A stretch of 64,000 nt of DNA, taken from assembly GCF_048403405.1 (NCBI RefSeq), contig NZ_CP183131.1; one strand, written 5' to 3'. Shown here in pieces: positions 1-64,000 of this stretch. How positions within the stretch are numbered: the first letter of the stretch is position 1; every line of letters begins with the position of its first letter. Source of the DNA: Escherichia coli (GTDB lineage Bacteria; Pseudomonadota; Gammaproteobacteria; Enterobacterales; Enterobacteriaceae). The notes beneath the pieces are model-generated. The model saw only the letters and a list, made by a program, of their open reading frames with translations. It was not told the DNA's origin and ran no database searches. A program made the position numbers and the translations under genes.

Positions 1-684
1 ACCTTTTTTCTTGGCGAGGATGAGCTTCCACTCATCATTGGAGAGTTTGTCTGCGGCCTTCCCGGTGTCCGCAATGCGCCTACGCACCGTTACCGGATCA
101 AGTCCATGTGCTCTGGCTATGCTGGCAACGCAGTTGAACTTCCGACCGTCAATCATGACAGTAGGCAAATCACCAGCGGCAGCCTCCTTGAATCGGAAAC
201 CTCTGTAACCTGGTTTGAAGATCCCAGGAGCAAGTTGCTCACGGAACTCGATTGCTTGTTCTGACCTGACAAACTTGCTGTCGATTTTGCCGAGCATGTA
301 CTTAGCCCGAGCGATTACCTGGTAAAGCGTCTTCTCCAGGAGCATGGCGTCAGCAGCTCGACTCGGAAGACCTATGTCGTCTTCTTGCTCGATACCCAAC
401 ATTTCTGCATGGCTGGAGCCTTCTGCATGTCGGAAACAGCCGTCGTACTCAAAAAGAAAGGAGGCCAAACCTCCTCTCAGCTTTGCTTTGAACCGGGTGT
501 TGGCCGCGTTCTCTGGCGCTGGTGCCAGCTCGGACACTTCAAGCCCTAAATTTGCGGCCAACTTCCGCAGGTCTTCCTCTCCAATTCGGCATCCAGGCTG
601 CATAACCTGCGCCAGAGCAGATTCATCAGCACATCCGCGTTCTTTCAGCTCAGCCAAGAGGTAGGGAACTCGTACTACCCCCAT
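1..684 (-). CDS. hypothetical protein, partial (3' end lies beyond nt 1)
   Basis: Not in the ORF track because no stop lies inside the window. Manual minus-strand translation from ATG at 684 (MGVVRVPYLLAELKERGCADES...) stays open for 228 codons to nt 1. It starts 4 nt after the stop of the upstream gene and has an HTH-like stretch ASIARAHGLDPVTVRRRIADTG. Confidence 0.5.
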   Translation of the reverse strand, partial: MGVVRVPYLLAELKERGCADESALAQVMQPGCRIGEEDLRKLAANLGLEVSELAPAPENAANTRFKAKLRGGLASFLFEYDGCFRHAEGSSHAEMLGIEQEDDIGLPSRAADAMLLEKTLYQVIARAKYMLGKIDSKFVRSEQAIEFREQLAPGIFKPGYRGFRFKEAAAGDLPTVMIDGRKFNCVASIARAHGLDPVTVRRRIADTGKAADKLSNDEWKLILAKKKG

Positions 685-688
685 AAGC

Positions 689-982
689 TCAAGCTCCCTG
701 AATCGCGTGGACCACCAGCTCACAGAGTTTCCCGTACACAGGAGCAAGGCAGAGTGAAGCCATCACCATGCCAAAGGCTTTCGATGGAGCCTCTTTGGCG
801 AACTTGGTCAACCACGGCATCATGCCGCACAGAGCAGCAACCATAGCGCCAGCCACCCCCAGGGAAGGGAATGCCATCACTTGGGCCAGAATGAAGAAAC
901 ACTGGGCGTATGCCGCATGGGTCATCGCCTTCTTATCTGCTGCCGTGAACTCCACGGCATCTACGCTTTTGACTTTTTCCAT
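689..982 (-). CDS. small integral membrane protein (about 97 aa)
   Basis: ORF 689..1072. Start moved to ATG 982 (MEKVKSVD...), which has GAGGAC upstream and avoids overlap with the stop of 993..1466. Hydrophobic segments CFFILAQVMAFPSLGVAGAMVAALCGMM and FGMVMASLCLAPV. Confidence 0.45.
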   Translation of the reverse strand: MEKVKSVDAVEFTAADKKAMTHAAYAQCFFILAQVMAFPSLGVAGAMVAALCGMMPWLTKFAKEAPSKAFGMVMASLCLAPVYGKLCELVVHAIQGA

Positions 983-992
983 CACATTGTCC

Positions 993-1466
993 TCATGCAA
1001 CATCAGGTTTTCCGAAAAATTTCTCATACACTTCGAGGTCGAAGGCCAGCATGGTCTTTGCCGCCTTTTCACTAAGCTGGTGGAGGCTAAGCATCTGAAC
1101 CTTGTCAGTGCCGGTCACTTGCAGATCCACCGCGAACCACGTCCCACCTTTGGTCACGGCCAGAACTTGCACCGCCCAGGGCTTATCCAGTCGTTCGGGC
1201 GGAGTGATCATGTTCGACACTTTGGCGACCGTCGCGGTTGAACCTACCCAGTGCTTGTCGAACGCAATGACGTTCAACGCTTCAAACGCATCCTTCGCAG
1301 CTTTAAACCGGCTCCGGACAGCATCTTGTTGCTTCCAAGCCATGAACTGGAGAAGGGTCATTCCACCAGCCATAAGGGTGAGAAAACTCAAGCCATTGGC
1401 GGCAGCTACGACCGTCGCTACCAAGGACCCCAACATGACGAAGCGGTTATGTTTAAGCTGGGCCAC
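993..1466 (-). CDS. hypothetical protein with N-terminal transmembrane anchor
   Basis: 157-aa ORF with N-terminal hydrophobic stretch (MLGSLVATVVAAANGLSFLTLMAGGMTLL), in an operon with its neighbours. A promoter-like GGGGTTGCATTTTT core lies upstream at about 1500-1530. Confidence 0.5.
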   Translation of the reverse strand: MAQLKHNRFVMLGSLVATVVAAANGLSFLTLMAGGMTLLQFMAWKQQDAVRSRFKAAKDAFEALNVIAFDKHWVGSTATVAKVSNMITPPERLDKPWAVQVLAVTKGGTWFAVDLQVTGTDKVQMLSLHQLSEKAAKTMLAFDLEVYEKFFGKPDVA

Positions 1467-1562
1467 TATTCACCTCCTATACCAACCAGCGTACAGGACT
1501 TTTCAAAAATGCAACCCCGCCTAGCTGCCCAATTCGGGCAACCCTGATTCAATCCAGAACTT

Positions 1563-2084
1563 TCACATGTGAAACTTTCCGCCACAGGAACAGGAGGTTT
1601 TTACCTGACCAGAACGGATGGATTGATAGCGGTGCCACAGCTTGACCACTTCTTTTTCGCTGAGAAGGTTTGTCTTGATGTAACGGACTCTATCCCCGTC
1701 CGCTGTCTCAACAACGGTTCGGACATAGCCGTACTTGGCAACGGGTGCCTTGTACTTGTGTGACAGAATTACCCGGTAAACCGAGAGCTGGATAATGTCC
1801 GACTCATAGATGTGGTTTACCTGGCGCAGCTTGGTGTCCAAGGGAATGAGAACCCCATTCTTGGTTTGGTACACCTGATCAACCCTGCCGTGCATGGGCA
1901 CCGGCTGTGTGGTTGATATGTCCTGTTCGGACAAAAACAGAGTGGCCGAGCGCAGCTCATAAGGCATGTTCTCTGATTTCCACCACGCCCAGGTGTCTCC
2001 AATGCCGCGTTTGCGCCATTGGTCCACTTTCGCAATGACGAAAGGGGCGATGATCAGGACGAATATCCAGAGAACTGGCTTCAT
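1563..2084 (-). CDS. membrane-anchored PD-(D/E)XK (RecB/Cas4-like) nuclease
   Basis: 173 aa. N-terminal TM helix (VLWIFVLIIAPFVIA). Motifs in order: GRVDQV, LIPLDTK (D-x-K) and QLSVY (QxxxY), plus a C-terminal Cys cluster CSCGG. This is the canonical RecB/Cas4 nuclease motif order. Confidence 0.55.
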   Translation of the reverse strand: MKPVLWIFVLIIAPFVIAKVDQWRKRGIGDTWAWWKSENMPYELRSATLFLSEQDISTTQPVPMHGRVDQVYQTKNGVLIPLDTKLRQVNHIYESDIIQLSVYRVILSHKYKAPVAKYGYVRTVVETADGDRVRYIKTNLLSEKEVVKLWHRYQSIRSGQVKTSCSCGGKFHM

Positions 2085-2086
2085 GA

Positions 2087-2608
2087 CTACCTCCGGCCCC
2101 TAAACCACTCTGGATGATTGGATACATCCATGCTCTTAACCTGTGATGAGAAGACCAGTAGCTCTTGGGTCGTCAGGACGGTCTCAGGAGCCCGAGCGAT
2201 GAAAGGTCTCAGCAATTCAGAACCCGCATAGATATTGATGACCATATGCAATCGCTCTGTTGCTCCAGAAACTCTCCGCCAGCTCCGGTAGGTTTCTGTT
2301 GATTTGGCATAGCCAACCAAGGCAGGAGCCAGCGTGTCGGACTCCTTCGTATTCAACTTCCCTTTTGCTGCCTTCGATACGAACTCAGCGATCACCGAAG
2401 CCAGCATGTCGGAGGTAAGGTGAAGCGGCAGCTTTATCGTGTCGAAGTCAGCCTGCTTGATGGTGAACAGGCGGATGTGATCGTTGCGGTAGTCACGCAC
2501 ATAGATGACATGACTCTCAAATGGGTTGGAGTGGTTAAAGGCATCCATACCCCAGCCTGCGGCCTCAAGATGTGCGTTTGATACTGACTTGTCGTAATCA
2601 AATTCCAC
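2087..2608 (-). CDS. hypothetical protein
   Basis: 173-aa ORF with a GTG start directly after the stop of 2613..3221 (tight operon packing). No motif recognised. Confidence 0.5.
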   Translation of the reverse strand: MEFDYDKSVSNAHLEAAGWGMDAFNHSNPFESHVIYVRDYRNDHIRLFTIKQADFDTIKLPLHLTSDMLASVIAEFVSKAAKGKLNTKESDTLAPALVGYAKSTETYRSWRRVSGATERLHMVINIYAGSELLRPFIARAPETVLTTQELLVFSSQVKSMDVSNHPEWFRGRR

Positions 2609-2612
2609 GCTA

Positions 2613-3221
2613 TTACTCTCCGTCTTGTCGTTCAGGAACTTTCACATGTGAAAGTTTTCCGTCGGTCATGATGTCCAGGACGGCTTTGCCCAGTCTCATC
2701 CCTTTATGGTTTTGAACCGGGTCTCCCTTGTAGAAAAGTCCTGGCTCGTTATCGGGATGGAATACCCCGTGAGGAATGTTGTCGTGATCGCCCAGCCACA
2801 TGCGTAGCCTCAGATCCACCAGCCACCCATCATCCAGGACAACCCAGAAATGCGGTGTCACGATGTCCTTGGTCTGTTCGTTTCGCACAAAGCCATACAT
2901 GCAGTCATGAGGTACACCCGCTTCATTGAGTAGGTGGCTTACTGCCCATGTCATACCGTCACATTCCATCTGGCAGTCATCCAAGGTCATAAGGACGGCT
3001 TCCAGTTCCCGGTGCCACTCCGTCATTTGCTTGGCCGCAGGTTTTACCACCAGCTCGTTTTTGTTTTCTGCCAAGATGATGTCTTCCTCGTCAATATTGC
3101 ATTCGTCTATCGCTTCCGAACGGATGGATACCGCTTCATCCCAGTCATCGCTCGATCCGAAAATGCTCCAACCCTCAAGACCGTAATTCACCCATACGAT
3201 GAACCGCTTTATCGTTTTCAT
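2613..3221 (-). CDS. hypothetical protein, possible Cys-His-Asp (transglutaminase/papain-like) fold
   Basis: 202 aa, first gene of the minus-strand operon. Candidate triad context CDGMTWAVSHLL ... PHFWVVLDDGWLVDL. Assignment is weak. The 3' end encodes the 20-bp palindrome at 2637-2656. Confidence 0.45.
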   Translation of the reverse strand: MKTIKRFIVWVNYGLEGWSIFGSSDDWDEAVSIRSEAIDECNIDEEDIILAENKNELVVKPAAKQMTEWHRELEAVLMTLDDCQMECDGMTWAVSHLLNEAGVPHDCMYGFVRNEQTKDIVTPHFWVVLDDGWLVDLRLRMWLGDHDNIPHGVFHPDNEPGLFYKGDPVQNHKGMRLGKAVLDIMTDGKLSHVKVPERQDGE

Positions 3222-3238
3222 GTGCGGCCCCCTTTAAC

Positions 3239-3258
3239 CGTGCAACGTTCCCACATAC
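3239..3258 (+). repeat. orphan oriV-type iteron
   Basis: CGTGCAACGTTCCCACATAC matches the iteron consensus of the 5204-5964 array in the same orientation. It sits in the divergent promoter region between 3221(-) and 3490(+). Confidence 0.7.
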
Positions 3259-3489
3259 TCACCCCTTCAAACCGTAACCCCACCAAAAAGCCACTTCTTG
3301 ATGATTTCCAATCAGCAGCGGCAGGTTGCCCCTGAACTAACCTCACCGAAAAACCACCTTTAGATTGCTTTCTGGTGCTTATCAAGTTCTCCTGAGTGAT
3401 TAGTCGTTCTGAAAACTTTACTTTTCACAGTATCATTTTATAATACTGTAAATCATAAAAACAACCCAGTAAAGAAAAAAGAGCGACTT

Positions 3490-4605
3490 ATGTTGAGACG
3501 AGAAAACCAAGGAGATTTGTTCGATGACCAGGTGGTGTTGCCATCACTGGAGTCGGTTCTTACCGGCATATCTTCCAGTCAGCGTTGTGACGATAGAACA
3601 ACGTACTTCTCCGCTCCGGATGTGGACCTGAGTTTGTACGATCACATCATTGTTTGCCTGTCTGGAGGCAAAGACTCGATTGCTGCGTACTTGCGGCTGG
3701 TGGACATGGGTGTTGATAAGTCAAAGGTGGAGTTCTGGCACCATGATGTTGATGGTCAGGAAGGCAGTTCGTTGATGGATTGGGCCTTCATGCGTGATTA
3801 CTGTCGTCAGCTCGGGGAAGAACTGGGTATCCCAATGTACTTCTCGTGGCTTGAGGGCGGCTTTGAGGGCAAAATGCTCAAAGACAATGCCTATAGCCAC
3901 CCCCATCGTGTAGAGACGCCTGAGGGGCTTCTGGTGCTGCCTAGAGACCATAAGCGCTCTAAGCCTGGTACGCGCCTTCGTTTCCCTCAGCAATCGCCAT
4001 CACTCCAAACAAGGTGGTGCTCATCAGCCTTGAAGATCGATGTTGGCCGCAGAGCTCTTAATAACCAGGAGCGCTTCAAGGGGAAGAAGATCCTTTTCAT
4101 CACTGGTGAGCGCCGGGAGGAAAGTGCAAACAGATCCAAGTACAACCAGCTTGAGGCTCATGCCTGTGACAGAAGATATGGGAAGACTGCACGGTTAGTT
4201 GATGCCTGGAGGCCCGTTCTTCATTGGACTGAGGAGGAGGTATGGGAAGTAATCGAGCGTCACCGCATCCTGGCCCCAGTCCCTTATCGCCTTGGCTGGA
4301 GCCGGTCGTCGTGTATGACCTGCATCTACAACTCACAGCGTATCTGGTCCACGATCCGTCACTACTGGCCTGAACGAGCTGGGAAAATTGCTCAGTATGA
4401 ACAAACCTTTGGTGTGACGGTATCAAGAAAAAAAATCGACGTAATAGATTTAGGTTCTGCTGTTGCGCCGATACAGATTAGTGATGTTGAGGCATTGGAG
4501 CAGGTATCCAGAGAAGATTACACGCTCCCGATTTTTGTGCCGGAGGGGCAGAAGTGGGTTCTCCCTGGTGGCGCATTTGGCCGAGAGGCCTGTGGTTCTG
4601 ATTGA
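3490..4605 (+). CDS. PP-loop ATP pyrophosphatase / PAPS-reductase-family protein
   Basis: 371 aa. PP-loop motif VCLSGGKDSIAA. Overall layout resembles phosphoadenosine-phosphosulfate reductase-like (IbrA/DndC-related) proteins. C-terminal CMTC. Confidence 0.7.
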   Translation: MLRRENQGDLFDDQVVLPSLESVLTGISSSQRCDDRTTYFSAPDVDLSLYDHIIVCLSGGKDSIAAYLRLVDMGVDKSKVEFWHHDVDGQEGSSLMDWAFMRDYCRQLGEELGIPMYFSWLEGGFEGKMLKDNAYSHPHRVETPEGLLVLPRDHKRSKPGTRLRFPQQSPSLQTRWCSSALKIDVGRRALNNQERFKGKKILFITGERREESANRSKYNQLEAHACDRRYGKTARLVDAWRPVLHWTEEEVWEVIERHRILAPVPYRLGWSRSSCMTCIYNSQRIWSTIRHYWPERAGKIAQYEQTFGVTVSRKKIDVIDLGSAVAPIQISDVEALEQVSREDYTLPIFVPEGQKWVLPGGAFGREACGSD

Positions 4606-4622
4606 TTTGTGCAGAGGTGGCA

Positions 4623-5057
4623 ATGTTGGATTTTGTTTTTTTGGTGTTTTTGGGGTTGGGCATATCTACGGTGCTGGTGCGTCGGTCTTCCCGTAAGGGG
4701 ATGGATCTTGAGCTGACATGGCTCCAGTCGTTGAAGGTCGTGCTGGTTCGTGGAGCTGTTGCATTGGGCCTGGGTTTTGGCATTGGCAGGCTTGTATTGA
4801 TGGGGATGCAGTATGGTTTCCTGAGTGAGTCTGTCCTGAGGGAACATGCACTTGTCTCCGTAGCGGTGGTTCTGATCTGTGGGCTTGGTTCGTTCGTTGC
4901 GTTTCAGTGGATCATCGGGAGGATCTCTGGAAGATCGATCAGCGTCGTTTCTGTGATCAAAGCTGTGATGTACGAGTCTGGTTACTTTGTGCTGTCGATG
5001 CTTATCTTGTTGGTGATACTCGTCCTGTTCGGCCTTGCATACGAGACTTTTTTCTAA
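4623..5057 (+). CDS. integral membrane protein (about 4 TM)
   Basis: ORF 4602..5057. ATG at 4623 is preceded by GAGGTGG. Four hydrophobic segments. Adjacent to and probably co-transcribed with the PP-loop gene. Confidence 0.5.
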   Translation: MLDFVFLVFLGLGISTVLVRRSSRKGMDLELTWLQSLKVVLVRGAVALGLGFGIGRLVLMGMQYGFLSESVLREHALVSVAVVLICGLGSFVAFQWIIGRISGRSISVVSVIKAVMYESGYFVLSMLILLVILVLFGLAYETFF

Positions 5058-5203
5058 AAAAACAGTGTTGATTATTTTTTGTTCAGTGATCAAAAGGATA
5101 AATATAAAGATCTTTAGATCTTTGTATAAAGGATTAAAAACGGTTAAAGACAGGTTAGGCGTTCTAAATCACCACTCAACACATTGATATTACTGGTGTT
5201 TTC

Positions 5204-5964
5204 ATATTTATTCCGTGCAACAAACCCATAGGTTGCCGTGCAGCGTTCCCATAGGTTGCCGTGCAACGTCCCCACATACCCTTGGATCTTATCCACTGTT
5301 ATCCACACGGAACCCCTCTTTTTTCCACAAAATCCTTACAAAACAGAGCTTTCGTGCAGCGTTCCCACATATCAGATCTGGTGTTCGTGCAGTATTCCCA
5401 CATGTCTAAGGTCATACGTGCAGTCGCCCCATATACAATTTTCTGAACGTGCAACGTACCCACATGTCAATTTTGGTCGTTTTTTGCACCGTGCAGCGTA
5501 CCCACATATGATCGTGCAGCGTTCCCATATACCAAAACCCCGTTTATGCACAGGAAATGTGGATAACTTTTGGCCTCTTTTTGTGTGCGCGTGATCACTT
5601 TATGGACTATTAGAGTCATTTTGACTGCTTTTTTAGGTTTGTCCTGATCTGTCAATCTTTGTTCTGCTTCGTCAATCGTGCAGAGTTCCCATATATCGAG
5701 AGGTTCAGGACCTGCTTTCGTGCAACGTACCCACATATCAAATCTCATAACGTGCAGGTCCCCCACATCCTCACCCTTTAACTATCAATACCTTACGGGA
5801 ACCACTCTACGGGAACCACTGGAGCAGCATGGCACTTATCCTTCGTCGTGGCTTACGCTTGCACGATACTGAGACTCAGCTTGCGACTACCGTGCAGCGA
5901 TCCCATATATAGAGCCCCAGCCCACGCTGCATCTGGGGTCACGTTCGCTCTATCCGTGCAGCTC
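5204..5964 (+). repeat. oriV iteron array (14 direct repeats, IncA/C type)
   Basis: CGTGCA(A/G)NNNNCCCA(C/T)AT-type about 19-bp repeats, all in the same orientation. They start at 5204, 5227, 5250, 5343, 5376, 5407, 5438, 5480, 5503, 5667, 5709, 5741, 5881 and 5945. The array lies downstream of repA, as described for RA1/IncA/C replicons. An AT-rich, GATC-rich stretch at 5090-5200 adjoins it. Confidence 0.85.
5279..5297 (+). promoter_or_regulatory. tandem DnaA boxes in oriV
   Basis: TTATCCACT (5279-5287) and perfect TTATCCACA (5289-5297). A third perfect box lies on the opposite strand at 5548-5556 (TGTGGATAA). Confidence 0.7.
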
Positions 5965-6033
5965 CCCCATATGCGGAGGCATTCCGTTTCCGGTCCTGCC
6001 TGGTGGGCGTACCTTGTGCGCTTTCTTCTGGCA

Positions 6034-6056
6034 TAAAAAAAGGCGCTGACGCGCCT
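6034..6056 (-). terminator. rho-independent terminator after repA
   Basis: Minus strand: AGGCGC-GTCA-GCGCCT hairpin followed by TTTTTTTAT, about 40 nt after the repA stop. Confidence 0.7.
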
Positions 6057-6093
6057 ATCTTTCTTTTCCCTGGGGGGTGGGAGATTCTGGTGG

Positions 6094-7194
6094 CTATCTC
6101 CCCTTACGTTGGGGTTCATCAATGATGTCGTGGTCGATCATGCCGTGCTTGATGGCCCGTAGCTCTGTCTGCTGCTTACGCTTGTTGGACGCCATCACCT
6201 GCTTCACGAAGTTCTCATGAGGCCTTATGACGTACCGCACGTCGATGACTCTGCGGCCATCCTTGATCTGGTTCGCGTCGTAGTCGCTTATGACCTCTTG
6301 TTTGATGAGGGCCTCCAGAGCGAGCTTCATGGCTCTGACGTTCTCCGGCATCCGTGGGCTCAATTCACGAGGGCTCTGGGTCAGGAAGCTGATAAGCGAT
6401 GGCGTGTACGGCGAATCTGGTGATGCTTGAGTCCAGTAGTGGCTCATTCGCTTGTAGATGTACCGTGCAAGAGGGGAGCGGATTTGCATTCCGATTTTGT
6501 AGTTGTACTGACGAAACGACAGATTCATGATCGATTCGTTTACCAGCGGGTTGAACTGCACATAGCACCTGGCGTTCCCGCCTTTCTTGCGAAACTCACC
6601 TCTGGTGGTCAGTCCCACCATCGGGAAGAAGCTGGAGCTGATGAAGGCTTCACCGTCATCACTGATACATTCGAGTGTTGCGCCACGACAAACCTGGATT
6701 GCTTCCTTGATTTCGTTCAGGTTGTACCCGTGACCCATCTTCGAGAGCTCTTTCTGGAGTTCGTACAGAGTGAACATGACTCCAGCCTTGCCCTCGATGA
6801 TATGGCCTTTCCCGTTCACTGCGAGCTTGCGTAGAGCATCCTCAAGGATTTCCTCTCGCTGTCCCGCGTAGATCAGCACGGTTCTTCCGTCATCCTTCTC
6901 GATGATGGCTGGCTTCACCTTCACCGTGAAATGCTGGCCTCTGATGGTGCATTGTCGTGTCACTACAGCGTTGGATAAATCTTCATGCTCACGCTTTTGG
7001 TCCCAAATGTACTTCGGCAGCGCATCGTAGATCTCGATGGTGTTGGAGTAGTCGTCTTTCTTGGCCGGAGATTCAATGATCTCAAACAGGCTCATTTGCG
7101 GTGAGTCTTTGATTACGTCGAGTTTCTCCAGGTCTTTGTCTTTGGTTCTCTTGCTCATGATTGTTCCGTCGATACTTTCTAGCTGGTGGTCCAT
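6094..7194 (-). CDS. repA: replication initiator RepA (IncA/C family)
   Basis: 366-aa ORF (alternative start MSKRTKDKDLEKLDVIK at 7158). The sequence is recognised as IncA/C RepA. It is followed by its own iteron array and DnaA boxes. Confidence 0.9.
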   Translation of the reverse strand: MDHQLESIDGTIMSKRTKDKDLEKLDVIKDSPQMSLFEIIESPAKKDDYSNTIEIYDALPKYIWDQKREHEDLSNAVVTRQCTIRGQHFTVKVKPAIIEKDDGRTVLIYAGQREEILEDALRKLAVNGKGHIIEGKAGVMFTLYELQKELSKMGHGYNLNEIKEAIQVCRGATLECISDDGEAFISSSFFPMVGLTTRGEFRKKGGNARCYVQFNPLVNESIMNLSFRQYNYKIGMQIRSPLARYIYKRMSHYWTQASPDSPYTPSLISFLTQSPRELSPRMPENVRAMKLALEALIKQEVISDYDANQIKDGRRVIDVRYVIRPHENFVKQVMASNKRKQQTELRAIKHGMIDHDIIDEPQRKGR

Positions 7195-7466
7195 GCCGCC
7201 AGCATTGTCAATGCTCCCGCTGCTACCGTCGCTGAAAACACTAGCTGGTAGATGCGACGCTTAGCCCCCGCAGTGCCGCTCATAAAACGCAGGGCTGCCG
7301 CTTCATATCGGAAATGAGCGAACTCACCCCGAAGGGTGCTATCTGTCCCCTGTGGCGATTGTGGGCGCTTTGACAGGGCAGGGCGAGGATGGCTGGCGAC
7401 TTTCTTGATCATCGCTTCACATTTCCCCAGTTTCGCCAATTCAGTGGCCGCTACAGATGCTGTCAT
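7179..7466 (-). CDS. small hypothetical protein (C-terminal TM)
   Basis: 95-aa ORF packed between the 188-aa gene (stop 7471) and repA (16-nt overlap). C-terminal hydrophobic tail IYQLVFSATVAAGALTMLAAW. No homology recognised. Confidence 0.35.
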   Translation of the reverse strand: MTASVAATELAKLGKCEAMIKKVASHPRPALSKRPQSPQGTDSTLRGEFAHFRYEAAALRFMSGTAGAKRRIYQLVFSATVAAGALTMLAAWTTS

Positions 7467-7470
7467 GTTG

Positions 7471-8037
7471 TCACACCTCGTCGCTATGTGTCTTGTTTAG
7501 CTGGCGCTCGTACTCGTTTAGCGCCCGGCGAATTTTTGCTAAGGCAGTGGCGCGTTGTCTTAACACGGCATACCTGGTTTCAACTTGCTGGATCAACTCT
7601 TGTGCCCAGACAGGCTCTTTCTTGAAGTGCGACATGCTGTAGGCATGACCGCGACCCTTCTTGATATGTGTCGATAGAACCCTTTTCTTTTGTCCGGGAA
7701 CTTGTTCGACAAATCTGTTGCGATACCACTCTGCAACGAGTGATACGCCTAGAATGCGAACCCGTGTACCGACACGCCCTTGTTCGTCCTCTGACGCTTC
7801 TTCACGCGCTGATTTGTGCGCGTTCCAGTACATGTCCGCTTCCTGCTGCGCCTCGACAGCAAGAACCGCTAAGGCGTGATCCAGTTTGCTCCGTACCTCT
7901 GCAACAAACTCTCGTCCCTCTGCCTCTAGCAGATCCTCTGTTATCTCGGATCGTTCTTCTTCGAGCTTCGGATCTAGCAGATCTAGCCATCGCTCTGTTG
8001 GTAGACTCACCTCAATACCCTCCCAATTCCTATCCAA
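7471..8037 (-). CDS. hypothetical protein; position fits the oriT-adjacent transfer factor MobI of IncA/C plasmids
   Basis: 188 aa, charged and helical. It is transcribed away from the AT-rich repeat region 8024-8249 and toward repA. The MobI assignment rests only on remembered synteny (oriT immediately upstream of mobI). Confidence 0.45.
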   Translation of the reverse strand: MDRNWEGIEVSLPTERWLDLLDPKLEEERSEITEDLLEAEGREFVAEVRSKLDHALAVLAVEAQQEADMYWNAHKSAREEASEDEQGRVGTRVRILGVSLVAEWYRNRFVEQVPGQKKRVLSTHIKKGRGHAYSMSHFKKEPVWAQELIQQVETRYAVLRQRATALAKIRRALNEYERQLNKTHSDEV

Positions 8038-8249
8038 TTCCTATCCACATAACTATCTATCTGGAATTTAAAGCTGATTATTCCAATACTGGAATCTAGT
8101 TCTGTCACTAGGCTAACCCATCTTTGGAATTTGTCAAATTTCCCTCTATCTATCTGGAATCTTGATGCTCTTATTCTTTCACAGCCTCTTTACATATGAA
8201 TCTATATTTAAAGATTCCAGATATATTGGATATGGCATCAAAGATTCCA
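8024..8249. repeat. AT-rich direct/inverted repeat cluster (candidate oriT / divergent promoters)
   Basis: CCAATTCCTAT x2 (8024-8045). CTATCTATCTGGAAT x2 (8053-8067, 8146-8160). Inverted repeat ATTCCA-ATAC-TGGAAT (8079-8094). AAAGATTCCA x2 (8210-8219, 8240-8249). Confidence 0.5.
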
Positions 8250-8332
8250 AATGCCTCTTTACCACCGTCTCTCGATGCTGGAGGGCAAGCGGTTCTCGAT
8301 GCGAGGGTAAGGTCTGTTTATCTGAGCCTATC

Positions 8333-8351
8333 CGTGCAGCGTTCCCATAGG
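8333..8351 (+). repeat. orphan oriV-type iteron
   Basis: CGTGCAGCGTTCCCATAGG is identical to the iteron at 5227. It lies about 160 bp upstream of stbA. Confidence 0.7.
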
Positions 8352-8508
8352 TTCCCTTACTCAACGATCAAAAAGCCACCGAAAAGCAACCTATATGCCC
8401 CTTTTGGGCAATTACACAGGCCATCTGTCCCCGCTTTTAGCCTTATTCTCTATCCAACACGCGGCAAGCAATCGAAAAGCAATCTAAAAGCAATCTTTGG
8501 AGGATTTC

Positions 8509-9492
8509 ATGAGTCAATTTGTTCTGGGTTTGGATATTGGTTACTCCAACCTGAAAATGGCAATGGGGTATAAAGGTGAGGAAGCTCGCACAGTCGTCAT
8601 GCCGGTGGGGGCAGGTCCATTGGAACTGATGCCACAACAGTTAACTGGCGGTGCAGGGACCTGCATTCAGGTTGTGATTGATGGAGAGAAATGGGTTGCA
8701 GGCGTCGAGCCTGACCGATTGCAAGGATGGGAGCGTGAGCTTCACGGCGACTATCCTTCGACCAATCCATACAAGGCTCTTTTCTACGCTGCACTCCTGA
8801 TGTCCGAGCAGAAGGAGATCGATGTGCTGGTGACTGGCCTGCCTGTTAGTCAGTACATGGACGTAGAGCGCAGAGAGGCGTTGAAATCTCGGCTTGAGGG
8901 TGAACACCAGATCACGCCAAAACGATCGGTAGCGGTTAAGTCTGTCGTGGTTGTACCTCAACCTGCCGGTGCTTACATGGATGTTGTAAGTTCAACCAAA
9001 GATGAAGACCTCCTGGAGATTATCCAGGGAGGAAAAACCGTTGTAATTGACCCTGGGTTCTTTTCTGTAGACTGGGTAGCTCTTGAAGAGGGAGAGGTCC
9101 GCTATCACTCATCTGGCACCAGCCTCAAGGCGATGTCGGTGTTGCTACAGGAAACGGACCGGCTAATTCAGGAAGACCACGGCGGTGCCCCTGGCATCGA
9201 AAAGATCGAGAAAGCTATTCGTGCCGGTAAGGCCGAAATCTTCCTCTACGGTGAAAAGGTATCGATCAAAGACTACTTCAAGAAAGCCTCAACCAAAGTC
9301 GCTCAAAACGCCTTGATCCCTATGCGGAAGTCAATGCGTGAGGACGGGATGGATGCTGACGTAGTTCTGCTGGCTGGCGGCGGTGCCGAGGCTTACCAAG
9401 ATGCGGCCAAGGAGCTTTTCCCTAAGAGCAGGATCGTACTGCCCAACGAATCCGTGGCATCCAATGCCAGGGGCTTCTGGTTCTGCGGCTGA
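8509..9492 (+). CDS. stbA: actin-like plasmid segregation ATPase (ParM/StbA family)
   Basis: ATG 8509 is preceded by GGAGGA. N-terminal phosphate-1 motif LGLDIGYSNLK; size and layout are typical of ParM/StbA. Tandem 11-bp repeats AAAAGCAATCT (8475-8496) abut the SD. Confidence 0.8.
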   Translation: MSQFVLGLDIGYSNLKMAMGYKGEEARTVVMPVGAGPLELMPQQLTGGAGTCIQVVIDGEKWVAGVEPDRLQGWERELHGDYPSTNPYKALFYAALLMSEQKEIDVLVTGLPVSQYMDVERREALKSRLEGEHQITPKRSVAVKSVVVVPQPAGAYMDVVSSTKDEDLLEIIQGGKTVVIDPGFFSVDWVALEEGEVRYHSSGTSLKAMSVLLQETDRLIQEDHGGAPGIEKIEKAIRAGKAEIFLYGEKVSIKDYFKKASTKVAQNALIPMRKSMREDGMDADVVLLAGGGAEAYQDAAKELFPKSRIVLPNESVASNARGFWFCG

Positions 9493-9508
9493 TAGATAGG
9501 AGGTCGTT

Positions 9509-9802
9509 GTGGCTGGTAGCAAATGGGATGGAAAAATATCTAATCTGAACATATCGGAGCAAGCCTTTCCGGAGCTCTATCGTGAACTGTCCCAGATGCA
9601 GCATAAGGCGCGTAGTGATCGGCTCCGCGCCCTTGCTCTATTGGGTCTTTATTCTCTTCGATTTTCTGGCAACATTGGGTCTTTTGAGCAACAGAGTTCA
9701 GAGAGTCAACCTGCACAGCATCAAAATTCGCCAGTGCAGACTGACGCAAAACTGAACTCTCAACGTGATTCACTTAAAGGAAAACTGATGGGCTCCGTAT
9801 GA
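9509..9802 (+). CDS. putative centromere-binding adaptor (ParR/StbB-like)
   Basis: 97-aa ORF (GTG start after GGAGG) immediately downstream of the ParM-like gene. The assignment rests on position and size; no motif is certain. Confidence 0.45.
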   Translation: MAGSKWDGKISNLNISEQAFPELYRELSQMQHKARSDRLRALALLGLYSLRFSGNIGSFEQQSSESQPAQHQNSPVQTDAKLNSQRDSLKGKLMGSV

Positions 9803-9803
9803 C

Positions 9804-10223
9804 ATGAAAGACCACGAGGAGTTCTCTACGCTATCAGCGGCTGAACGTAGAGAGTTAATAATCGCAGAGTTAAAGCGTAAAAGCCGCATTCGCACCCTGT
9901 TGCGAGGACTCCCGTTAGATGAAGTTCGGGAGATCATTGACAGAATGAAGGGCGTTCTCAATGAACTGGAGGAAGAGTACAAAAAGCGAGAAGAAGAAGA
10001 AAAAGAAAAGCGAGCTCAGGCTGAGCGAATAATGAGCGACATGGAATCCTGCGGTGTGGACATCGGCTTGCTCAACGAAATGTTCACGAGCAGATCAGAA
10101 CCTGATAATGCTAAATATTCAAAAGACGGAGTTTCGTGGAGTGGGCAAGGACGTCGCCCGGATGCTTTCAAGGGGTTGGGAGCTGTCGAGCTGGAGCGCT
10201 ACCGTATCCCACAGAAGAAGTAA
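9804..10223 (+). CDS. acr2: H-NS-like DNA-binding protein
   Basis: 139 aa. Coiled-coil N-terminus and a C-terminal H-NS signature SWSGQGRRPDAF (W-x-GQGR-x-P). Its position next to acaC matches the IncC repressor Acr2. Confidence 0.7.
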   Translation: MKDHEEFSTLSAAERRELIIAELKRKSRIRTLLRGLPLDEVREIIDRMKGVLNELEEEYKKREEEEKEKRAQAERIMSDMESCGVDIGLLNEMFTSRSEPDNAKYSKDGVSWSGQGRRPDAFKGLGAVELERYRIPQKK

Positions 10224-10227
10224 AAAA

Positions 10228-10255
10228 ATGAGCGCCGCAAAGTTTGGGCGCTCAT
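10228..10255. terminator. bidirectional rho-independent terminator
   Basis: ATGAGCGCC...GGCGCTCAT 9-bp stem flanked by an A7 run and CTTCTTC, between convergent acr2(+) and acaC(-). Confidence 0.65.
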
Positions 10256-10282
10256 CTTCTGGTCCGAAATGTCATAGTCTAC

Positions 10283-10834
10283 TCAAGCACACTCTTTCTC
10301 CCCACCACCATGCCTTCCTTGTTCTTTGCAGAACGGACATTCAACGCAGGTTCTTTGATTAACAGAGGTGAAGTACGTACACTTGCAGTTGTCGCACACC
10401 TCCAGCATTGCGTCCCCACTTCTCAGCTCCGAAGCAAGACACCAGGCATCAGTAATATCAAACGGAGCCCACCGAGCACCTTTCATTCCGGGCACTTCTT
10501 TGCGGATTGCGTGATACATTCTAAATGCCTTGTTCAAGGCTTTGATGTTCACAGACCGCAACACGGCTTCTCCACCAATGTTGAAGTAGAGCTGCATTAG
10601 AAGAGAGGCCTGTATCTTGGATGTGTGACTATGAATCAGTGTCGCACCACCCCGGAAAGTTCTGGATTTTCGTTCCAGAGTATATCCGTCCCTCTCCAGA
10701 TCCTGGTAAAGCCGTCTGACCTGTTTGTAGGTCAGACCAGTCTCGATCATGATGATTTTTGTGATGTACCCAGCAAGGGCCATGTGTCGAGCTGTAACCC
10801 AGCGACCCAATGTACCAGAGTTGCCAATGTTCAT
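10283..10834 (-). CDS. acaC: FlhC-like subunit of master transfer activator AcaCD
   Basis: FlhC-like architecture with a C-terminal zinc knuckle CDNCKCTYF...CVECPFC. The ATG at 10834 overlaps the acaD stop (ATGA coupling). Confidence 0.75.
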   Translation of the reverse strand: MNIGNSGTLGRWVTARHMALAGYITKIIMIETGLTYKQVRRLYQDLERDGYTLERKSRTFRGGATLIHSHTSKIQASLLMQLYFNIGGEAVLRSVNIKALNKAFRMYHAIRKEVPGMKGARWAPFDITDAWCLASELRSGDAMLEVCDNCKCTYFTSVNQRTCVECPFCKEQGRHGGGEKECA

Positions 10835-11439
10835 CTCCACCTCCCACGTCCCTGTAGAGACTGTTGCAGTTTTTTCAATACCGGGTGTGTTAACTCTTCC
10901 CGGCTGTCATCGAGAATTTCTTCAATGATGCTCGGAGCAAAACGAAGCGTAAAATGCGTAACCGTTGTTCCAGACATGTGGCGCAACTGGCTGTCTGTTG
11001 CCTTAGCCACCAGCTCCGCAAGCTCTCTCGAAACCCCGAAAACTTCCTTTGCCATCTCCGGGTCTCTCGATGCGACGCGGTTAAATAGCAACCAGTAGGC
11101 AGCATCAAATTCATCAACACTATGGTTGATAAAAACTACAGGGTCGTAGTCGCCAGAGAGTCGCGTGATGATGTTCTGCTCTGCTGTTTCGAGTTTGAAA
11201 GAGATCAACACGCCAGAGGCCAGAGCTTCCAATTGGGAAGGTGTTGCCAGTGACAGCTTTTGAACGGTGTCCATGCCCAAAGAAAATTGTGAGGCCGCAT
11301 CATCTGGACGTTCTTTTGCCAGAGTGGATAGCAGGTTCCACAATGTCAGATCGAACTCGTAGACGTTTCTATCAGCTTCTTCTTGATCGAGGTTGACGGC
11401 TCTTGCATCCCACGCACCAATAATATCCAGTTCCAACAT
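10831..11439 (-). CDS. acaD: FlhD-like subunit of master transfer activator AcaCD
   Basis: The track ORF 10831..11658 overlaps the SLT gene. The internal ATG at 11439 (MLELDIIGAWD) follows GAGGGGGG and lies 10 nt after the SLT stop. 202 aa, upstream partner of the FlhC-like gene. Confidence 0.65.
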   Translation of the reverse strand: MLELDIIGAWDARAVNLDQEEADRNVYEFDLTLWNLLSTLAKERPDDAASQFSLGMDTVQKLSLATPSQLEALASGVLISFKLETAEQNIITRLSGDYDPVVFINHSVDEFDAAYWLLFNRVASRDPEMAKEVFGVSRELAELVAKATDSQLRHMSGTTVTHFTLRFAPSIIEEILDDSREELTHPVLKKLQQSLQGRGRWR

Positions 11440-11449
11440 TCCGCCCCCC

Positions 11450-11983
11450 TCACAAATCACGAAGGTTGCGATAGATAGCCAAGACTCGGCTACCATAGTT
11501 TCTGGCTCGGATTTCGTCTTCCCAGGCGTGATAGCGGCCAACGCCAAGCTCCAAGTCATTTGGAGATGACTGAATGGCTTCTGATAGCACCTCTGCCCCA
11601 ACCATGACGTTGGTCTCTGGGTCGAGAAGATCTGCTGGAGAAGAAACTCTATGACCATTCCACCGGATGCTCACTTGCATAAACCCGACATCAATGGCAC
11701 GACCGTACTGCTGCTGAAACTCAGCGAGCTTAGCCTTTGCCTGATCTTCCGACTTAGCATAGAAAGGAAGCCCAGGAACGCGAAGCGTCCAAGGCCAAGG
11801 ACTTATAGAGCCATTACCTCTCCCTGATGCAGATTCGGCCAATGCGACCGAATACACTAGAAGAGGGTCGAGGTTATATGCTTTCGCTGCTTTGTCGAAG
11901 ATGGTTCCGCTCAGGTCAATAGCATTCGCTGTTGATGAAAGGAGAGCCGCAGACAGAACTAGCGCCTTGGCTTTGTTCTTCAT
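11450..11983 (-). CDS. lytic transglycosylase (SLT domain), secreted
   Basis: Signal peptide MKNKAKALVLSAALLSSTANA. Catalytic-Glu context SVALAESASG. 177 aa. Confidence 0.8.
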   Translation of the reverse strand: MKNKAKALVLSAALLSSTANAIDLSGTIFDKAAKAYNLDPLLVYSVALAESASGRGNGSISPWPWTLRVPGLPFYAKSEDQAKAKLAEFQQQYGRAIDVGFMQVSIRWNGHRVSSPADLLDPETNVMVGAEVLSEAIQSSPNDLELGVGRYHAWEDEIRARNYGSRVLAIYRNLRDL

Positions 11984-12255
11984 CAGCTTGCCTCCTTATG
12001 TCTGAGGGGTATTTCGTGTTCTTCGTCGTACCGCTCCGGCCAAATCTCAGACGGCTTCACACCCAAAGCTGTAGCTATCTCATGTTCCCAGCGTGGACTG
12101 GGCTTATAGAGTGCCGTAGACACCACCTGCCGAGATGTTTTGTGTTTTCTGCCCAATGCGGCCAGAGAAAGCCCCTGGATCTTGAGTTTGTACTTGATCC
12201 ACTCACGTTTCTTCTCTGGGTCGCTTGGGATGTCTATCAATTGGCATTTATCCAT
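11983..12255 (-). CDS. acr1: Ner-like HTH repressor
   Basis: 90 aa. Strong resemblance to Mu Ner/Nlp (GLSLAALGRKH...SEIWPERY). First gene of the acr1-slt-acaDC operon, as in IncC. Confidence 0.65.
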   Translation of the reverse strand: MDKCQLIDIPSDPEKKREWIKYKLKIQGLSLAALGRKHKTSRQVVSTALYKPSPRWEHEIATALGVKPSEIWPERYDEEHEIPLRHKEAS

Positions 12256-12824
12256 TGTTTGCCACCCTTTAAACTGCGTTGTTAGCCATACAAAAAGTGC
12301 GTTATTCGATGAACGCTTTTAGAGTTCTTCTATTGTCACAAACTGACACATTTTGCGCCTTTACAAGCCCAAATAATGATGCTGTCAACAATAAAAAACC
12401 TTTAAAAACATACACTTAACTTTGTACCGACGGAACAAAGTTACAATACTTTTAGTAATCAATGGGATACGGATATTTTTGCGATAGTAATGGAAAGTGC
12501 GCCAAAAGAATGGCGGAAATAGCGCACGGGGAGTGCGGTATTTTGTGATATTAAATAGCGTTTAGGTATAAGTGATTTTAGGGATACAGCGAGGGCTGAA
12601 ATTGCGAATACAGCAGGAGCTGAGGAGGGCAGGGAAGGCAAAGGCGCATCCCGACCACACAAGGATGATGGTGTTTACAGAAAGAGATATTTGAGAAAGA
12701 GAACTCTGCGGTGTTGCAGATGGGGACCAAAGCGTTAGCAATGGCCTATTCCATAGTGTATGCGATTTGTTTGACATGTTCAACTATGTAATGCTTTGTC
12801 AATAAACGCCTTGTTCCGTAAGGG

Positions 12825-12848
12825 CAAACTTTCACATGTGAAAGTTTG
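12825..12848. promoter_or_regulatory. 24-bp perfect palindrome (parS-like site)
   Basis: CAAACTTTCACATGTGAAAGTTTG, flanked by AGGGCAAA direct repeats. A half-site AAACTTTCACA lies at 12907-12917. See findings. Confidence 0.6.
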
Positions 12849-12970
12849 AGGGCAAATTCTAATCGAAGAAGTTGCCAATGGAATGGTTGTTTAGCAAAAA
12901 ATAGTCAAACTTTCACAGTTGCATTTTTTGATGCCGTGGTAAACTGGAGGTAAAGAGTAAGGGGGTTGAT

Positions 12971-13333
12971 ATGAAACATGTGGTCAATATTCTTCTGCTG
13001 GGAATGGTGCTTCTGGGAATAGCCATGATGGCTGACACACCTTGGGGACTTGGTGTGGCGCTGGCTCCCTTCGGCGTTTGGGGTGCTCGTTTCCTATTTC
13101 TGGTTCACAAAAGCCTTTGGGCTGCTGTTATCTTTTGGGGAGGGATCGCTTACTTCCAGTGGCAAGTTGCTTTGGTTGTCGGGGCTCTGTTTGGACTAAC
13201 GTGCTTTATCCGCGTTGCGCGGTCAGCATATAAAGAGGCACCACCTACCCGGCGCAGAAAAAAACAAACTGGTGGGTTTCAAGATTCCTATGATTTTGAC
13301 CAGCGCTTCCATATTGGAGCTGGAGACGAATAA
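12971..13333 (+). CDS. inner-membrane protein, candidate entry-exclusion factor (Eex-like)
   Basis: 120 aa, 3-4 TM segments and a charged C-terminal tail. Convergent with traG, where SXT/IncC-type elements encode Eex. The assignment is positional. Confidence 0.45.
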   Translation: MKHVVNILLLGMVLLGIAMMADTPWGLGVALAPFGVWGARFLFLVHKSLWAAVIFWGGIAYFQWQVALVVGALFGLTCFIRVARSAYKEAPPTRRRKKQTGGFQDSYDFDQRFHIGAGDE

Positions 13334-13353
13334 GGGGGCCTGCTGGCCCCCTT
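13332..13353. terminator. bidirectional rho-independent terminator
   Basis: AAGGGGGCC-TGCT-GGCCCCCTT followed by ATTATTT, between the convergent 12971-13333(+) gene and traG(-). Confidence 0.7.
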
Positions 13354-13370
13354 ATTATTTGGTTGGTCTT

Positions 13371-16300
13371 TTAGAACCTTTGATTTGCTATGTTGTACCC
13401 CCTGACGGCAGTCAAATAGCTACCTGAACGGTCTCCAGCTTCCGTCGAGTTCTGCAATACGTTTACCAGCTTGTCCGTAAACTCTTCGTTTTGCTGAGAA
13501 AGAACAGGCTGACCTCCTTGCATCATCGGTGAGCCATCCGGGTTACGTTCTGCATACTCCATTTTCAGATTCTGAACAGCCTGGTTCATGCGACCTTCGT
13601 TTGTGTCAAACGATTCGGCATAAACAGCGGCTTGGGATTCAGTCAGCCCATAACGGCTTTGAGCGATAGACTGCATCGTTTCTTTGAACTCATCACCGTA
13701 CTGGTTCATAAACTGCTGCGCGGCTCCACCACCAGCTTCTGCGGCAGAGGATAGCGCTGCTGCATAGAACGCGCCGCGTTCCTCAATGCTCATCCCTTTA
13801 GCGGCTTCCGATAGATCAGATTTACCAGTTAACCACTCCTTCGCTGCATCATAGCCGCTTGCAGCAGCTCCCATGACGTTGCGGCCAAGTTTAGCCATAC
13901 CGACCATCGCATCACCGGCCCAGCCAAACTCCTCTTGCACGGCCTGGTCGCCGCGTTGAGTGGCCGCGATGAATTGGTCGCGTTGTTCAGGTGTCATCGT
14001 TCTCATTTGATCCATCGCTCTTGAGAACGCATCAGCGCCAGCTTGACCACCAGCAATGAGAGCTCCACCTGCTTGTTCAGCTCTGCGGCCCATCCAATCA
14101 CTGGAGTTGTCCCACGCTCCCCACGCCGAAGCGCTCCAAGACATTTCCGGAAGCGAGTTCATAAGGTTATCTTGGGCTTTTTTCAGTTCAGGAGCAGATA
14201 CATTTCGCTCTGTTTGCTGTGCTTGGTTATGAAGAGCTGACGTACCGGCTGCATGTTCATTTTGAACAAGGGGGCTATTCGTTGGTAACTGCCCAGCTTC
14301 TGATGCCGGATTAGTTCCAGCCATCCCAGCCACATTCTCCCGGAATCCGGTTGGGATGTTAGGTCCACTGCCTACAGCCCCTTGAACCTGACCTGGTAGG
14401 CCTTGAACATTCGGGCCTTCAATGCCGTTATTTCCGTAAGCATCACCACTAAATGCTCCGTTGCGACCGGACGCGGTATTGATCGCCTGTAGTGCGGCTT
14501 GATACCCGCCAAGCTCCTTACCCTGTTCGTAATTTTTGGAGTTGGTCATTGCTGTCATTCGCGCTGCTGCCTGGGCCACTTGAGGAGACATTCCGTAGGC
14601 TTGGTATCTTTGCTGTAGTGAAGCCGCCTCGTCTTTAACCGATTGCGGCGCGGCATTTCGGAAATAGTCATTCAGTTGGTTCATGGCCGCAGGGGTTTGT
14701 GCTACTGCACCACCGAGAGTTTTAAAGTCGGTATTAGTCATGGAGCCCATTTGGTTTTGGAGCTGACTCATTGTTGTGAAGGTGTCCGATGCAGACACCA
14801 GTTCAGAAGCGGACTTGGATAGGTTCTGGGATAAGCTATCGCCCCAGGTTTGCTTGAATGACTCGCTTCCAGAACGGCTGAAACCCTGCGCTAATTGATT
14901 TGTCAACGCCTGGCTATCGGTTTGCGAATAGCTCACACCCTTCATGAACTGGGACACATCACTCGCTGACCAGCTTGAAGAGTCTTGAGTTGATGACTCT
15001 GTTGCTCCCTTCGCTTGCGCTTTGATGTCCAGGACATCACTGCCGCCGCCTGATTCGCCATTACCACCAGCAGGAACTAGGGCTGTACTGTTTGATTTCA
15101 CACCAGCAGCGGCCTTCATTGCTGCCCTGGCCTTGCCAACCATAGGCATAAGCATGGACGCAGCTTCGTCAACATCGAGTGTGCCCATAGCCTGCATGGC
15201 AAAAGCACCTTTGACAGCATCAGAGTGGCTATCATCCACCTGGAACTTATCCATGAAGTTCTTGGCTTGCTGGTTGATCAATTGGCTTTGAGCTGTGTTT
15301 TGCGACGAAACGTTGCGCCCGACATTGGAGAGTCTTGAATAGGCTTGATCCTGACTTACTCCATCAGAAAAACCTCGACCAAGAGTGCTTTGGAAAGCCT
15401 CCGATTTCTGACTTTGTAATGCCTGTGCGGAGCTCACGCCTGATGCCAAGGTGGAGCCAAGCGAGAAGGTACTGATCATGCTTTCTGCGCCGTTTGCAAT
15501 CGCACCACTGAACTGGTTGTGATTGTACGCTGGCTGACTTTGCATAACCGGACCTTGCTTGAGTAGATCTGGCGTTTGCATCTTTTCGTCAACGTGGTCA
15601 GAACCACTTATTCTCGATGCCAAGCTGGTGAAGGCGTAGGTGCTACCTGTGACGATAAACAGGGAAATCACCGGAGTGGCCGCAGCCAACATGCCGCCGG
15701 TTGCAATCCAGTGTTGCAGAACATCTCCAGTTGAGGAAAGAGCGTACATGGAGTTGAGACCACCAGCACTGAGGCTAGACATCTCATTTGACGCGGCGGT
15801 ATGAACAAACAGGTTTATAATTGAGAGGACTGGCATCCATAGCTGAATCCAGAGGATGGTTTGTACATATTTCCCGGCTAACTGGAGGCCGAAGCTGCCC
15901 ATCACGATAATAAAAGCAATGATCGGGGTTATAGCATAAATAAAGCCTTCAAAGAACGTCAGCATTGGTCGGACGACGGTCATGAACATCGACTGCTCTG
16001 CGGCCCACTGTGTGTTCCGTTGCTGAATAGCCTGGTTGACCATCAATGCAGAGCCATAATCCTGGAGGTCCTGATAACGTCCTGCTGCGGCTTCATAATA
16101 GAGGGGCTCCAGAACGGCGGCTTTCAGATAGTCGATTGATGACGTAGTTGTGGCACCCATCGCTTGAAGCGAATCGGTCAGCTTCGTTAGAGCGTTGTCT
16201 CCAGTTGACGTGTCAATACCCAGTAGGCTGTTAAGAGCATCAACAACAACCGGGCTGCTTAGGTTGGCGGTTGCAGTGCTAATAGCCACCCATCCGTCAG

Positions 16301-16985
16301 TACATGTGTAGTCAGCGCCGTCAGGGTTTGCTGTAGACAAATACAACCTAGTTCCGTAGAGCTGTGAGTTGAATCGCAAAGCTGAGTCAGTTGAACGGTT
16401 CATCAACTCATCAAGGGACATTAGGTTGAGATCGACTTTGGTTAACGTGCATTCCCGAATGTAATTGTTCCAGGAACGCCTCACGTCAACATAGCCGCCT
16501 CCATTTGCTGAGTTAAGCGCAGTAAAAACTCCTGTGTCATAGGCTCGCCGTCTGACGTCATTCAACAGTTTCAGTGTTTCGGAAAAGTGGCTTTCCGTGA
16601 CATTGGGTACGATTACCCCATATCCAGTTTCAAACAAATTGGTGATGGTGTATCCCACGTTGGATATGACACCTCCAGCAAAGCCTACCCCAATAGGGAC
16701 ATTGGCGACGACTCGAACCTGCCCTGTATAAGCGTCCTCGATAGTCACAGTTGTGGTTGGGCCGAAGAAACAGGCATATAGAATCCAACCTACCAGCACT
16801 TGCTGGAGGTTGATTTGCTTTGCGCCCTGAAAGACGGACTGAATACAGATCATCAAGACCCCAAGAAGCAGGCCAATACTGACCATCTTCTCGAAATCCC
16901 CGGTGCCGGTGATCATTGATACTGCAATCAGGATTTGCTCCAGAAAAGCAGAGTCACCGATAGAGTGGATTGAAAAAGATCCCAT
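13371..16985 (-). CDS. traG: F-type/MPF-F mating-pair stabilisation and pilus assembly protein TraG
   Basis: 1204 aa. Polytopic N-terminal half (TraG_N-like), then a long low-complexity Q/A/S-rich periplasmic C-terminal half. traF-traH-traG order as in IncC and SXT/R391. Confidence 0.9.
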   Translation of the reverse strand: MGSFSIHSIGDSAFLEQILIAVSMITGTGDFEKMVSIGLLLGVLMICIQSVFQGAKQINLQQVLVGWILYACFFGPTTTVTIEDAYTGQVRVVANVPIGVGFAGGVISNVGYTITNLFETGYGVIVPNVTESHFSETLKLLNDVRRRAYDTGVFTALNSANGGGYVDVRRSWNNYIRECTLTKVDLNLMSLDELMNRSTDSALRFNSQLYGTRLYLSTANPDGADYTCTDGWVAISTATANLSSPVVVDALNSLLGIDTSTGDNALTKLTDSLQAMGATTTSSIDYLKAAVLEPLYYEAAAGRYQDLQDYGSALMVNQAIQQRNTQWAAEQSMFMTVVRPMLTFFEGFIYAITPIIAFIIVMGSFGLQLAGKYVQTILWIQLWMPVLSIINLFVHTAASNEMSSLSAGGLNSMYALSSTGDVLQHWIATGGMLAAATPVISLFIVTGSTYAFTSLASRISGSDHVDEKMQTPDLLKQGPVMQSQPAYNHNQFSGAIANGAESMISTFSLGSTLASGVSSAQALQSQKSEAFQSTLGRGFSDGVSQDQAYSRLSNVGRNVSSQNTAQSQLINQQAKNFMDKFQVDDSHSDAVKGAFAMQAMGTLDVDEAASMLMPMVGKARAAMKAAAGVKSNSTALVPAGGNGESGGGSDVLDIKAQAKGATESSTQDSSSWSASDVSQFMKGVSYSQTDSQALTNQLAQGFSRSGSESFKQTWGDSLSQNLSKSASELVSASDTFTTMSQLQNQMGSMTNTDFKTLGGAVAQTPAAMNQLNDYFRNAAPQSVKDEAASLQQRYQAYGMSPQVAQAAARMTAMTNSKNYEQGKELGGYQAALQAINTASGRNGAFSGDAYGNNGIEGPNVQGLPGQVQGAVGSGPNIPTGFRENVAGMAGTNPASEAGQLPTNSPLVQNEHAAGTSALHNQAQQTERNVSAPELKKAQDNLMNSLPEMSWSASAWGAWDNSSDWMGRRAEQAGGALIAGGQAGADAFSRAMDQMRTMTPEQRDQFIAATQRGDQAVQEEFGWAGDAMVGMAKLGRNVMGAAASGYDAAKEWLTGKSDLSEAAKGMSIEERGAFYAAALSSAAEAGGGAAQQFMNQYGDEFKETMQSIAQSRYGLTESQAAVYAESFDTNEGRMNQAVQNLKMEYAERNPDGSPMMQGGQPVLSQQNEEFTDKLVNVLQNSTEAGDRSGSYLTAVRGYNIANQRF

Positions 16986-16997
16986 TCCAATAGCTCC

Positions 16998-18431
16998 TTA
17001 GTTCGTGCTAGGAGGATTGGACAAAGTTGCCAGCATGTATTTTTGCTTGCGGATGTTGTCCAGTAGGTTGTTGTATTTCTCAATTTGGCTTGCCAGATCG
17101 CCGTATTGAGAGGACAGGATTGTGTATTCAGCACGGATTTGCTGTTGCGATTGCGCGAGAAGCTCTAGTGCCTCTTTCTTGTAGGGTGATTTGCTGTTAG
17201 CCATCGCAATGCGAGCTGCGCGGAAGAACTCTTCCGAGAAGCTATACATCATGGTCAGGGCTATCGCTCCTGATGACTCTGTTGCGAACAGGTTAGCGCC
17301 GTCCTGTGAAAGGACAGACAAGTTACGAACAATGGTGCCAATCCCTCCGGGGAGGTTAGAAACAAAGGCCTTTTCTGGGTCGGTTAAGGTTCCAGAGTTC
17401 GTTGCGTATTTGTAGATCACACCAGGTGTAGAGCTTGTTCCTAACAGCATATCGGTGATCTGGTTCTTGATACCTTTGAGCACGACAGTTTTATTGCTGG
17501 AGCCAGCACTCAGGCAGTTGGTCGTATCAGAATCACAGGAATAGATCTCAACAGAACCGCCTGAAATCAGGTCTGACAAGGTGATCTTGTTACCTGGTAG
17601 GGTCGTCAGAGGGGTTGTTTTCGCACCAGTGCCGGTTGAGTTCGGGTCGTTTACCAGATCACCAATGATGACTGTGCCGGTTAAAGACATGATCGCTTCA
17701 AGAAGGGTGTTATCCCCGTACTGGAACCAGGTGTTGGCGTTGTTGCTCTTGAGTTGCTTCCAGACGATGTTGCCAATCATCTTGTTGTATTCGTCAGGTT
17801 TGTTGGCTTTCAGTTCTTCCAGAGGACTCTTGCCGCTGGTTTCCTGCTTGGACCCGAAGAAGTCTTCATACAGGCCGGAAGTTGTCGCGGTTATAGAAGC
17901 ATCAGTTTTGTGTTTAAGGTCCATGCCGCTGGTTAGGTCGTTCACGAAACCTTGAGCGAGCTGGCAGGAGTTGCCCAGATGTTGGTTGAGCGCTTGCACT
18001 TTCTTCTGGAAGTTCTCTATCCACTTCGCTCCGTCCGGGAAAACGTTATCGAGCGCAAGCTGGAAGGCATAGCCCTTGGCGTTGGCTGCTACAGCCCGAA
18101 GGAGTTGGACAATTTGATCCGCGTTAATGAAGGAAAGCGAACCGCCGAACAGATCTACACCACCGCAACCAGCTTTCCATGATGGAGGGGCAAAGCTCAC
18201 CAGGTTCTCGTCGAAGATTCGTGTCTTTGCAGTGAACCGGCCACCAGCTAAAACGCCACGTCGTTGGCTTTCATAAACCCCAGGTGGTGTTGTGTTGCTC
18301 ATTTCATTGAAGAGTTTGTCCATCTGTGATTGGAGGCCGTTAGCGGCTATCGCCCCTGTCGGTGCCATGACGAGACTGGCCGCCACACTCAGGGCAAGCA
18401 GGCTCCTTTTTAATGTCTTGTGCGTGACCAT
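16998..18431 (-). CDS. traH: conjugative pilus assembly protein TraH
   Basis: 477 aa. Signal peptide (LLALSVAASLVMAPTGAIA). TraH-family sequence and synteny. Confidence 0.9.
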   Translation of the reverse strand: MVTHKTLKRSLLALSVAASLVMAPTGAIAANGLQSQMDKLFNEMSNTTPPGVYESQRRGVLAGGRFTAKTRIFDENLVSFAPPSWKAGCGGVDLFGGSLSFINADQIVQLLRAVAANAKGYAFQLALDNVFPDGAKWIENFQKKVQALNQHLGNSCQLAQGFVNDLTSGMDLKHKTDASITATTSGLYEDFFGSKQETSGKSPLEELKANKPDEYNKMIGNIVWKQLKSNNANTWFQYGDNTLLEAIMSLTGTVIIGDLVNDPNSTGTGAKTTPLTTLPGNKITLSDLISGGSVEIYSCDSDTTNCLSAGSSNKTVVLKGIKNQITDMLLGTSSTPGVIYKYATNSGTLTDPEKAFVSNLPGGIGTIVRNLSVLSQDGANLFATESSGAIALTMMYSFSEEFFRAARIAMANSKSPYKKEALELLAQSQQQIRAEYTILSSQYGDLASQIEKYNNLLDNIRKQKYMLATLSNPPSTN

Positions 18432-18432
18432 C

Positions 18433-19449
18433 TTAGTTCTCCTGTAATTTGTCCCGGATGTACTTCATGAGTTGTTCCGGTGGCACAAAGTTGTCTTTAT
18501 CACCGCTCGCTTGAGATAGCTGTTTGAGGTCAGAGCCCAGCTCTGGTGAGGCCAAGCGTTCGGCTATGTTGTTTTCCAGGTTGAGTACCGGACGTGTACG
18601 GTTAAACTCTTCGTCTGTGACCCAACCATTGCGTTTTGCTGCGACCAAAATCCTGTGATTCAGCTCAGGAAGAGACATTGGCCCTTGTCCTATAGGAGCG
18701 AACTGACCGTCTGGAGATGCGAGGTAAACAGCAGGGAAAGTTACGATACCAAGTTGTTTGGCATGGCCTTCATCGGTTTTGTAATGGGGGAAAAGCCCAC
18801 TGGGGAGTGGTTTGCCGTCCATAGATACAGGAATGATCGAGAATCCTTCTCCTTGTTCCAACATCTTGATGAGCGGTGCTTGCAAGTCACTGTAGTCATC
18901 GTCGGACTTGTAGAAGAAGAATATCCCTACGCGTTCGGCTACGCTTTTGAGTAGCATGTTTTTGGCGTTACCAGCGTCACGATCAACTTGTTGTGAGGCA
19001 AACGTGGCAGCAGGACGTCGAGTAATTTCATCCAAGAAAGGATCACCTACGACCGCCAGCTCTGTAGCATCGGAAAATTGTTCAGAGCGATCTATCGCAA
19101 ATCGTTGCAAGTAGAGAAACGTCCTGACGTTTTCAACGGTAGGATTGTTCCAAGCAAGGTCTTTGTACTTGGGTAAGTTTTCCCGGAACCATTCCGCTGA
19201 GAACATTTCTGGGCCGCTCGGAAGCGGAGCAGCAGGCTTAGGCTGTGTAGGCTTCGCTTCTGCCACAGGCTTTGGTTTGGGCTTTTCGGGTTTTTTCTCT
19301 GGTTCTTTGGGCTCTTCCTTGTACCAGAACCAACCCTCTTCCTTTCGCTCATAAAAACCAGGTCTTGTGCCATCTTGAGCCCAAGCCTGGTGTGATGCCC
19401 CCAGCGTGAGCGCTGCAAGGAGCAGTAAATTCAAAGGTGATTTTTTCAT
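18433..19449 (-). CDS. traF: conjugative pilus assembly protein TraF (thioredoxin-fold)
   Basis: Start taken at MKKSPLNLLLLAALTLGASHQAWA (signal peptide). PEKKPEKPKPKP linker. TraF family and synteny. Confidence 0.85.
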   Translation of the reverse strand: MKKSPLNLLLLAALTLGASHQAWAQDGTRPGFYERKEEGWFWYKEEPKEPEKKPEKPKPKPVAEAKPTQPKPAAPLPSGPEMFSAEWFRENLPKYKDLAWNNPTVENVRTFLYLQRFAIDRSEQFSDATELAVVGDPFLDEITRRPAATFASQQVDRDAGNAKNMLLKSVAERVGIFFFYKSDDDYSDLQAPLIKMLEQGEGFSIIPVSMDGKPLPSGLFPHYKTDEGHAKQLGIVTFPAVYLASPDGQFAPIGQGPMSLPELNHRILVAAKRNGWVTDEEFNRTRPVLNLENNIAERLASPELGSDLKQLSQASGDKDNFVPPEQLMKYIRDKLQEN

Positions 19450-19516
19450 AGTCTCACGCACGTATTTTCCCATGCTCGATATGGTAGAGGTGGGAGGCGT
19501 GAAATTAGGCAGGTGT

Positions 19517-19537
19517 AAGCGCCCATTTAGGGCGCTT
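19517..19537 (-). terminator. hairpin between helicase operon and traF (weak terminator)
   Basis: AAGCGCCC-ATTTA-GGGCGCTT 8-bp stem. There is no clear U-tract on the minus strand, so function is uncertain. Confidence 0.35.
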
Positions 19538-19556
19538 AGAGCGTTTTATTTGTCAA

Positions 19557-19572
19557 CTTTCACATGTGAAAG
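19557..19572. promoter_or_regulatory. 16-bp perfect palindrome (parS-like site)
   Basis: CTTTCACATGTGAAAG with outer GTCAA...TTGAC, in the gap between the helicase stop (19584) and the traF start. Confidence 0.6.
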
Positions 19573-19583
19573 AATTGACCAAA

Positions 19584-21095
19584 CTATTTGGTCGTGTCCT
19601 CTTCAACTTCTGTCGCTTCTGCGGCCATCTTCATCTGCTTCTCGACCATGCGTTTTTGGGTGATGTAGCGGATAACCATCTCGACAGCGCTGTTCAACGC
19701 AAGGATTCGCATCGCTCTGGTGGATGCAACGTAGAGCAGGTTTATTTCATCGTCACGGGCCATTGGGTCGAGCTCTGGGTCCAGGACATCCGGAAAGTCG
19801 TCATAGAGCTGAACAAAGTCCCACTCCAACCCTTTGCACCGATGAGCTGTTGAGACCGTAATGTCAGCCCCAAACTCTTCTTTGACTGTATTGCGTCGTA
19901 GAGTGGTGAGTCGTTCAGGGATTTCATCGTAGCTGTTGATGATCTTGACAGCCCTCATCATCTCAGGGTCTTTGGTCGCCTTCGCTACTTCTTGATACTC
20001 GAAGTAGTCTTCATACTCATCAAGCAGTTTCTTATTCTTTACCCGGTCTGGCTCTGCCATCGAAAACCAGTACAAATCCTGGAGCTCATTGATCTGGTAA
20101 GCGTCGATTCCACCGACCCAGAATACCTGCGCTCCGGATTCGGTCGCAGAGAGCGCCGTCTCTATAACCCCCATGACGGTTCGGTGAAGTATTGCGCGGT
20201 GGCCCACGTCACCTGGTAAAAACATGAGTACCTGATCTGCTGGTCCCCGGCCAACAACAGGTCGTGTTTCACCTTTGAGTTCAAGAAGGGCGTTTGCCAC
20301 CAGCGAAACGTTGGGGCCAAAGCGGAAGCTATGAGTGAGATAGAGTTGGTCGGCGTTCATGAGCTCTTTGCTATCAAGGGCGTTGTTTGCGCCTCTGAAC
20401 CTATAGATCTGCTGGTGGCGATCTCCAACCAGGATTACCTTGCAGTTCTGCTGTAGGACGATGCTACTTGTTACGGGGTTAGCGTCTTGTGCTTCATCAA
20501 AAAGAATGGTGGTGTACCGGCGAGACAGATTCGGCATCCCGAGCTGATACTGTTTGAGGTAGCAATCGTGTACGGTCGGGAACGGATCTTGAACGTTTGT
20601 CATCCGTTTCCATATGAGCTCAGCACCTTCGACCACCTGGATTTGGTATCTCTCCTGTTTGGACGTAAGCACTTTACCCGTATCGGCGCGAGCAAAATGC
20701 GTATAAAGAATCCGCATGTCTGCACTACACATAAAGGCGTTGAGCGTATCGAGAATATCTTTGGCAAACGTCCAGTTCTTGGTATTCACCGCTTGGGCAA
20801 TATCGGTGAGCCTTAGGTTGCCGGAGAGTTTGTGCTGGTAGCCCCTTCCTATAGTGGCGTAGGCAAGCTGGTGGGACGTTTTGCAGTCTACGTTTGCAGG
20901 AAACTTTTCTCTTGCCTCGTCGCGGATAGCCCTGTTGTATGCCAAGTAGAGGATACGTGAATCGAGGTTGTTGTGGGCGTACTTCACCAGTGTCGTGGTT
21001 TTACCCGTTCCAGCGTAGGCCTTAACGACAAGGCGAGGCCCTTTGTACTGAGTGATCAGTGATTGTTCTGGTGTGTCAGGAGGAAGTTGTTTCAT
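19584..21095 (-). CDS. UvrD/REP-type superfamily-1 DNA helicase
   Basis: Walker A AYAGTGKTTTL and Walker B ILFDEAQD. C-terminal TAHRCKGLEWD and LLYVASTRA motifs. Start MKQLPP at 21095 lies after GGGGGCC and after the upstream stop. Confidence 0.8.
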   Translation of the reverse strand: MKQLPPDTPEQSLITQYKGPRLVVKAYAGTGKTTTLVKYAHNNLDSRILYLAYNRAIRDEAREKFPANVDCKTSHQLAYATIGRGYQHKLSGNLRLTDIAQAVNTKNWTFAKDILDTLNAFMCSADMRILYTHFARADTGKVLTSKQERYQIQVVEGAELIWKRMTNVQDPFPTVHDCYLKQYQLGMPNLSRRYTTILFDEAQDANPVTSSIVLQQNCKVILVGDRHQQIYRFRGANNALDSKELMNADQLYLTHSFRFGPNVSLVANALLELKGETRPVVGRGPADQVLMFLPGDVGHRAILHRTVMGVIETALSATESGAQVFWVGGIDAYQINELQDLYWFSMAEPDRVKNKKLLDEYEDYFEYQEVAKATKDPEMMRAVKIINSYDEIPERLTTLRRNTVKEEFGADITVSTAHRCKGLEWDFVQLYDDFPDVLDPELDPMARDDEINLLYVASTRAMRILALNSAVEMVIRYITQKRMVEKQMKMAAEATEVEEDTTK

Positions 21096-21103
21096 GAGGC
21101 CCC

Positions 21104-21382
21104 CTACGACAAACACATCTGGAGAGTGATGCGCTTCTTTTGTGTCGAGAGGAACGTACTGATCCGCTTTTCTTCTCGGGGGAGGGATACTTCACAATCC
21201 AGATCTGTCCACCAGTCTGGGGCTTTACCTTGAGCCACCTCCGTAACCCAACTATGGAGACGGTGTAACCAGCGATAGTCGCCAATAGATGAGGTGGCTA
21301 GTGTCATAGCCTCCTCAATCTTGGTTTGAAGAGCCGCAGCTCTGTGTCGCCACTCTTCTGAATATTTAGCCTTTCGCGCCAT
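21104..21382 (-). CDS. hypothetical protein
   Basis: 92-aa ORF, overlapping the kfrA-like stop by 1 nt. No motif recognised. Confidence 0.5.
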   Translation of the reverse strand: MARKAKYSEEWRHRAAALQTKIEEAMTLATSSIGDYRWLHRLHSWVTEVAQGKAPDWWTDLDCEVSLPREEKRISTFLSTQKKRITLQMCLS

Positions 21383-22422
21383 CAGTTTTCCTCTTTCTTT
21401 TTCCCTCCCTTACCAGCTTTAGCGAGCTCTTGCTCCAACCCAGAAATTTTGGTCAGTGCATCATTGAGTCTTTGTTCGAGGCTCTTGGCCTGCTGGTCTT
21501 TTTCCTGCAACTGACCAGCCATCATGCCTTTGTCTTGAACAAGAGCGCGAGCTTCTGCTTCGGCGCTGGATAATTTGGCGTCCAGCTTTTCTACCTCTCC
21601 AGATAGGCGCTGGCACTCTCGTTCAGCGGATTCGCCATGAGCTTTGGCTGTGGCAAGGGAGTCCTGTGATTGGGCCAGTTTGGCCTGTACATTTTCGAGC
21701 TGCTCTTTCAACGATGTTTTTTGTTCCTGAGCGGCCCGGAGCTTTTCTGTCTGCTCTATACTCTTGCCTTTTTGCTCCTCCAACTCACCCTCTGTAGTTG
21801 CCAATTTTTGGCTCAAAGAGCGATTTTCGCTTTTAGCTTGCTCCAGGTGATCCTGTGCTCGGGTCAGATCTGCGGCTTTCGCCTCCAGCTTGCCCTCCAA
21901 CTCAACGATCCGCTTTTCCAGCTTATCAATGTCAGCCAGTGAGCGTTCTAGCTCCGCAGACTTGAGGGATAGCGAGTTTTCTGCCTTACCAAGGGCCGCA
22001 TCGAGCTCTGATTTTTTGTTGGTGAGAGCTTCAAGTTGTTCCTCCAGTAGCTCAGCCCGTTCGGTGGCATCATTTGCCATGTCCACGGCTTGCTGCATAT
22101 CTTCCTGGTACTCAATTTCTTTCTGTCGTAGCAGTTCACGCTCGCGCTCAAGCTGTTCATCGGCGCTTGCTTTGGCTACCGTATAGATCTTCTGTAGGAA
22201 GAGCTCAGCATCGCTCATAACCGATTCTGGAAGGACTACCTCTACCAGCTCTTCATCGAGGGAGTGTTCCTCTGACCACTGTTTGAGATACGTTGAAATG
22301 GTGGTAAAGCTCCCCTTGCCAATGATGTCTCTGATAGCGATGACCGTTGGGCGTTTACCGGCGTCCTTGAGCTTTTGGGCCGCAGCCGCTACATCGTCAA
22401 ACTCAACCAATTTTCTTGCCAT
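21382..22422 (-). CDS. kfrA: KfrA-like DNA-binding coiled-coil protein
   Basis: N-terminus FDDVAAAAQKLKDAGKRPTVIAIRDIIGKGSFTTISTYLKQW resembles the KfrA_N HTH. The remaining about 280 aa are E/K/L/A-rich coiled coil. Confidence 0.7.
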   Translation of the reverse strand: MARKLVEFDDVAAAAQKLKDAGKRPTVIAIRDIIGKGSFTTISTYLKQWSEEHSLDEELVEVVLPESVMSDAELFLQKIYTVAKASADEQLERERELLRQKEIEYQEDMQQAVDMANDATERAELLEEQLEALTNKKSELDAALGKAENSLSLKSAELERSLADIDKLEKRIVELEGKLEAKAADLTRAQDHLEQAKSENRSLSQKLATTEGELEEQKGKSIEQTEKLRAAQEQKTSLKEQLENVQAKLAQSQDSLATAKAHGESAERECQRLSGEVEKLDAKLSSAEAEARALVQDKGMMAGQLQEKDQQAKSLEQRLNDALTKISGLEQELAKAGKGGKKKEEN

Positions 22423-22451
22423 GAGAACGTTCCTTTTAATTTGTAATGTTT

Positions 22452-22513
22452 ACGATAATTACGATAATTACGATAATTACGATAATTACGATAATACGGT
22501 AATTATCATAATT
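22452..22513 (+). repeat. tandem 9-bp repeats upstream of kfrA (candidate operator/centromere-like array)
   Basis: ACGATAATT x4, then ACGATAAT, ACGGTAATT, ATCATAATT. Contains the palindrome TAATTATCATAATTA. Starts 30 bp upstream of the kfrA start. Confidence 0.8.
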
Positions 22514-22642
22514 ATATATCATGCTGCTGTCGATTGGAATTGTTTGTGTGGGACAAAGCCCTTCCGGCTGCGGAAAAGCCTTGTTACGCGGTCACGCTGA
22601 TTCATCCAGGGGGAGCCCGCAGAATTCGGAAAAAATCGTACG

Positions 22643-24159
22643 CTAAGGTTTTCCGGGCATCCGTAAGGGCCGAAACTTCCCGTCTTCCAGTCTGCGGCTC
22701 TGCCGCCAGACGTAATCGCCGGTTAGGTTGATGTGCTCCCAGCCCAGCGGCGACAGGAATTGCAGCAGCTCGCCGTCCACCGGCTTGCCGGCCTCGACCA
22801 ACCCCTGGGTGGCGCGTTCCAGGTACACCGTGTTCCACAGCACGATAGCCGCCGTCACCAGGTTGAGGCCGCTGGCCCGGTAGCGCTGCTGCTCGAAGCT
22901 CCGATCCCTGATTTCCCCAAGGCGGTTGAAGAACACCGCCCTGGCCAGCGAGTTGCGCGCCTCACCTTTGTTCAGGCCGGCATGCACGCGGCGGCGCAGT
23001 TCAACACTTTGCAGCCAGTCCAGGATGAACAGCGTGCGCTCGATCCGGCCCAGCTCGCGCAGGGCCACGGCCAGTCCGTTCTGGCGCGGGTAGCTGCCGA
23101 GCTTGCGCAGCATCAGCGAGGCGGTGACGGTGCCCTGCTTGATCGAGCTGGCCAGGCGCAGGATGTCGTCCCAGTGGGCACGCACGTGCTTGATGTTCAG
23201 GGTGCCGCCGATCAGCGGGCGCAACGTCGGGTAGGCTTGCACGCCCTGCGGCACGTACAGCTTGGTTTCGCCGAGGTCGCGGATGCGCGGCGCGAAGCGG
23301 AAGCCTAGCAGGTGCATCAGGGCAAAGACGTGATCGGTGAAGCCGGCCGTGTCGGTGTAGTGCTCCTCGATCCGCAGGTCGGACTCGTGGTACAGCAGGC
23401 CGTCGAGCACATAGGTGGAATCGCGGACGCCGACATTCACCACGCGGGTGCTGAACGGCGCGTACTGGTCGGAGATATGGGTATAGAACAGCCGTCCCGG
23501 CTCGCTACCGTACTTCGGGTTGACGTGCCCGGTGCTCTCGCCCCGGCCACCCGCGCGGAAGCGCTGGCCATCGGAGGATGAGGTCGTGCCGTCGCCCCAG
23601 TGGGCGGCAAAGGCGTGGCGATACTGGTGGTTGACCAGCTCGGCCAAGGCCGCCGAATAGGTTTCGTCGCGGATGTGCCAGGCTTGCAGCCAGGACAGCT
23701 TGGCGTAGGTCAGGCCGGGGCTCGACTCGGCCATCTTGGTCAGCCCGAGGTTGATCGCATCACCGAGGATTGCGGACAGCAGCAACGTCCTGTCTTTGGC
23801 CTCGGCCCCGTCCTTCAAGTGGGTGAAGTGGCGGCTGAAGCCCGTCCAGTCGTCCACGTCCATCAGCAGTTCGGTGATCTTGATGCGCGGCAGTAACTGG
23901 CTGGTTTGGTCGATCAGCGCCTGCGCCCGATCCGGCACCGCCGCATCCAGCGGGGTGATTTTCAGCCCTGACTCGGTGAGGATGGCATCGGGCAGCTCGT
24001 TGTCCTTGGCCAGGCGGGTGACGGTGGCCAACTGCTCGTCCAGCAGCTGCAAACGCTCTTCCAGGTACTGGTCGCTGTTCGGGTTGATCGCCAGGGGCAG
24101 GGCCTGCTCGCGCTTGAGTGCGGCGAACTTCTCGGCCGGCAGCAGGTAGTCGTCGAAGT
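22643..24159 (-). pseudogene. tnpA: Tn3-family transposase tnpA, 5'-truncated by IS26
   Basis: About 505 C-terminal codons of a Tn21/Tn1721-subgroup TnpA, ending inside the IR as is typical. The N-terminal half is replaced by IS26 at 24160. Confidence 0.85.
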
Positions 24160-24979
24160 GGCACTGTTGCAAATAGTCGGTGGTGATAAACTTATCATCC
24201 CCTTTTGCTGATGGAGCTGCACATGAACCCATTCAAAGGCCGGCATTTTCAGCGTGACATCATTCTGTGGGCCGTACGCTGGTACTGCAAATACGGCATC
24301 AGTTACCGTGAGCTGCAGGAGATGCTTGCTGAACGCGGAGTGAATGTCGATCACTCCACGATTTACCGCTGGGTTCAGCGTTATGCGCCTGAAATGGAAA
24401 AACGGCTGCGCTGGTACTGGCGTAACCCTTCCGATCTTTGCCCGTGGCACATGGATGAAACCTACGTGAAGGTCAATGGCCGCTGGGCGTATCTGTACCG
24501 GGCCGTCGACAGCCGGGGCCGCACTGTCGATTTTTATCTCTCCTCCCGTCGTAACAGCAAAGCTGCATACCGGTTTCTGGGTAAAATCCTCAACAACGTG
24601 AAGAAGTGGCAGATCCCGCGATTCATCAACACGGATAAAGCGCCCGCCTATGGTCGCGCGCTTGCTCTGCTCAAACGCGAAGGCCGGTGCCCGTCTGACG
24701 TTGAACACCGACAGATTAAGTACCGGAACAACGTGATTGAATGCGATCATAGCAAACTGAAACGGATAATCGGCGCCACGCTGGGATTTAAATCCATGAA
24801 GACGGCTTACGCCACCATCAAAGGTATTGAGGTGATGCGTGCACTACGCAAAGGCCAGGCCTCAGCATTTTATTATGGTGATCCCCTGGGCGAAATGCGC
24901 CTGGTAAGCAGAGTTTTTGAAATGTAAGGCCTTTGAATAAGACAAAAGGCTGCCTCATCGCTAACTTTGCAACAGTGCC
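24160..24979 (+). mobile_element. IS26 (copy 1)
   Basis: 820 bp with 14-bp IRs GGCACTGTTGCAAA / TTTGCAACAGTGCC. tnp26 at 24223..24927 (234 aa). One nt differs from copies 2 and 3 (AGC vs GGC, giving ...CDHSKLK vs CDHGKLK). Confidence 0.95.
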
Positions 24980-25025
24980 TTTAAGCGTGCATAATAAGCC
25001 CTACACAAATTGGGAGTTAGACATC

Positions 25026-25625
25026 ATGAGCAACGCAAAAACAAAGTTAGGCATCACAAAGTACAGCATCGTGACCAACAGCAACGATTCCGTCACACTG
25101 CGCCTCATGACTGAGCATGACCTTGCGATGCTCTATGAGTGGCTAAATCGATCTCATATCGTCGAGTGGTGGGGCGGAGAAGAAGCACGCCCGACACTTG
25201 CTGACGTACAGGAACAGTACTTGCCAAGCGTTTTAGCGCAAGAGTCCGTCACTCCATACATTGCAATGCTGAATGGAGAGCCGATTGGGTATGCCCAGTC
25301 GTACGTTGCTCTTGGAAGCGGGGACGGACGGTGGGAAGAAGAAACCGATCCAGGAGTACGCGGAATAGACCAGTTACTGGCGAATGCATCACAACTGGGC
25401 AAAGGCTTGGGAACCAAGCTGGTTCGAGCTCTGGTTGAGTTGCTGTTCAATGATCCCGAGGTCACCAAGATCCAAACGGACCCGTCGCCGAGCAACTTGC
25501 GAGCGATCCGATGCTACGAGAAAGCGGGGTTTGAGAGGCAAGGTACCGTAACCACCCCATATGGTCCAGCCGTGTACATGGTTCAAACACGCCAGGCATT
25601 CGAGCGAACACGCAGTGATGCCTAA
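25026..25625 (+). CDS. aac(6')-Ib-cr: aminoglycoside/fluoroquinolone acetyltransferase AAC(6')-Ib-cr
   Basis: 199 aa, recognised sequence. Carries both cr substitutions: GDGRWEEE (Trp102Arg) and TTPYGPAV (Asp179Tyr). Confidence 0.9.
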
Positions 25626-25691
25626 CCCTTCCATCGAGGGGGACGTCCAAGGGCTGGCGCCCTTGGCCGCCCCTCATGTCAAACGTTGGGC
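25620..25691 (+). other. attC (59-be) of the aacA4 cassette
   Basis: GCCTAAC ... GTTGGGC inverse core/core sites with internal symmetry, 72 bp. Similar attC elements follow blaOXA-1 (about 26608-26695) and catB3 (about 27350-27415). Confidence 0.7.
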
Positions 25692-25755
25692 GAACCCGGA
25701 GCCTCATTAATTGTTAGCCGTTAAAATTAAGCCCTTTACCAAACCAATACTTATT

Positions 25756-26586
25756 ATGAAAAACACAATACATATCAACTTCGCTATTTTTTTAATAATT
25801 GCAAATATTATCTACAGCAGCGCCAGTGCATCAACAGATATCTCTACTGTTGCATCTCCATTATTTGAAGGAACTGAAGGTTGTTTTTTACTTTACGATG
25901 CATCCACAAACGCTGAAATTGCTCAATTCAATAAAGCAAAGTGTGCAACGCAAATGGCACCAGATTCAACTTTCAAGATCGCATTATCACTTATGGCATT
26001 TGATGCGGAAATAATAGATCAGAAAACCATATTCAAATGGGATAAAACCCCCAAAGGAATGGAGATCTGGAACAGCAATCATACACCAAAGACGTGGATG
26101 CAATTTTCTGTTGTTTGGGTTTCGCAAGAAATAACCCAAAAAATTGGATTAAATAAAATCAAGAATTATCTCAAAGATTTTGATTATGGAAATCAAGACT
26201 TCTCTGGAGATAAAGAAAGAAACAACGGATTAACAGAAGCATGGCTCGAAAGTAGCTTAAAAATTTCACCAGAAGAACAAATTCAATTCCTGCGTAAAAT
26301 TATTAATCACAATCTCCCAGTTAAAAACTCAGCCATAGAAAACACCATAGAGAACATGTATCTACAAGATCTGGATAATAGTACAAAACTGTATGGGAAA
26401 ACTGGTGCAGGATTCACAGCAAATAGAACCTTACAAAACGGATGGTTTGAAGGGTTTATTATAAGCAAATCAGGACATAAATATGTTTTTGTGTCCGCAC
26501 TTACAGGAAACTTGGGGTCGAATTTAACATCAAGCATAAAAGCCAAGAAAAATGCGATCACCATTCTAAACACACTAAATTTATAA
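25756..26586 (+). CDS. blaOXA-1: class D beta-lactamase OXA-1
   Basis: 276 aa starting MKNTIHINFAIFLIIANIIYSSASA. STFK and KTG motifs. Sequence recognised as OXA-1. Confidence 0.9.
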   Translation: MKNTIHINFAIFLIIANIIYSSASASTDISTVASPLFEGTEGCFLLYDASTNAEIAQFNKAKCATQMAPDSTFKIALSLMAFDAEIIDQKTIFKWDKTPKGMEIWNSNHTPKTWMQFSVVWVSQEITQKIGLNKIKNYLKDFDYGNQDFSGDKERNNGLTEAWLESSLKISPEEQIQFLRKIINHNLPVKNSAIENTIENMYLQDLDNSTKLYGKTGAGFTANRTLQNGWFEGFIISKSGHKYVFVSALTGNLGSNLTSSIKAKKNAITILNTLNL

Positions 26587-26723
26587 AAAATCTAATGGCA
26601 AAATCGCCCAACCCTTCAATCAAGTCGGGACGGCCAAAAGCAAGCTTTTGGCTCCCCTCGCTGGCGCTCGGCGCCCCTTATTTCAAACGTTAGACGGCAA
26701 AGTCACAGACCGCGGGATCTCTT

Positions 26724-27356
26724 ATGACCAACTACTTTGATAGCCCCTTCAAAGGCAAGCTGCTTTCTGAGCAAGTGAAGAACCCCAATATCAAAGTTGG
26801 GCGGTACAGCTATTACTCTGGCTACTATCATGGGCACTCATTCGATGACTGCGCACGGTATCTGTTTCCGGACCGTGATGACGTTGATAAGTTGATCATC
26901 GGTAGTTTCTGCTCTATCGGGAGTGGGGCTTCCTTTATCATGGCTGGCAATCAGGGGCATCGGTACGACTGGGCATCATCTTTCCCGTTCTTTTATATGC
27001 AGGAAGAACCTGCATTCTCAAGCGCACTCGATGCCTTCCAAAAAGCAGGTAATACTGTCATTGGCAATGACGTTTGGATCGGCTCTGAGGCAATGGTCAT
27101 GCCCGGAATCAAGATCGGGCACGGTGCGGTGATAGGCAGCCGCTCGTTGGTGACAAAAGATGTGGAGCCTTACGCTATCGTTGGCGGCAATCCCGCTAAG
27201 AAGATTAAGAAACGCTTCACCGATGAGGAAATTTCATTGCTTCTGGAGATGGAGTGGTGGAATTGGTCACTGGAGAAGATCAAAGCGGCAATGCCCATGC
27301 TGTGCTCGTCTAATATTGTTGGCCTGCACAAGTATTGGCTCGAGTTTGCCGTCTAA
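26724..27356 (+). CDS. catB3: xenobiotic (chloramphenicol) acetyltransferase CatB3, full length
   Basis: 210 aa, hexapeptide-repeat acetyltransferase, recognised as CatB3. It is not IS26-truncated here. Confidence 0.9.
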
Positions 27357-27440
27357 CAATTCAATCAAGCCGATGCCGCTTCGCGGCACGGCTTATTTCA
27401 GGCGTTATGCAGCCAAATCCCAACAATTAAGGGTCTTAAA

Positions 27441-27587
27441 ATGGTAAAAGATTGGATTCCCATCTCTCATGATAATTACAAGCAGGTGCAAGGACCGTTC
27501 TATCATGGAACCAAAGCCAATTTGGCGATTGGTGACTTGCTAACCACAGGGTTCATCTCTCATTTCGAGGACGGTCGTATTCTTAAG
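27441..27587 (+). pseudogene. arr-3: rifampicin ADP-ribosyltransferase arr-3, 3'-truncated by IS26
   Basis: First 49 codons (MVKDWIPISHDNYKQVQGPFYHGTKANL...) run directly into the IS26 IR at 27588. Confidence 0.8.
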
Positions 27588-28407
27588 GGCACTGTTGCAA
27601 AGTTAGCGATGAGGCAGCCTTTTGTCTTATTCAAAGGCCTTACATTTCAAAAACTCTGCTTACCAGGCGCATTTCGCCCAGGGGATCACCATAATAAAAT
27701 GCTGAGGCCTGGCCTTTGCGTAGTGCACGCATCACCTCAATACCTTTGATGGTGGCGTAAGCCGTCTTCATGGATTTAAATCCCAGCGTGGCGCCGATTA
27801 TCCGTTTCAGTTTGCCATGATCGCATTCAATCACGTTGTTCCGGTACTTAATCTGTCGGTGTTCAACGTCAGACGGGCACCGGCCTTCGCGTTTGAGCAG
27901 AGCAAGCGCGCGACCATAGGCGGGCGCTTTATCCGTGTTGATGAATCGCGGGATCTGCCACTTCTTCACGTTGTTGAGGATTTTACCCAGAAACCGGTAT
28001 GCAGCTTTGCTGTTACGACGGGAGGAGAGATAAAAATCGACAGTGCGGCCCCGGCTGTCGACGGCCCGGTACAGATACGCCCAGCGGCCATTGACCTTCA
28101 CGTAGGTTTCATCCATGTGCCACGGGCAAAGATCGGAAGGGTTACGCCAGTACCAGCGCAGCCGTTTTTCCATTTCAGGCGCATAACGCTGAACCCAGCG
28201 GTAAATCGTGGAGTGATCGACATTCACTCCGCGTTCAGCAAGCATCTCCTGCAGCTCACGGTAACTGATGCCGTATTTGCAGTACCAGCGTACGGCCCAC
28301 AGAATGATGTCACGCTGAAAATGCCGGCCTTTGAATGGGTTCATGTGCAGCTCCATCAGCAAAAGGGGATGATAAGTTTATCACCACCGACTATTTGCAA
28401 CAGTGCC
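27588..28407 (-). mobile_element. IS26 (copy 2)
   Basis: 820 bp, perfect 14-bp IRs. tnp26 at 27640..28344 on the minus strand. Inverted relative to copy 1, direct relative to copy 3. Confidence 0.95.
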
Positions 28408-28729
28408 GTAATTATTTAGGATATAGCTCTGTGATTTAGTCTTTTTAGGGCGTTTATTTATGTCTTTATGCTGTAATGTCGGTGCTGATTTGGTCTTCAA
28501 TAAGGCGATTTTTAGCCCGCTTTTTCCGGGGGGATGAAATGTTATTGGATTGCTAAATGATTTCAAAAAAGGGGTAACATAGAGCGGGGATTAGTGTGGC
28601 GAGGCGCAGGTTTCCGATGGCAGGCTAAACGCAAAAAATGCGCTTTTTAGCCGGTGATGAGGTGAGGCCGGGAGGGGATGCGTCGCCGATCACAGTTTAC
28701 AACAGGGTTTGATAACGGGAGGAAAAGTC

Positions 28730-29146
28730 ATGCTGCAGGGATTGAATCATCTGACGCTGGCGGTCAGCGATCTGGCGTCAAGCCTGGCATTTTATCAGCA
28801 GTTACCTGGAATGCGCCTGCACGCCAGCTGGGATAGCGGAGCCTATCTCTCCTGTGGGGCGCTGTGGCTGTGCTTGTCGCTGGATGAGCAGCGGCGTAAA
28901 ACGCCCCCTCAGGAAAGCGACTATACCCACTACGCCTTCAGCGTGGCGGAAGAAGAGTTTGCCGGGGTGGTGGCTCTGCTGGCGCAGGCGGGGGCTGAGG
29001 TATGGAAAGATAACCGCAGTGAAGGGGCGTCTTACTATTTTCTCGACCCTGACGGCCATAAGCTGGAGCTGCATGTGGGGAATCTGGCGCAGCGGCTGGC
29101 CGCCTGTCGCGAACGCCCCTACAAGGGGATGGTCTTTTTTGATTGA
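28730..29146 (+). CDS. fosA3: fosfomycin glutathione S-transferase FosA3
   Basis: 138 aa ([34 protein letters not shown]...). Recognised as FosA3, in the usual IS26-bounded context with Kluyvera-derived orf1, orf2 and truncated orf3. Confidence 0.9.
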
Positions 29147-29150
29147 CGGG

Positions 29151-29669
29151 TTAGTTCAGCTTACTGCCGGATTTCAACGTGCAGATCCACAGCGGTGAAT
29201 TGATAGAGCTGAGCAAGATAGCCTTTTCGTTGAGCTTCTGAGCGTTGAGAAACAGCCCGTCGTGGCTGTCGGACATCTCGCGCATAAAGTAGTCGAAAAT
29301 CACGTTCGGCGATTCATCAATCGAGGAGGCGCTCGATTCCCACTGATTGATGCGGTAATGACGCTCGGTGGCCGAGATGCGTTTGCTGCTGTAGGTAAAC
29401 TTCACGTAGCGTTGCAGGTAGAGCCAGCCGGCGGCGGAGTCGGTGTAACCTTCGACCACCATCGAGCCCTTACCCTGCGCGCCAAAATTGAAGTGAATAT
29501 TGCCGTTAACGTTCTCTTTGTCCATGTTCTCAAAGCGCATGATGCCCTTAGTGGAACAGCTCATGACACCCGCGTTGTCGGCAGGCAGCAGCCGCCAGGC
29601 GCTAAACGCGGCGGCGGCAATAAATACCAGAACGCAGAGGGCAAAGAACGGACGCGGCGCGAGTCTCAT
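29151..29669 (-). CDS. hypothetical secreted/membrane-anchored protein (fosA3-module orf1)
   Basis: 172 aa with an N-terminal hydrophobic signal/anchor (FFALCVLVFIAAAAF). Fixed partner of fosA3 modules. Confidence 0.6.
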   Translation of the reverse strand: MRLAPRPFFALCVLVFIAAAAFSAWRLLPADNAGVMSCSTKGIMRFENMDKENVNGNIHFNFGAQGKGSMVVEGYTDSAAGWLYLQRYVKFTYSSKRISATERHYRINQWESSASSIDESPNVIFDYFMREMSDSHDGLFLNAQKLNEKAILLSSINSPLWICTLKSGSKLN

Positions 29670-30457
29670 TACGGCTTCCAGGAGTAGTAAAAGTAGTTAT
29701 CGCAATAGCTGAACGGGTTATCTTCATGCATGGCGCAGTGGGCAAGGAACACGCGCCCCAGCCCGTTGGTTTCGAGCCGATCGCCGTAGAAGAAAAGAAA
29801 ACGTTCACCGGGTTTACAGGCAATATTCAGCCGCTGGCGTACCTCATCGAAGTTTTTGCCGTAGGACTCTTCACTGACCGAACGTCGCATTTCATCGCTG
29901 GCCAGCAGTTCGCACTGGCTATGGCTGAGGCGGGTCAGCGCGATAGGCTGGGATTCACTGATGCCGACCAGACTGAAGGCAACCAGAAGCAGGGCAATGG
30001 TGAGCAAGCAGGCTCCGGCCATGTACCAGCACATCCCGCGAGCATGTGCGGAGCGCGGTGCGTCTGGCGTTGTCGTAACGGGCGGCGGTTCGGCAGGCGT
30101 CTGTTGTGGTGAAACCGGCGGCGCGTCGTCCAGCGCTTCGATAATGACCTCGGGATTAAGCTGCAAATAGCCGCGCGAGACGGTGACGATGATGTTATCG
30201 ACGCCGTAATGGCGAAAGGTCTTCCGCAGCATGCTGAGATACTGATTCAGATTGCTGTTGGATGAGGTTAATCCATTGTCATCCCAGACTTTTTTCAGAA
30301 CATCTTCCCGGCTGACAATCTCGGTATGGCGCAGAAAATAGTTAAACAGGGCGCTGGCGGTGAGGGATAGCTGGCTGTCCGGTTCATCGCTTTGCGGCAG
30401 CGTCAGGGTTCCGTCGGTGGCGTCGTAGATAAAACGGGCATTGATGTTGTAGCGCAT
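29669..30457 (-). CDS. CadC/ToxR-like membrane-bound winged-helix regulator (fosA3-module orf2)
   Basis: 262 aa. N-terminal OmpR/PhoB-type winged helix (LTASALFNYFLRHTEIVSREDVLKKVWDD...VSRGYLQL), a central TM helix, and a periplasmic C-terminus. Confidence 0.65.
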   Translation of the reverse strand: MRYNINARFIYDATDGTLTLPQSDEPDSQLSLTASALFNYFLRHTEIVSREDVLKKVWDDNGLTSSNSNLNQYLSMLRKTFRHYGVDNIIVTVSRGYLQLNPEVIIEALDDAPPVSPQQTPAEPPPVTTTPDAPRSAHARGMCWYMAGACLLTIALLLVAFSLVGISESQPIALTRLSHSQCELLASDEMRRSVSEESYGKNFDEVRQRLNIACKPGERFLFFYGDRLETNGLGRVFLAHCAMHEDNPFSYCDNYFYYSWKP

Positions 30458-30476
30458 CGCGGCCTCAGTCTGTGCT

Positions 30477-30904
30477 TCACGCGGGAAGCGTCATTTTATT
30501 CAGGGAGTCAACCAGCGCGCGACGGTGGTCGGCGCTCATGGTGATCCCTTCCGTCAACTCCGAAAGCCAGATGCCGTCAGCGGCGTAGCGCACCAGCGTG
30601 CCGGTTGGGCTGTTATCCAGCTCATCGCCCTGCGCCAGTTTCTCCAGCATCCAGTCGCGCCAGCATTTGCGCAGCACCGGTTCATCGGGCATTGCCAGCG
30701 ACAAAACCATAAGCTGGCGGCTTTCATGGGTGTCCGTGAGATCCGCCAGATAGTTCAGATAGGCGCGGGTAAACCGGCCATAGCTCACGCCATCCTGTTG
30801 CATCAGCGCGGTAATCGCTTCTTCCATGATTGCCAGCAGACGCGCGAACAGGGCGAATATTAGCGCCTGCTTGTTCGGGAAATGGTGGATAAGGCCGCCT
30901 TTAC
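30477..30904 (-). pseudogene. TetR-family regulator, 5'-truncated by IS26 (fosA3-module orf3 remnant)
   Basis: Only the C-terminal ligand-binding part plus the tail of the HTH (HHFPNKQALIFALF) remains. The apparent N-terminus of the track ORF is IS26 IR sequence. Confidence 0.7.
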
Positions 30905-31724
30905 GGCACTGTTGCAAAGTTAGCGATGAGGCAGCCTTTTGTCTTATTCAAAGGCCTTACATTTCAAAAACTCTGCTTACCAGGCGCATTTCGCCCAGGG
31001 GATCACCATAATAAAATGCTGAGGCCTGGCCTTTGCGTAGTGCACGCATCACCTCAATACCTTTGATGGTGGCGTAAGCCGTCTTCATGGATTTAAATCC
31101 CAGCGTGGCGCCGATTATCCGTTTCAGTTTGCCATGATCGCATTCAATCACGTTGTTCCGGTACTTAATCTGTCGGTGTTCAACGTCAGACGGGCACCGG
31201 CCTTCGCGTTTGAGCAGAGCAAGCGCGCGACCATAGGCGGGCGCTTTATCCGTGTTGATGAATCGCGGGATCTGCCACTTCTTCACGTTGTTGAGGATTT
31301 TACCCAGAAACCGGTATGCAGCTTTGCTGTTACGACGGGAGGAGAGATAAAAATCGACAGTGCGGCCCCGGCTGTCGACGGCCCGGTACAGATACGCCCA
31401 GCGGCCATTGACCTTCACGTAGGTTTCATCCATGTGCCACGGGCAAAGATCGGAAGGGTTACGCCAGTACCAGCGCAGCCGTTTTTCCATTTCAGGCGCA
31501 TAACGCTGAACCCAGCGGTAAATCGTGGAGTGATCGACATTCACTCCGCGTTCAGCCAGCATCTCCTGCAGCTCACGGTAACTGATGCCGTATTTGCAGT
31601 ACCAGCGTACGGCCCACAGAATGATGTCACGCTGAAAATGCCGGCCTTTGAATGGGTTCATGTGCAGCTCCATCAGCAAAAGGGGATGATAAGTTTATCA
31701 CCACCGACTATTTGCAACAGTGCC
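30905..31724 (-). mobile_element. IS26 (copy 3)
   Basis: 820 bp, perfect IRs. tnp26 at 30957..31661. Flanks (GCCTTTAC / AAATGCTC) are not a target duplication. Confidence 0.95.
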
Positions 31725-32005
31725 AAATGCTCCTTAAGGAACTCGATGCGTACGCCGCGCTGGGTGAGGCCCTGCACCAGGCGGCGCAGGTCGTCGAGGT
31801 TGCGCGCCAGACGATCCATGCTGTGCACCACGACCGTGTCGCCTTCGCGCACGAAGGCGAGCAGCCGTTCCAGTTCGGGCCGCCGTGTGTCCTTGCCCGA
31901 CGCCTTGTCGGTGAACACTTTATCCACCTGGATCTGTTCGAGCTGCCGTTCTGGGTTCTGGTCGAAGCTGCTGACGCGGACGTAACCGATGCGCTGACCG
32001 TGCAA
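31725..32005 (-). pseudogene. tnpR: serine resolvase tnpR, 3'-truncated by IS26
   Basis: TTG start after AGGAGG. About 93 N-terminal codons with the catalytic GYVRVSSFDQ motif, cut by IS26. Confidence 0.8.
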
Positions 32006-32269
32006 GGTATCCTCCTGAGGGAAATGTGTCAGGAAGAAATCTATGACCCTTGACGGCGTATGTCAATCAATTCGGAAGGCAACTCTATTCTGACGATTTA
32101 GCGCCGGATGGTCTGACGCCAAGTTAGGGTATAGCCTAGATTGACATGCGCGATGCAACCCTTAACTTGCTTGCACCTATCGTTTCCATGCTAGCTTTAT
32201 CGTAACGCTCAAGAAATTGGGCTTAATGCCGAAAACAATAAAATAAAACAGCCAACCCTTGAGGTTCTT
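32006..32269. promoter_or_regulatory. res / divergent promoter region of the Tn1721-like element
   Basis: Intergenic region between divergent tnpR and mcp, where Tn21-subgroup res sites lie. Individual subsites were not resolved by eye. Confidence 0.5.
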
Positions 32270-32876
32270 ATGCGCCAGAATTTACCAGTGACGGGTCGAA
32301 ACTTAGAACTCCCAAAAGATGCCAATATTCTTTCGACTACCTCCCCTCAAAGCCATATCACGTACGTTAATCCTGACTTCATTAAAATCAGTGGTTTCAC
32401 TGAGGAAGAACTATTAGGCCAGCCTCACAACATCGTAAGACACCCAGATATGCCGCCTGCTGCATTTGAGCATATGTGGAGTACATTAAAATCTGGCCGC
32501 TCATGGATGGGGCTAGTAAAAAATCGCTGTAAAAATGGCGACCACTATTGGGTAAGTGCTTATGTAACGCCAATAGCTAAGAATGGTTCGATTGTTGAAT
32601 ACCAGTCTGTAAGGACCAAGCCTGAACCTGAGCAGGTTTTGGCTGCGGAAAAATTATATGCTCAATTGAGAAGCGGGAAGGCCGCGAGGCCGAAATTGGC
32701 TGCTAGCTTTTCCGTGAAAATACTCTTGCTCATATGGGGTAGTATTATATCAAGCGCAATGGCTGCCGGCATGCTTACTGATACATCAATAAGCAGCTTA
32801 TTGTTACCAGGAATCAACGCCTTTACCCGCTGCCGGAGCCTCACCTCAATAGCACTCTCCGGCAGCCGTATTGTTA
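32270..32876 (+). pseudogene. mcp: methyl-accepting chemotaxis protein (Tn1721 orfI-like), 5' part
   Basis: N-terminal PAS domain (FIKISGFTEEELLGQPHNIVRHPDMP...GDHYWVSAYVTPI) and first TM helix. Interrupted after 32876 by the ISEcp1 unit. Confidence 0.75.
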
Positions 32877-33971
32877 CAGCGAATCAAACTGATAGCTGAC
32901 CGATAGCCCAACGCCATAGTTACGGCCCGGCGCCGGTTCATAATAGCGTCCGTTGCTCTCGTTGACGATAACAGAGCCGACGTAGCGCTTATCAAACAGG
33001 TTATCAACGCGCGTATAGAGGTCGACGGTCCAGTTATCTAGCACATATTTATAGCCGGTATTCAGTGCCGTCACCGTATAGGCTGGAGCCTGCTCGCTAT
33101 TGGCATCGTTGACCTGAATATCGCTCATATAGCGGACTTCAGCGCCAGCGTACCATCCCTCTTCCGGCACCCAGCCAAAGGAGGCATAGGCGCTATTACG
33201 TGCAATCCCCGGGATCCGATTGCCGCTCTGAATAGCATCGCCGGCGTTTTCACGGTAGGTCGCATCCAGCAGCGTCCACGCCAGTTTGGCGCGCCAGGCG
33301 GGCGCAAATTGCTGATCCCATCCCAGTTCGACCCCGCGGCGGCGCGTCTTGCCCGCGTTCTGATAGGACGTACGGCCATTGTCGCTGGCGGCAACGACAA
33401 TTTCATTTTTCGTGTCCGTATTGAAGACGCTCAGGCTCGCCATCCCGGTGCCCACCTGCCATTTACTGCCTGCTTCAACGGTGGTGTTAGTGGCCGGTTG
33501 CAGAGCAAAGTTAAGCCCGGACTGACCATCGGGACGATAGGACAGCTCGTTAATGGTCGGCGTTTCAAATCCCCTCCCGGCAGAGAGGTAAACGTTCCAC
33601 TGCGGCGTCATGGCATACTTCAGCGCTGCCGCCGGAAGCCACTTGTGATAGCTCGCTTCGCCGCTATCATCACCATTTTTACCTACAACATAACGATCGT
33701 TGGAATCAAACCATACCGAGCTATAGCGCGCCCCGGCGTCCAGCCCCAGGGCTGAGGTGAGCTGCCAGTGCGTTTGAATGTAGGGATCGAGGTTCCACAT
33801 CAGGTTACGTTCGTTACGTCGCATATCACCTTTGGTGCCGAGATCGTAAACGCCGTTCTGATAAACAAAGTTCTCATAGCCTTTGCGCTGTTCGGTCATC
33901 GCCTCGTAATCAAGGCCGGTGGTGATGGCGTAAGGGATAAAACCGCTGTCATCGTGGTGTGTCCAGCGCGT
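32877..33971 (-). pseudogene. TonB-dependent outer-membrane siderophore receptor, C-terminal fragment (iroN-like)
   Basis: About 365 C-terminal codons of a beta-barrel receptor ending ...GVGLSVSYQF-DSL. The N-terminal part is removed by IS903 at 33972. Passenger DNA of the ISEcp1 unit. Confidence 0.75.
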
Positions 33972-35028
33972 GGCTTTGTTGAATAAATCAGATTTCGGGT
34001 AAGTCTCCCCCGTAGCGGGTTGTGTTTTCAGGCAATACGCACGCTTTCAGGCATACCTGCTTTCGTCATTTTGTTCAGCGCTCGTACCAGGGCCATAGCC
34101 TCCGCAACCTGACCATCGTAGTCACGCAGCGTCAGTGAACCCCCGAACAGCTGTTTTACCCGGTACATCGCCGTTTCCGCTATCGAGCGACGGTTGTAAT
34201 CTGTTGTCCATTTCCACCGCGCATTACTCCCGGTCATTCGCTGATTAGCCACTGCACGGTTACGGTCTGCATATTCACCGGGCCAGTAACCCGCACCTTT
34301 TCGGGGCGGGATAAGCGCGCTGATTTTCTTACGCCGCAGTTCATCGTGACAGAGCCGGGTATCGTAAGCTCCATCGGCGGCGGCTGACCTGATTTTCCGG
34401 TGGGTTTGCCGGATTAACCCGGGGAAGGCCTCTGAGTCCGTAACGTTGTTCAGCGACAGGTCAGCGCAGATGATTTCATGTGTTTTACTGTCAACTGCCA
34501 GATGCAGCTTACGCCATATACGACGGCGTTCCTGGCCATGCTTTTTGACTTTCCACTCGCCTTCACCGAAGACCTTCAGCCCGGTGGAATCAATTACCAG
34601 GTGTGCGATTTCACCCCGGGTGGGCGTTTTGAAACTGATATTAACCGACTTTGCCCGCCTGCTGACACAGCTGTAATCCGGGCAGCGTAGCGGAACGTTC
34701 ATCAGAGAAAAAATGGAATCAATAAAGCCCTGCGCAGCGCGCAGGGTCAGCCTGAATACGCGTTTAATGACCAGCACAGTCGTGATGGCAAGGTCAGAAT
34801 AGCGCTGAGGTCTGCCTCGTGAAGAAGGTGTTGCTGACTCATACCAGGCCTGAATAGCTTCATCATCCAGCCAGAAAGTTATGGAGCCACGGTTGATGAG
34901 GGCTTTATTGTAGGTGGGCCAGTTGGTGATTTTGAACTTTTGCTTTGCCACGGAACGGTCTGCGTTGTCGGGAAGATACGTGATCTGATCCTTCAACTCA
35001 GCAAAAGTTCGATTTATTCAACAAAACC
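33972..35028 (-). mobile_element. IS903-group element (IS5 family), 1057 bp
   Basis: Terminal IRs GGCTTTGTTGAATAAATCAG (33972-) and the reverse complement of GGTTTTGTTGAATAAATCGA (-35028). Transposase ORF 34028..34996 recognised as IS903/IS102-like. Confidence 0.9.
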
Positions 35029-36072
35029 TTTTTCTGGTTTCAGTACGCGAGATACGACAAATCTTCTGTCTTTTTCCCATTTAACTAATTTTGTATACAG
35101 TTCTGTAGTTTCTCTACCTTCTTCTCCTTTAACGAATACAATTGATGAATTCGTTGCTTGTGAGGTGAGTGTAGAATAACTTTTGGCTTTAATTAAATAT
35201 TTGCATCCAAGAGATTCTATCGTTTCGATAATTTTTTCATCAAAGTAGCCACTATCCATTCGAAATAAAATTTCTAAATCGTCTGATTTGATGTTAGCAA
35301 CAATTTCTTTGATCATTTCCGCAGCACCGTTTGCAGTGTAAGTATTGCCACTTCTTACAAATCCGGTAACATATGCTTTTAATTCGTCGCAAAATGCAAA
35401 TTGGATATTGTAGCATCGGTTTCCCAGTTTCTTAGGATTATATCCTTTTGACGCACCTTCTTGATGACCTTCTACGTTAATTACACTACTATCAATATCA
35501 ATCGTAATGGATGTCAATTTACTTTTAGTGAGCAGTTTTTTAAAGACTTTAAAATTAATGTCTCTAAACATTTGGGTTGTCTTGAAGTTGAAGTTTCCTA
35601 GAAACCGTGACACTGTTTCAGGTTCTTTTACGGAAATATCAAACTCGTTGACGAGGGGATCATTTTGAAGTAGCTTTAGACGTTCTAACTTATCAATGCC
35701 AATGAAGTGACCGCAGAGCATGGTCTTTATATGATTCATCTTGATTTTATTTGTTGAGTCATTATCAAATACGAGGTCATTTTCAATAAAATCAAAAATC
35801 CCATTGCTTTTTGCATTCTCAAGGAGCAGAAAAAGACCTGCATTTGATGTTAGATTCTTAGCTTTGAAATCAATTTTATTAATCATAATTAGAACCCCTT
35901 TTTACTACTTTTCTTACTATTATTTTACCATATATCGAGTCATAAAAGCTGATAATTTAACATATTTTTGAGCACTTTTCTTTCACCCAATGGGTGAAAG
36001 CTGAATTTCGAAGGAATGCATATTTATCAAGGCTTTGATTATGCTTTTTGAAGTACTGACGTAGAATCTAGG
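35029..36072 (-). mobile_element. ISEcp1 (IS1380 family), 3'-truncated by IS903
   Basis: IRL CCTAGATTCTACGTCAGTACTTCAAAAAGC ends at 36072. The transposase ORF (35014..35886, start at 35886) matches ISEcp1 Tnp (MINKIDFKAKNLTSNAGLFLLLENAK...) for about 286 of 420 codons, to the IS903 end at 35028/35029. Confidence 0.9.
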
Positions 36073-37118
36073 TGTTAGCCACTTTAATGTCAGGAAGCTT
36101 AAGCTCTGTTAGTGTTTTGGCTATTCTCTCTCCTCTTGGAAGACTGGTTGAAAGAGCCAGGAATATTTCCAATAACCCATTAAGTCAATCCCTCTACACT
36201 GGGCGCACCGATGAGTTTGGCCAAATAGAGTTTGCTTTACGAATGATGCAAGCTGAAACAGGCGCCATAGTAGGTCGCATAGGTGATGCATCAAATCGGC
36301 TTAGCGAACACACCCGAGGCCTACTAAAGGATATTGAGTCAAGCAATGTACTTACAGTTGAGCAGCAGGCAGAGACAGATCAAATAGCAACGGCAGTAAA
36401 CCAAATGGTGGCAAGCATTCAAGAGGTTGCGAGCAATGCACAGCATGCTGCAGATGCGGCCGGAAGAGCAGACACTGAGACGGCATCTGGCCAGCGTCTG
36501 GTAGCCCACACAAGCCAGTCAATCACTGCCCTTGAAGGTGAAATTAGGCAAGCCACTCAGGTTATTCATGAGCTTGAAGGTCAAAGTAACGAGATATCAA
36601 AAGTTCTTGACGTTATACGAGGGATCGCCGAGCAAACGAATTTGTTGGCACTCAACGCAGCAATTGAGGCCGCGCGTGCTGGTGAGCAGGGGCGTGGTTT
36701 TGCTGTTGTCGCCGATGAGGTTCGCAGTCTTGCTGCTCGCACACAGCAATCGACAACGGATATTCAAAGCATGATCAGCGCTCTACAAGAGCGAGCGCAA
36801 TCCGCTGTTACAGTCATGGAGCAAAGTAGTCGGCAAGCGCACACGAGTGTAGCTCACGCAGAGGAAGCAGCTACAGCTCTTGATGGAATTGGCCAACGCG
36901 TTAACGAAATTACCGACATGAACGCGCAAATAGCGACTGCGGTCGAGCAGCAGGGAGCAGTAAGTGAAGACATAAACCGCAGTATTATCAATATACGCGA
37001 TGCTGCTGATACCAATGTACAGACCGGGCAGAATAATTTGCAAAGTGCGAAATCTGTCGCTCAGTTAACTAGCGCTCTGAGCGAACTGGCAAAACAGTTT
37101 TGGGAAAAACGAGGATAA
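36073..37118 (+). pseudogene. mcp: methyl-accepting chemotaxis protein, 3' part
   Basis: TM2/HAMP and the highly conserved MCP signalling domain ([37 protein letters not shown]). The apparent GTG start of the track ORF is created by the ISEcp1 junction. Confidence 0.8.
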
Positions 37119-37265
37119 CGCTTTTCAGTATCTCGACAGGGATAACTTACTTTACCATCGGTTATCCCTTTTAGCCGCACAAATTTTAGCCATGGCTTTT
37201 CAGGAAGTCAGGGCTATCAGAATGGCCTTAGAAAGCCTAGTCAAAGAGCTGTCACGAGAACACCG

Positions 37266-38180
37266 TTAGCTTAGCGTACGATTTTTTCCGAATTCTGCGG
37301 TTCCCCCTCCAGGGAAGGATTCGATAGTGACTCCACCGAAGGTGCCAAGGATTTCCGATGCCGCTTTATCAGATCGAGTTTTGCGTTGTTCTGAGGCGTC
37401 AAAGTTACGAAGCAATTTGAGCTGAACATCCTTATCCTGGAGCACGATCAGGGGCATTGGCGCGGTAACGGTTTTGAGTACCCCTGCGGCCATGACGTTT
37501 GCCACCGGTTGAACCTTTACTTCCCTTCGCTCCCGGAGATAAGGCTCCGGGGTGCTGGCGATCTTCTGGATAAGCTGCTCCAGGGGAAGTTGATAGTCTG
37601 GCCCAGATCGCTCCAGCTCCTCTCTGATGCGTTGCAAAAGCTCCTCTTTTACGGGCTTCTTCAAGGAGTCCTTCCGTTGCCAGGTGAAGCGGATAGAGTC
37701 GATGTCGCCATTGGTATAGCACCGAATTTGTCTGTAAAGGTGGAGAGTCATGACACCAGGGCAGTCCGCTCGAAGTGCTTCAAACCTCTCTTGCCTGGTG
37801 GGGTACGTCGAGATAATGAACTCCTCGATACCAGCTTTGGCCGCGTTGATGCGTTCAACCGTCGCCGCAATTTCGTCAGCTACACCAATCCTGGAAGGGG
37901 AGAACCAGAGTACCCCCACGGTGCGCCTGGCAGACTTCTGCGAATAGTCTGGGTTGATGTGAAGATCTCTGTAGCTGTGCGCTGCCAGCTCAAGAGCTTC
38001 GCGCCCAGTTTGTTCAGTTACGACAATCTTGTTGACGGGCTCGTTCTCCATTCCTTTTCCGGTAGGAGGGATGGCCGCAACTTTTGCGTACCGTGGCGGT
38101 AGTCGTTTGATAAGAGAGGACAGGTTCGTTAAGTCGCGGCACATGGCCGAGAATTGTTCTGATATGAAGTTTTTAGCCAT
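37266..38180 (-). CDS. Tus-family replication terminus-binding protein, C-terminus altered by transposon insertion
   Basis: Blocks align to E. coli Tus: RRTVGVLWF vs VRLPGVLCY, CPGVMTLHLYRQ vs LPGLITLNAYRT, VKVQPVANV vs VKVQPIARV, APMPLIVL vs CPTPLIAL. The last 13 codons (GGTAEFGKNRTLS) are read from the Tn IR. Confidence 0.75.
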   Translation of the reverse strand: MAKNFISEQFSAMCRDLTNLSSLIKRLPPRYAKVAAIPPTGKGMENEPVNKIVVTEQTGREALELAAHSYRDLHINPDYSQKSARRTVGVLWFSPSRIGVADEIAATVERINAAKAGIEEFIISTYPTRQERFEALRADCPGVMTLHLYRQIRCYTNGDIDSIRFTWQRKDSLKKPVKEELLQRIREELERSGPDYQLPLEQLIQKIASTPEPYLRERREVKVQPVANVMAAGVLKTVTAPMPLIVLQDKDVQLKLLRNFDASEQRKTRSDKAASEILGTFGGVTIESFPGGGTAEFGKNRTLS

Positions 38181-38237
38181 GCTGCCGCCTATGTGTGGGT
38201 TTGTTCTAACAGTTCATTGGTTACATAGTAGACAGAT

Positions 38238-38459
38238 TTAGACCATCATGCAACGAGGGGGAGGGGCAAGAATACGCCTCCGCTTCGCGTCGGCGGGTGC
38301 CCTGTTTGACCTTCGTGTGTGAGATTAGATTGAGAAAGAGAGAGAAAGAGAGAAAAAGAGAGAAAGAAGAAAAGCGCGGGGCAAGCCAGAAATGTGGCTG
38401 AGGGGGACTGCTGGGGTGGGGCTGGCACCCTCTATACCCCACTTTGCATGATGGTCTAA
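38238..38459. repeat. 16-bp perfect inverted repeats enclosing G-rich and polypurine tracts
   Basis: TTAGACCATCATGCAA (38238-38253) and TTGCATGATGGTCTAA (38444-38459). Interior has GAGGGGGAGGGG, a polypurine run of about 55 nt (38321-38375, GAGAAAGAGAGAGAAAGAGAGAAAAAGAGAGAAAGAAGAAAAG) and GGGGTGGGGCTGG. Confidence 0.8.
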
Positions 38460-38504
38460 CTTTGTGGTTATAGGACGACTTTTAGAGTGCCTAGATTTGC
38501 TCGA

Positions 38505-38996
38505 TTAGGACAAATTTCGGTCCATCCACGCTGATTGGCGTAGCAGCGCGATGGCATCAGAAGGGGTAACTTTCCATGCGTTGGAAAGCTGGCGAACTGC
38601 GAAGACTGCGAGCTCCATTCGGTCGTCATCATTGATGAAATTCTGGAGCTGGTTTCCTCGCTCACTAAGGATGATCGCAACACCGGCCTTGCCGTTGTTG
38701 TAAACCGCAAAGCTCTTATTCTTCGCGTCGCCGTGATAGGAACCCTCAGCCTTGCTACGCAAACCAAAGAGAACGCTGCAAAACGCCGTCAGTTCGCCGC
38801 GAGTGAGCTGCACCGTGATCTTGCTTTTCCAGTCTGGGCTGGACCCCGATGCCCTGATCGGCGCAATCTCGATGCTGACCGTAGGATATTCACCTCTGGT
38901 TAGCGTGTGTTGCACATTCAGGCCGGTGCGTTTCGCGGGGTCCTTCTGCCAGTCTGAGAAAAATTTGAGACTTTCGCCGTAGGATTGTTCTGTCAT
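38505..38996 (-). CDS. hypothetical protein
   Basis: 163-aa ORF overlapping the exonuclease stop by 4 nt. No motif recognised. Confidence 0.5.
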   Translation of the reverse strand: MTEQSYGESLKFFSDWQKDPAKRTGLNVQHTLTRGEYPTVSIEIAPIRASGSSPDWKSKITVQLTRGELTAFCSVLFGLRSKAEGSYHGDAKNKSFAVYNNGKAGVAIILSERGNQLQNFINDDDRMELAVFAVRQLSNAWKVTPSDAIALLRQSAWMDRNLS

Positions 38997-39862
38997 TCCA
39001 AATTACCTTTGCTTTGAAGCTCCTGGAGCTGGACCACGAGGTCACGTTGGACTTTGGCTATCTCTGTCACCAAGTCGGCGGTGGCAATAGCGTCGGTCGC
39101 TGCTGAATGGGCTCGACCTTTCCAGCTCACACCTGCCTCGCAGGTGGCATCCGCAAGTGAGATTGTGCCGTGCCGGTTGGTTGAGCCAAAGGCATCAGCC
39201 GCCAGCTTCATCGCGCACAGACAGTTCTGCTCTTGCCACCAAGAGAGTTGGTCTCCAAATGCACTGGCTGTTTGCCTCAACATCCTACTGTCGAAACTGG
39301 AGTTAAATATCACCAGATGACGGCCCGACAAAAGCCGGGCGAGAGCTGGCGCAACTTGAGTCCACGTAGGCTCATTCGACAGCTCAGTCTCGGTGATGCC
39401 ATGAACACCCATTGCCTGAGGGTCTATTTCCACGGTTGGCCGTAATCTGGTGCAGAGGAGAACCGCGCCTCTGATGTCAGTAACAGCCAGCTCGATCACC
39501 TGGTCTCTTTCACCAAGTCCGGTCGTCTCGGTATCGAGAACCAGAGGTTCCAGAGCGACCCACCTTTGTGCCATGACAGAGGCCTTTGCCAGGTTGCTAC
39601 GCATTCTTGCCTTGACCGAAAGGATGGATTGCGCCCTTATTTGCTTTTGTGATGCCGGTGAACAACCCCTTCTCCGCATTGGTTGGCAATCTGCTATCCG
39701 GTACACTCCAAATTGGCCACCATACCCGTTTTTGTAGAACGAAACTGGCTCTACTCCTGGCTTAGGCTTCATCCGAAATTCGTCCCTGAGCCGTCCTTTT
39801 GAAAAGCACCTATCGGCTTTCATGGCTTCGGCTCTGGCAAGTTCGAGTTCTTCATCATTCAT
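38993..39862 (-). CDS. DEDDh 3'-5' exonuclease (DnaQ/epsilon-like) with N-terminal extension
   Basis: ExoI LVLDTETTGL, ExoII-like FNSSFDSRML and ExoIII HSAATDAIATADL motifs. 289 aa. Confidence 0.75.
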   Translation of the reverse strand: MNDEELELARAEAMKADRCFSKGRLRDEFRMKPKPGVEPVSFYKNGYGGQFGVYRIADCQPMRRRGCSPASQKQIRAQSILSVKARMRSNLAKASVMAQRWVALEPLVLDTETTGLGERDQVIELAVTDIRGAVLLCTRLRPTVEIDPQAMGVHGITETELSNEPTWTQVAPALARLLSGRHLVIFNSSFDSRMLRQTASAFGDQLSWWQEQNCLCAMKLAADAFGSTNRHGTISLADATCEAGVSWKGRAHSAATDAIATADLVTEIAKVQRDLVVQLQELQSKGNLE

Positions 39863-39866
39863 GCTG

Positions 39867-40877
39867 TTAATCCGCTATATCGAGGCGTTGGCTCGCTCTC
39901 TTCAAACGCTCATCGCCGCGTCTGTCATATTTCTGGGTAGTTGCAATGCTTGAGTGGCCCATTGCGTCCTTCACGGTCACAATATCCTCACCGTTATCCA
40001 GCATCGAGGAGGCAAAGGTGCGTCGCAGGTCATGGGGCGCAAACATCTCCAGACCGGCTTCAACTCTTCTGGTCTCCAAGATGTGGTAGATGGCCTGATC
40101 CGACATCCGCTCTCCAGTCACATCATCAAACCGCCTGATCCTCGGGAATAAAGGCCCTTCATGCGTTCCTCGAACCTCTTCAACCCACTTATCCAGTCTT
40201 TTCCATGCGCCACCAGGCACATACGCCATTCTCTCTTTGTTGCCCTTGCCAAGAACCTTGAGAGCGCGGTCCTTGTAGATCATGCTTCCCATGTCCAGCG
40301 CAACGATTTCCGAGCGGCGCAAGCCACACCCGAGGAGCACCCCGAGAATGGCCGCATCCCGAAGCCCTTTGGCGCTTGAATCACTTTCACATGTGAAAAA
40401 GAGGCTGCGAATCTCATGGCGTTCAAGTGCCCGCCCTTTAGGAAGTCGAGATCCACGTACTGAACGGACTTGCTTAATGTGCTGGAAGCTATCCGTATCA
40501 ATTTGCTTCATCGTCCAGGCTTCAAGAGCCACCCCTTTGAGCGCTGACAGGTAGGTGTTGATCGTTGCCGGAGCCTTCCCTGCATCCCCCAGCATTTCCA
40601 GCACCGCCAATATGTGGTGCCGCCTCATTGAGCTCCATGCACAGTCACGAAGGTTCTGAAACCCGATCATCTTGGCGACAATGTTGAGGAATGAGCTCAT
40701 GGTCTGCCTGCTTCGCTTTGACCCGAGGCTCACCAGATAGGCGACGGCGGGGTTGTCCTGGATGTTCCGGAGCGAGCTCGATGACGGCAACAGTTCACCG
40801 CGAATGCTTTGTTCTGCCGGAACATTTACTTTCGCATGTGAAACTAGCTCTTCCTTGTCATTGTTTGTGTCGTGCAA
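39867..40877 (-). CDS. int: tyrosine site-specific recombinase (XerC/D-like integrase)
   Basis: 336 aa. Catalytic region GLRRSE..., HDLRRTFAS and GHSSIATTQKYDRR (R-H-R-Y). Contains two copies of the parS-like palindrome in its coding sequence (40385-40398, 40840-40853). Confidence 0.8.
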   Translation of the reverse strand: MHDTNNDKEELVSHAKVNVPAEQSIRGELLPSSSSLRNIQDNPAVAYLVSLGSKRSRQTMSSFLNIVAKMIGFQNLRDCAWSSMRRHHILAVLEMLGDAGKAPATINTYLSALKGVALEAWTMKQIDTDSFQHIKQVRSVRGSRLPKGRALERHEIRSLFFTCESDSSAKGLRDAAILGVLLGCGLRRSEIVALDMGSMIYKDRALKVLGKGNKERMAYVPGGAWKRLDKWVEEVRGTHEGPLFPRIRRFDDVTGERMSDQAIYHILETRRVEAGLEMFAPHDLRRTFASSMLDNGEDIVTVKDAMGHSSIATTQKYDRRGDERLKRASQRLDIAD

Positions 40878-40879
40878 AG

Positions 40880-41416
40880 TTACCTCCTAAGCCCGACCGC
40901 AACGAGAAGAAAATCCCATATTTTGAGGTGAAGAGGTAGTTCCTCCTCCATATGTTGCGTTTCGTAGCTTTGCATCAGTGGTTCAAACTTGGTTGGATTG
41001 CACAGCAATTCGTAAACTGTTCGGTTGGGCTTGGTGATCGGCTTATTCGGAGTGAATCCATGTTTGTTCTGGAGGTACAGCGCTACCGCGCCACTTCTGG
41101 ATTCTCCGTAATAGCAATGAACGAAGATCTGATCGATACCGCTACCAACCAATCCATCCAGGAAGGTGGACAGCTTTTCAGCCTGGGATGAGTCAATGTA
41201 AGAGGCGTAATTCATCCGGAACGCTGCCTTCATCGTGTGGATGGTGTTCTCAGAATAGCCGCCGTCATAGAAGCTATCGCGGTACAACTGCCCCCACTGT
41301 CCGAGAGCGGCAGGGGACTTGTCTGGGTCAGTTATGGAGATCATGGCCGCACCGGGAACCGGCTCCAGTCTTTCGGCCTCCGCTTGACTAATGAAAAAGA
41401 CTTTTTTGCTAAGCAT
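40880..41416 (-). CDS. predicted CX5R phosphatase (tyrosine/dual-specificity phosphatase-like)
   Basis: 178 aa. Active-site-like VHCYYGESRSGAVAL (H-C-x5-R-S). Confidence 0.55.
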   Translation of the reverse strand: MLSKKVFFISQAEAERLEPVPGAAMISITDPDKSPAALGQWGQLYRDSFYDGGYSENTIHTMKAAFRMNYASYIDSSQAEKLSTFLDGLVGSGIDQIFVHCYYGESRSGAVALYLQNKHGFTPNKPITKPNRTVYELLCNPTKFEPLMQSYETQHMEEELPLHLKIWDFLLVAVGLRR

Positions 41417-41696
41417 GTCCCATCATCCCCTTACAAGGATGTGTTGCGAGTAGCTCACGCGCCTGACTTTGCCCCTCTTGAGTATCTACAGGAGCGGTCG
41501 TATACACACCTCCATGCCGCAAGTCCACAATACTGGTCCGACAGCAAGAACCTACGTTCTGAACTTTATTGTCCGAATCCAAACCAGCAAAAGTATGGCA
41601 CGGTCCAGGGAATGGTTTCCTGCAAATAGAGCAGCGCTCAAAGTTCTTATCGAGGATTCTCTTTAAAACTTTCTCAAATTTGTTTTTGTTTAACAT
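41409..41696 (-). CDS. small Cys-rich (zinc-finger-like) protein
   Basis: ATG 41696 follows GGAGAA. CSICRKPFPGPCH ... GSCCRTS cysteine pairs. 8-nt overlap with the downstream gene. Confidence 0.45.
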   Translation of the reverse strand: MLNKNKFEKVLKRILDKNFERCSICRKPFPGPCHTFAGLDSDNKVQNVGSCCRTSIVDLRHGGVYTTAPVDTQEGQSQARELLATHPCKGMMGHA

Positions 41697-41714
41697 CGAG
41701 TTCTCCACACAAAG

Positions 41715-42035
41715 TTACTGGCCGAGCATCCCAGCCAAGGTGGTCTGCTGGCCTTCGCTACAAGGTGCAAATCCGGCAAAAGCACCGGCATTAACCTTGA
41801 GCTCATCAAAGCGTCCATCGGTGTCCCGGTAGTACACCTTACGTTTTCCAATTCCACCTTCGAGGTTTGCGGCCAACCAGGCGATCACTGCATCAGCATC
41901 GTTCGTAACTGATGCTCCCTGATCCAGATCGATAAGTACCAGGTGGGTGTCCGTCTGGAGTGCCACTTCAAAGGTCGCTCTTACATCAAAAATCACTGGT
42001 CGCGCTCCTTGTAAAAAGTGGGCATTCAGCACCAC
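41715..42035 (-). CDS. hypothetical protein
   Basis: 106-aa ORF (GTG start in the track; true start uncertain). First gene after the divergent promoter region 42036-42257. Confidence 0.4.
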   Translation of the reverse strand: MVLNAHFLQGARPVIFDVRATFEVALQTDTHLVLIDLDQGASVTNDADAVIAWLAANLEGGIGKRKVYYRDTDGRFDELKVNAGAFAGFAPCSEGQQTTLAGMLGQ

Positions 42036-42116
42036 CTATCCTATTCCAAAAACTCTACTTTTTCAAAGATACATTTTAATAAGTAGAACAACAGCAAGAG
42101 GAACTCAAATTTATTT

Positions 42117-42151
42117 ACCGTAATTATCATAATTACGGTAATACGGTAATT
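42117..42151 (+). repeat. 9-bp repeat cluster related to the kfrA-upstream array
   Basis: ACCGTAATT ATCATAATT ACGGTAAT ACGGTAATT. Includes the 21-bp perfect palindrome CCGTAATTATCATAATTACGG (42118-42138). Lies in the divergent promoter region. Confidence 0.75.
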
Positions 42152-42257
42152 TTACAGATTTGGATGGAATGGTATAAGATGTCTCGCTGGAACATACTTG
42201 CTGAAAAAACGCTTAACAACGATAGTGAAAACATCATGTACAGGTGCGAGAGATAAT

Positions 42258-42860
42258 ATGTATAAGAGCCTTGAAGATCTGATGGCGGGTATTTACGAGA
42301 TGGCAGCGCCAGATGGCATCATCTGTAACGAGGTTTCCAAATTCCTTGCGGCCAACCAGGTCAAGCCGGAAGACATAAGCTCTGGGATCTGGTTTTTCCT
42401 GTGGCTGAAATCAGCTCCCAAGGATGCGAAGCCAATCCAAAAAGAAATCCCCGGATTTGGAGTTGTTCTCAACATGCCGACTTATGGCGGAACGCTCAAC
42501 GAAGCAATCACAGGGTTGATCGAGAACGAGTGCCGTCAAATAGAGCTCGCTGAGGGACATCCGAGCCTTGAGGCTTGGGTTGAATCAGTATTAGCCGGTC
42601 GAGATGACGGAGAGGAAAATGAAGCTGCGGCCAATATCGTGGATCTGCTTAATGGGTGTCACGACCTACTGGATACAGCAATAATCAATTACCTTTTTAA
42701 GGTGGGAAAAATCAACGAGCAAGAGATTTTGTCGCTCATCTATTATGGAGAGCTATGTGACCACTCTCTTGTCGGTACGCCTTTTTCAACGTTACATATC
42801 CCGAGTGAAAATAACGTCCACGAACGTAACATCATCCCCATTAAAAAAGGAGCCAGTTAG
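42258..42860 (+). CDS. hypothetical acidic protein
   Basis: Start taken at MYKSLEDLMAG (42258) after GAGAG. 200 aa. No motif recognised. Confidence 0.5.
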   Translation: MYKSLEDLMAGIYEMAAPDGIICNEVSKFLAANQVKPEDISSGIWFFLWLKSAPKDAKPIQKEIPGFGVVLNMPTYGGTLNEAITGLIENECRQIELAEGHPSLEAWVESVLAGRDDGEENEAAANIVDLLNGCHDLLDTAIINYLFKVGKINEQEILSLIYYGELCDHSLVGTPFSTLHIPSENNVHERNIIPIKKGAS

Positions 42861-42871
42861 GCTCCTTTTTG
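42843..42871. terminator. bidirectional rho-independent terminator
   Basis: AAAAAAGGAGCC-AGTTA-GGCTCCTTTTTG between convergent genes 42258-42860(+) and 42876-43328(-). Confidence 0.7.
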
Positions 42872-42875
42872 TTAC

Positions 42876-43328
42876 TCAGGGTTTGCTTTGAGAAACAACT
42901 TCATTCCAAGTATGCAGCACCTTCGATAGGTGCTGATGCTTTCTGGTGAAGTCCTTATCATCCAAGAGTGCTTTAAATGGCGCGTTCAGGTCACTGCATG
43001 TGACGTTCTTGCCGATCACAGACAGGGTATCCTGGAGTGATCCACCAGCAGCATCAAGCCCCATTCTATCGACGGTCTCACTACTCACCATTGCCTGGAC
43101 AACATTGGTGAATGCCTTTGAGTTGAGCTGCTCAACGCTCAGGGCTGTATTGCATTTCTGCTCAACCGCTTGCTTGTACTGGATGGTGTACTTTGCAGTG
43201 ATAGGTGACATGGTGTTCATCGCAAGTATGTATGCGTCTACCTCACTGGTCGGTAATGTCGCGGCATAGACTGACGAGCATGATGCGGCTGCGGCCATTA
43301 TCAAAGTTATTACCTTCTTATTCTTCAT
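42876..43328 (-). CDS. secreted protein / possible lipoprotein
   Basis: 150 aa. Signal sequence MKNKKVITLIMAAAASCSSVYA with a lipobox-like AASC. Confidence 0.55.
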   Translation of the reverse strand: MKNKKVITLIMAAAASCSSVYAATLPTSEVDAYILAMNTMSPITAKYTIQYKQAVEQKCNTALSVEQLNSKAFTNVVQAMVSSETVDRMGLDAAGGSLQDTLSVIGKNVTCSDLNAPFKALLDDKDFTRKHQHLSKVLHTWNEVVSQSKP

Positions 43329-43494
43329 TTCTCTGAAATCCCCCTTTAAAATATGGAGCTACAACTCATTTGTACCAATCATAATACTATTGATTTCCAA
43401 AAGTATCTCTCTCTACTGACTCTATGATGGCTCGCCTTCCAAACACTTGGCCGCTGGCGGCGGCTGGGCCAACGCCAGAGCCTGATCCACACTA

Positions 43495-43794
43495 TCATCC
43501 GCCTGAAAAAAATCTCATTACCTCTGACGGATAAAGAAACAGATTTCCCCCTTTGGCAAAAAACAGATACCAAACAGAAAAAGCCACAGAAAAAACACCT
43601 GCAACACACACTTCAAATCTATTTCTTGCAGAGAAATACTTGTAGTGCTTTTTTTCGTATCTCGGGGCTCTCATTTTGACTAGATTTTTCAATGTCAACC
43701 AAAGAAAGATAACCCCAGTAGGAAGGATAACTATCACAACCCCAAAGAAATAAATTGTGTATATAATAAAATCAAACCAGTTATTGATTTCCAT
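43495..43794 (-). CDS. small membrane protein (possible orphan immunity protein)
   Basis: Start taken at MEINNWFDF (43794). 3 hydrophobic segments. Visibly AT-rich DNA downstream of the Rhs immunity region. Confidence 0.4.
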   Translation of the reverse strand: MEINNWFDFIIYTIYFFGVVIVILPTGVIFLWLTLKNLVKMRAPRYEKKHYKYFSARNRFEVCVAGVFSVAFSVWYLFFAKGGNLFLYPSEVMRFFSGG

Positions 43795-43841
43795 AAGCCG
43801 TCCCCAATGCTGCGCCAATAGCAGAACCATGTGAGCCGTAT

Positions 43842-45283
<1,442 letters not shown>

Positions 45284-45287
45284 CTTA

Positions 45288-45560
45288 TTATTTATCTATA
45301 TGTTTTGAAATCTTATCTACAATGGATGTAGTATCCATATTCATTATCCTCCCTGCTTTTTCAATCAGAAACTCAGCTTCATTTGTTATGTTCTTTGACT
45401 CTTCATTAATAATGTCAATGATAGTTTCTAGTGCGATTCCATACTCACCCACATCAATAAATTCTTGCACTTCTATACTTTCAGATTCAGAAAACGAATC
45501 AGACAGCACCATAAGCAAAAGATCTAGCGTGGATTCAATTTCTCTATATTCATTTTTCAT
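45288..45560 (-). CDS. putative Rhs immunity protein
   Basis: 90-aa acidic protein whose ATG overlaps the rhs stop (ATGA). AT-rich like the rhs toxin tip. Assignment is positional. Confidence 0.6.
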   Translation of the reverse strand: MKNEYREIESTLDLLLMVLSDSFSESESIEVQEFIDVGEYGIALETIIDIINEESKNITNEAEFLIEKAGRIMNMDTTSIVDKISKHIDK

Positions 45561-48500
45561 TTTGGATTCCTTGGTACGTTTGTTGGAAAACCTGAAACAA
45601 TATCACCATTAGATTCTTGTATTACACGAACATTAATACCTTCTTTAACTGCCTCTGCAATAGTCCTACCACCGCGCCCAGCCTTTCGAGAAACATTTGG
45701 ATCGGTAGCTATATCGGAAATGACGTGCATAATTTTTTCATCAGACCAACTTTGAGGAAACTCACTTTTTCCAGGCTTGCCTGTTCCTGCTCGATGCCCT
45801 CCACCAGTGGCGTCACCATCAAGAATATGCTTACGTCTCTGGGAACTGGCTAGGTCTACAAAATCATCAGCCGTATTTTTAAAAGCGCGTTCCGCAACAT
45901 TCCCTAGCGCCTTATAGTTGCCAGGCAGGATAATCCCAGCAGCAAAAAGCCCCCCGGAAATCCACTTTTCTCTTGAGGTCGCACAATCACTGGTGATGGT
46001 CTTGAAGGTGTCATAGGCGTCCCAAGCGCTCAAGGCAAAGTCTATGGCAACATAAGCCCCCAGAAGAAGCGGCACAAACTCCCCTGTTGGATCTGCATTG
46101 CCTATCGGGTTGCTCAGCGCATAGGCATAGGTGTTAATCCCACCAGCCAGCCCAATCGGGTCACTGGTGATGTAACGCCCGGTATTCGGGTCGTAGTAAC
46201 GCCGCCAGTTGTAGTGGAGCCCGGTCTCCGCGTCGTAATACTGTCCTGGGAACCGCAAATTGAAGGTCGGCCCCTGAGTGGTGATGCTGGCCTTACCGAA
46301 CGGGCTGTAGCTCGCCTTCCAAACCACTTGGCCGCTGGCGTCGGTTAGCGCCTTCGGGGTGCCCAGATGATCGACGTGGACTTGATAGGTCTGTCCTGAC
46401 TGAGCAAAGCTCAAGGGGGTGCCATCGAGCCAGATATACTCCGCCAGCACGTCTCCAGTGGCTGCGTCCAGCTCCTCGATGAGGTTTCCTGCCAAGCCGT
46501 AAATCAGTAGGCGGGTCTGGCCGTTTAGGGTCTTAGTTACACGCTGATCCAGATGGTTGTAGGTGTAAGCTGCTGTCACTCCAGCGACCGTTGCGGCCAC
46601 CAGCCGGTTCTGGCTGTCATAGGTGAAGGTATCCGCCCCCTGCTTCGTCAGGTTGCCATTGGCGTCATAGCTTCTGGAGGTTTGCCCAGTCTTCACCAGC
46701 CAGTTGTTCATGTAGTTGATGGTGTAGCTTTGGCTCAGGCCATCGGTCGTGATCGAGGTCCTGTTGCCGGTGGCGTCATAGCCATAGCCCAAAACGCCAT
46801 AGAGCCCCTCAGCAGAGGTGATGCGGCCAACCGCGTCATAACCGAGTGACTGATTGACTGATGAGCTGAGATTGTCGTCTATGGCTGAAATCAACGAGTC
46901 TGGCGTGTACCGATAGACCAGCGAATGCACTCTAGTAGCGTCGATGCCGGTGACTCGGTAATTGAGATCCAAAGAGCGACTTTCTGAAATGCCGTTCCAT
47001 CTGACCATACTGGTGACGGGGCCAAAGGGCGCTCGCTCGATCTGGCTTGCCAGGCTTGTTGTGGTGCCTGCTTGTGTCGTTGCCACCTCGATGACGTCAC
47101 CGGCTAAATCACGGGTGTAGGAAACCTCACGACCACTGGGATACGTGATCTTCGTGATGAGGCCTGCACCATCGTATTGGTACTGGGTAGTAAGGCTCTG
47201 CCCGTGGGTTTCCCAGGTCTCGTAAGCCAACCATCCTTCGGGTGTATAGCCATATCTCCGGACACCGTTGCCATCATCGACTGAGGTCAAGCGGCCCATG
47301 CCGTATGGTGAGGTTGCTTCGTCGTACCCGTACAGAATTGGCGATTCGCCAGCGACACCGCTGGATGCCTCGATGATCCGGTTCAGCGCGTCGTAGCTGT
47401 AGCTTGTGGTTTGTCCCTTGGCCGTCTTGCGCGTTGCCACGTTACCGGCTTCGTCATAGGTAATGTCGGTGGTGCCGGTGTCCGGGCTCCGGACCTGAGT
47501 CACTTCGCCAAAGCCGTTGTAGCTGTAGTAGGTCAGGCGCGAACGAGGGTCGGAGACACGGTAAACATCGCCGGTATCCTTGTAGAGCACCTGCGTGACC
47601 TTCCCGAGTGGATCGGTCGTTTGTGTCCGGTGATGGAAGCCGTCGTACTTGTAGGAGTGTGTGTTACCAGAGGGACTGGTCTCCTGTATCAGGTTTGCCA
47701 CCACATCGTAGGAAAACGATGACTGATTGCTATAGGCGTCGGAGACACTGGAGAGCCAGCCGATTTCGTTGAAGATCCGGCGCTCTATCCAACGGGTCTG
47801 GCCCAGCGCATCGAGCAGTCGCTCTTCTACTGGGTTCCCGAGGTCATTGAGCTCAAGCTCGCGCCGGTTGCCCTGTGCATCTGTTTCCGCCACCAGCCGA
47901 TGTGCAGCGTCGTACTCATAGCTGACGGTTGCACCATTTGGCTTAGTCAGCGAGCTCAGGAGGCCCACAGCATCATAGTTGTAGGCCGTGGTTCCTTCTG
48001 GTCCAGTGGAGCTGACAAGTCTTCCTCTGGCGTCATAGGTGAGGGTTTGGGTTACACCGTTGACGCCCTGAATGGTCCCGGCGCGACCGTTCGCGTCGTA
48101 GTCACCAAACTGCATCACCTGCCCCAGCGCGTTTGTTGTCCGGATCAGGTTGCCCTGGTCATCGTAGTCAAATGTCGTAACATCGCTGACGTCGGTGCGC
48201 GGACCATCAACCGAGGCCAACAGGCTCGGCTTTCCTGTACCAACAGGGGCATAGGTGTAGGTCCATGTCCGGGAAGCGCCCGAGCTGCGATCTGTGACCT
48301 TGCGGCTTATCACCCGGAGATGAGTGTCGTAGGTAAGCTCAGTGATCCTGGTTGGTTCCGTGATTTTTGCAGGGAGCGACTTGGAAGGAAGCCAGTCGGT
48401 CGTAACCTTGCCCCCATCCTGGTCTATCTGGGTGGTTTCCAATCCCCGGTCGTTATGGGTGAACGTGCGCTTCTGTCCAGCACGATCTGTAATGCTGGAG

Positions 48501-49819
48501 ACGAGGCCTTTGCTGTCGTAGACGTAGGTTTCCTTGCCTCCCACAAAGCCGGTACACGGCGCACCCTCAACAACATCAGGCTTGAGCATCCCGTTGTGAC
48601 GGCTGTAGGTATATCGCTGAACGTGGCCGAGGGCGTTGGTGACAGAGACGCTTCCGTCAGCGTTGTAGCTTACCTGAGTCTTCTCTGCGCCCCCGGCGTG
48701 TTCACTTAGAACTGCCATCCCCTGAGCATCATATCCCCATGTGGCGAAACGGTTGCCGTTCTCGTCCACCAGCCCAGAGAGCAAACCCGGTGCATTCGGG
48801 TCATCGTAGAGATAGCTGCGGCTCGTATTGTCCTGGTAGATCACTTCCGCCAGCTTGCCAGCGCTGTTGTACTGGTACTGAATACTGCCACCAGCAGGAT
48901 CGGTGACACTGACCATGCGGCCATCTTGATGCTGGAACTGGATGTTGCGGCCAAAGCCGTCAGTGATCGAGGATAGCTCTCCGTTCAGATAGCTCAGGGT
49001 GATGTGATTGCCGTTGGGCTTCTCGATGCCGGTCAGTCGTCCGGTTTCATCATAGGCCTCGACTACCCCGTCAGATTGAGTGTAACGCCAGCCGGTAGCA
49101 TCCTTCGTCAAGGTATCATCGGTTTTCCATGTTGGCACCCAGACAGAGGACGAGTTGTAGAACGCGAGTTGTTGCCCTTCTGGCCGGTGCAGGACAACCA
49201 TGTTCTCACCGTACTTCGAGGCGTTGACCTCGACGCTCCGCGAGTAGGTATGCCGCCAGCCGCCGAGCTCTTCATCAGGAAGGTGGCTATTGTAGTATCT
49301 GGTGAATGTGAAAGGGTCGGAGCCTCCGCTTTGATAATCCAGTTCAGCCTGGAACTTGTTGCCGGTGCCAAGATGGATAGGGTTCCCTACACACATGGTC
49401 GTTGTTGGTAAGCCGAGATCCCTGTCCAGGAACGGTGTTTTATCCATCTCACCCGGCAGAACATAGGTTGAGCGCCAGTAGACCGTAGCTGGGTCGCCAG
49501 TGCAGGTAGTGGGGTCATAATCGCCAGTAGCACCTAGATACTTAAAACAGATCCTGGAGACATAACGGCCATCACCATAACTGGCAACCGGATAAAGCGC
49601 ATCCCCAACTGGCGTTCCCTTCCCTTGCTCCTCACCAGAGCGATAATTCTTCATGAAGGAATGCGCGTCTATGATGGTGTTGAAGCGCATTTTGTCTACT
49701 TCGGTGCTCACGGCTACAACCCGCCATTGTGCAAAAGCAACGCATGGCAAAGTTGCGAGCACCACAACGGCCAATGACCGCAGGTTTCGCATCAGTAAAA
49801 GGGAAGGTCTCGATCTCAT
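45557..49819 (-). CDS. rhs: Rhs/YD-repeat polymorphic toxin with EndoU-like C-terminal domain
   Basis: 1420 aa. Signal peptide, dozens of YD repeats, and the core-ending motif [28 protein letters not shown]. The variable tip has [13 protein letters not shown]...[14 protein letters not shown], reminiscent of bacterial EndoU nucleases. Confidence 0.85.
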   Translation of the reverse strand: [1420 protein letters not shown]

Positions 49820-49951
49820 TTACAGCTCCAGTTTTTATGCTGGAGCTATTTTCAGGTGGGAGAGTCGTTATCAACGACTGCGTTTTTGCCCTTTTAGGGT
49901 ATGAATACGTGATTTGGAGAGGTTGTGTATTCAGAACAAATGAGAAGCAGG

Positions 49952-50677
49952 TTACTCATTTCGCTCAAACACTGTGACAAGAACACGTTTTTGGTTGTCG
50001 TCGTTGATCACCATCAGGTACTTGAACTTGGAATCTCTATGGCCCCAGACTTCCACGTTATCTACGCGGCCATACTTTCTGGCTTTATGGCGAGCCACTT
50101 TCTCGTCAAAGGGTTGAACCTGTAACTCTGGATGCTGGAGGCGACCAACGAGTGAGGCCCACGGTTTTTTAGGGTCTCCAGAGGTTATCCGGGCCTGATA
50201 CTGATCGATGGCATGTTGAGTAACAAGGACGGGACCAATGGCCGGTGTAGAGATTTCGTCATGGGTTTGAGTATAGGCTTGCTTGTCCACATCGAGGAGC
50301 TCAACGTTGCCCTCACCCGGCTCATCCATAAACTCCATGCTCTGCGAAACTTCAATAGTAGCGCCCTTTAAACGTCCAGTGAGGCAAGCCGCAAACTTGA
50401 ATGCAAACTCCTTGGTGGATTTGCCCAGCGCCAGCTTTTTAATCGCACCTTTGGATACCACCAGCTTGTAACCAGCACCAGCACCTGGCTCTCTGCAAAA
50501 AACCTGTTTGTCCAGCGCCAGATAGCGAATGGCTACGAGCTCAGCCAAAAGATCTGCCTCCTCGTTGTCAAAATCAATACGAACATCAAGGATGCCTTTC
50601 CGTTTTGTACCAACGCGCCAGAATACAAGGGCTGAATTATTAGAAGTTTTCTTCGAGACAGTAGTCAGTGTCATCAT
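49952..50677 (-). CDS. hypothetical protein
   Basis: 241-aa ORF with GGAGAAATAGACC before the ATG. Promoter-like GGGGTTGCATTTTTAAAA core upstream (50763-50780). Confidence 0.5.
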   Translation of the reverse strand: MMTLTTVSKKTSNNSALVFWRVGTKRKGILDVRIDFDNEEADLLAELVAIRYLALDKQVFCREPGAGAGYKLVVSKGAIKKLALGKSTKEFAFKFAACLTGRLKGATIEVSQSMEFMDEPGEGNVELLDVDKQAYTQTHDEISTPAIGPVLVTQHAIDQYQARITSGDPKKPWASLVGRLQHPELQVQPFDEKVARHKARKYGRVDNVEVWGHRDSKFKYLMVINDDNQKRVLVTVFERNE

Positions 50678-50790
50678 GGTCTATTTCTCCATTATCGGGA
50701 TAATGGTCGGCATCGCCGCCAGCACCCCTATTCGTTAGGGTTCATTTAGATGCTACCACGGGTTTTAAAAATGCAACCCCTAGTGCCACT

Positions 50791-51192
50791 CTATTTGTGG
50801 TCCCAAGTATTTTTATAAGCTCGGGCTAGGCGTTTCTCTATCACTTCTGACAAATTGCAACCATCGACTTCTGCCAACCGCTTCAAAATCCTGTGGGCTT
50901 TATCGCTTATAGTTATGCTTTTACCAACACCATATCCCCTTCTGCGACGTTGCCTAATTGATGTCCCGAGTTTATTGATTTGCTCTGCTGTCAGATATTT
51001 ATTAATCCATTCAGTGAGTTCTGATGGTGATCGCCCCATGCTGTTCAGGCTGTCCACGGCTTCAAGTTTCTTATCGAATGGGACGTCACGCCAGAAAGCT
51101 GGGCGCGAAGCAGCTCTGAGGAGATAGATCGCCGTAGCCTGAGCATCTTCATTGGATACTTTCAAAAAAACACCTTTACCGTTACATGTCAC
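50791..51192 (-). CDS. putative ribbon-helix-helix/CopG-like DNA-binding protein
   Basis: 133 aa (GTG start, uncertain). C-terminal ITISDKAHRILKRLAEVDGCNLSEVIEKRLARAY resembles an RHH module. The start is embedded in a 12-bp perfect inverted repeat. Confidence 0.45.
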   Translation of the reverse strand: MTCNGKGVFLKVSNEDAQATAIYLLRAASRPAFWRDVPFDKKLEAVDSLNSMGRSPSELTEWINKYLTAEQINKLGTSIRQRRRRGYGVGKSITISDKAHRILKRLAEVDGCNLSEVIEKRLARAYKNTWDHK

Positions 51193-51216
51193 ACCAACTT
51201 CATCGTGACATGTAAC
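51181..51216. promoter_or_regulatory. 12-bp perfect inverted repeat over the start of the RHH-like gene
   Basis: GTTACATGTCAC (51181-51192), 12-nt spacer, GTGACATGTAAC (51205-51216). Candidate auto-operator. Confidence 0.5.
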
Positions 51217-51411
51217 ACTTCAAACTGCAAGTATAAAAAAAGGCCAGCTATTGCTGGCCTTTACGTTCATTATCGCAGTTACTCTTTAGGCGTTGTGATG
51301 CTTTTTTTCCTTCTGTTTCTCATGGTAGAGATACAGACTGCCGCCAGTGACGACAGTGAAAAAAATGAGCAACCCCAACATGCCTAATGTGAAAGCGTCC
51401 ATTTGACCCCC

Positions 51412-51651
51412 TTAGGAATTGCTGACCTTGGTTAAGATTATACCATAGATCCACAGGATAACCCCAATGACCAACACCAAACCGGCTTCTTTGACGGTTA
51501 TAGTGTCCCCAGATACAGCCAATCCTACAATACCGACACCGATGGCTGTTACGGCGACCTTACGCAGGTCTTCACCGATAGCTCCCAGAGTCTTCTTGTC
51601 AGGAGAGAAAAGACGCACAAACCACGTCTTAATACGCAAAAACTTTTTCAT
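51412..51651 (-). CDS. small membrane protein
   Basis: Start MKKFLRIKTW at 51651 after GGAGGTAATC. Two TM segments. Last gene of the long minus-strand block. Confidence 0.5.
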   Translation of the reverse strand: MKKFLRIKTWFVRLFSPDKKTLGAIGEDLRKVAVTAIGVGIVGLAVSGDTITVKEAGLVLVIGVILWIYGIILTKVSNS

Positions 51652-51723
51652 GATTACCTCCATAGTTGAAGAGGAGGCGAATCATGCCCGAGAGGGCATG
51701 AACACCCCCTCAGGGTTAAAGTT
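51652..51723 (-). promoter_or_regulatory. structured leader, instance 1 (TAACCC box + SD-sequestering stem)
   Basis: Minus strand: TAA-AACTT-TAACCCTGAGGGGG, CATGCCC-TCTC-GGGCATG hairpin, then CCTCC...GGAGG pairing the SD. Confidence 0.5.
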
Positions 51724-52002
51724 TTAGGCAGACAAAGCTGTTGGCTTCGCCTTGTTCATCTTCATTGAGTTAATGATCTTCGTCGCTTCATCAGCAAACG
51801 GGCCAGTAACTTGGATAGGCTCCCTTCTTGCGAAGGAGGCTGTCACCATCATTCTCTGGCCGTGCATCAGATGACGATACCGAGACCGCATAAGCTCAAC
51901 GTAGGCCGCAGAGTCCCCCTCCCACCCCTCAGGGGGAGAAAAGGGGCACACCGCGTCGTTACCAGGCGTTGTATCAACCTTCGAGACATCAATGACGGCC
52001 AT
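51724..52002 (-). CDS. hypothetical protein
   Basis: Start taken at MAVIDVSKVDT (52002), 14-nt overlap with the primase stop. 92 aa. Confidence 0.45.
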   Translation of the reverse strand: MAVIDVSKVDTTPGNDAVCPFSPPEGWEGDSAAYVELMRSRYRHLMHGQRMMVTASFARREPIQVTGPFADEATKIINSMKMNKAKPTALSA

Positions 52003-53716
52003 ACTCAGCTCTCCTTCTCGCAATGAAATCGCGCAGGTAGCGAGCATTCGGGAAACCGAGGCTTCCCTGACTCATCAGGACATCGTTCCAGTCAATCCCT
52101 TTCGCTCTGGGCGGGATCGGGAGTTTAGGCAGCAGGACGTACACACGAATGCCGCGCTTCTCCAGCTTGGCTTTCAGCACGTTCGCTGACTTCTCACCAG
52201 TCACAGACTTATCTTTGTCAGCCCAGATCAGTACGGTGTGAACACCTTCTGGAACCTCGAAGGACTCCATCAGGGTCGCATTGACCGTTGACCAAACCGG
52301 GATTTGAGTGACTCGATAAGCTGACAGGGCTGTTTCCAGCCCTTCTGCAACACCCAGGATACCCTCAGTCGGTTCACCGAGGCGGATGGCCGCGCCATTG
52401 ACATCCAAACCGTCAGGAATGGGCATCATCTTCTTGGCGTTGCCGACCTTGGCTTTTTTACCGTTTTGGGTGAGATAGGTGCGGTGGAGCGTTACCAGGT
52501 TGCCTTCCACATCTCGGATAGCGCAGACGATAGCCGGGAATTTCCCAACTTCATTGCCATCTTCGTCGTAGTAGGCCATAGCCGGATTGAACCGCAGACA
52601 GTCTGTTTTTTCTACTTCATCAACCTTGAACAGAAGCTCGCGGTTTTTGAAGTACAGACGCATTGGCTCAGTCACATGACTGGAGAACGGCAAACACTCG
52701 TTCCATACCTTCTCGATTTTCTCACGGAGACGAGCACTGTAAGCGCGTTCGCGCTCCATTCTCTTCTCCATTTCTTCTTGGAGCTCAAGCAGCCAAGGCT
52801 TAGGTTGTTCACGAAACATCGGAACAACTTTCGGCTTGTTTTCGCTGCTTTGCTCTTCCGGTTGTGTGGCCGCATGTTGTACTTGCGGTGCCGGAGCTTC
52901 TACCGTGCGGTTGACCACAGGGGCCGACTCAACATGGTGACTCACCGGCTCAACACCACCGTTCGAGCGAGCGCGGAACTGCGTTACCGTAGCGCCGCGA
53001 CGTTCCACCAGCCAGGTGTTGCGATGCGTTTGCATAGGTTGTTCTCTCACAACATTCCCCTGCTCGTCCTTAACTTCAACGACGACAGTTACAGGCTCGC
53101 GCCCGAGGTTTGTCATGACGATCTCATCCCCATACTTGGCTTCACTTTCACCAATGGCTCTTTCAAGATCCACGCCCCAGATGGTGCGTTCCAAACCGCT
53201 CTTGTCACGGATGAAGGCAAAGTAGCTGAGCTCGTTGTCTTCGTTATGCTCATAAGGAGCTTTACCGTGGGCAATCAGAGTACCGGCAATGGATTTTTTA
53301 CGATTCTTGGAATCGAGAACCTTGTTATTCACCTTCATAGGCTCTTGCTGAACAGGCGCTTTGGCCTGGACAGGAGCTCGTGTCGGTGCAGCGGCTTGTT
53401 GATACTGGGGTTGCTCTTTCTCAACGCCCAGATAATCACCAACCTCGCTCAGGCACTGTTTAAAGTCCCAGTTATTGAGCCACATCAGCAGCTCAAAACC
53501 ATCATGATTGGCACCGCATGTATTGCATACGCCGCCACCAGTCAGGTGGGCATCCTTGAACAGTCGGAAGCCATCTTTCCCGCCGTGGATAGGACAAGAA
53601 ACATGACGACCAGGTTTACGGAGAGCTGGTTCAAGATGGGGCGCTAGGGCCGCCAGGATGAATAGCCAGTTTCCGTTTGCAGCTTCACGAACGGTGTCAG
53701 CTTTGTAGTAAGACAT
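51989..53716 (-). CDS. pri: DNA primase (zinc-ribbon + Toprim)
   Basis: Start MSYYKAD at 53716 after AAGGAGAAAACCT. P4-type primase zinc ribbon HVSCPIHGGKDGFRLF...GGVCNTCG. C-terminal Toprim GVAEGLETALS...LIWADKDKS. Confidence 0.75.
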   Translation of the reverse strand: MSYYKADTVREAANGNWLFILAALAPHLEPALRKPGRHVSCPIHGGKDGFRLFKDAHLTGGGVCNTCGANHDGFELLMWLNNWDFKQCLSEVGDYLGVEKEQPQYQQAAAPTRAPVQAKAPVQQEPMKVNNKVLDSKNRKKSIAGTLIAHGKAPYEHNEDNELSYFAFIRDKSGLERTIWGVDLERAIGESEAKYGDEIVMTNLGREPVTVVVEVKDEQGNVVREQPMQTHRNTWLVERRGATVTQFRARSNGGVEPVSHHVESAPVVNRTVEAPAPQVQHAATQPEEQSSENKPKVVPMFREQPKPWLLELQEEMEKRMERERAYSARLREKIEKVWNECLPFSSHVTEPMRLYFKNRELLFKVDEVEKTDCLRFNPAMAYYDEDGNEVGKFPAIVCAIRDVEGNLVTLHRTYLTQNGKKAKVGNAKKMMPIPDGLDVNGAAIRLGEPTEGILGVAEGLETALSAYRVTQIPVWSTVNATLMESFEVPEGVHTVLIWADKDKSVTGEKSANVLKAKLEKRGIRVYVLLPKLPIPPRAKGIDWNDVLMSQGSLGFPNARYLRDFIARRRAEYGRH

Positions 53717-53893
53717 AGGTTTTCTCCTTAGCGTGAACCCCAGCATCGAGGCTTCCTTAAACCCCCGTCGCCAGGGTTTTAAGGAAACCCCGACACCGGG
53801 AGAATGTGCCAAGGAGGCTCCCCAGCCGGGGAGAACTCCCCGGCGAGGGGTTTAAAAAGGTCGCCCCCGAAACGGAGGCGAATTTTGTGAATA
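53717..53893 (-). promoter_or_regulatory. structured leader, instance 2 (double box, preceded by terminator-like hairpin)
   Basis: Minus strand: CGCCTCCG-TTT-CGGGGGCG + CCTTTTTAAA, then TTTAAACCCCTCGCCGGGG and TTAAAACCCTGGCGACGGGGG boxes. Confidence 0.45.
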
Positions 53894-54280
53894 TCACAAG
53901 CACAAATGAGTGCCATCTTCCGAGGCCATCATGATTGTGACATCTGCGGTTACAGGATCTGACTTAATCACAACCTCAGTGGGTTTGAAAAAGCCATCTA
54001 CAGTGGGCATGGGGTAATAAAGACGAATCTTTCCCCAATTCTTGTTGTCGGTAAAAGCGACCTTTGTTTGAGCAACACAAAGCTGCAAAAACATGAAAAG
54101 GAAGTCTTCTACCGAGTGCTTACCATCTGCACCAAATACTCCATCGACAATTGCCGGGGTCACTGCCACATTGGTCAGGAAACCAGCTTGTTTACCGATG
54201 GAAGATTGGTCCACCAGCAGACCATCATTGATGGCTTGTTGACGGATTTGGGCGAGGTCCAATTTAGCTACTTGGTTCAT
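53894..54280 (-). CDS. hypothetical protein
   Basis: 128-aa ORF preceded by structured leader instance 3. No motif recognised. Confidence 0.5.
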   Translation of the reverse strand: MNQVAKLDLAQIRQQAINDGLLVDQSSIGKQAGFLTNVAVTPAIVDGVFGADGKHSVEDFLFMFLQLCVAQTKVAFTDNKNWGKIRLYYPMPTVDGFFKPTEVVIKSDPVTADVTIMMASEDGTHLCL

Positions 54281-54386
54281 AAGGTGTACTCCAAAGTTAA
54301 TGGGTACACCTACCCCGTGCGGGGAAGTGTACCCGCATGGGTTATTGAAAGGTCACGGCCAAAGCCGAGCTTTAAGGTTCCGAGTT
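54281..54386 (-). promoter_or_regulatory. structured leader, instance 3
   Basis: ATAACCCATGCGGG. Alternative stems TGCGGG/CCCGCA, GGGTACAC/GTGTACCC, and GGTGTAC.../...GTACACC (covers the SD GGAG). Confidence 0.5.
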
Positions 54387-54533
54387 TTACGCTGGCTGAA
54401 TGCGCCAAAGAACGGTCGGAGGAAACGAGTCAGCGACACGCTTCACATTCGCGTAAAGAGTGTCCTTAAAGACACGCTCTAAGCGACGACCACCTTGACG
54501 ATAAACCAACTTAAAGTCTTGGAATTTGTTCAT
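54387..54533 (-). CDS. small basic hypothetical protein (48 aa, below ORF-track cutoff)
   Basis: Manual translation MNKFQDFKLVYRQGGRRLERVFKDTLYANVKRVADSFPPTVLWRIQPA*. The ATG is preceded by GGAGGTATCC and a full structured leader. Confidence 0.4.
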   Translation of the reverse strand: MNKFQDFKLVYRQGGRRLERVFKDTLYANVKRVADSFPPTVLWRIQPA

Positions 54534-54737
54534 GGATACCTCCAGAAATAACGGGAGGTATCTCCAGCAGGAGATAGACTCCCGCAGGGATTAATAAATT
54601 AACGTTAATTTGCTGTTTGTTTTTGGCGACCAGCTATCGCACGCTTTCGCCCTCAGGGAGGACAAAATCTGCTTACTGATGGCTTAACCATGAGTAAGAA
54701 GACTTGGGAAGTAAAGCAGGGGTTTCCCCCTGCCTTG
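54534..54737 (-). promoter_or_regulatory. structured leader, instance 4, plus promoter-like box and terminator-like hairpin
   Basis: Minus strand order: GCAGGGGGAAACCCCTGC-TTTACTT (54716-54733), GTGCGATAGCTGGTCGCCAAAAACAAACAGCAAATT (54607-54642), TTAATCCCTGCGGG, then GATACCTCC/GGAGGTATC SD stem. Confidence 0.5.
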
Positions 54738-55589
54738 TTATGCCGCTTTGAGGTGGCGAGAGAAAAAGTCCCTGGTTTGCTGGATAGCGCCCCGGAGAAG
54801 TTCTCGTCTGTAGCCAGCGTAGCTCTTGTCATCACTGGCAACGGTCAAGCCGTGCAGACTCTCTTCACCCAGGACAATCTCGTTTTCACGAGAGAGTACC
54901 TCAACACGTAGGCCAAGCACTCGCTCTTTCCCTTCCAGGATAGAACAAATTGTTTGGTCTCTTACTTCGTCATCCCAGTGGCCCATATCGAAATCCCGCT
55001 CAGGGAGTTCAGTAACACGCACCAGGTAGTTTTCAGTGGCCCGTTCCCAAACCACTTCATCTTCGCATGGAGAGGCCTCGATCAGCGAGTACCCGTCCGC
55101 TTCGAGCTTCTTGGAAAGACTTTTTACATCATCCGCCAGCTCCAGCACAAAGCGTTCCCAGAGGTCTTGCCAGCGCTCGACCATATCCTGGTTAATCCCT
55201 TCAATGCCGGTGCCAATCATGGAATCATCATCAGGGAAGATCCCTGTGAAGTCCACGTTGTCGTCGATGTTCATGCAGTTCCAATGGCTGTAGTGATGCC
55301 CGTGACTATTCCGAGTAATGGACAGGTCACAGGAACCATATTCGCGGAGGACAGAAAGCATATTCTCAATGTCTTTCTGTGCCATCAGGTTCTTCACGCG
55401 GCTGACAGCATCCACTTGGCCGGGCTCAGTGCTGAATAGGCGATTCATGAGAGCTTTGACGTCATCAACGCTCAAATCCCCGTAGAAGGCTACGCCATCC
55501 CCCTGGCAGTATCCGAGACTGTACTCAATCGTCAGATCATCCGGGTATCCACACTTAACCAGTTCGTTTTGAAAATGCTGTTTAATCAT
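54738..55589 (-). CDS. hypothetical acidic protein
   Basis: Start MIKQHFQNELVK at 55589 after AAGGAGATACCA. 283 aa. No motif recognised. Confidence 0.5.
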   Translation of the reverse strand: MIKQHFQNELVKCGYPDDLTIEYSLGYCQGDGVAFYGDLSVDDVKALMNRLFSTEPGQVDAVSRVKNLMAQKDIENMLSVLREYGSCDLSITRNSHGHHYSHWNCMNIDDNVDFTGIFPDDDSMIGTGIEGINQDMVERWQDLWERFVLELADDVKSLSKKLEADGYSLIEASPCEDEVVWERATENYLVRVTELPERDFDMGHWDDEVRDQTICSILEGKERVLGLRVEVLSRENEIVLGEESLHGLTVASDDKSYAGYRRELLRGAIQQTRDFFSRHLKAA

Positions 55590-55663
55590 TGGTATCTCCT
55601 TAATTTCAGAGGGAGACACCATCCCCTCAGGGACCGATGTCCCCCGTGGGGTTAATGTTTGGG
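55590..55663 (-). promoter_or_regulatory. structured leader, instance 5
   Basis: TTAACCCCACGGGGGACATCGGTCCCTGAGGGG hairpin. GGGGGACA/TGTCTCCC alternative. GGTGTCTCC/GGAGATACC SD stem. Confidence 0.5.
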
Positions 55664-56221
55664 TTAAGAAGCCTTGCGGTTTAATTCAGTATCAAATCGA
55701 GGACCTTTGAGAACCGCAGTTTTCATAACCTCGAAGTTTCTTGGGTAACGCAGCTTTGAAACTGCGCCAGCTCGGATGTCGGCAGCCTCACTTGGAGAGA
55801 CTAGCCTTAACCCTTCGCTGGTTTCAGCGTAGAACCAACCGGCATAACGCTCATAGGCATTCTGCTGGTACTGTTCAGTCGCCATATTCTTCCGGATCGC
55901 CTCTGTTAAGGCCTCAACAACACCGTCATCTTTCGTGATGATGTTGAAAACATGAGAGACGGTCAGGAAGTTCCCAAAGAAGCAGGCTGCCCCAAGCCAA
56001 GGCTGGAACATTTCGCCATTTCGCCCCGTCCTCACCATTGGTTCAAACGGGTATGGGCGATAACAGTGATACTGCTCAAACATCGGGTCAAGAACGTTGT
56101 CACCCAGGACATCCAGTAAAGTCTGAATGCTGTCCGGGTCTTGGCCTGCCCACTTACTCCCATTGCTGAGAATCAGTGTTTTACCGTCAGTACGCTCCAG
56201 AGCTTGTTCAAAGTTAGACAT
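55664..56221 (-). CDS. hypothetical protein
   Basis: Start MSNFEQALERTDGK at 56221 after AAGGAATGCACT. The longer track ORF reads through the leader. 185 aa. Confidence 0.5.
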   Translation of the reverse strand: MSNFEQALERTDGKTLILSNGSKWAGQDPDSIQTLLDVLGDNVLDPMFEQYHCYRPYPFEPMVRTGRNGEMFQPWLGAACFFGNFLTVSHVFNIITKDDGVVEALTEAIRKNMATEQYQQNAYERYAGWFYAETSEGLRLVSPSEAADIRAGAVSKLRYPRNFEVMKTAVLKGPRFDTELNRKAS

Positions 56222-56294
56222 AGTGCATTCCTTTTGGTTAGGACGCACCACACCCTCTCGGGATGATGCGCCCGAGTGGGTTAGTTGAGAAGGC
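56222..56294 (-). promoter_or_regulatory. structured leader, instance 6
   Basis: CTAACCCAC-TCGGG-CGCATCAT-CCCGA-GAGGG hairpin. GGGCGCA/TGCGTCC alternative. GTGCGTCCT/AGGAATGCAC SD stem. Confidence 0.5.
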
Positions 56295-56513
56295 TTAGCC
56301 GTCAAGTCCGTAAATTACGGCGGAGCCGGGCTCCATCTCGACAACTTGTGCGCTTCCTTCTTCTATCAGCTCCTGCATGTAACCAGACTCAGCATCCGGA
56401 TTACGTTCGCAGTGTTCGTCCCAGCGTTTCAAAAGCCCTTCTGTGGCTTGTCCGTGGGTCTCACCAAGGCCGATAAACTCATAGTGTCCTGTGTTTACGA
56501 TGATCACCACCAT
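56295..56513 (-). CDS. small hypothetical protein
   Basis: Start MVVIIVNTGHYEF at 56513 after AGGAGAGCACTAGCT, downstream of the stop at 56527. 72 aa. Confidence 0.45.
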   Translation of the reverse strand: MVVIIVNTGHYEFIGLGETHGQATEGLLKRWDEHCERNPDAESGYMQELIEEGSAQVVEMEPGSAVIYGLDG

Positions 56514-56526
56514 AGCTAGTGCTCTC

Positions 56527-56796
56527 CTACAGGTCACTTGGTACATACAGGTCATCTTTGATGGCAGAAAAATCGACAGGAGACTGGTCCCCATAGGTTC
56601 GATTCACGCCACCAGCATCATCGACACTGACAAAAACCGTGCGGAGTAAACCGCTGGGCTTTGCAGGGTAAACGATGCTGACATGCTGACCTTTGTACTG
56701 TTCTGACAAAGTGCTTTGAAGCTCATCAACCGAACGGAATTTCCGGTCGCGGCCAAAGTCCTTAATCTTGATGTCGCCAGGGATTGGATTAGTCAT
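56527..56796 (-). CDS. hypothetical protein
   Basis: 89-aa ORF overlapping the HD-domain gene stop by 8 nt. Confidence 0.5.
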   Translation of the reverse strand: MTNPIPGDIKIKDFGRDRKFRSVDELQSTLSEQYKGQHVSIVYPAKPSGLLRTVFVSVDDAGGVNRTYGDQSPVDFSAIKDDLYVPSDL

Positions 56797-57394
56797 CGTT
56801 ACCCCCTGCCAGCAGTTTATCTACTGAATGGCCGAGTCCGTTACCAAACCATTTGTCCAGAGCGTCGATTTCCGGGAAGTCCGATTTCACCTGAGCAACA
56901 ACACGTTCCATTTTGCTGAGAGCATCCTGGAACTCAAGGCCATTACCTGCGGCCACCTCAAGTTTGCACTTGATGTAAGCGGAGTAGGTATCACAGGCCT
57001 TAACCAGTGATTGTTCATAGCCACCGGGAGCGAAGGCTATGGCGACTGCATCCTGGAGTTCTTCGGGAAGAGTCTGGATGAGTTTGTCCTCTGCGGCCTT
57101 TTCCAGTCGTTCAAACTCACGCTGCAAAACAGCGTTTGCTTTCTTGACCGGTGTTACAACATCCGAACAGAGAACCTCGGCTGCATCATGCAACGAAGCA
57201 TGAGCAAGCATGACTGCCAGATCCACCGACTTCCCTTGCTGAATGGCAATATTGCCAGCCAGGTAGGAAAGCAGGGTAACAACAGCGCTGTGTTCCAACA
57301 CAGACTCCGGTTGAACAGAGTGCATCAGTGACCAGCGTTTGATCAGGCGTTGGCGCAAGGCCAGAGCTAGAAAGCCGAAATTTGAATTAGACAT
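56789..57394 (-). CDS. HD-domain phosphohydrolase (YfbR-like 5'-nucleotidase family)
   Basis: 201 aa. H...HD...E/D pattern: VLEHSAVVTLL, MLAHASLHDAAEVLCSDVVTPVKK. Confidence 0.7.
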   Translation of the reverse strand: MSNSNFGFLALALRQRLIKRWSLMHSVQPESVLEHSAVVTLLSYLAGNIAIQQGKSVDLAVMLAHASLHDAAEVLCSDVVTPVKKANAVLQREFERLEKAAEDKLIQTLPEELQDAVAIAFAPGGYEQSLVKACDTYSAYIKCKLEVAAGNGLEFQDALSKMERVVAQVKSDFPEIDALDKWFGNGLGHSVDKLLAGGNDD

Positions 57395-57465
57395 AGTGCC
57401 TCCAAAATTGGTTGGAGGTACACCAAAGCCGACCGGGCCTTGGTGTACCCGGTTGGGTTACTTAG
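57395..57465 (-). promoter_or_regulatory. structured leader, instance 7
   Basis: GTAACCCAACCGGG. ACCGGG/CCCGGT, GGTACACCAA/TTGGTGTACC and CCTCCAA/TTGGAGG (SD) stems. Confidence 0.5.
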
Positions 57466-57669
57466 TTATCTCGGGTCAAGCTGCTTAGCTATAGCGAGTA
57501 AAAACGGATGGAATGGATGATCTTGCGGGACACCCCCAACAAGCTCACGGGCTAAACCGACTGAGTTTGTAGCCAACACCTCTTTGACGGCCAGAATGAT
57601 TTCATTGTCGATTTCATCCTGGGTCTTTCGTTGTTGGTCCACCAGCCGACTTAACTTGTCTAGGCTCAT
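57466..57669 (-). CDS. small hypothetical protein
   Basis: 67-aa ORF preceded by a leader with the perfect 8-bp SD stem TTCTCTCC/GGAGAGAA. Confidence 0.5.
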   Translation of the reverse strand: MSLDKLSRLVDQQRKTQDEIDNEIILAVKEVLATNSVGLARELVGGVPQDHPFHPFLLAIAKQLDPR

Positions 57670-57840
57670 GCTTCTCTCCTTTGTTTGTGGGAGAGAACCC
57701 AGGAGGGGTTTCCTCCCGAGGGGTTAGGTTATTGCTGTTTTGGGCCAGCTACCGTTATAGCCAGCAAGCGCTGACAATGAACAAAGAGTATGACAGCCAC
57801 CTAAAAGGGTAAAACGCTGTAATTGCCCTTTTGGGGTGCA
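57670..57840 (-). promoter_or_regulatory. structured leader, instance 8, plus promoter-like box
   Basis: After the terminator at 57841-57870: CGGTAGCTGGCCCAAAACAGCAAT (57731-57754), CTAACCCCTCGGGAGGAAACCCCTCC, then the SD stem. Confidence 0.5.
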
Positions 57841-57870
57841 AAAGAAAAAGCCCTCCCGAAGGAGGGCTTT
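57841..57870 (-). terminator. rho-independent terminator after the DndC-like gene
   Basis: Minus strand: TAA-AAAAGCCCTCC-TTCG-GGAGGGCTTTTTCTTTT. Confidence 0.8.
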
Positions 57871-60324
57871 TTATGCGGCCAAGGACAAGCCTTGCTGTCC
57901 TCTTTGCAACTCTGTGTCGTCGCGGCGATGTAAGCGTTGAACCGCCTTGATCATCGTTCTGACATGTCGCTCCAAAGAGGCTGGATGGCGTTTTGACAGT
58001 AGGTTGATCCAGTCGAGATAGATAGCAAGCGCGGAACCTTCGGTTAGGGCTGCCTGTATCGCCTCATACTGCCCTACGGCACTCTGGACCACATCATTCA
58101 CCCACTGGGCGTCAGTATTGTCCAAGAGCTCGCAGAGGGCCGTATAAGCCTTCCTTCTGGTCGCGGCCATGTAACGACGAATGTTGGCGTTTCCGCTCCC
58201 CTCTCGCCCTTCCATGACGCTCATACAGAATGCGCTGGAGTAACAAAGCATCGCGTCAGTCACGTAGTTAAACCATCGCTCCTGATGCCGTTTCTGTTCT
58301 TCCATTGCTTCCTGGTCAAGTTGCTTCTCGATGAACAACCCCGTCGGAGTACGGTGGTGCAGATGGTACTTGAACGTTAAGTGCAAGTTGACCCACCAGC
58401 GTACCGTTGCCAGTCTTCCCTTGATTTTTCGCTTCACCAGATCTTTGTACTTAGCATCGCTAAGCACTTTGACATCCTTGCGCTGTTGGATTCCTTCCAT
58501 CGTCTGTAGCCCTGTAAGGCCCATCTGGTGGTAGGTTTGACCTCTTTGCATCATACGGTGATACAAAGCGCCTTTTCCTTTCGCAAGCTGGATTGCTCCG
58601 AACCGAAGGTAGAACTGCGCTGCACTACCGGGCGTATAATGTCCCTTTAGTACAGACTCCCTTAGTCGCGGGTATTCGTTCCAGATGATGAACGCAGCGG
58701 AGTCGGGATCGACTTTCACTTCATCATCTTCTGCGAAGCAAACCACCCTTCTCTTTCCGTCTGCGGTATTGATCACTTGCGCTGCCAACGGGTCATCCCC
58801 GCCGTCAAAGTAAGCCATTTCCGCTAACGGATCGGCCAAGCCATCAGAAAGCGAACCATCGCCCCAGCGACCAACCTTCAACCACAATGGCTTCGGAATT
58901 GGTGACTGAGGAACGGTTTCACACTGCGGCTCGTCTTCCAGCAAGTCCAGATCACCCATCGACCAAACCCTGTGGTAAATCTCCAGGGCATGGAAAGGCT
59001 TATCATTGAAATGATGGAAGGCCCACATGAAGTCGATATGGACTAAAGCCTCTTCCGATATGATCCGGAATTGTGGCTCTGCCATTCGACGGTTCCAGTC
59101 GTTATCCTCTGCTTGACCAGTAGCCAGCTTGTATGCCAGCTCATCAGCTCTCTTTTGCTCCATGTAGTCCATGCTGCAACAGACATGAAGCAATCGTTCT
59201 AGGAAAACAGGACTGTAAACGTCCGGCTGTATTTTGATGTATCCGCCCTCGTAAATCGTTCGACCTACGGGATGGCGGTCTTCCCATGCGTACCGGCGTT
59301 TTGCCAAGTAGCGCTGGATGCGGTTCAGCCCCGACATATAGCCATGCCTTTCAGGGTCCGTGGCAAGCAACGTCTCCATTGACTTATCCAACCCAACAGC
59401 CTGGCAAGCCCAGCAACCGAAGCGAGCGCCACAGGCGTCACTGGCCTTCTTCTCTGTTGCCGACCACACGCACTCCCCTGTTGCCGCCTTGTAAAGCTCT
59501 GCCGTAGTGACATTGCTCTCCAAGTAACTTGGCAGAGGATATGCTGAGCCCATGCCAGCGGATAGTAAGAACTCCCAGACATCACTCGCCAACCAGTTTT
59601 TCACCACATACAGCTCACCCCCATCTTTCGTCTTAATGACGCGATCTGAGCTTCCTCGCTGTTTTGCAATGTTGGCCGCACGAATAGTGCTTTCAGCATC
59701 ACGACTGCCCAGCAAAAGGCAGACTTTCTGTCGAACCTCTTTGGGAAGCTCTCGCATATAAGCTGCCTTCGCTCTTTTGGCAGAGGTGATTTTTAAATCC
59801 TGGCTACACTGGCGGGCCGTGGAGTTGGAAAACGTAGGCAACCCCCTCCCAGTAAGGATTCGGCCCGTCCAACTCTGCGAGATCCCAGGCTTTGCTAGAA
59901 CGATGGTCAGAGGAAGGTTTTCCTTCGCAATGAAACGCTCCAGCTCGGCCAGTTTCTGATCCGCCAGCCACCTTACCTCTGGGCTTTCGATCAGTGTGTC
60001 AGTGTGCAAGATGAAGTGGTGCTGGCTGATGGTCGCCCCACTCCTTACAGCCCGGATCAGGGCCATCAGGAACAGGTGCAAGACCGTTTCAGAATCTTTA
60101 CCACTGGAATAGCCGATCATCATGGTCCACCCATCAATTAAGGCCGTGTGAATGGACTCAACCGATGACGTGATCAACGATGACAGACTGGTTCCTCTAC
60201 TGGCATCAACGAAGTTCAAATCCTCGTTATCAGTCAGTTCTGACCAAACAGAATCCCACTTATCCCCACGCAAAAGCACTGGGATGGGTTGTTCTGATAG
60301 ATCAAAGTTTAATGTTTGTTGCAT
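57871..60324 (-). CDS. large DndC-like PP-loop/PAPS-reductase-family protein
   Basis: 817 aa. PP-loop GYSSGKDSE near residue 70. Cys motif CGARFGCWACQAVGLDKSMETLL as remembered for DndC-type sulfurtransferases. The about 450-aa C-terminal extension has no recognised domain. Confidence 0.65.
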   Translation of the reverse strand: MQQTLNFDLSEQPIPVLLRGDKWDSVWSELTDNEDLNFVDASRGTSLSSLITSSVESIHTALIDGWTMMIGYSSGKDSETVLHLFLMALIRAVRSGATISQHHFILHTDTLIESPEVRWLADQKLAELERFIAKENLPLTIVLAKPGISQSWTGRILTGRGLPTFSNSTARQCSQDLKITSAKRAKAAYMRELPKEVRQKVCLLLGSRDAESTIRAANIAKQRGSSDRVIKTKDGGELYVVKNWLASDVWEFLLSAGMGSAYPLPSYLESNVTTAELYKAATGECVWSATEKKASDACGARFGCWACQAVGLDKSMETLLATDPERHGYMSGLNRIQRYLAKRRYAWEDRHPVGRTIYEGGYIKIQPDVYSPVFLERLLHVCCSMDYMEQKRADELAYKLATGQAEDNDWNRRMAEPQFRIISEEALVHIDFMWAFHHFNDKPFHALEIYHRVWSMGDLDLLEDEPQCETVPQSPIPKPLWLKVGRWGDGSLSDGLADPLAEMAYFDGGDDPLAAQVINTADGKRRVVCFAEDDEVKVDPDSAAFIIWNEYPRLRESVLKGHYTPGSAAQFYLRFGAIQLAKGKGALYHRMMQRGQTYHQMGLTGLQTMEGIQQRKDVKVLSDAKYKDLVKRKIKGRLATVRWWVNLHLTFKYHLHHRTPTGLFIEKQLDQEAMEEQKRHQERWFNYVTDAMLCYSSAFCMSVMEGREGSGNANIRRYMAATRRKAYTALCELLDNTDAQWVNDVVQSAVGQYEAIQAALTEGSALAIYLDWINLLSKRHPASLERHVRTMIKAVQRLHRRDDTELQRGQQGLSLAA

Positions 60325-60411
60325 AGGGCCTCCTGGATTAGCAGGGTGCCCATCCCTTCCGGGAAAGCACCCCGGTAGGGTTAAAATTGAATCCTGGCTA
60401 TCAGACCTGAA
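60325..60411 (-). promoter_or_regulatory. structured leader, instance 9 (cut from its upstream gene by the IS3-family element)
   Basis: TTAACCCTACCGGGGTGCTTTCCCGGAAGGG hairpin. GGGTGC/GCACCC alternative. GGGCACCCTG/CAGGAGGCCC SD stem. Confidence 0.5.
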
Positions 60412-61640
60412 TGAATCGCCACGGGTTTAACAGACACCTCAGAGTCATTTAAGATGGCTTAAAGAGAGGTGCCCATGAGCGGTAAGCGTTATCCCGAAGA
60501 GTTTAAAATTGAAGCAGTCAAACAGGTTGTTGATCGCGGTTATTCTGTTGCCAGCGTTGCAACACGTCTCGATATCACCACCCACAGCCTTTACGCCTGG
60601 ATAAAGAAGTACGGTCCGGATTCTTCCACTAATAAAGAACAGTCAGATGCTCAGGCCGAGATCCGCCGTCTCCAGAAAGAGCTGAAGCGGGTTACCGACG
60701 AACGGGACATATTAAAAAAAGCCGCGGCGTACTTCGCAAAGCTGTCCGACTGAGGTACGCCTTTATCCGTGACAACACCTGTTGCTGGCCTGTTCGCCTG
60801 CTCTGTCGGGTGCTGGATGTTCATCCCAGTGGTTTTTACGCCTGGCTTCAGCAGCCGCATTCACAACGCCATCAGGCAGACCTAAGACTGACAGGACAGA
60901 TTAAACAGTTCTGGCTGGAATCGGGATGCATCTATGGTTATCGCAAAATCCATCTGGATCTGCGGGACAGCGGGCAACAGTGCGGAGTGAACAGAGTCTG
61001 GCGACTGATGAAACGTGTCGGGATAAAGGCTCAGGTTGGATACCGGAGCCCGCGAGCACGTAAAGGCGAAGCCAGTATCGTGTCGCCCAACAGGCTCCAG
61101 CGACAGTTCAATCCGGATGCTCCGGATGAGCGTTGGGTAACGGACATAACCTACATCAGGACCCACGAAGGCTGGCTGTATCTTGCCGTGGTTGTTGATC
61201 TGTTCTCACGCAAAATTATCGGCTGGTCCATGCAATCCCGGATGACAAAGGACATTGTCCTGAACGCACTGCTGATGGCTGTATGGCGGCGTAATCCCCA
61301 AAAACAGGTGCTGGTTCATTCGGATCAGGGCAGTCAATACACAAGCCATGAGTGGCAGTCGTTCCTGAAATCACACGGCCTGGAGGGCAGCATGAGCCGT
61401 CGCGGTAACTGCCATGATAATGCGGTTGCAGAAAGCTTTTTCCAGTTGTTGAAACGCGAACGGATAAAGAAAAAGCTCTACGGAACGCGGGAAGAAGCCC
61501 GCAGCGATATTTTTGATTACATCGAAATGTTTTATAACAGTAAGCGTCGGCATGGTTCTAGCGATCAGATGTCACCGACAGAATATGAAAACCAGTATTA
61601 TCAACGGCTCGGAAGTGTCTAGATTATCCGTGGCGATTCA
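60412..61640 (+). mobile_element. IS3-family insertion sequence, 1229 bp
   Basis: IRs TGAATCGCCACGG... at both ends. orfA 60475..60753 (HTH). A7G slippery site at 60714-60721. orfB in the -1 frame to 61622 (DDE: WVTDITY, HSDQGSQY). 3-bp target duplication GAA (60409-60411, 61641-61643). Confidence 0.85.
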
Positions 61641-61643
61641 GAA

Positions 61644-62030
61644 CTAGCTGCTACTCGACATCTGGTTGTCTTCGTATTGCTGCTTGGCCTGTTTCACCAG
61701 ATCAATGTCACCGTCTTGCAGCTTTTGAATATCAAGCTGTAGACGAGCCTTGTGTTTCAACAGTTCAGCGACCGCATTATCAATGTGATCAATGAGCGAT
61801 TGGTTTTTTTGGATGGTGTAACTGTTGAGTTCATCGAGCAGGGGCCATGCAACACTCGAATGAGTGTTGAGCAATGGGTACTCTGCTTCGATCTCACAAA
61901 CCACACCGTTTGCTCCTTCTCTGTAATGAGGGAACCCGACACGCAGACCGATACGACGATCCAGCGCTGCATTTACAGTACATTCCAAAGAAGTTCGGTT
62001 TGAAAAAACATCGTTGACGTTTTTAGACAT
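61644..62030 (-). CDS. hypothetical protein
   Basis: 128-aa ORF with a C-terminal coiled-coil-like segment. Preceded by leader instance 10. Confidence 0.5.
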   Translation of the reverse strand: MSKNVNDVFSNRTSLECTVNAALDRRIGLRVGFPHYREGANGVVCEIEAEYPLLNTHSSVAWPLLDELNSYTIQKNQSLIDHIDNAVAELLKHKARLQLDIQKLQDGDIDLVKQAKQQYEDNQMSSSS

Positions 62031-62262
62031 GCTATATCTCCGTTCAGTTTATGACGGAGCCCCCCTAACAGGAGGTGCTCCCGTCAGGGTTGATAATTTG
62101 CTGTTTGTTTTTGGCAGCCAGCTACCGCACTTGAGCGCCTAAGGCACTTTCCGAAGCACCCTGGGAAACCGAGATGCTTGGGAAAGCGCGGGGTTTCCCC
62201 CTGCGCTGATTACCCTTTTTAAGGGGCCGGTACGCCGATTTCTCGGCGCACTCAGGTTGAAG
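62031..62262 (-). promoter_or_regulatory. structured leader, instance 10, plus promoter-like box and terminator-like hairpins
   Basis: GCGCAGGGGGAAACCCCGCGC-TTTCCC (62186-62206), GTGCGGTAGCTGGCTGCCAAAAACAAACAGCAAATT (62095-62130), TCAACCCTGACGGG, then CTCCGT/ACGGAG SD stem. Confidence 0.5.
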
Positions 62263-62817
62263 CTACACAGTCAAGAACCAACGTTTCATAGGGACGGTGA
62301 TGTCTATCATCCCGTTTCCACATGGATTCTGGCCCCAGAATCTGTAGGTCGTCTCATAGAAGTCAAACTCAGACAAGGACTGAATCTGCGCTTCTGAGAT
62401 CGGCTCAAATGGTCCACCGCAACCGATGTGCATATTGAGCCCATAATCTCGAAGCTCTAGCTCTCCGAGATTTAGCGTCTTCCCGCCCACACAAGCAACC
62501 AAGTTCTGGTTTCTGACGTCGCCTTCTTTGAACAGCAAAGCTGACTCATCGTAGCTCCCATATTGGTTGGTAAACTTCACAATATGCCCGTGCTTAGGTG
62601 AGGTTTGTTCCGACAACTCTTTCAGTAATCGCTTTACGCTTTGAAATCTCGCGTACAGAGCTGGCGTAAACTGCCCAGAGTAGTTCAAGTTTGGGCAGAT
62701 CATTTCAAGCATCTCATCAGGTACAGATTCAAGCCCCATTTGCGCGGCCAATGGCTTCGCCTTTTTCAGACCTTCCTCAAGCACTCTCTGATTTACAAGT
62801 TGTTCTAATGTGTTCAT
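62263..62817 (-). CDS. hypothetical protein
   Basis: Start MNTLEQLVNQ at 62817 after GGAGAGTCAA. 184 aa. Confidence 0.5.
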   Translation of the reverse strand: MNTLEQLVNQRVLEEGLKKAKPLAAQMGLESVPDEMLEMICPNLNYSGQFTPALYARFQSVKRLLKELSEQTSPKHGHIVKFTNQYGSYDESALLFKEGDVRNQNLVACVGGKTLNLGELELRDYGLNMHIGCGGPFEPISEAQIQSLSEFDFYETTYRFWGQNPCGNGMIDITVPMKRWFLTV

Positions 62818-62890
62818 TTGACTCTCCACTTTCGAGAGAGCAATGCAAGCCGTCTCCGGACTTACATTGCCCGTTAACGGCTTTATTGGT
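62818..62890 (-). promoter_or_regulatory. structured leader, degenerate instance 11
   Basis: GTTAACGGGCAATGTAAGTCCGGAGACGGCTTGCATTGC hairpins. CTCTC/GAGAG pairing over the SD. The box is degenerate. Confidence 0.35.
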
Positions 62891-63322
62891 TTATCCCAAG
62901 AGGTACGGAGCTACGCCAGTCAGGAAGCCCATGACTCCCAACACAGCGCCAACCACGCCCAATTTGATTGACAGTTGGACACTTTGATCCGGATGGTTCC
63001 AGAACCACTGCCAGACTTCCCAGCGCCTGGCTCTGCGAACCTCAAGATTTACAGTGTCTTTAAAACGAACACCCAGAGCATCTACCGCATCGTAATCCAG
63101 CGCGACCGCCAGCTTTGTGATGGATAAATTCCCAGGGTTGCCCATCGCATACCGGAGAACCTTTGCTTTGGTCTCTGGGTTTACGATCATAACCGGCTCC
63201 CTCCTGAAAAAACGGGTCTTGTCTTTTCGCTTGGAATCCATGTTGCGGTTATGGAACCTGGCAATGCAGTGTTGAAGGCCTGAATCCTCGGGAGGTAAAG
63301 GCACAACAGTTTCGATTTTCAT
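62891..63322 (-). CDS. hypothetical protein with C-terminal TM helix
   Basis: Start MKIETVVPLPPED at 63322 after AAGGAGAGTAATC. C-terminal LGVVGAVLGVMGFLTGVAPYLL. Confidence 0.5.
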   Translation of the reverse strand: MKIETVVPLPPEDSGLQHCIARFHNRNMDSKRKDKTRFFRREPVMIVNPETKAKVLRYAMGNPGNLSITKLAVALDYDAVDALGVRFKDTVNLEVRRARRWEVWQWFWNHPDQSVQLSIKLGVVGAVLGVMGFLTGVAPYLLG

Positions 63323-63382
63323 GATTACTCTCCTTTCGGATAGGCCGGAGCAAAGGCCTTTCGGCATTGCCCCGGTGAGTTA
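63323..63382 (-). promoter_or_regulatory. structured leader, degenerate instance 12
   Basis: GTAACTCACCGGGGCAATGCCGAAAGGCCTTTGCTCCGG. CTCC...GGAG pairing over the SD. Confidence 0.35.
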
Positions 63383-64000
63383 CTAATGAACCAAAGATGA
63401 AGTGACCATGATTGCGTCTCCGGACATCATTACCGGGAGATATTCGCAAGGCTCATGGCCGCAGCTCTTTTTAGTTCCGTTAGGTGAATAGACAGCCAAT
63501 TGACCATCCATAATGTTGAAGGGCATCCCCTGTTTTTTCGCTGCCGGTGACAGCTTGAGAGTGCCCTTTGCGTCAACCAATGCCGTTGCCCAATGGAAGT
63601 CTTCACCACCGATCACCGGCTGTGATTCATCCACGACTTCGACCATGATTGGCATCATTCCAACCCAGCTCCACAGGCTGTTCCCTAATGCGAGGGCTAA
63701 AGCCTCGAACGCGGGAAAGACTACCGATTGCCCGAGAATCTGGTGGGCAATAGTGTCCGACAGACCTTGGATGAGTTCCTCTGGTATCCCTTTCACTCGA
63801 CAATGTTCTGTCGGTGTAAAGATGCGAGACAACTCCGGCTGTTCTGGATGAACAATGAAAGGTTCGGTACTTCTGCATTTTGCATAGTCCTTACCTATGG
63901 TGCCGCAAAACTCATCGTCGCCAGTCAGAAGCTGGCGAGAGAACCCCTTGCCAGCAGCTTTGTCTCTCAACTCCTTCTCAGCCAGATAGTCAAATGACTT
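63383..64000 (-). CDS. DNA (cytosine-5)-methyltransferase-like protein, partial (5' end beyond window)
   Basis: Reading frame open to the window edge. C-terminal MTase-like motifs RIFTPTEHCRVKGIPEELI (motif IX-like) and HQILGQSVVFPAFEAL (motif X-like, GQSV instead of GNAV), followed by an extra domain of about 100 aa. Confidence 0.5.
   Translation of the reverse strand, partial: KSFDYLAEKELRDKAAGKGFSRQLLTGDDEFCGTIGKDYAKCRSTEPFIVHPEQPELSRIFTPTEHCRVKGIPEELIQGLSDTIAHQILGQSVVFPAFEALALALGNSLWSWVGMMPIMVEVVDESQPVIGGEDFHWATALVDAKGTLKLSPAAKKQGMPFNIMDGQLAVYSPNGTKKSCGHEPCEYLPVMMSGDAIMVTSSLVH

Follow-up and report, generated by a model that had tools for sequence, protein, structure and literature searches.

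Translation that becomes active through RNA processing is known from the T7 RNase III sites and the lambda N leader. For IncC plasmids, Roy et al. (2020; PMC7498323) devoted one sentence and one supplementary figure to a structure sequestering the ribosome-binding site before vcrx089, and the rptI repeats of the same study contain some of the leaders treated below. RT-PCR further demonstrated that a single mRNA covers vcrx087 to vcrx094, and a vcrx089-090 deletion is polar on ssb/bet/exo and cannot be complemented (PMC7498323). No Rfam family matches the leader, and the first-pass annotation was nearly right in knowing of no description, apart from this structure and these repeats.

The window, i.e., the whole 64-kb stretch of DNA analysed here, is IncC plasmid backbone, and the region of interest, all genes of which are coded by the minus strand, shows 100% identity to IncC plasmids such as NZ_CP031122. 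When every gap between 51.6 and 63.4 kb was read on this coding strand, a leader was present in 10 clear and 2 degenerate gaps. Three genes of the interval are leader-free, each of them starting by overlap or after a gap of at most 13 nt. The array does not end at 63.4 kb but extends ~16 kb past the window to a divergent promoter adjoining traN (locus L001). The leaders combine an AACCC box, which is invariant, with hairpin H1, built in two tiers, and hairpin H2, which pairs the Shine-Dalgarno (SD) sequence and the start codon, and a second conserved hairpin with the loop UAGCUGG (motif 2) is found 5' of operon-first leaders. The features of the window are as follows, with z denoting fold energy relative to dinucleotide shuffles:

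51239-51262, minus strand: strong intrinsic-terminator-like hairpin plus T-run, 3' of the last leader-bearing genes
51649-51722, minus strand: leader of the gene starting at 51651; AACCC box, H1 at 51687-51722, H2 pairing SD and AUG; CM match; z = -6.9
53717-53893, minus strand: complex leader of the primase (toprim) gene; a terminator-like hairpin is followed by two H1-like units in tandem, at about 53820-53856 and 53738-53782
53881-53861, minus strand: terminator-like site in the primase leader
54278-54348, minus strand: leader of the gene starting at 54280; H1 at 54314-54348, alternative pairing GGGUACAC/GUGUACCC; CM match; z = -5.4
54531-54600, minus strand: operon-first leader of the gene starting at 54533; UAAUCCC as variant of the box; z = -5.1
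54613-54636, minus strand: motif 2 adjoining the 54533 leader on its 5' side; 4-bp stem with covariation, loop UAGCUGG without variation, followed by the AAAAACAAACAGC tract
55587-55658, minus strand: leader of the gene starting at 55589; CM match of 26.5 bits; z = -3.3
56219-56287, minus strand: leader of the gene starting at 56221; CM match; z = -4.8
57392-57464, minus strand: leader of the gene starting at 57394; folds best into the alternative hairpin GGUACACCAA/UUGGUGUACC, with a local SD hairpin persisting; CM match; z = -4.6
57667-57730, minus strand: leader of the gene starting at 57669 (vcrx114 homologue), 3' of an AcaCD-dependent promoter and the motif-2 variant GGTAGCTGGCCCAAAACAGC; CM match; z = -4.0
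60322-60387, minus strand: leader of the 817-aa PAPS-reductase-like gene starting at 60324; CM match of 26.7 bits; z = -3.6; an IS3-family element lies in its upstream linker
62028-62096, minus strand: operon-first leader of the gene starting at 62030; box CAACCC; CM match; z = -4.5
62101-62124, minus strand: motif 2 copy upstream of the 62030 leader; GCGG-TAGCTGG-CTGC plus CAAAAACAAACAGC
62815-62890, minus strand: degenerate leader without AACCC box; GGGCAAUG as mimic, CAUUGC as anti-start arm, SD stem formed by CUCUC/GAGAG; z = -4.8
63320-63385, minus strand: degenerate leader following the dcm stop; GUAACUCA as box, mimic and anti-start arm pairing in a long hairpin; z = -3.4

The two last-named leaders correspond to the degenerate copies suspected near 62870 and 63377-63383, and the one at 62815-62890 keeps the logic of the others, while gaps past the terminator-like hairpin at 51239-51262 carry no leader. 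The recurrence itself is real and larger than first reported. The pattern AACCC-N1-7-SGGG-N14-30-GGG gave 18 matches on both strands of the 64-kb window, equalling nine distinct minus-strand sites and one plus-strand site, all within 51.6-62.1 kb, compared to 1.23 +/- 1.34 matches in shuffled windows (at least 18 in 0/100 shuffles), and all 11 leaders tested folded far better than their dinucleotide shuffles (z between -3.3 and -6.9). In a complete IncC plasmid, 25 of 26 matches lie on the coding strand, all inside one block, and a search of the entire 120-kb plasmid revealed no leader outside it. This block makes up 28 kb of the resistance plasmid, includes CRISPR-evasion and restriction-evasion genes, and nearly every one of its genes, all AcaCD-dependent at the RNA level, is preceded by a leader, with 25 leaders on one IncC plasmid. 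The family also occurs in pAQU1, in an Aeromonas plasmid and at 14 genomic loci, one of them at least in a Betaproteobacterium, again on the gene strand (91 of 103 matches in 14 other loci).

The boxes were found where they had been placed (e.g., TAACCC at 51713-51718), but the proposed consensus (T/C)TAACCC holds only for AA and CCC, with A at -2 in 83/83 and at -1 in 78/83 leaders, whereas T is present in only 46/83. A hairpin does follow the box as described, yet it is two-tiered, since the CCC of the box itself pairs with a GGG beyond the inner hairpin. In order, the segments are the AACCC box (a); a mimic made of CGGGG and a copy of the start-codon-adjacent sequence (b); CCCC(G) (c); GGGG (d); an anti-start arm composed of the start-region complement and a CUCC anti-SD (e); and the real SD and AUG (f). 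As prediction and covariation show, in the modelled closed state a:d and b:c make H1 while e:f makes H2 and buries SD and AUG, and in the modelled open state c:d caps a long b:e hairpin, leaving box and start region single-stranded, with an inner SD hairpin remaining in some leaders. The SD-sequestering terminal stem claimed by the annotation belongs to the minimum-free-energy structure of 21/25 IncC leaders, and the mutually exclusive pairing turned out to be general, as in 22/25 the first ~48 nt, which precede synthesis of the start region, fold best into the alternative long hairpin. According to the folding model, the closed state has the lowest energy overall and is what co-transcriptional folding is expected to yield.

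The arms, said to differ while staying complementary, indeed co-vary between leaders. Cognate duplexes are predicted to be more stable than non-cognate ones both for mimic:anti-start (-14.5 vs -9.7 kcal/mol) and for anti-start:start (-13.8 vs -8.7 kcal/mol), and 0/20000 permutations reached either specificity in the 25 IncC leaders or in 83 leaders from 14 elements, a set that includes orthologues and is hence not fully independent; the control pairing b:f showed no significant cognate specificity. In orthologous leaders, b, e and f change together (IncC vs pAQU1; vcrx089 and DUF3150 leaders). In the H1 alignment, itself fitted to the model, the inner stem shows covariation (40-51 double changes for each pair) and the outer CCC:GGG stem is invariant; AACCC and this outer stem are unchanged over 90 distinct copies, found in Gammaproteobacteria as well as Betaproteobacteria. 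In 57/83 leaders, the fold of the sense strand is better than that of the antisense (p = 0.011), and 160 G-U pairs account for 8% of the pairs. With the box alone masked, opening of the start region is predicted to cost 5.3 instead of 9.2 kcal/mol, roughly as much as in ordinary genes on that plasmid (6.1 kcal/mol), and the response is weaker in non-cognate chimeras (2.4 vs 3.9 kcal/mol; p = 1.7e-4). Sequestration in the modelled closed state would be moderate, not extreme, at 9.2 kcal/mol compared to 6.1 kcal/mol in the plasmid's other genes. On the direct path, the barrier is high whichever way the fold changes (about 14.5 and 24 kcal/mol), which implies that an active trigger is needed.

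From these sequence comparisons and modelled folds, we consider it highly probable that the leader is an RNA-level translational switch. That each copy acts in cis as a two-state translational leader on the polycistronic mRNA of the AcaCD-activated accessory block, the ribosome-opened variant included, has roughly an even chance of being the full account, and the ribosome as the trigger is a tentative proposal. The conserved G/C runs would represent a chain of complementarity leading back from the SD (GGAG, CUCC, GGGG, CCCC, GGGG, CCC). Whatever unpairs or covers the box alone would set d free to pair with c, upon which b would be released, take e and expose the start site. The likeliest agent may be a ribosome, which in about a quarter of the leaders would terminate at a stop inside the box (UAA/UAG-CCC) and in the remaining ones would linger or stand by either on the G-poor, A/U-rich linker 5' of the box or, within motif 2, on the A/C-rich tract. 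As a net outcome, a cistron would be translated only if ribosomes were already engaged just upstream.

The coupling switch envisaged in the first-pass annotation persists as an attenuator-like RNA element, but its terminating-ribosome trigger lacks general support. The upstream stop abuts the box (0-1 nt) in 19/63 leaders by an ORF heuristic, with start and stop codons of the 83-leader set being heuristic assignments and at least one stop, that of ssb in pVCR94, probably wrong; by annotation this applies to 5/25 leaders in the IncC plasmid and six gaps in pAQU1. Few stops lie 2-10 nt away (5/63), about 22 lie at 11-19 nt, past the roughly 9-10 nt downstream reach of a ribosome, and another 18 beyond 20 nt, so that a terminating ribosome cannot reach the box in about 40/63 leaders. 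Operon-first leaders have no upstream gene or ORF, no conserved leader peptide exists, and a candidate uORF in the rptI repeat, to which the motif 2 at 54613-54636 belongs by spacing arithmetic, is disrupted by an indel between copies. The 5' flank of the leaders is depleted in G. Only 16/83 mimics contain AUG, and the invariant AA before CCC is accounted for neither by pairing nor by a stop-codon role (CAA/AAA in 34/83).

Since structure gives no reason for this AA, a dedicated trans-acting protein or a GGGUU-seed small RNA might read the single-stranded AACCC of an otherwise identical two-state RNA, and perhaps the motif-2 hairpin, thereby opening or locking all ~27 leaders at once as a global regulator of translation in the block. 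Box and CCC:GGG stem are invariant in sequence where other helices covary freely, operon-first and distant-stop leaders would be covered equally well, and motif 2, with its covarying stem and invariant loop, resembles a protein-binding hairpin. Most block proteins belong to no known family and could thus include an RNA binder; however, no RNA-binding domain is recognisable in the 30 block proteins scanned, the non-coding parts of the block hold no GGGUUA-bearing sRNA candidate, and a multi-partner pairing chain explains the invariant C/G runs without any factor, so that we regard this as unlikely. Quite improbable, from our point of view, is a selected role at the DNA level, in which direct repeats at gene boundaries would provide microhomology for Bet/Exo single-strand-annealing repair and module shuffling, with deletions always rejoining leader to gene. 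Every copy has the direct orientation, remnants of boxes lie beside boxes (TAACCCAAACATTAACCCC), which suggests junctional recombination, and Roy et al. (2020; PMC7498323) obtained scars that Bet/Exo repair had left between copies of rptI: the deletions of 9268, 10310 and 23702 bp in that study equal distances among the motif-2/leader copies mapped on pVCR94 (65115, 66157, 75425, 89859), and a 14076-bp scar joins the vcrx089 leader to a near-identical one at about 80.27 kb. Most leaders, however, have only about 10-15 nt in common, and the leader-specific three-way complementarity, the SD/AUG pairing and the G-U asymmetry would be left unexplained; repeat recombination probably does take place as a secondary use, without being what selection acts on.

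Two further readings, among them the priming-signal and promoter proposals of the annotation, fared worse. That the stable, strand-specific hairpins serve conjugation as ssDNA, as ssi priming signals for the plasmid primase encoded in the block or as single-strand promoters, is hardly credible, as the block (65-93 kb of pVCR94) lies about 65 kb from oriT/mobI (at ~0) and is thus not leading region, the short hairpins lack promoter hexamers and are fixed to start codons with SD and AUG within the helix, and their G-U pairs would be weak as G-T in DNA. Individual promoters or terminators, which the intergenic location might suggest, are just as implausible: no sigma-70-like match occurs at any leader (13 kb contain two where 9.6 would be expected, and these fall within or next to the IS element), transcription starts have been mapped upstream of motif 2 and not at the boxes, H1 and H2 have no T-runs, and one mRNA runs through several leaders. 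Improbable, too, are processing or stability modules, in which an endonuclease would cut the A/U-rich linker or the AACCC junction, with loss of the box opening the leader permanently, H1 or the long alternative hairpin shielding the new 5' end and H1 the upstream 3' end. The G-poor, A/U-rich single-stranded flank adjoining a stable hairpin, the opening of the start region once the box is masked or removed in silico and the high barriers, which suit an irreversible trigger, agree with this; the published 5'-RACE table, however, has AcaCD promoters only, RT-PCR detected long intact transcripts, and the box is unlike the sites preferred by RNase E. Overall, the putative translational switch belongs to a leader family that is uncatalogued and present in distant mobile elements, and if its copies were opened by cleavage, they would resemble the T7 RNase III sites and the lambda N leader in their processing-activated translation.

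When every gap was read, the AACCC boxes and start-covering stems that the first-pass annotation had described on the minus strand before at least eleven consecutive genes were all recovered at their positions. The extent of the array had been drawn too narrowly, since there are 25 such leaders in L001, which extends the same plasmid beyond the window, running from the divergent promoter next to traN to the gene at 51412-51651 of the window. A strong terminator stands at 51239-51262, and the gaps past it carry no leader. In the 64-kb window, the pattern AACCC, 1-7 nt, SGGG, 14-30 nt, GGG is matched at nine places on the minus strand and one on the plus strand, which all fall within 51.6-62.1 kb, against 1.2 matches in shuffled sequence, and fold z-scores for eleven leaders range from -3.3 to -6.9. 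The leader is a real, highly non-random feature; it is conserved even between distant mobile elements, and Rfam has no entry for it.

Read 5' to 3' along the mRNA, each leader starts with a G-poor, A/U-rich flank, followed by the box (segment a, an invariant AA and then CCC(C)), a 2-4 nt spacer, segment b (CGGGG plus a variable segment), segment c (CCCC(G)), a 3-4 nt spacer, segment d (GGG(G)), segment e (a variable arm with a CUCC-like anti-SD end), a loop and finally segment f, which consists of GGAG, a variable segment and the AUG. In the predicted closed fold, the box pairs with d and b with c in a two-tier hairpin, H1 (-10 to -24 kcal/mol), while e pairs with f in a second hairpin, H2, that covers the SD and usually also the AUG. 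In the predicted alternative fold, b pairs with e under a c:d cap, which gives a hairpin of 12-16 bp (-16 to -28 kcal/mol) and leaves both the box and the start region unpaired. The closed fold is the best full-length prediction in 21 of the 25 leaders and the alternative fold in the other four; for the initial ~48 nt, the alternative fold is best in 22/25. Segment b is a decoy of the true start region: one leader has GUGCAUC in b and again in f, and another repeats GCGUGAC in the same way. The leader of the primase gene (window 53717-53893, minus strand) is unlike every other one in that it is unusually long, contains two tandem H1-like units and has a fold dominated by a 17-bp hairpin (UUUCCUUAAAACCC.../...GGGGGUUUAAGGAAGC).

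Segments b, e and f differ between leaders, and the duplex energy that each arm reaches with its cognate partner was set against that with the partners of other leaders. For the 25 IncC leaders, own and other partners gave -15.1 vs -10.2 kcal/mol for b:e and -14.6 vs -9.7 kcal/mol for e:f; for 83 unique leaders from 14 elements, the values were -14.5 vs -9.7 and -13.8 vs -8.7 kcal/mol, respectively. In neither set did any permutation reach the observed b:e or e:f value (0/20000 in each comparison), and the control pairing b:f was not significant, neither in the 25 nor in the 83 leaders. As MAFFT and RNAalifold found almost no structure in the raw leaders because this alignment is non-structural, a covariance model built from normalised seeds and the cognate/non-cognate energy tests were used in their place. 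Across 90 distinct H1 copies, aligned by fitting to the model, covariation is seen in the inner stem, two pairs of which have 40-51 double changes, and the outer CCC:GGG stem shows zero variation. The multi-partner pairing chain that starts from the SD explains the conserved G/C runs, but not the invariant AA. Folding is better on the sense than on the antisense strand in 57 of the 83 leaders (p = 0.011), and G-U pairs make up 8% of the leader pairs.

The region from 51 to 64 kb of the window, in which every gene lies on the minus strand, matches IncC (IncA/C2) plasmids, for example NZ_CP031122, at 100% identity and encodes a dcm methylase, a PAPS-reductase-like protein, a 5'-deoxynucleotidase, a toprim primase and many unknowns. 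Pfam assigns no family to 25 of the 30 proteins scanned in the leader-bearing block (window 51412-63970 and L001 18413-46909); those with a match are the primase, an AAA/CbbQ ATPase, a ferredoxin-like protein and a methylase fragment. On the IncC plasmid pVCR94, the entire block depends on the master activator AcaCD, being strongly transcribed in its presence and silent in its absence, and a single mRNA from vcrx087 to vcrx094 has been demonstrated by RT-PCR (PMC7498323). An IS3-family element at window ~60475-61622, missing from pVCR94, has inserted in the linker that follows the stop of the gene at 61644-62030 and precedes the next leader's box; it cuts this leader off from upstream translation. 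Beyond the window, an unannotated 30-codon ORF (MEIAIIALCIPTGWAISRPFVRIAESFGYC*; L001 46286-46588, minus strand) has a complete leader of its own, which suggests a real small membrane protein missed by annotation.

Across the whole of pVCR94 at E<=1, our covariance model R1, which covers H1 only, gave 26 matches, all within 65.2-92.8 kb and 25 of them on the coding strand. In pAQU1 (Bet 59% identical) and an Aeromonas plasmid, most genes of the syntenic block likewise have this architecture in front of them. Leaders are also present in the 14 genomic loci that a DUF3150 protein profile retrieved from Shewanella, Edwardsiella, Alcanivorax, Paraglaciecola, Vibrio, Azomonas, Marinobacterium, Halomonas and Comamonas testosteroni, where 91 of 103 matches fall on the gene strand. 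Rfam 15 returned zero gathering-score matches in the window or in loci L001-L004, and a permissive scan of the block (E<=1) gave unrelated weak matches only, away from the leaders.

A second conserved hairpin, motif 2, occupies the long gaps, where it precedes the box of operon-first leaders, i.e., those without a gene upstream, by 5-26 nt. The copies of motif 2 and the long gaps, which contain a direct repeat, are the following.

Motif 2 and long gaps with a direct repeat
Window 54613-54636, minus strand: motif 2
Window 62101-62124, minus strand: motif 2
Window near 57735-57760, minus strand: variant of motif 2
L001 21614-47031: seven copies of motif 2, with others in loci L002-L021
Window 54534-54737: long gap with direct repeat
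Window 57670-57870: long gap with direct repeat
Window 62031-62262: long gap with direct repeat
L001 37226-37489: long gap with direct repeat
L001 41046-41244: long gap with direct repeat
L001 45881-46099: long gap with direct repeat
L001 46910-47202: long gap with direct repeat

Motif 2 has a 4-bp stem and an invariant 7-nt loop, UAGCUGG, with AAAYAAACAGC directly after the hairpin; the search pattern dictated loop and tract, but not the covariation of the stem. In the stem, 98.3% of cells are paired, with double changes at all four pairs, compared with 27-56% when the partner is slid. The pattern occurs in 14 loci (IncC, pAQU1 and 12 others) at 1-7 copies per element (3-7 if one element is set aside) and on the gene strand in every case; on pVCR94 it is confined to these sites, and it has no Rfam match. 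The direct repeat of the long gaps (60-155 bp) comprises a terminator-like hairpin, more hairpins and motif 2, and 3-4 of its copies contain a perfect 16-bp palindrome, AAATTAACGTTAATTT, that looks like a candidate operator.

The same block was studied by Roy et al. (2020; NAR 48:8815, PMC7498323), who predicted a structure that hides the RBS of vcrx089, found that deletion of vcrx089-090 has a polar, non-complementable effect on ssb/bet/exo, and described the intergenic direct repeats rptIa-f, which by their account SXT/R391 lacks, as Bet/Exo substrates for single-strand-annealing repair. For a few copies, their object and ours are physically the same: motif 2 lies within the published rptI repeat, the spacing of rptIa-f matches that of the motif-2 and leader copies, and the distances between these copies on pVCR94 (75425-66157 = 9268; 75425-65115 = 10310; 89859-66157 = 23702) equal their repair deletion sizes (Table 1 of PMC7498323). 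This match is confined to the long-gap copies, whose repeat spacing corresponds to the Bet/Exo deletions, and to one near-identical pair of leaders joined by one scar class, and does not extend to the whole leader family. Leaders therefore serve as DNA microhomology at least sometimes, which cannot account for leader-specific three-way complementarity. Roy et al. (2020) treated the repeats as DNA and gave RNA structure one sentence for one gene; the family of ~25 per plasmid, the decoy and alternative fold, the AACCC box, the motif 2 hairpin and the spread outside IncC go beyond their account. Theirs is the only relevant study that we found in the searchable literature, which gave no account of the leader family, the decoy fold or the box; the initial statement that the element had not been described thus holds for these three, but not for the vcrx089 RBS structure and rptI (PMC7498323).

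Several other explanations were considered. Individual promoters, proposed in the first-pass annotation, do not fit, as no promoter hexamers were found at the leaders. A terminator reading was rejected as well: H1 and H2 have no T-run, no leader hairpin was called an intrinsic terminator, and the terminator-like sites (51262-51239, 53881-53861 and 54730-54718) lie elsewhere. The leader helices are too short for canonical RNase III sites. The GCTGG..CCAAAAAC sequence might be taken for an AcaCD box, but the published boxes and TSSs lie ~100 nt further upstream and in 3-4 gaps only. Single-stranded priming (ssi) signals, also raised initially, were abandoned because the block (65-93 kb of the 120-kb pVCR94) is distant from mobI/oriT at ~position 0 and hence is not a leading region. 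Integron attC sites are imperfect palindromes bounded by RYYYAAC ... GTTRRRY cores and recognised as bottom-strand ssDNA; the leaders have no GTT core at the 3' end, where the arm is the SD/AUG region of the next gene.

At the level of RNA, a riboswitch is disfavoured by the presence of two simple hairpins only, with freely varying loops and arms and AA(CCC) as the sole invariant single-stranded part, and a thermometer by an opening cost that declines smoothly with temperature and is not switch-like. A leader peptide would agree with an ORF of the rptI copies whose end coincides with the box stop, but its frame is disrupted by an indel between copies and it has no SD; the intercistronic leaders contain no leader-peptide ORF. 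A reading of the decoy as a genuine start site was rejected, with an AUG in only 16 of 83 mimics. No sRNA with a GGGUUA seed was found in the non-coding parts of the block, and Pfam gave nothing relevant to a plasmid RNA-binding protein in the 30 proteins. Lastly, a kinetic trap in the nascent transcript would make the leader open by default, but H1 forms first and faces a nested-path barrier of ~20 kcal/mol to the alternative fold, so that, on nested paths, the leader would be closed by default.

On the basis of sequence and modelled folds, the element is best explained as a probable two-state translational leader. The predicted ensemble cost of opening the start region (-13 to +5) is 9.2 kcal/mol in leaders compared with a mean of 6.1 kcal/mol for other plasmid genes (p = 0.0018). 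It falls to 5.3 kcal/mol when the box alone is forced unpaired, upon which many leaders are predicted to switch to the alternative hairpin, and chimeras with a foreign H1 respond more weakly. The direct-path barriers, estimated for paths free of pseudoknotted intermediates, amount to ~20 kcal/mol from H1 to the alternative, 14.5 kcal/mol from the alternative to the closed and 24 kcal/mol from the closed to the alternative fold. With barriers this high, the element would be bistable, closed by default after sequential folding and dependent on an active trigger.

As to this trigger, where the box directly continues the stop codon (UAA-CCC), a ribosome that has this codon in its A site would cover CCC and the spacer and spare b, as a relay requires. 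By annotation, this arrangement occurs in 5 of 25 IncC gaps and in 6 pAQU1 gaps; by an ORF heuristic, the stop lies 0-1 nt from the box in 19/63 leaders, rarely at 2-10 nt (5/63), at 11-19 nt in ~22/63 and at >20 nt in 18/63. In ~40 leaders, the stop is thus 11 to >50 nt upstream with no fixed frame, and operon-first leaders have no upstream gene at all. For the pVCR94 ssb gene, the heuristic sets the stop at a TGA fused to the box (L002 8553-8948 vs L001 43308-43401); the SSB C-terminus suggests that translation really ends 20 nt upstream at a TAA, the stop that the window's plasmid also has. The ssb stop was probably mis-set, and the stop-in-box counts may therefore be slightly inflated. In distant-stop and operon-first leaders, the A/U-rich linker or the A/C-rich tract of motif 2 could hold a lingering or standby ribosome. 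A trans factor or endonucleolytic removal of the box may equally be the trigger there. As the stop position explains some leaders only and several triggers are possible, our confidence in the RNA-switch reading is high and that in any one specific trigger low.

One could speculate, although we regard it as rather doubtful in its entirety, that the leaders form an unrecognised class of translational switch, in which a start-site decoy and a C/G clamp pass on, over ~40 nt, whether a ribosome or an unknown factor sits on a 5-nt box, and thereby open the start site. Placed before ~25 consecutive genes, such relays would have the 28-kb multi-operon block for anti-defence and DNA metabolism in IncC, pAQU1 and relatives translated as a chain or all-or-none, with the UAGCUGG hairpin priming the initial cistron of every sub-operon. 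IncC plasmids and their relatives are major carriers of multidrug resistance, and the block, whose expression comes with the activation of transfer by AcaCD, includes the hde operon (restriction and CRISPR evasion, ssb/bet/exo) along with methylases, the primase and dozens of unknown genes. Should the leaders gate translation, they would represent an unstudied layer of post-transcriptional control of plasmid establishment and possibly account for puzzling polar effects in published mutants, although that of vcrx089-090 hints only indirectly at dependence on upstream translation and could also be explained by Rho polarity. With ~25 paralogous copies per element, hundreds across elements, one bistable design and built-in three-way covariation, the leaders constitute a natural experiment well suited to test how ribosomes or factors flip RNA switches, and they might serve as portable expression insulators.

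Compared with known systems, the leaders as modelled resemble ermC/cat translational attenuation in that exclusive hairpins bury SD and AUG in the ground state and covering a 5' segment reroutes pairing and frees the start site. Unlike ermC/cat, they have no conserved leader peptide, stalling signal or drug, are repeated before ~25 unrelated genes, and would relay through a start-region mimic and an extra C/G clamp (a:d, c:d) instead of a simple 1:2/2:3/3:4 scheme. With coupling by RNA unfolding (MS2 coat-replicase/lysis, f1 VII-IX, repY-repZ of IncI/IncB; PMC12548453) they share a downstream start predicted to be silenced by structure, and a ribosome finishing upstream might relieve it here too; in repY-repZ the position of termination triggers an RNA rearrangement (reviewed in PMC12548453). 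The leaders differ in that stop and start are +57 to +90 nt apart and the inhibitory hairpin lies entirely beyond the upstream ORF, so that a relay would be needed, and in that the stop is within reach of the ribosome in only about a quarter of them. Long-lived alternative folds with high barriers, as predicted for the leaders, decide start-site exposure in the hok/sok mRNAs and the MS2 maturation gene, but there via 5'-3' long-range pairing, processing or nascent-chain timing and for a single gene, and the leaders are predicted to be closed by default on sequential folding. As in phage cassettes (T4 PeSL, T7 RNase III sites), a structured element is repeated at many gene boundaries of a mobile genome and possibly marks module junctions, but the leaders lack promoter hexamers, have shorter helices and include the SD and AUG. 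Overall, start-site sequestration with an anti-sequestering alternative is known in kind; the proposed decoy-and-clamp relay, its mass repetition and the partner hairpin are new.

Follow-up and report, generated by a model that had tools for sequence, protein, structure and literature searches.

A conserved folded RNA leader between genes of IncC plasmids and other conjugative elements

Three related intergenic boxes in a 64,000-nucleotide window of Escherichia coli DNA (the whole stretch analysed) represent a conserved, folded RNA leader that recurs in the intergenic regions of many conjugative plasmids and integrative elements; as far as the evidence reaches, they are neither sites for AcaCD, the plasmid's master activator, nor promoters. 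The results demonstrate the family, its fold, strand and spacing, its non-match to AcaCD and promoter models and its spread in conjugative elements. The window consists of backbone DNA of an IncC plasmid and is collinear with pVCR94deltaX. A sequence-only reading had proposed that the boxes and the hairpins preceding them form boundaries of transcription units using one promoter or activator-box family. All boxes and hairpin strings were confirmed on the minus strand: box 1 (54607-54642) and box 3 (62095-62130) differ at 3 of 36 positions, the shorter relative, box 2, lies at 57731-57754, the hairpins GCAGGGGGAAACCCCTGC and GCGCAGGGGGAAACCCCGCGC at 54716-54733 and 62186-62206, and a canonical terminator near box 2 at about 57845-57872; the string given as common to the modules of boxes 1 and 3, GCAGGGGGAAACCCC..GCTTT..CCCAAG, is also present. 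The 'TAACCC leader box' is exact at box 2 only, with AATCCC at box 1 and CAACCC at box 3; the conserved element next to the boxes is AACCC, which supplies the 5' foot of the following hairpin. The three sites do constitute one family of composite intergenic modules punctuating a co-directional block, and Rockhopper operon calls in a published dataset split exactly at the module intergenic regions, but the promoter or activator-box role was not sustained.

Each box is the core of a structured RNA leader of about 200 nt within long AcaCD-dependent mRNAs. In module 2 this leader begins the transcript, whereas in modules 1 and 3 it separates cistrons. Past the stop codon of the preceding gene, a module consists of a GC hairpin (H1), then one or two variable hairpins (H2, H3), the core, an AACCC-footed hairpin (H4) and a hairpin sequestering the Shine-Dalgarno (SD) sequence of the next gene (H5). 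Module 1 precedes the vcrx120 homologue:

54713..54736, minus strand: H1, GC-rich hairpin (GGCAGGGGGAAACCCCTGCC-like) followed by UUUACUU, just 3' of the vcrx119-homologue stop
54667..54703, minus strand: H2, long variable hairpin (MFE and centroid fold)
54646..54666, minus strand: H3, hairpin UUUUGUCCUC-CCU-GAGGGCGAAAG, directly 5' of the core
54626..54640, minus strand: core, stem GCGA/UCGC with loop UAGCUGG at 54630-54636 (covariance-model hit, covariation)
54611..54625, minus strand: A-rich linker CAAAAACAAA and conserved CAGCA, with putative stem 2 pairing
54596..54611, minus strand: perfect 16-nt palindrome AAATTAACGTTAATTT, abutting CAGCA and found in a subset of modules only
54563..54590, minus strand: H4, predicted hairpin with the AAUCCC/AACCC element as 5' foot
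54535..54562, minus strand: H5, predicted hairpin pairing the SD GGAGG (54539-54543) with upstream CCUCC
54387..54533, minus strand: 48-codon ORF (translation), the vcrx120 homologue served by this module, ATG at 54531-54533

The H1 of module 1 is marginally terminator-like in a terminator scan and at best a weak terminator; published RNA-seq values show no drop across it (vcrx119, 3475; vcrx120, 10485), the induced vcrx120 value being second only to that of vcrx088 in the block. A small ORF homologous to the vcrx120 homologue also follows the motif in Marinobacterium. The hairpin at the H3 position is kept in paralogues and orthologues through compensatory changes (e.g. CCUC/GAGG to UCUC/GAGA), and an H4-equivalent hairpin is present in 71 diverse leaders. 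Module 2 carries the short-form core and follows a mapped promoter:

57845..57872, minus strand: canonical intrinsic terminator of an 817-aa gene (vcrx113 homologue), AAAAAGCCCUCC-UUCG-GGAGGGCUUUUU
57815..57843, minus strand: true AcaCD box, belonging to the vcrx114 promoter: TTTTGCACCCCAAAAGGGCAATTACAGCG (26.1 bits; motif published for pVCR94deltaX 86650-86678)
57778..57780, minus strand: probable vcrx114 transcription start in this plasmid, by coordinate transfer from published 5'-RACE (86713-86715)
57760..57775, minus strand: H3, predicted hairpin GUCAGC-GCUU-GCUGGC, kept in the pAQU1-like orthologue
57733..57753, minus strand: core (box 2), GG-UAGCUGG-CC, 5-nt linker CAAAA and CAGCA
57698..57720, minus strand: H4, predicted hairpin CCUCGGGAGG-AAACC-CCUCCUGGG, with AACCC at 57721-57725
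57672..57697, minus strand: H5, predicted pairing of the SD AGGAG (57676-57680) with UUCUCUCC
57667-57669, minus strand: vcrx114 ATG

The match of this terminator to Rfam ctRNA_p42d is below threshold and reflects generic terminator-like hairpin resemblance only. Module 3 precedes vcrx112; its H1, with only three U, is not terminator-like in the same type of scan, and its H3 hairpin type also occurs in the pAQU1-like and Marinobacterium copies:

62185..62207, minus strand: H1, predicted GC hairpin GCGCAGGGGGAAACCCCGCGC, then UUUCCC
62149..62184, minus strand: H2, predicted pairing of the UUUCCC run with downstream GGAAAG
62134..62148, minus strand: H3, predicted hairpin AGUGCC-UUA-GGCGCU
62114..62128, minus strand: core, stem GCGG/CUGC with loop UAGCUGG at 62118-62124 (covariance-model hit)
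62099..62113, minus strand: A-rich linker and CAGCA
62063-62089, minus strand: H4, predicted hairpin with the foot AACCC at 62087-62091
62038-62059, minus strand: H5, predicted hairpin pairing the SD GGAG (62038-62041)
62028-62030, minus strand: vcrx112 ATG

A covariance model trained on 96 distinct copies, mostly from other genomes, recovered box 3 (hit 62093-62132) with 53.8 bits (E ~1e-11) and box 1 (hit 54605-54644) with 53.0 bits (E ~2e-11). Box 2 reached just 15.7 bits (E 0.13) and is credible only because a diverged pAQU1-like plasmid keeps the short form in the orthologous leader, and this form also recurs in other elements. The three window modules are more stably folded than their dinucleotide-shuffled versions (z -6.7, -5.6 and -3.4; 0/200 shuffles as good), and a loose pattern search allowing 3 mismatches, which found 3 matches against 1.7 expected, was not significant alone.

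The core is a hairpin with a covarying stem of 4-5 bp and the loop UAGCUGG, followed by the A-rich linker and CAGCA. Two of the differences between boxes 1 and 3 form a compensatory A-U to G-C change in the 4-bp stem and the third gives a G-U pair. At least 3 consecutive stem pairs are formed in 97 of 120 distinct pattern matches and, among the 96 sequences, 130 stem double-change cells were observed as compared to 42 in shuffles, a count that none of 500 shuffles attained. The fourth pair of the stem, unused in selection, forms in 88/96 sequences with 24 double changes, and variants carry U-A or C-G in place of the loop-closing U.G. Stem 2 would be made by the CAGC of CAGCA and the loop GCUG, probably closing an H-type pseudoknot. 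The coupling of 2-3 bp stems with 5-6 nt linkers and of long stems with 9-10 nt linkers counts in favour of this, since the geometry demands it; stem 2 showed zero compensatory double changes, with 4 wobble-compatible and 2 disruptive single changes, so that its conservation could equally reflect protein recognition.

The boxes recur in related plasmids, with 8 copies in pVCR94deltaX, on one strand and all within the 65-90 kb AcaCD-dependent block, and 11 in a pAQU1-like plasmid; all of these IncC and pAQU1-like copies lie on the coding strand. A pattern scan turned up more than 100 further copies among genomes of Gamma- and Betaproteobacteria, and the motif is essentially restricted to conjugative elements. 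Viral contigs gave 3 hits, one of which, on a 4.6-kb fragment, had the complementary stem. No matching family was found in Rfam or in the literature searched. The start codon usually lies 90-135 nt downstream of the loop, with a peak at 90-109 nt (49/93). At least 75% of the SD is paired in 65/71 leaders with the motif versus 54/102 control genes (Fisher p 2e-8), the controls having been taken with a slightly different span of sequence and already showing a baseline of 53%. The mean fold z of motif-associated leaders is -4.8, and folding is more stable for the sense than for the antisense strand, by about 3.9 kcal/mol (p 3e-4). Stem covariation and the fixed distance to a sequestered ribosome-binding site together point to an element acting at the RNA level. 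The genes following the motif are functionally diverse, which speaks against a metabolite riboswitch.

The preferred explanation, to which we give a little less than even weight, is a cis-acting RNA leader that acts after transcription initiation by controlling or facilitating translation initiation at the sequestered ribosome-binding site.

A less likely competitor is processive antitermination or anti-polarity, in which the RNA or non-template DNA makes RNA polymerase resist GC-hairpin/U-run terminators and Rho across untranslated gaps, with a signal at the operon start and again after intergenic hairpins, as for ops, nut, put or EAR. In two diverged plasmid families a box follows AcaCD-type motifs at 64-70 nt, which puts it at about +30 in the 5'UTR of transcripts dependent on AcaCD, and further copies occur every 3-5 kb in units of about 10 kb, each past a GC hairpin. 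Conservation across Beta- and Gammaproteobacteria would suit a universal target such as RNA polymerase. A subset of copies reads GGCGGTAGC, which matches the RfaH ops element exactly over its positions 1-9. However, the nucleotides preceding TAGCTGG covary with those on its 3' side, indicating a stem rather than a fixed ops sequence, and the window copies GTGCGATAGCTGG and GTGCGGTAGCTGG fail the ops consensus at critical positions. The IncC 64-94 kb block yielded no RNA-binding, NusG-like (including KOW) or sigma-like domain and so offers no candidate factor, a result that also weighs against the translational reading. RNA levels hold across the H1 hairpins, with published changes of only about 0.3x to 3x and no marked drop across modules lacking an AcaCD site, but with only three U in most of these hairpins antitermination may have little to act on, and fixed spacing to a sequestered ribosome-binding site is unexpected of antiterminators.

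The same variation in RNA levels, up to about 3-fold in both directions, and the splitting of operon calls at the modules would fit RNA processing or stability punctuation, an account we regard as improbable, by which the long transcript is cut in the modules and sub-operon levels are set separately, H1 shielding the upstream 3' end and H3 with the core the downstream 5' end. The single-stranded A-rich stretch is flanked by hairpins, and H3 of module 2 begins at about +4 to +6, within a few nt of the mapped vcrx114 transcript 5' end, resembling a 5' stabiliser. Against this, a nuclease site or protective hairpin needs no near-invariant 7-nt loop and CAGCA across two proteobacterial classes.

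Somewhat more doubtful is a single-stranded DNA element of conjugation, likened to ssi or to Frpo in the leading regions of F-like plasmids, whose hairpins on the transferred strand would recruit RNA polymerase or a primase so that genes are expressed early or the complementary strand is made. The near-complete restriction of the motif to conjugative elements, the establishment or leading-region type of gene context (SSB, Bet/Exo, a PDDEXK nuclease, DNA methylases and a Toprim primase-like protein) and the precedent of the STAXI motif for RNA-versus-ssDNA ambiguity speak for it. Yet the copies occupy one 25-kb block at least 27 kb from oriT and lie within mapped donor-cell mRNAs, SD sequestration and start-codon spacing make sense only in RNA, -35/-10-like hexamers occur on neither strand, and a 4-5 bp stem is weak for DNA; the IncA/C transfer direction and nic site were still undetermined in a 2017 study.

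A promoter family activated by a second AcaCD-dependent plasmid factor, e.g. AcaB, is more remote again. In its favour, genes downstream of boxes 1 and 3 depend on AcaCD although they lack a nearby AcaCD site, RNA rises about 3-fold at vcrx120 and the box is conserved in the manner of a protein-binding site. However, these genes are silent without AcaCD (published RNA-seq values of 0-12 without and 10^2-10^4 with it), which, like the modest RNA changes across the modules, counts against promoters at the boxes. A scan of both strands found sigma-70-like -35/-10 hexamers at no box, nor a -10/-35 after it; the box is downstream of two mapped transcription starts, box 2 falling at +25 to +48 inside the vcrx114 5'UTR. 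Stem covariation is unexpected in a duplex-DNA operator, and the long and short forms differ by about 5 nt in the gap between the conserved halves. A later ChIP-exo and Cappable-seq study reported 18 AcaCD promoters, with SgaCD binding to no promoter beyond these and nothing bound upstream of vcrx119/120; its Cappable-seq peaks were described as generally paired with known AcaCD promoters, with none reported at the boxes, and reporter fragments of vcrx098 and vcrx114 required AcaCD/SgaCD directly in plasmid-free cells. That the boxes are themselves AcaCD sites, as their location within the AcaCD-dependent block alone would suggest, is refuted: a matrix of 19 published ChIP-exo sites scores them at -5.0 to +1.7 bits versus 19.8-28.7 for most forward sites, they lack the GCCCNDWWWGGGC core, published ChIP tables hold no peak at the equivalents of boxes 1 and 3, and the peak in the vicinity of box 2 comes from another sequence, the vcrx114 AcaCD box at 57815-57843, which overlaps the T tract of the vcrx113-homologue terminator and lies between what had been read as 'terminator' and 'box'.

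Under the preferred translational reading, the hairpin or pseudoknot and the A/C-rich single strand would serve as a recognition or ribosome-standby platform, whose partner may be a conserved host component or an RNA-binding protein encoded by the conjugative elements themselves.

Three minus-strand repeats on this stretch of IncC plasmid (boxes 1, 2 and 3) belong to a conserved, strand-specific and structured element that is embedded in mRNAs and stands in register with a sequestered ribosome-binding site (RBS), a description that is firmly supported. Hundreds of IncC plasmids match the window at 99-100% identity (megablast), which identifies it as IncC (IncA/C2) backbone, and it is collinear with the reference plasmid pVCR94deltaX (NC_023291.1), from which the vcrx gene names are taken.

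Collinear segments and repeats in the window.
45229-60411, minus: corresponds to pVCR94deltaX 99264-84085
61641-64000: corresponds to pVCR94deltaX 84087-81728
54607-54642, minus: box 1, at the junction of the vcrx119 and vcrx120 homologues
57731-57754, minus: box 2, short form, at the junction of the vcrx113 and vcrx114 homologues
62095-62130, minus: box 3, at the junction of the vcrx111 and vcrx112 homologues

The gap at 60412-61640 is a 1.2-kb insertion sequence, annotated as IS3-family with two plus-strand ORFs and absent from pVCR94deltaX, which lies directly after the stop of the vcrx112 homologue and splits it from the vcrx113 homologue. Because the latter, an 817-aa PAPS-reductase-like gene, is without its own AcaCD promoter, the insertion may be polar on it. 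Two further segments, 22612-37307 and 44038-45228, have no pVCR94deltaX counterpart and are presumably accessory or resistance insertions.

All strings quoted in the sequence-only reading were recovered at their minus-strand coordinates, and its count of 3 differences in 36 positions between boxes 1 and 3 was confirmed; two of these differences compensate each other, turning A-U into G-C in a small stem, and the third yields a G-U pair. The same reading had nominated AcaCD, the FlhDC-like master activator of the plasmid, as regulator of the boxes. AcaCD binds GCCCNDWWWGGGC (palindromic core) at -64 to -37 of class II promoters (PMC4207636, PMC8373056), and its ChIP-exo motifs and 5'-RACE start sites have been reported in pVCR94deltaX coordinates (Carraro et al. 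2014, PMC4207636). When the window was scanned with a weight matrix built from 19 published ChIP-exo motif sequences, of which 15 score 19.8-28.7 bits themselves, the best gene-strand scores in the box regions were -3.0, +1.7 and -5.0 bits, and no GCCCNDWWWGGGC core was found in the boxes. Genuine AcaCD boxes were found at six other positions.

AcaCD boxes located in the window with the matrix from published sites.
57815-57843, minus: vcrx114 promoter, 26.1 bits
49878-49906, minus: vcrx128
19511-19539, minus: traF
21790-21818, minus: vcrx140
8391-8419, plus: vcrx152
1517-1545, minus: vcrx012

The true vcrx114 box sits between the 'strong terminator' of the sequence-only reading and box 2, where it overlaps the upstream gene's canonical terminator at its T tract, forming a very compact terminator-promoter junction (57815-57872, minus). 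The AcaCD boxes of vcrx128, vcrx140, traF, vcrx152 and vcrx012 are not followed by the hairpin motif. Published peaks mapped to the window gave block ChIP-exo summits only at pVCR94deltaX 65015, 75305, 86685 and 94630, with none at boxes 1 and 3 (89.9 and 83.6 kb, respectively; PMC4207636). A later study that used ChIP-exo together with Cappable-seq and RNA-seq recognized 18 AcaCD-responsive promoters, found no other promoter bound and stated explicitly that binding was absent upstream of vcrx119/vcrx120 (Durand et al. 2021, PMC8373056). The published vcrx114 transcription start site (TSS) at 86713-86715 (~window 57778-57780) places box 2 at +25 to +48 of the mRNA, and published data report no TSS near boxes 1 and 3. 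Although AcaCD promoters share plasmid and gene block with the motif, and module 2 contains a genuine AcaCD box (a module being the whole ~200-nt leader around one core), the boxes, unlike AcaCD sites, score below +2 bits, lack a ChIP-exo peak, and lie downstream of a TSS or far from any; that they are AcaCD sites is hardly conceivable. Nor did they look like sigma-70 promoters, since a hexamer scan returned no -35/-10 pair with 16-18 nt spacing in any module; 53800-62900 holds just two promoter-like sites (shuffle mean 6.7), both of them outside the modules. Inspection by eye and the hexamer scan gave nothing for a sigma-54 or sigma-70 promoter at the boxes. To annotate repeats as AcaCD boxes simply because they lie in an AcaCD block is tempting, and the finding corrects this.

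The core of the element is a hairpin with the loop UAGCUGG, followed by an A-rich linker and CAGCA. On either side of TAGCTGG the bases are complementary yet vary from copy to copy (GCGA/TCGC, GCGG/CTGC, GAGA/TCTC, GAGG/CCTC, ACGT/ACGT). Across 96 distinct cores, double changes were observed in all five stem pairs (130 cells against 42 in column shuffles, a value reached in 0 of 500), and the true register pairs in 93% of cells compared with 22-56% for slid registers. The set had been preselected for three pairs, the fourth pair being independent; this unselected pair is formed in 88 of the 96 sequences with 24 double changes, and stem 1 is thus backed by covariation. RNAalifold added a U.G pair closing the loop, where variants found with a covariance model of the core (CM) have U-A or C-G. 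From 25 full-length modules it recovered the core stem only, because the flanking hairpins do not align, and per-sequence folding statistics were used in its place for full modules. The GCUG of the loop is complementary to the conserved CAGC, 9-10 nt past the stem, in a geometry that fits a textbook H-type pseudoknot (loop 1 of 1-2 nt, stem 2 of 4 bp, loop 2 of 0-1 nt and an A-rich loop 3). Box 2 belongs to a recurrent short form in which a stem of 2-3 bp goes with a linker of 5-6 nt, compared with 4-5 bp and 9-10 nt in the long form. The search pattern had fixed the pairing of stem 2; in variants found with the CM, stem 2 showed single changes only, four of them wobble-compatible and two disruptive, and never a double change. 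Since stem and linker scale as pseudoknot geometry demands yet stem 2 lacks a double change, the putative H-type pseudoknot is rated as likely only.

Eight copies with the core G[GA]TAGCTGG were found when the modules were compared with pVCR94deltaX by BLAST (65111, 66153, 70985, 75421, 79820, 83602, 86740 and 89855), all on the coding strand and within the 65-90 kb block; the covariance model detected no further copies elsewhere in pVCR94deltaX or the window. The diverged, syntenic pAQU1-like Vibrio plasmid NZ_CP034301.1 carries eleven, so that 19 of 19 plasmid copies lie on the coding strand. A pattern scan of one genome per bacterial species (TAGCTGG-N7-AAA-N-AAACAGCA, 18 specified bases) yielded at least 120 matching stretches against ~17 expected by chance. 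Among the matches listed, 97 of 120 distinct cores form three or more stem pairs in a row, and their stem sequences are diverse; most of the remainder, largely from Bacteroidota and other non-proteobacteria, lack a complementary stem and fit the chance expectation. True matches among those listed occur in Vibrio, Shewanella, Marinobacter, Marinomonas, Marinobacterium, Photorhabdus, Edwardsiella, Idiomarina, Pseudoalteromonas, Azomonas, Comamonas, Tepidimonas, Sulfuritalea, Rhodocyclaceae, Gallionellaceae and others, often as 2-4 copies per 8 kb on one strand. One match taken for an SXT/R391 element (H52) proved to be another IncC plasmid. Of three matches among 2.9 million viral contigs, only one, on a 4.6-kb fragment, has a complementary stem.

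The first genes downstream fall into 30 clusters, including a DUF3799 PDDEXK nuclease, SSB, DUF3150, a MoxR/CbbQ-type ATPase, vcrx087-like small membrane proteins, a DUF1281-like protein and the 48-55 aa vcrx120 family, and many of the genes served encode proteins of unknown function. This is an establishment and ssDNA-handling set and not a metabolic regulon, and the lack of a metabolic theme argues against a metabolite riboswitch. The vcrx120 homologue itself is a 48-codon ORF (54387-54533, minus) missed by a 60-aa ORF cut-off; in published data only vcrx088 (11025) exceeds the induced RNA of vcrx120 (10485) within the block. The motif in Marinobacterium is likewise followed by a homologous ORF, of 55 aa, so that vcrx120 probably encodes a real small protein. 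A 16-nt perfect palindrome, AAATTAACGTTAATTT, begins at the last A of CAGCA (54596-54611, minus) and is present in three of the eight IncC modules (also at pVCR94deltaX ~66181 and ~71013) as well as in pAQU1-like and Photorhabdus copies (loci L004, ~20062, and L035); it lies outside the general motif and may serve a DNA-binding protein as operator or form an additional RNA hairpin.

In the three window copies, the module comprises a GC hairpin after the previous stop codon (H1), a variable hairpin, a core-abutting hairpin and the core, then a short A/U-rich spacer, an AACCC-footed hairpin, a hairpin pairing with the Shine-Dalgarno (SD) sequence, and the start codon; module 2 is the exception, a true terminator and AcaCD promoter replacing the GC hairpin. 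The folds of the window modules gave z-scores of -6.7, -5.6 and -3.4. When non-redundant copies were pooled across all hosts, an ORF of 40 or more codons that has an SD begins 90-109 nt downstream in 49 of 93 and 120-139 nt downstream in 18 more, and the intervening leader folds with a mean z of -4.8. The SD is at least 75% paired in 65 of 71 leaders, as opposed to 54 of 102 other pVCR94 genes. Between orthologous IncC and pAQU1-like leaders the sequence drifts and each hairpin is kept via compensatory changes. In strand, distance to the start codon and RBS structure, the element thus looks like a cis-regulatory mRNA leader.

The hairpins that follow the previous stop codons had been read, together with the boxes, as marking transcription-unit boundaries. 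Only that at 57845-57872 is a canonical intrinsic terminator by sequence; H1 at 54716-54733 passes a terminator scan marginally, and the hairpin at 62186-62206 fails it, having only three U. According to published RNA-seq, vcrx087-vcrx125 are all at 0-12 units without AcaCD and 10^2-10^4 with it, so that the modules show no AcaCD-independent promoter activity; AcaCD-dependent RNA is also seen for vcrx089, 094, 107, 112 and 120, each of which follows a module and none of which has an AcaCD site. Transcription reads through modules 1 and 3, and RNA changes only 0.3x to 3x across modules without an AcaCD site; the H1 hairpins therefore do not appear to be effective terminators in vivo. Each AcaCD-driven unit of ~10 kb has one copy in the 5'UTR at its start and one or two internal copies, and three AcaCD promoters of pVCR94deltaX each have a motif copy in the 5'UTR. 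In the vcrx087 and vcrx114 leaders of both plasmid families the loop lies 64-70 nt past the end of the AcaCD-type motif, from which it follows that the element starts a few nt after the TSS. A third copy is deeper in its leader, 128 nt past the AcaCD motif at IncC vcrx098 and 169 nt in the pAQU1-like counterpart. In the vcrx098 leader (pVCR94deltaX ~75340-75410; locus L002 ~25340-25410), H1 and a U run lie downstream of the AcaCD box and expected TSS; this H1 is part of the 5'UTR and not a terminator of the preceding gene. An unambiguous 5'-RACE signal was not reported for vcrx098 (PMC4207636).

As the element is structured, embedded in mRNA and registered to the RBS, a cis-acting RNA role after transcription initiation is favoured. 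The core and A/C-rich single strand would form a recognition or standby platform governing access to the downstream RBS, a mechanism advanced tentatively and at slightly less than even confidence. A processive antitermination or anti-polarity signal would account nearly as well for the operon pattern: a copy stands at ~+30 of operons, it is repeated after each GC hairpin, and RNA does not drop across modules. Lambda nut, HK022 put and rrn boxB-boxA are antitermination sites, the rrn copies lying in leader and spacer, and they likewise place a variable hairpin beside a conserved sequence at the start of a long operon with internal repeats. The motif differs from them in its loop, its conserved RBS spacing and the lack of a boxA-like sequence, nor do nearby genes encode an N, Q or Nus-type factor. 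A Pfam scan of 37 block proteins from vcrx086-vcrx127, run as five concatenated polyproteins and leaving aside ssb, bet, exo, vcrx109 and several others, returned no NusG_N/KOW match and no NusG-like, sigma-like or known RNA-binding domain; only AAA_5/CbbQ_C, DUF3150, DUF3085, methylase and MatP_N-like domains were found, and Serglycin matches were artefacts of the GS linkers. Antitermination is rated unlikely, if still a serious contender. Punctuation of the transcript for processing and stability is quite unlikely. A role in the single-stranded DNA during transfer is very unlikely; the strand test at unselected pairs (17 G-U against 9 A-C) is weakly informative, and the sense fold is ~3.9 kcal/mol more stable than the antisense fold. 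Promoters for a secondary activator are highly unlikely.

The nearest described thing in kind is the STAXI RNA motif (RF01728; Weinberg et al. 2010, PMC2864571), an orphan pseudoknot that may act as RNA or as ssDNA. Both are repeated in mobile elements of enterobacteria, near genes for SSB, antirestriction and other DNA handling. At each STAXI site 2-3 units stand in tandem, whereas this motif is single, occurs every 1-5 kb and is tied each time to a downstream start codon; it also differs in sequence and loop, extends to Betaproteobacteria and does not match the STAXI covariance model. The preQ1-I riboswitch and other small H-type pseudoknot aptamers resemble the motif in their short stem, pairing of the loop with a 3' segment (likely in the motif), position 5' of genes and A-rich linker, which in both suits minor-groove triples. 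The motif, however, has a loop of only 7 nt, places its putative pseudoknot ~70-100 nt from the SD without overlapping it, and is without a metabolic theme or Rfam match. The RfaH ops/JUMPstart consensus, the 12-nt GGCGGTAGnnTG, lies on the non-template strand in the 5' leaders of long operons, among them those for conjugation. A GGTAGC core is common to ops and the motif, and some betaproteobacterial copies of the motif read GGCGGTAGC, but positions 10-12 are TGG and not GTG, five of eight IncC copies have GATAGC, and ops lacks the conserved CAGCA and RBS tie. As an ops site the motif was rejected: the window copies GTGCGATAGCTG, GTGCGGTAGCTG and TAACGGTAGCTG fail the consensus, and the positions 5' of TAG covary as a stem. 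The phage T4 gene 32 leader combines a pseudoknot with an unstructured A/U-rich tract bound by the ssDNA-binding protein. The motif, which serves SSB genes, may be compared with it in having a putative 5' pseudoknot and a single-stranded A-rich tract upstream of the RBS. The likeness is pure analogy; the motif has structured hairpins before the RBS and serves many non-SSB genes. 16S rRNA contains UAGCUGG at nt 286-292, a 7-mer coincidence with a chance of ~9%.

In cmscan searches (E up to 1-5) of window 53000-64000, pVCR94deltaX 63-95 kb and six distant loci, no Rfam 15 match, including STAXI RF01728, PreQ1 and sbcD, overlapped a module core, and only terminator-like and sub-threshold chance matches were obtained. 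A Sulfuritalea element (L083) with four hairpin-motif copies has two sbcD (RF01757) matches that do not overlap them (5657-5741, minus, 26.6 bits; 6092-6166, minus, 24.9 bits; gathering score 40) and are probably due to chance. The box strings were absent from the open-access text searched, and such an element went unmentioned in the IncC/SXT regulatory literature, a 2015 regulatory review, leading-region papers and a search on IncC antitermination. The motif thus appears to be an orphan cis-regulatory structured RNA not previously described in the open-access literature searched.

Together, it is suggested, as a proposal with not quite an even chance of being correct, that an undescribed and widespread RNA motif class (UAGCUGG-loop hairpin/pseudoknot, A-rich linker and CAGCA) marks establishment and ssDNA-handling sub-operons (SSB, Bet/Exo-type nucleases, DUF3150/MoxR, methylases) in IncC and pAQU1-like plasmids and in many chromosomal conjugative elements of Gamma- and Betaproteobacteria, and is read by a conserved factor. 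This reader could be, for example, the ribosome/S1, RNA polymerase or an SSB-type protein of the element, the last of which would couple expression to the presence of ssDNA. If true, this would add a second, post-initiation control layer beneath FlhDC-like master activators. IncC plasmids are major carriers of multidrug resistance, and their regulation is now described as AcaCD/AcaB activation and Acr repression. An extra leader stands on ~25 kb of AcaCD-dependent genes, for SSB, Bet/Exo recombination, methylases and a primase-like protein, and the same leader recurs in many unrelated-looking conjugative elements of two proteobacterial classes. Should translation, read-through or RNA stability be under its control, it would be a shared control point for plasmid establishment as well as a new orphan RNA family.
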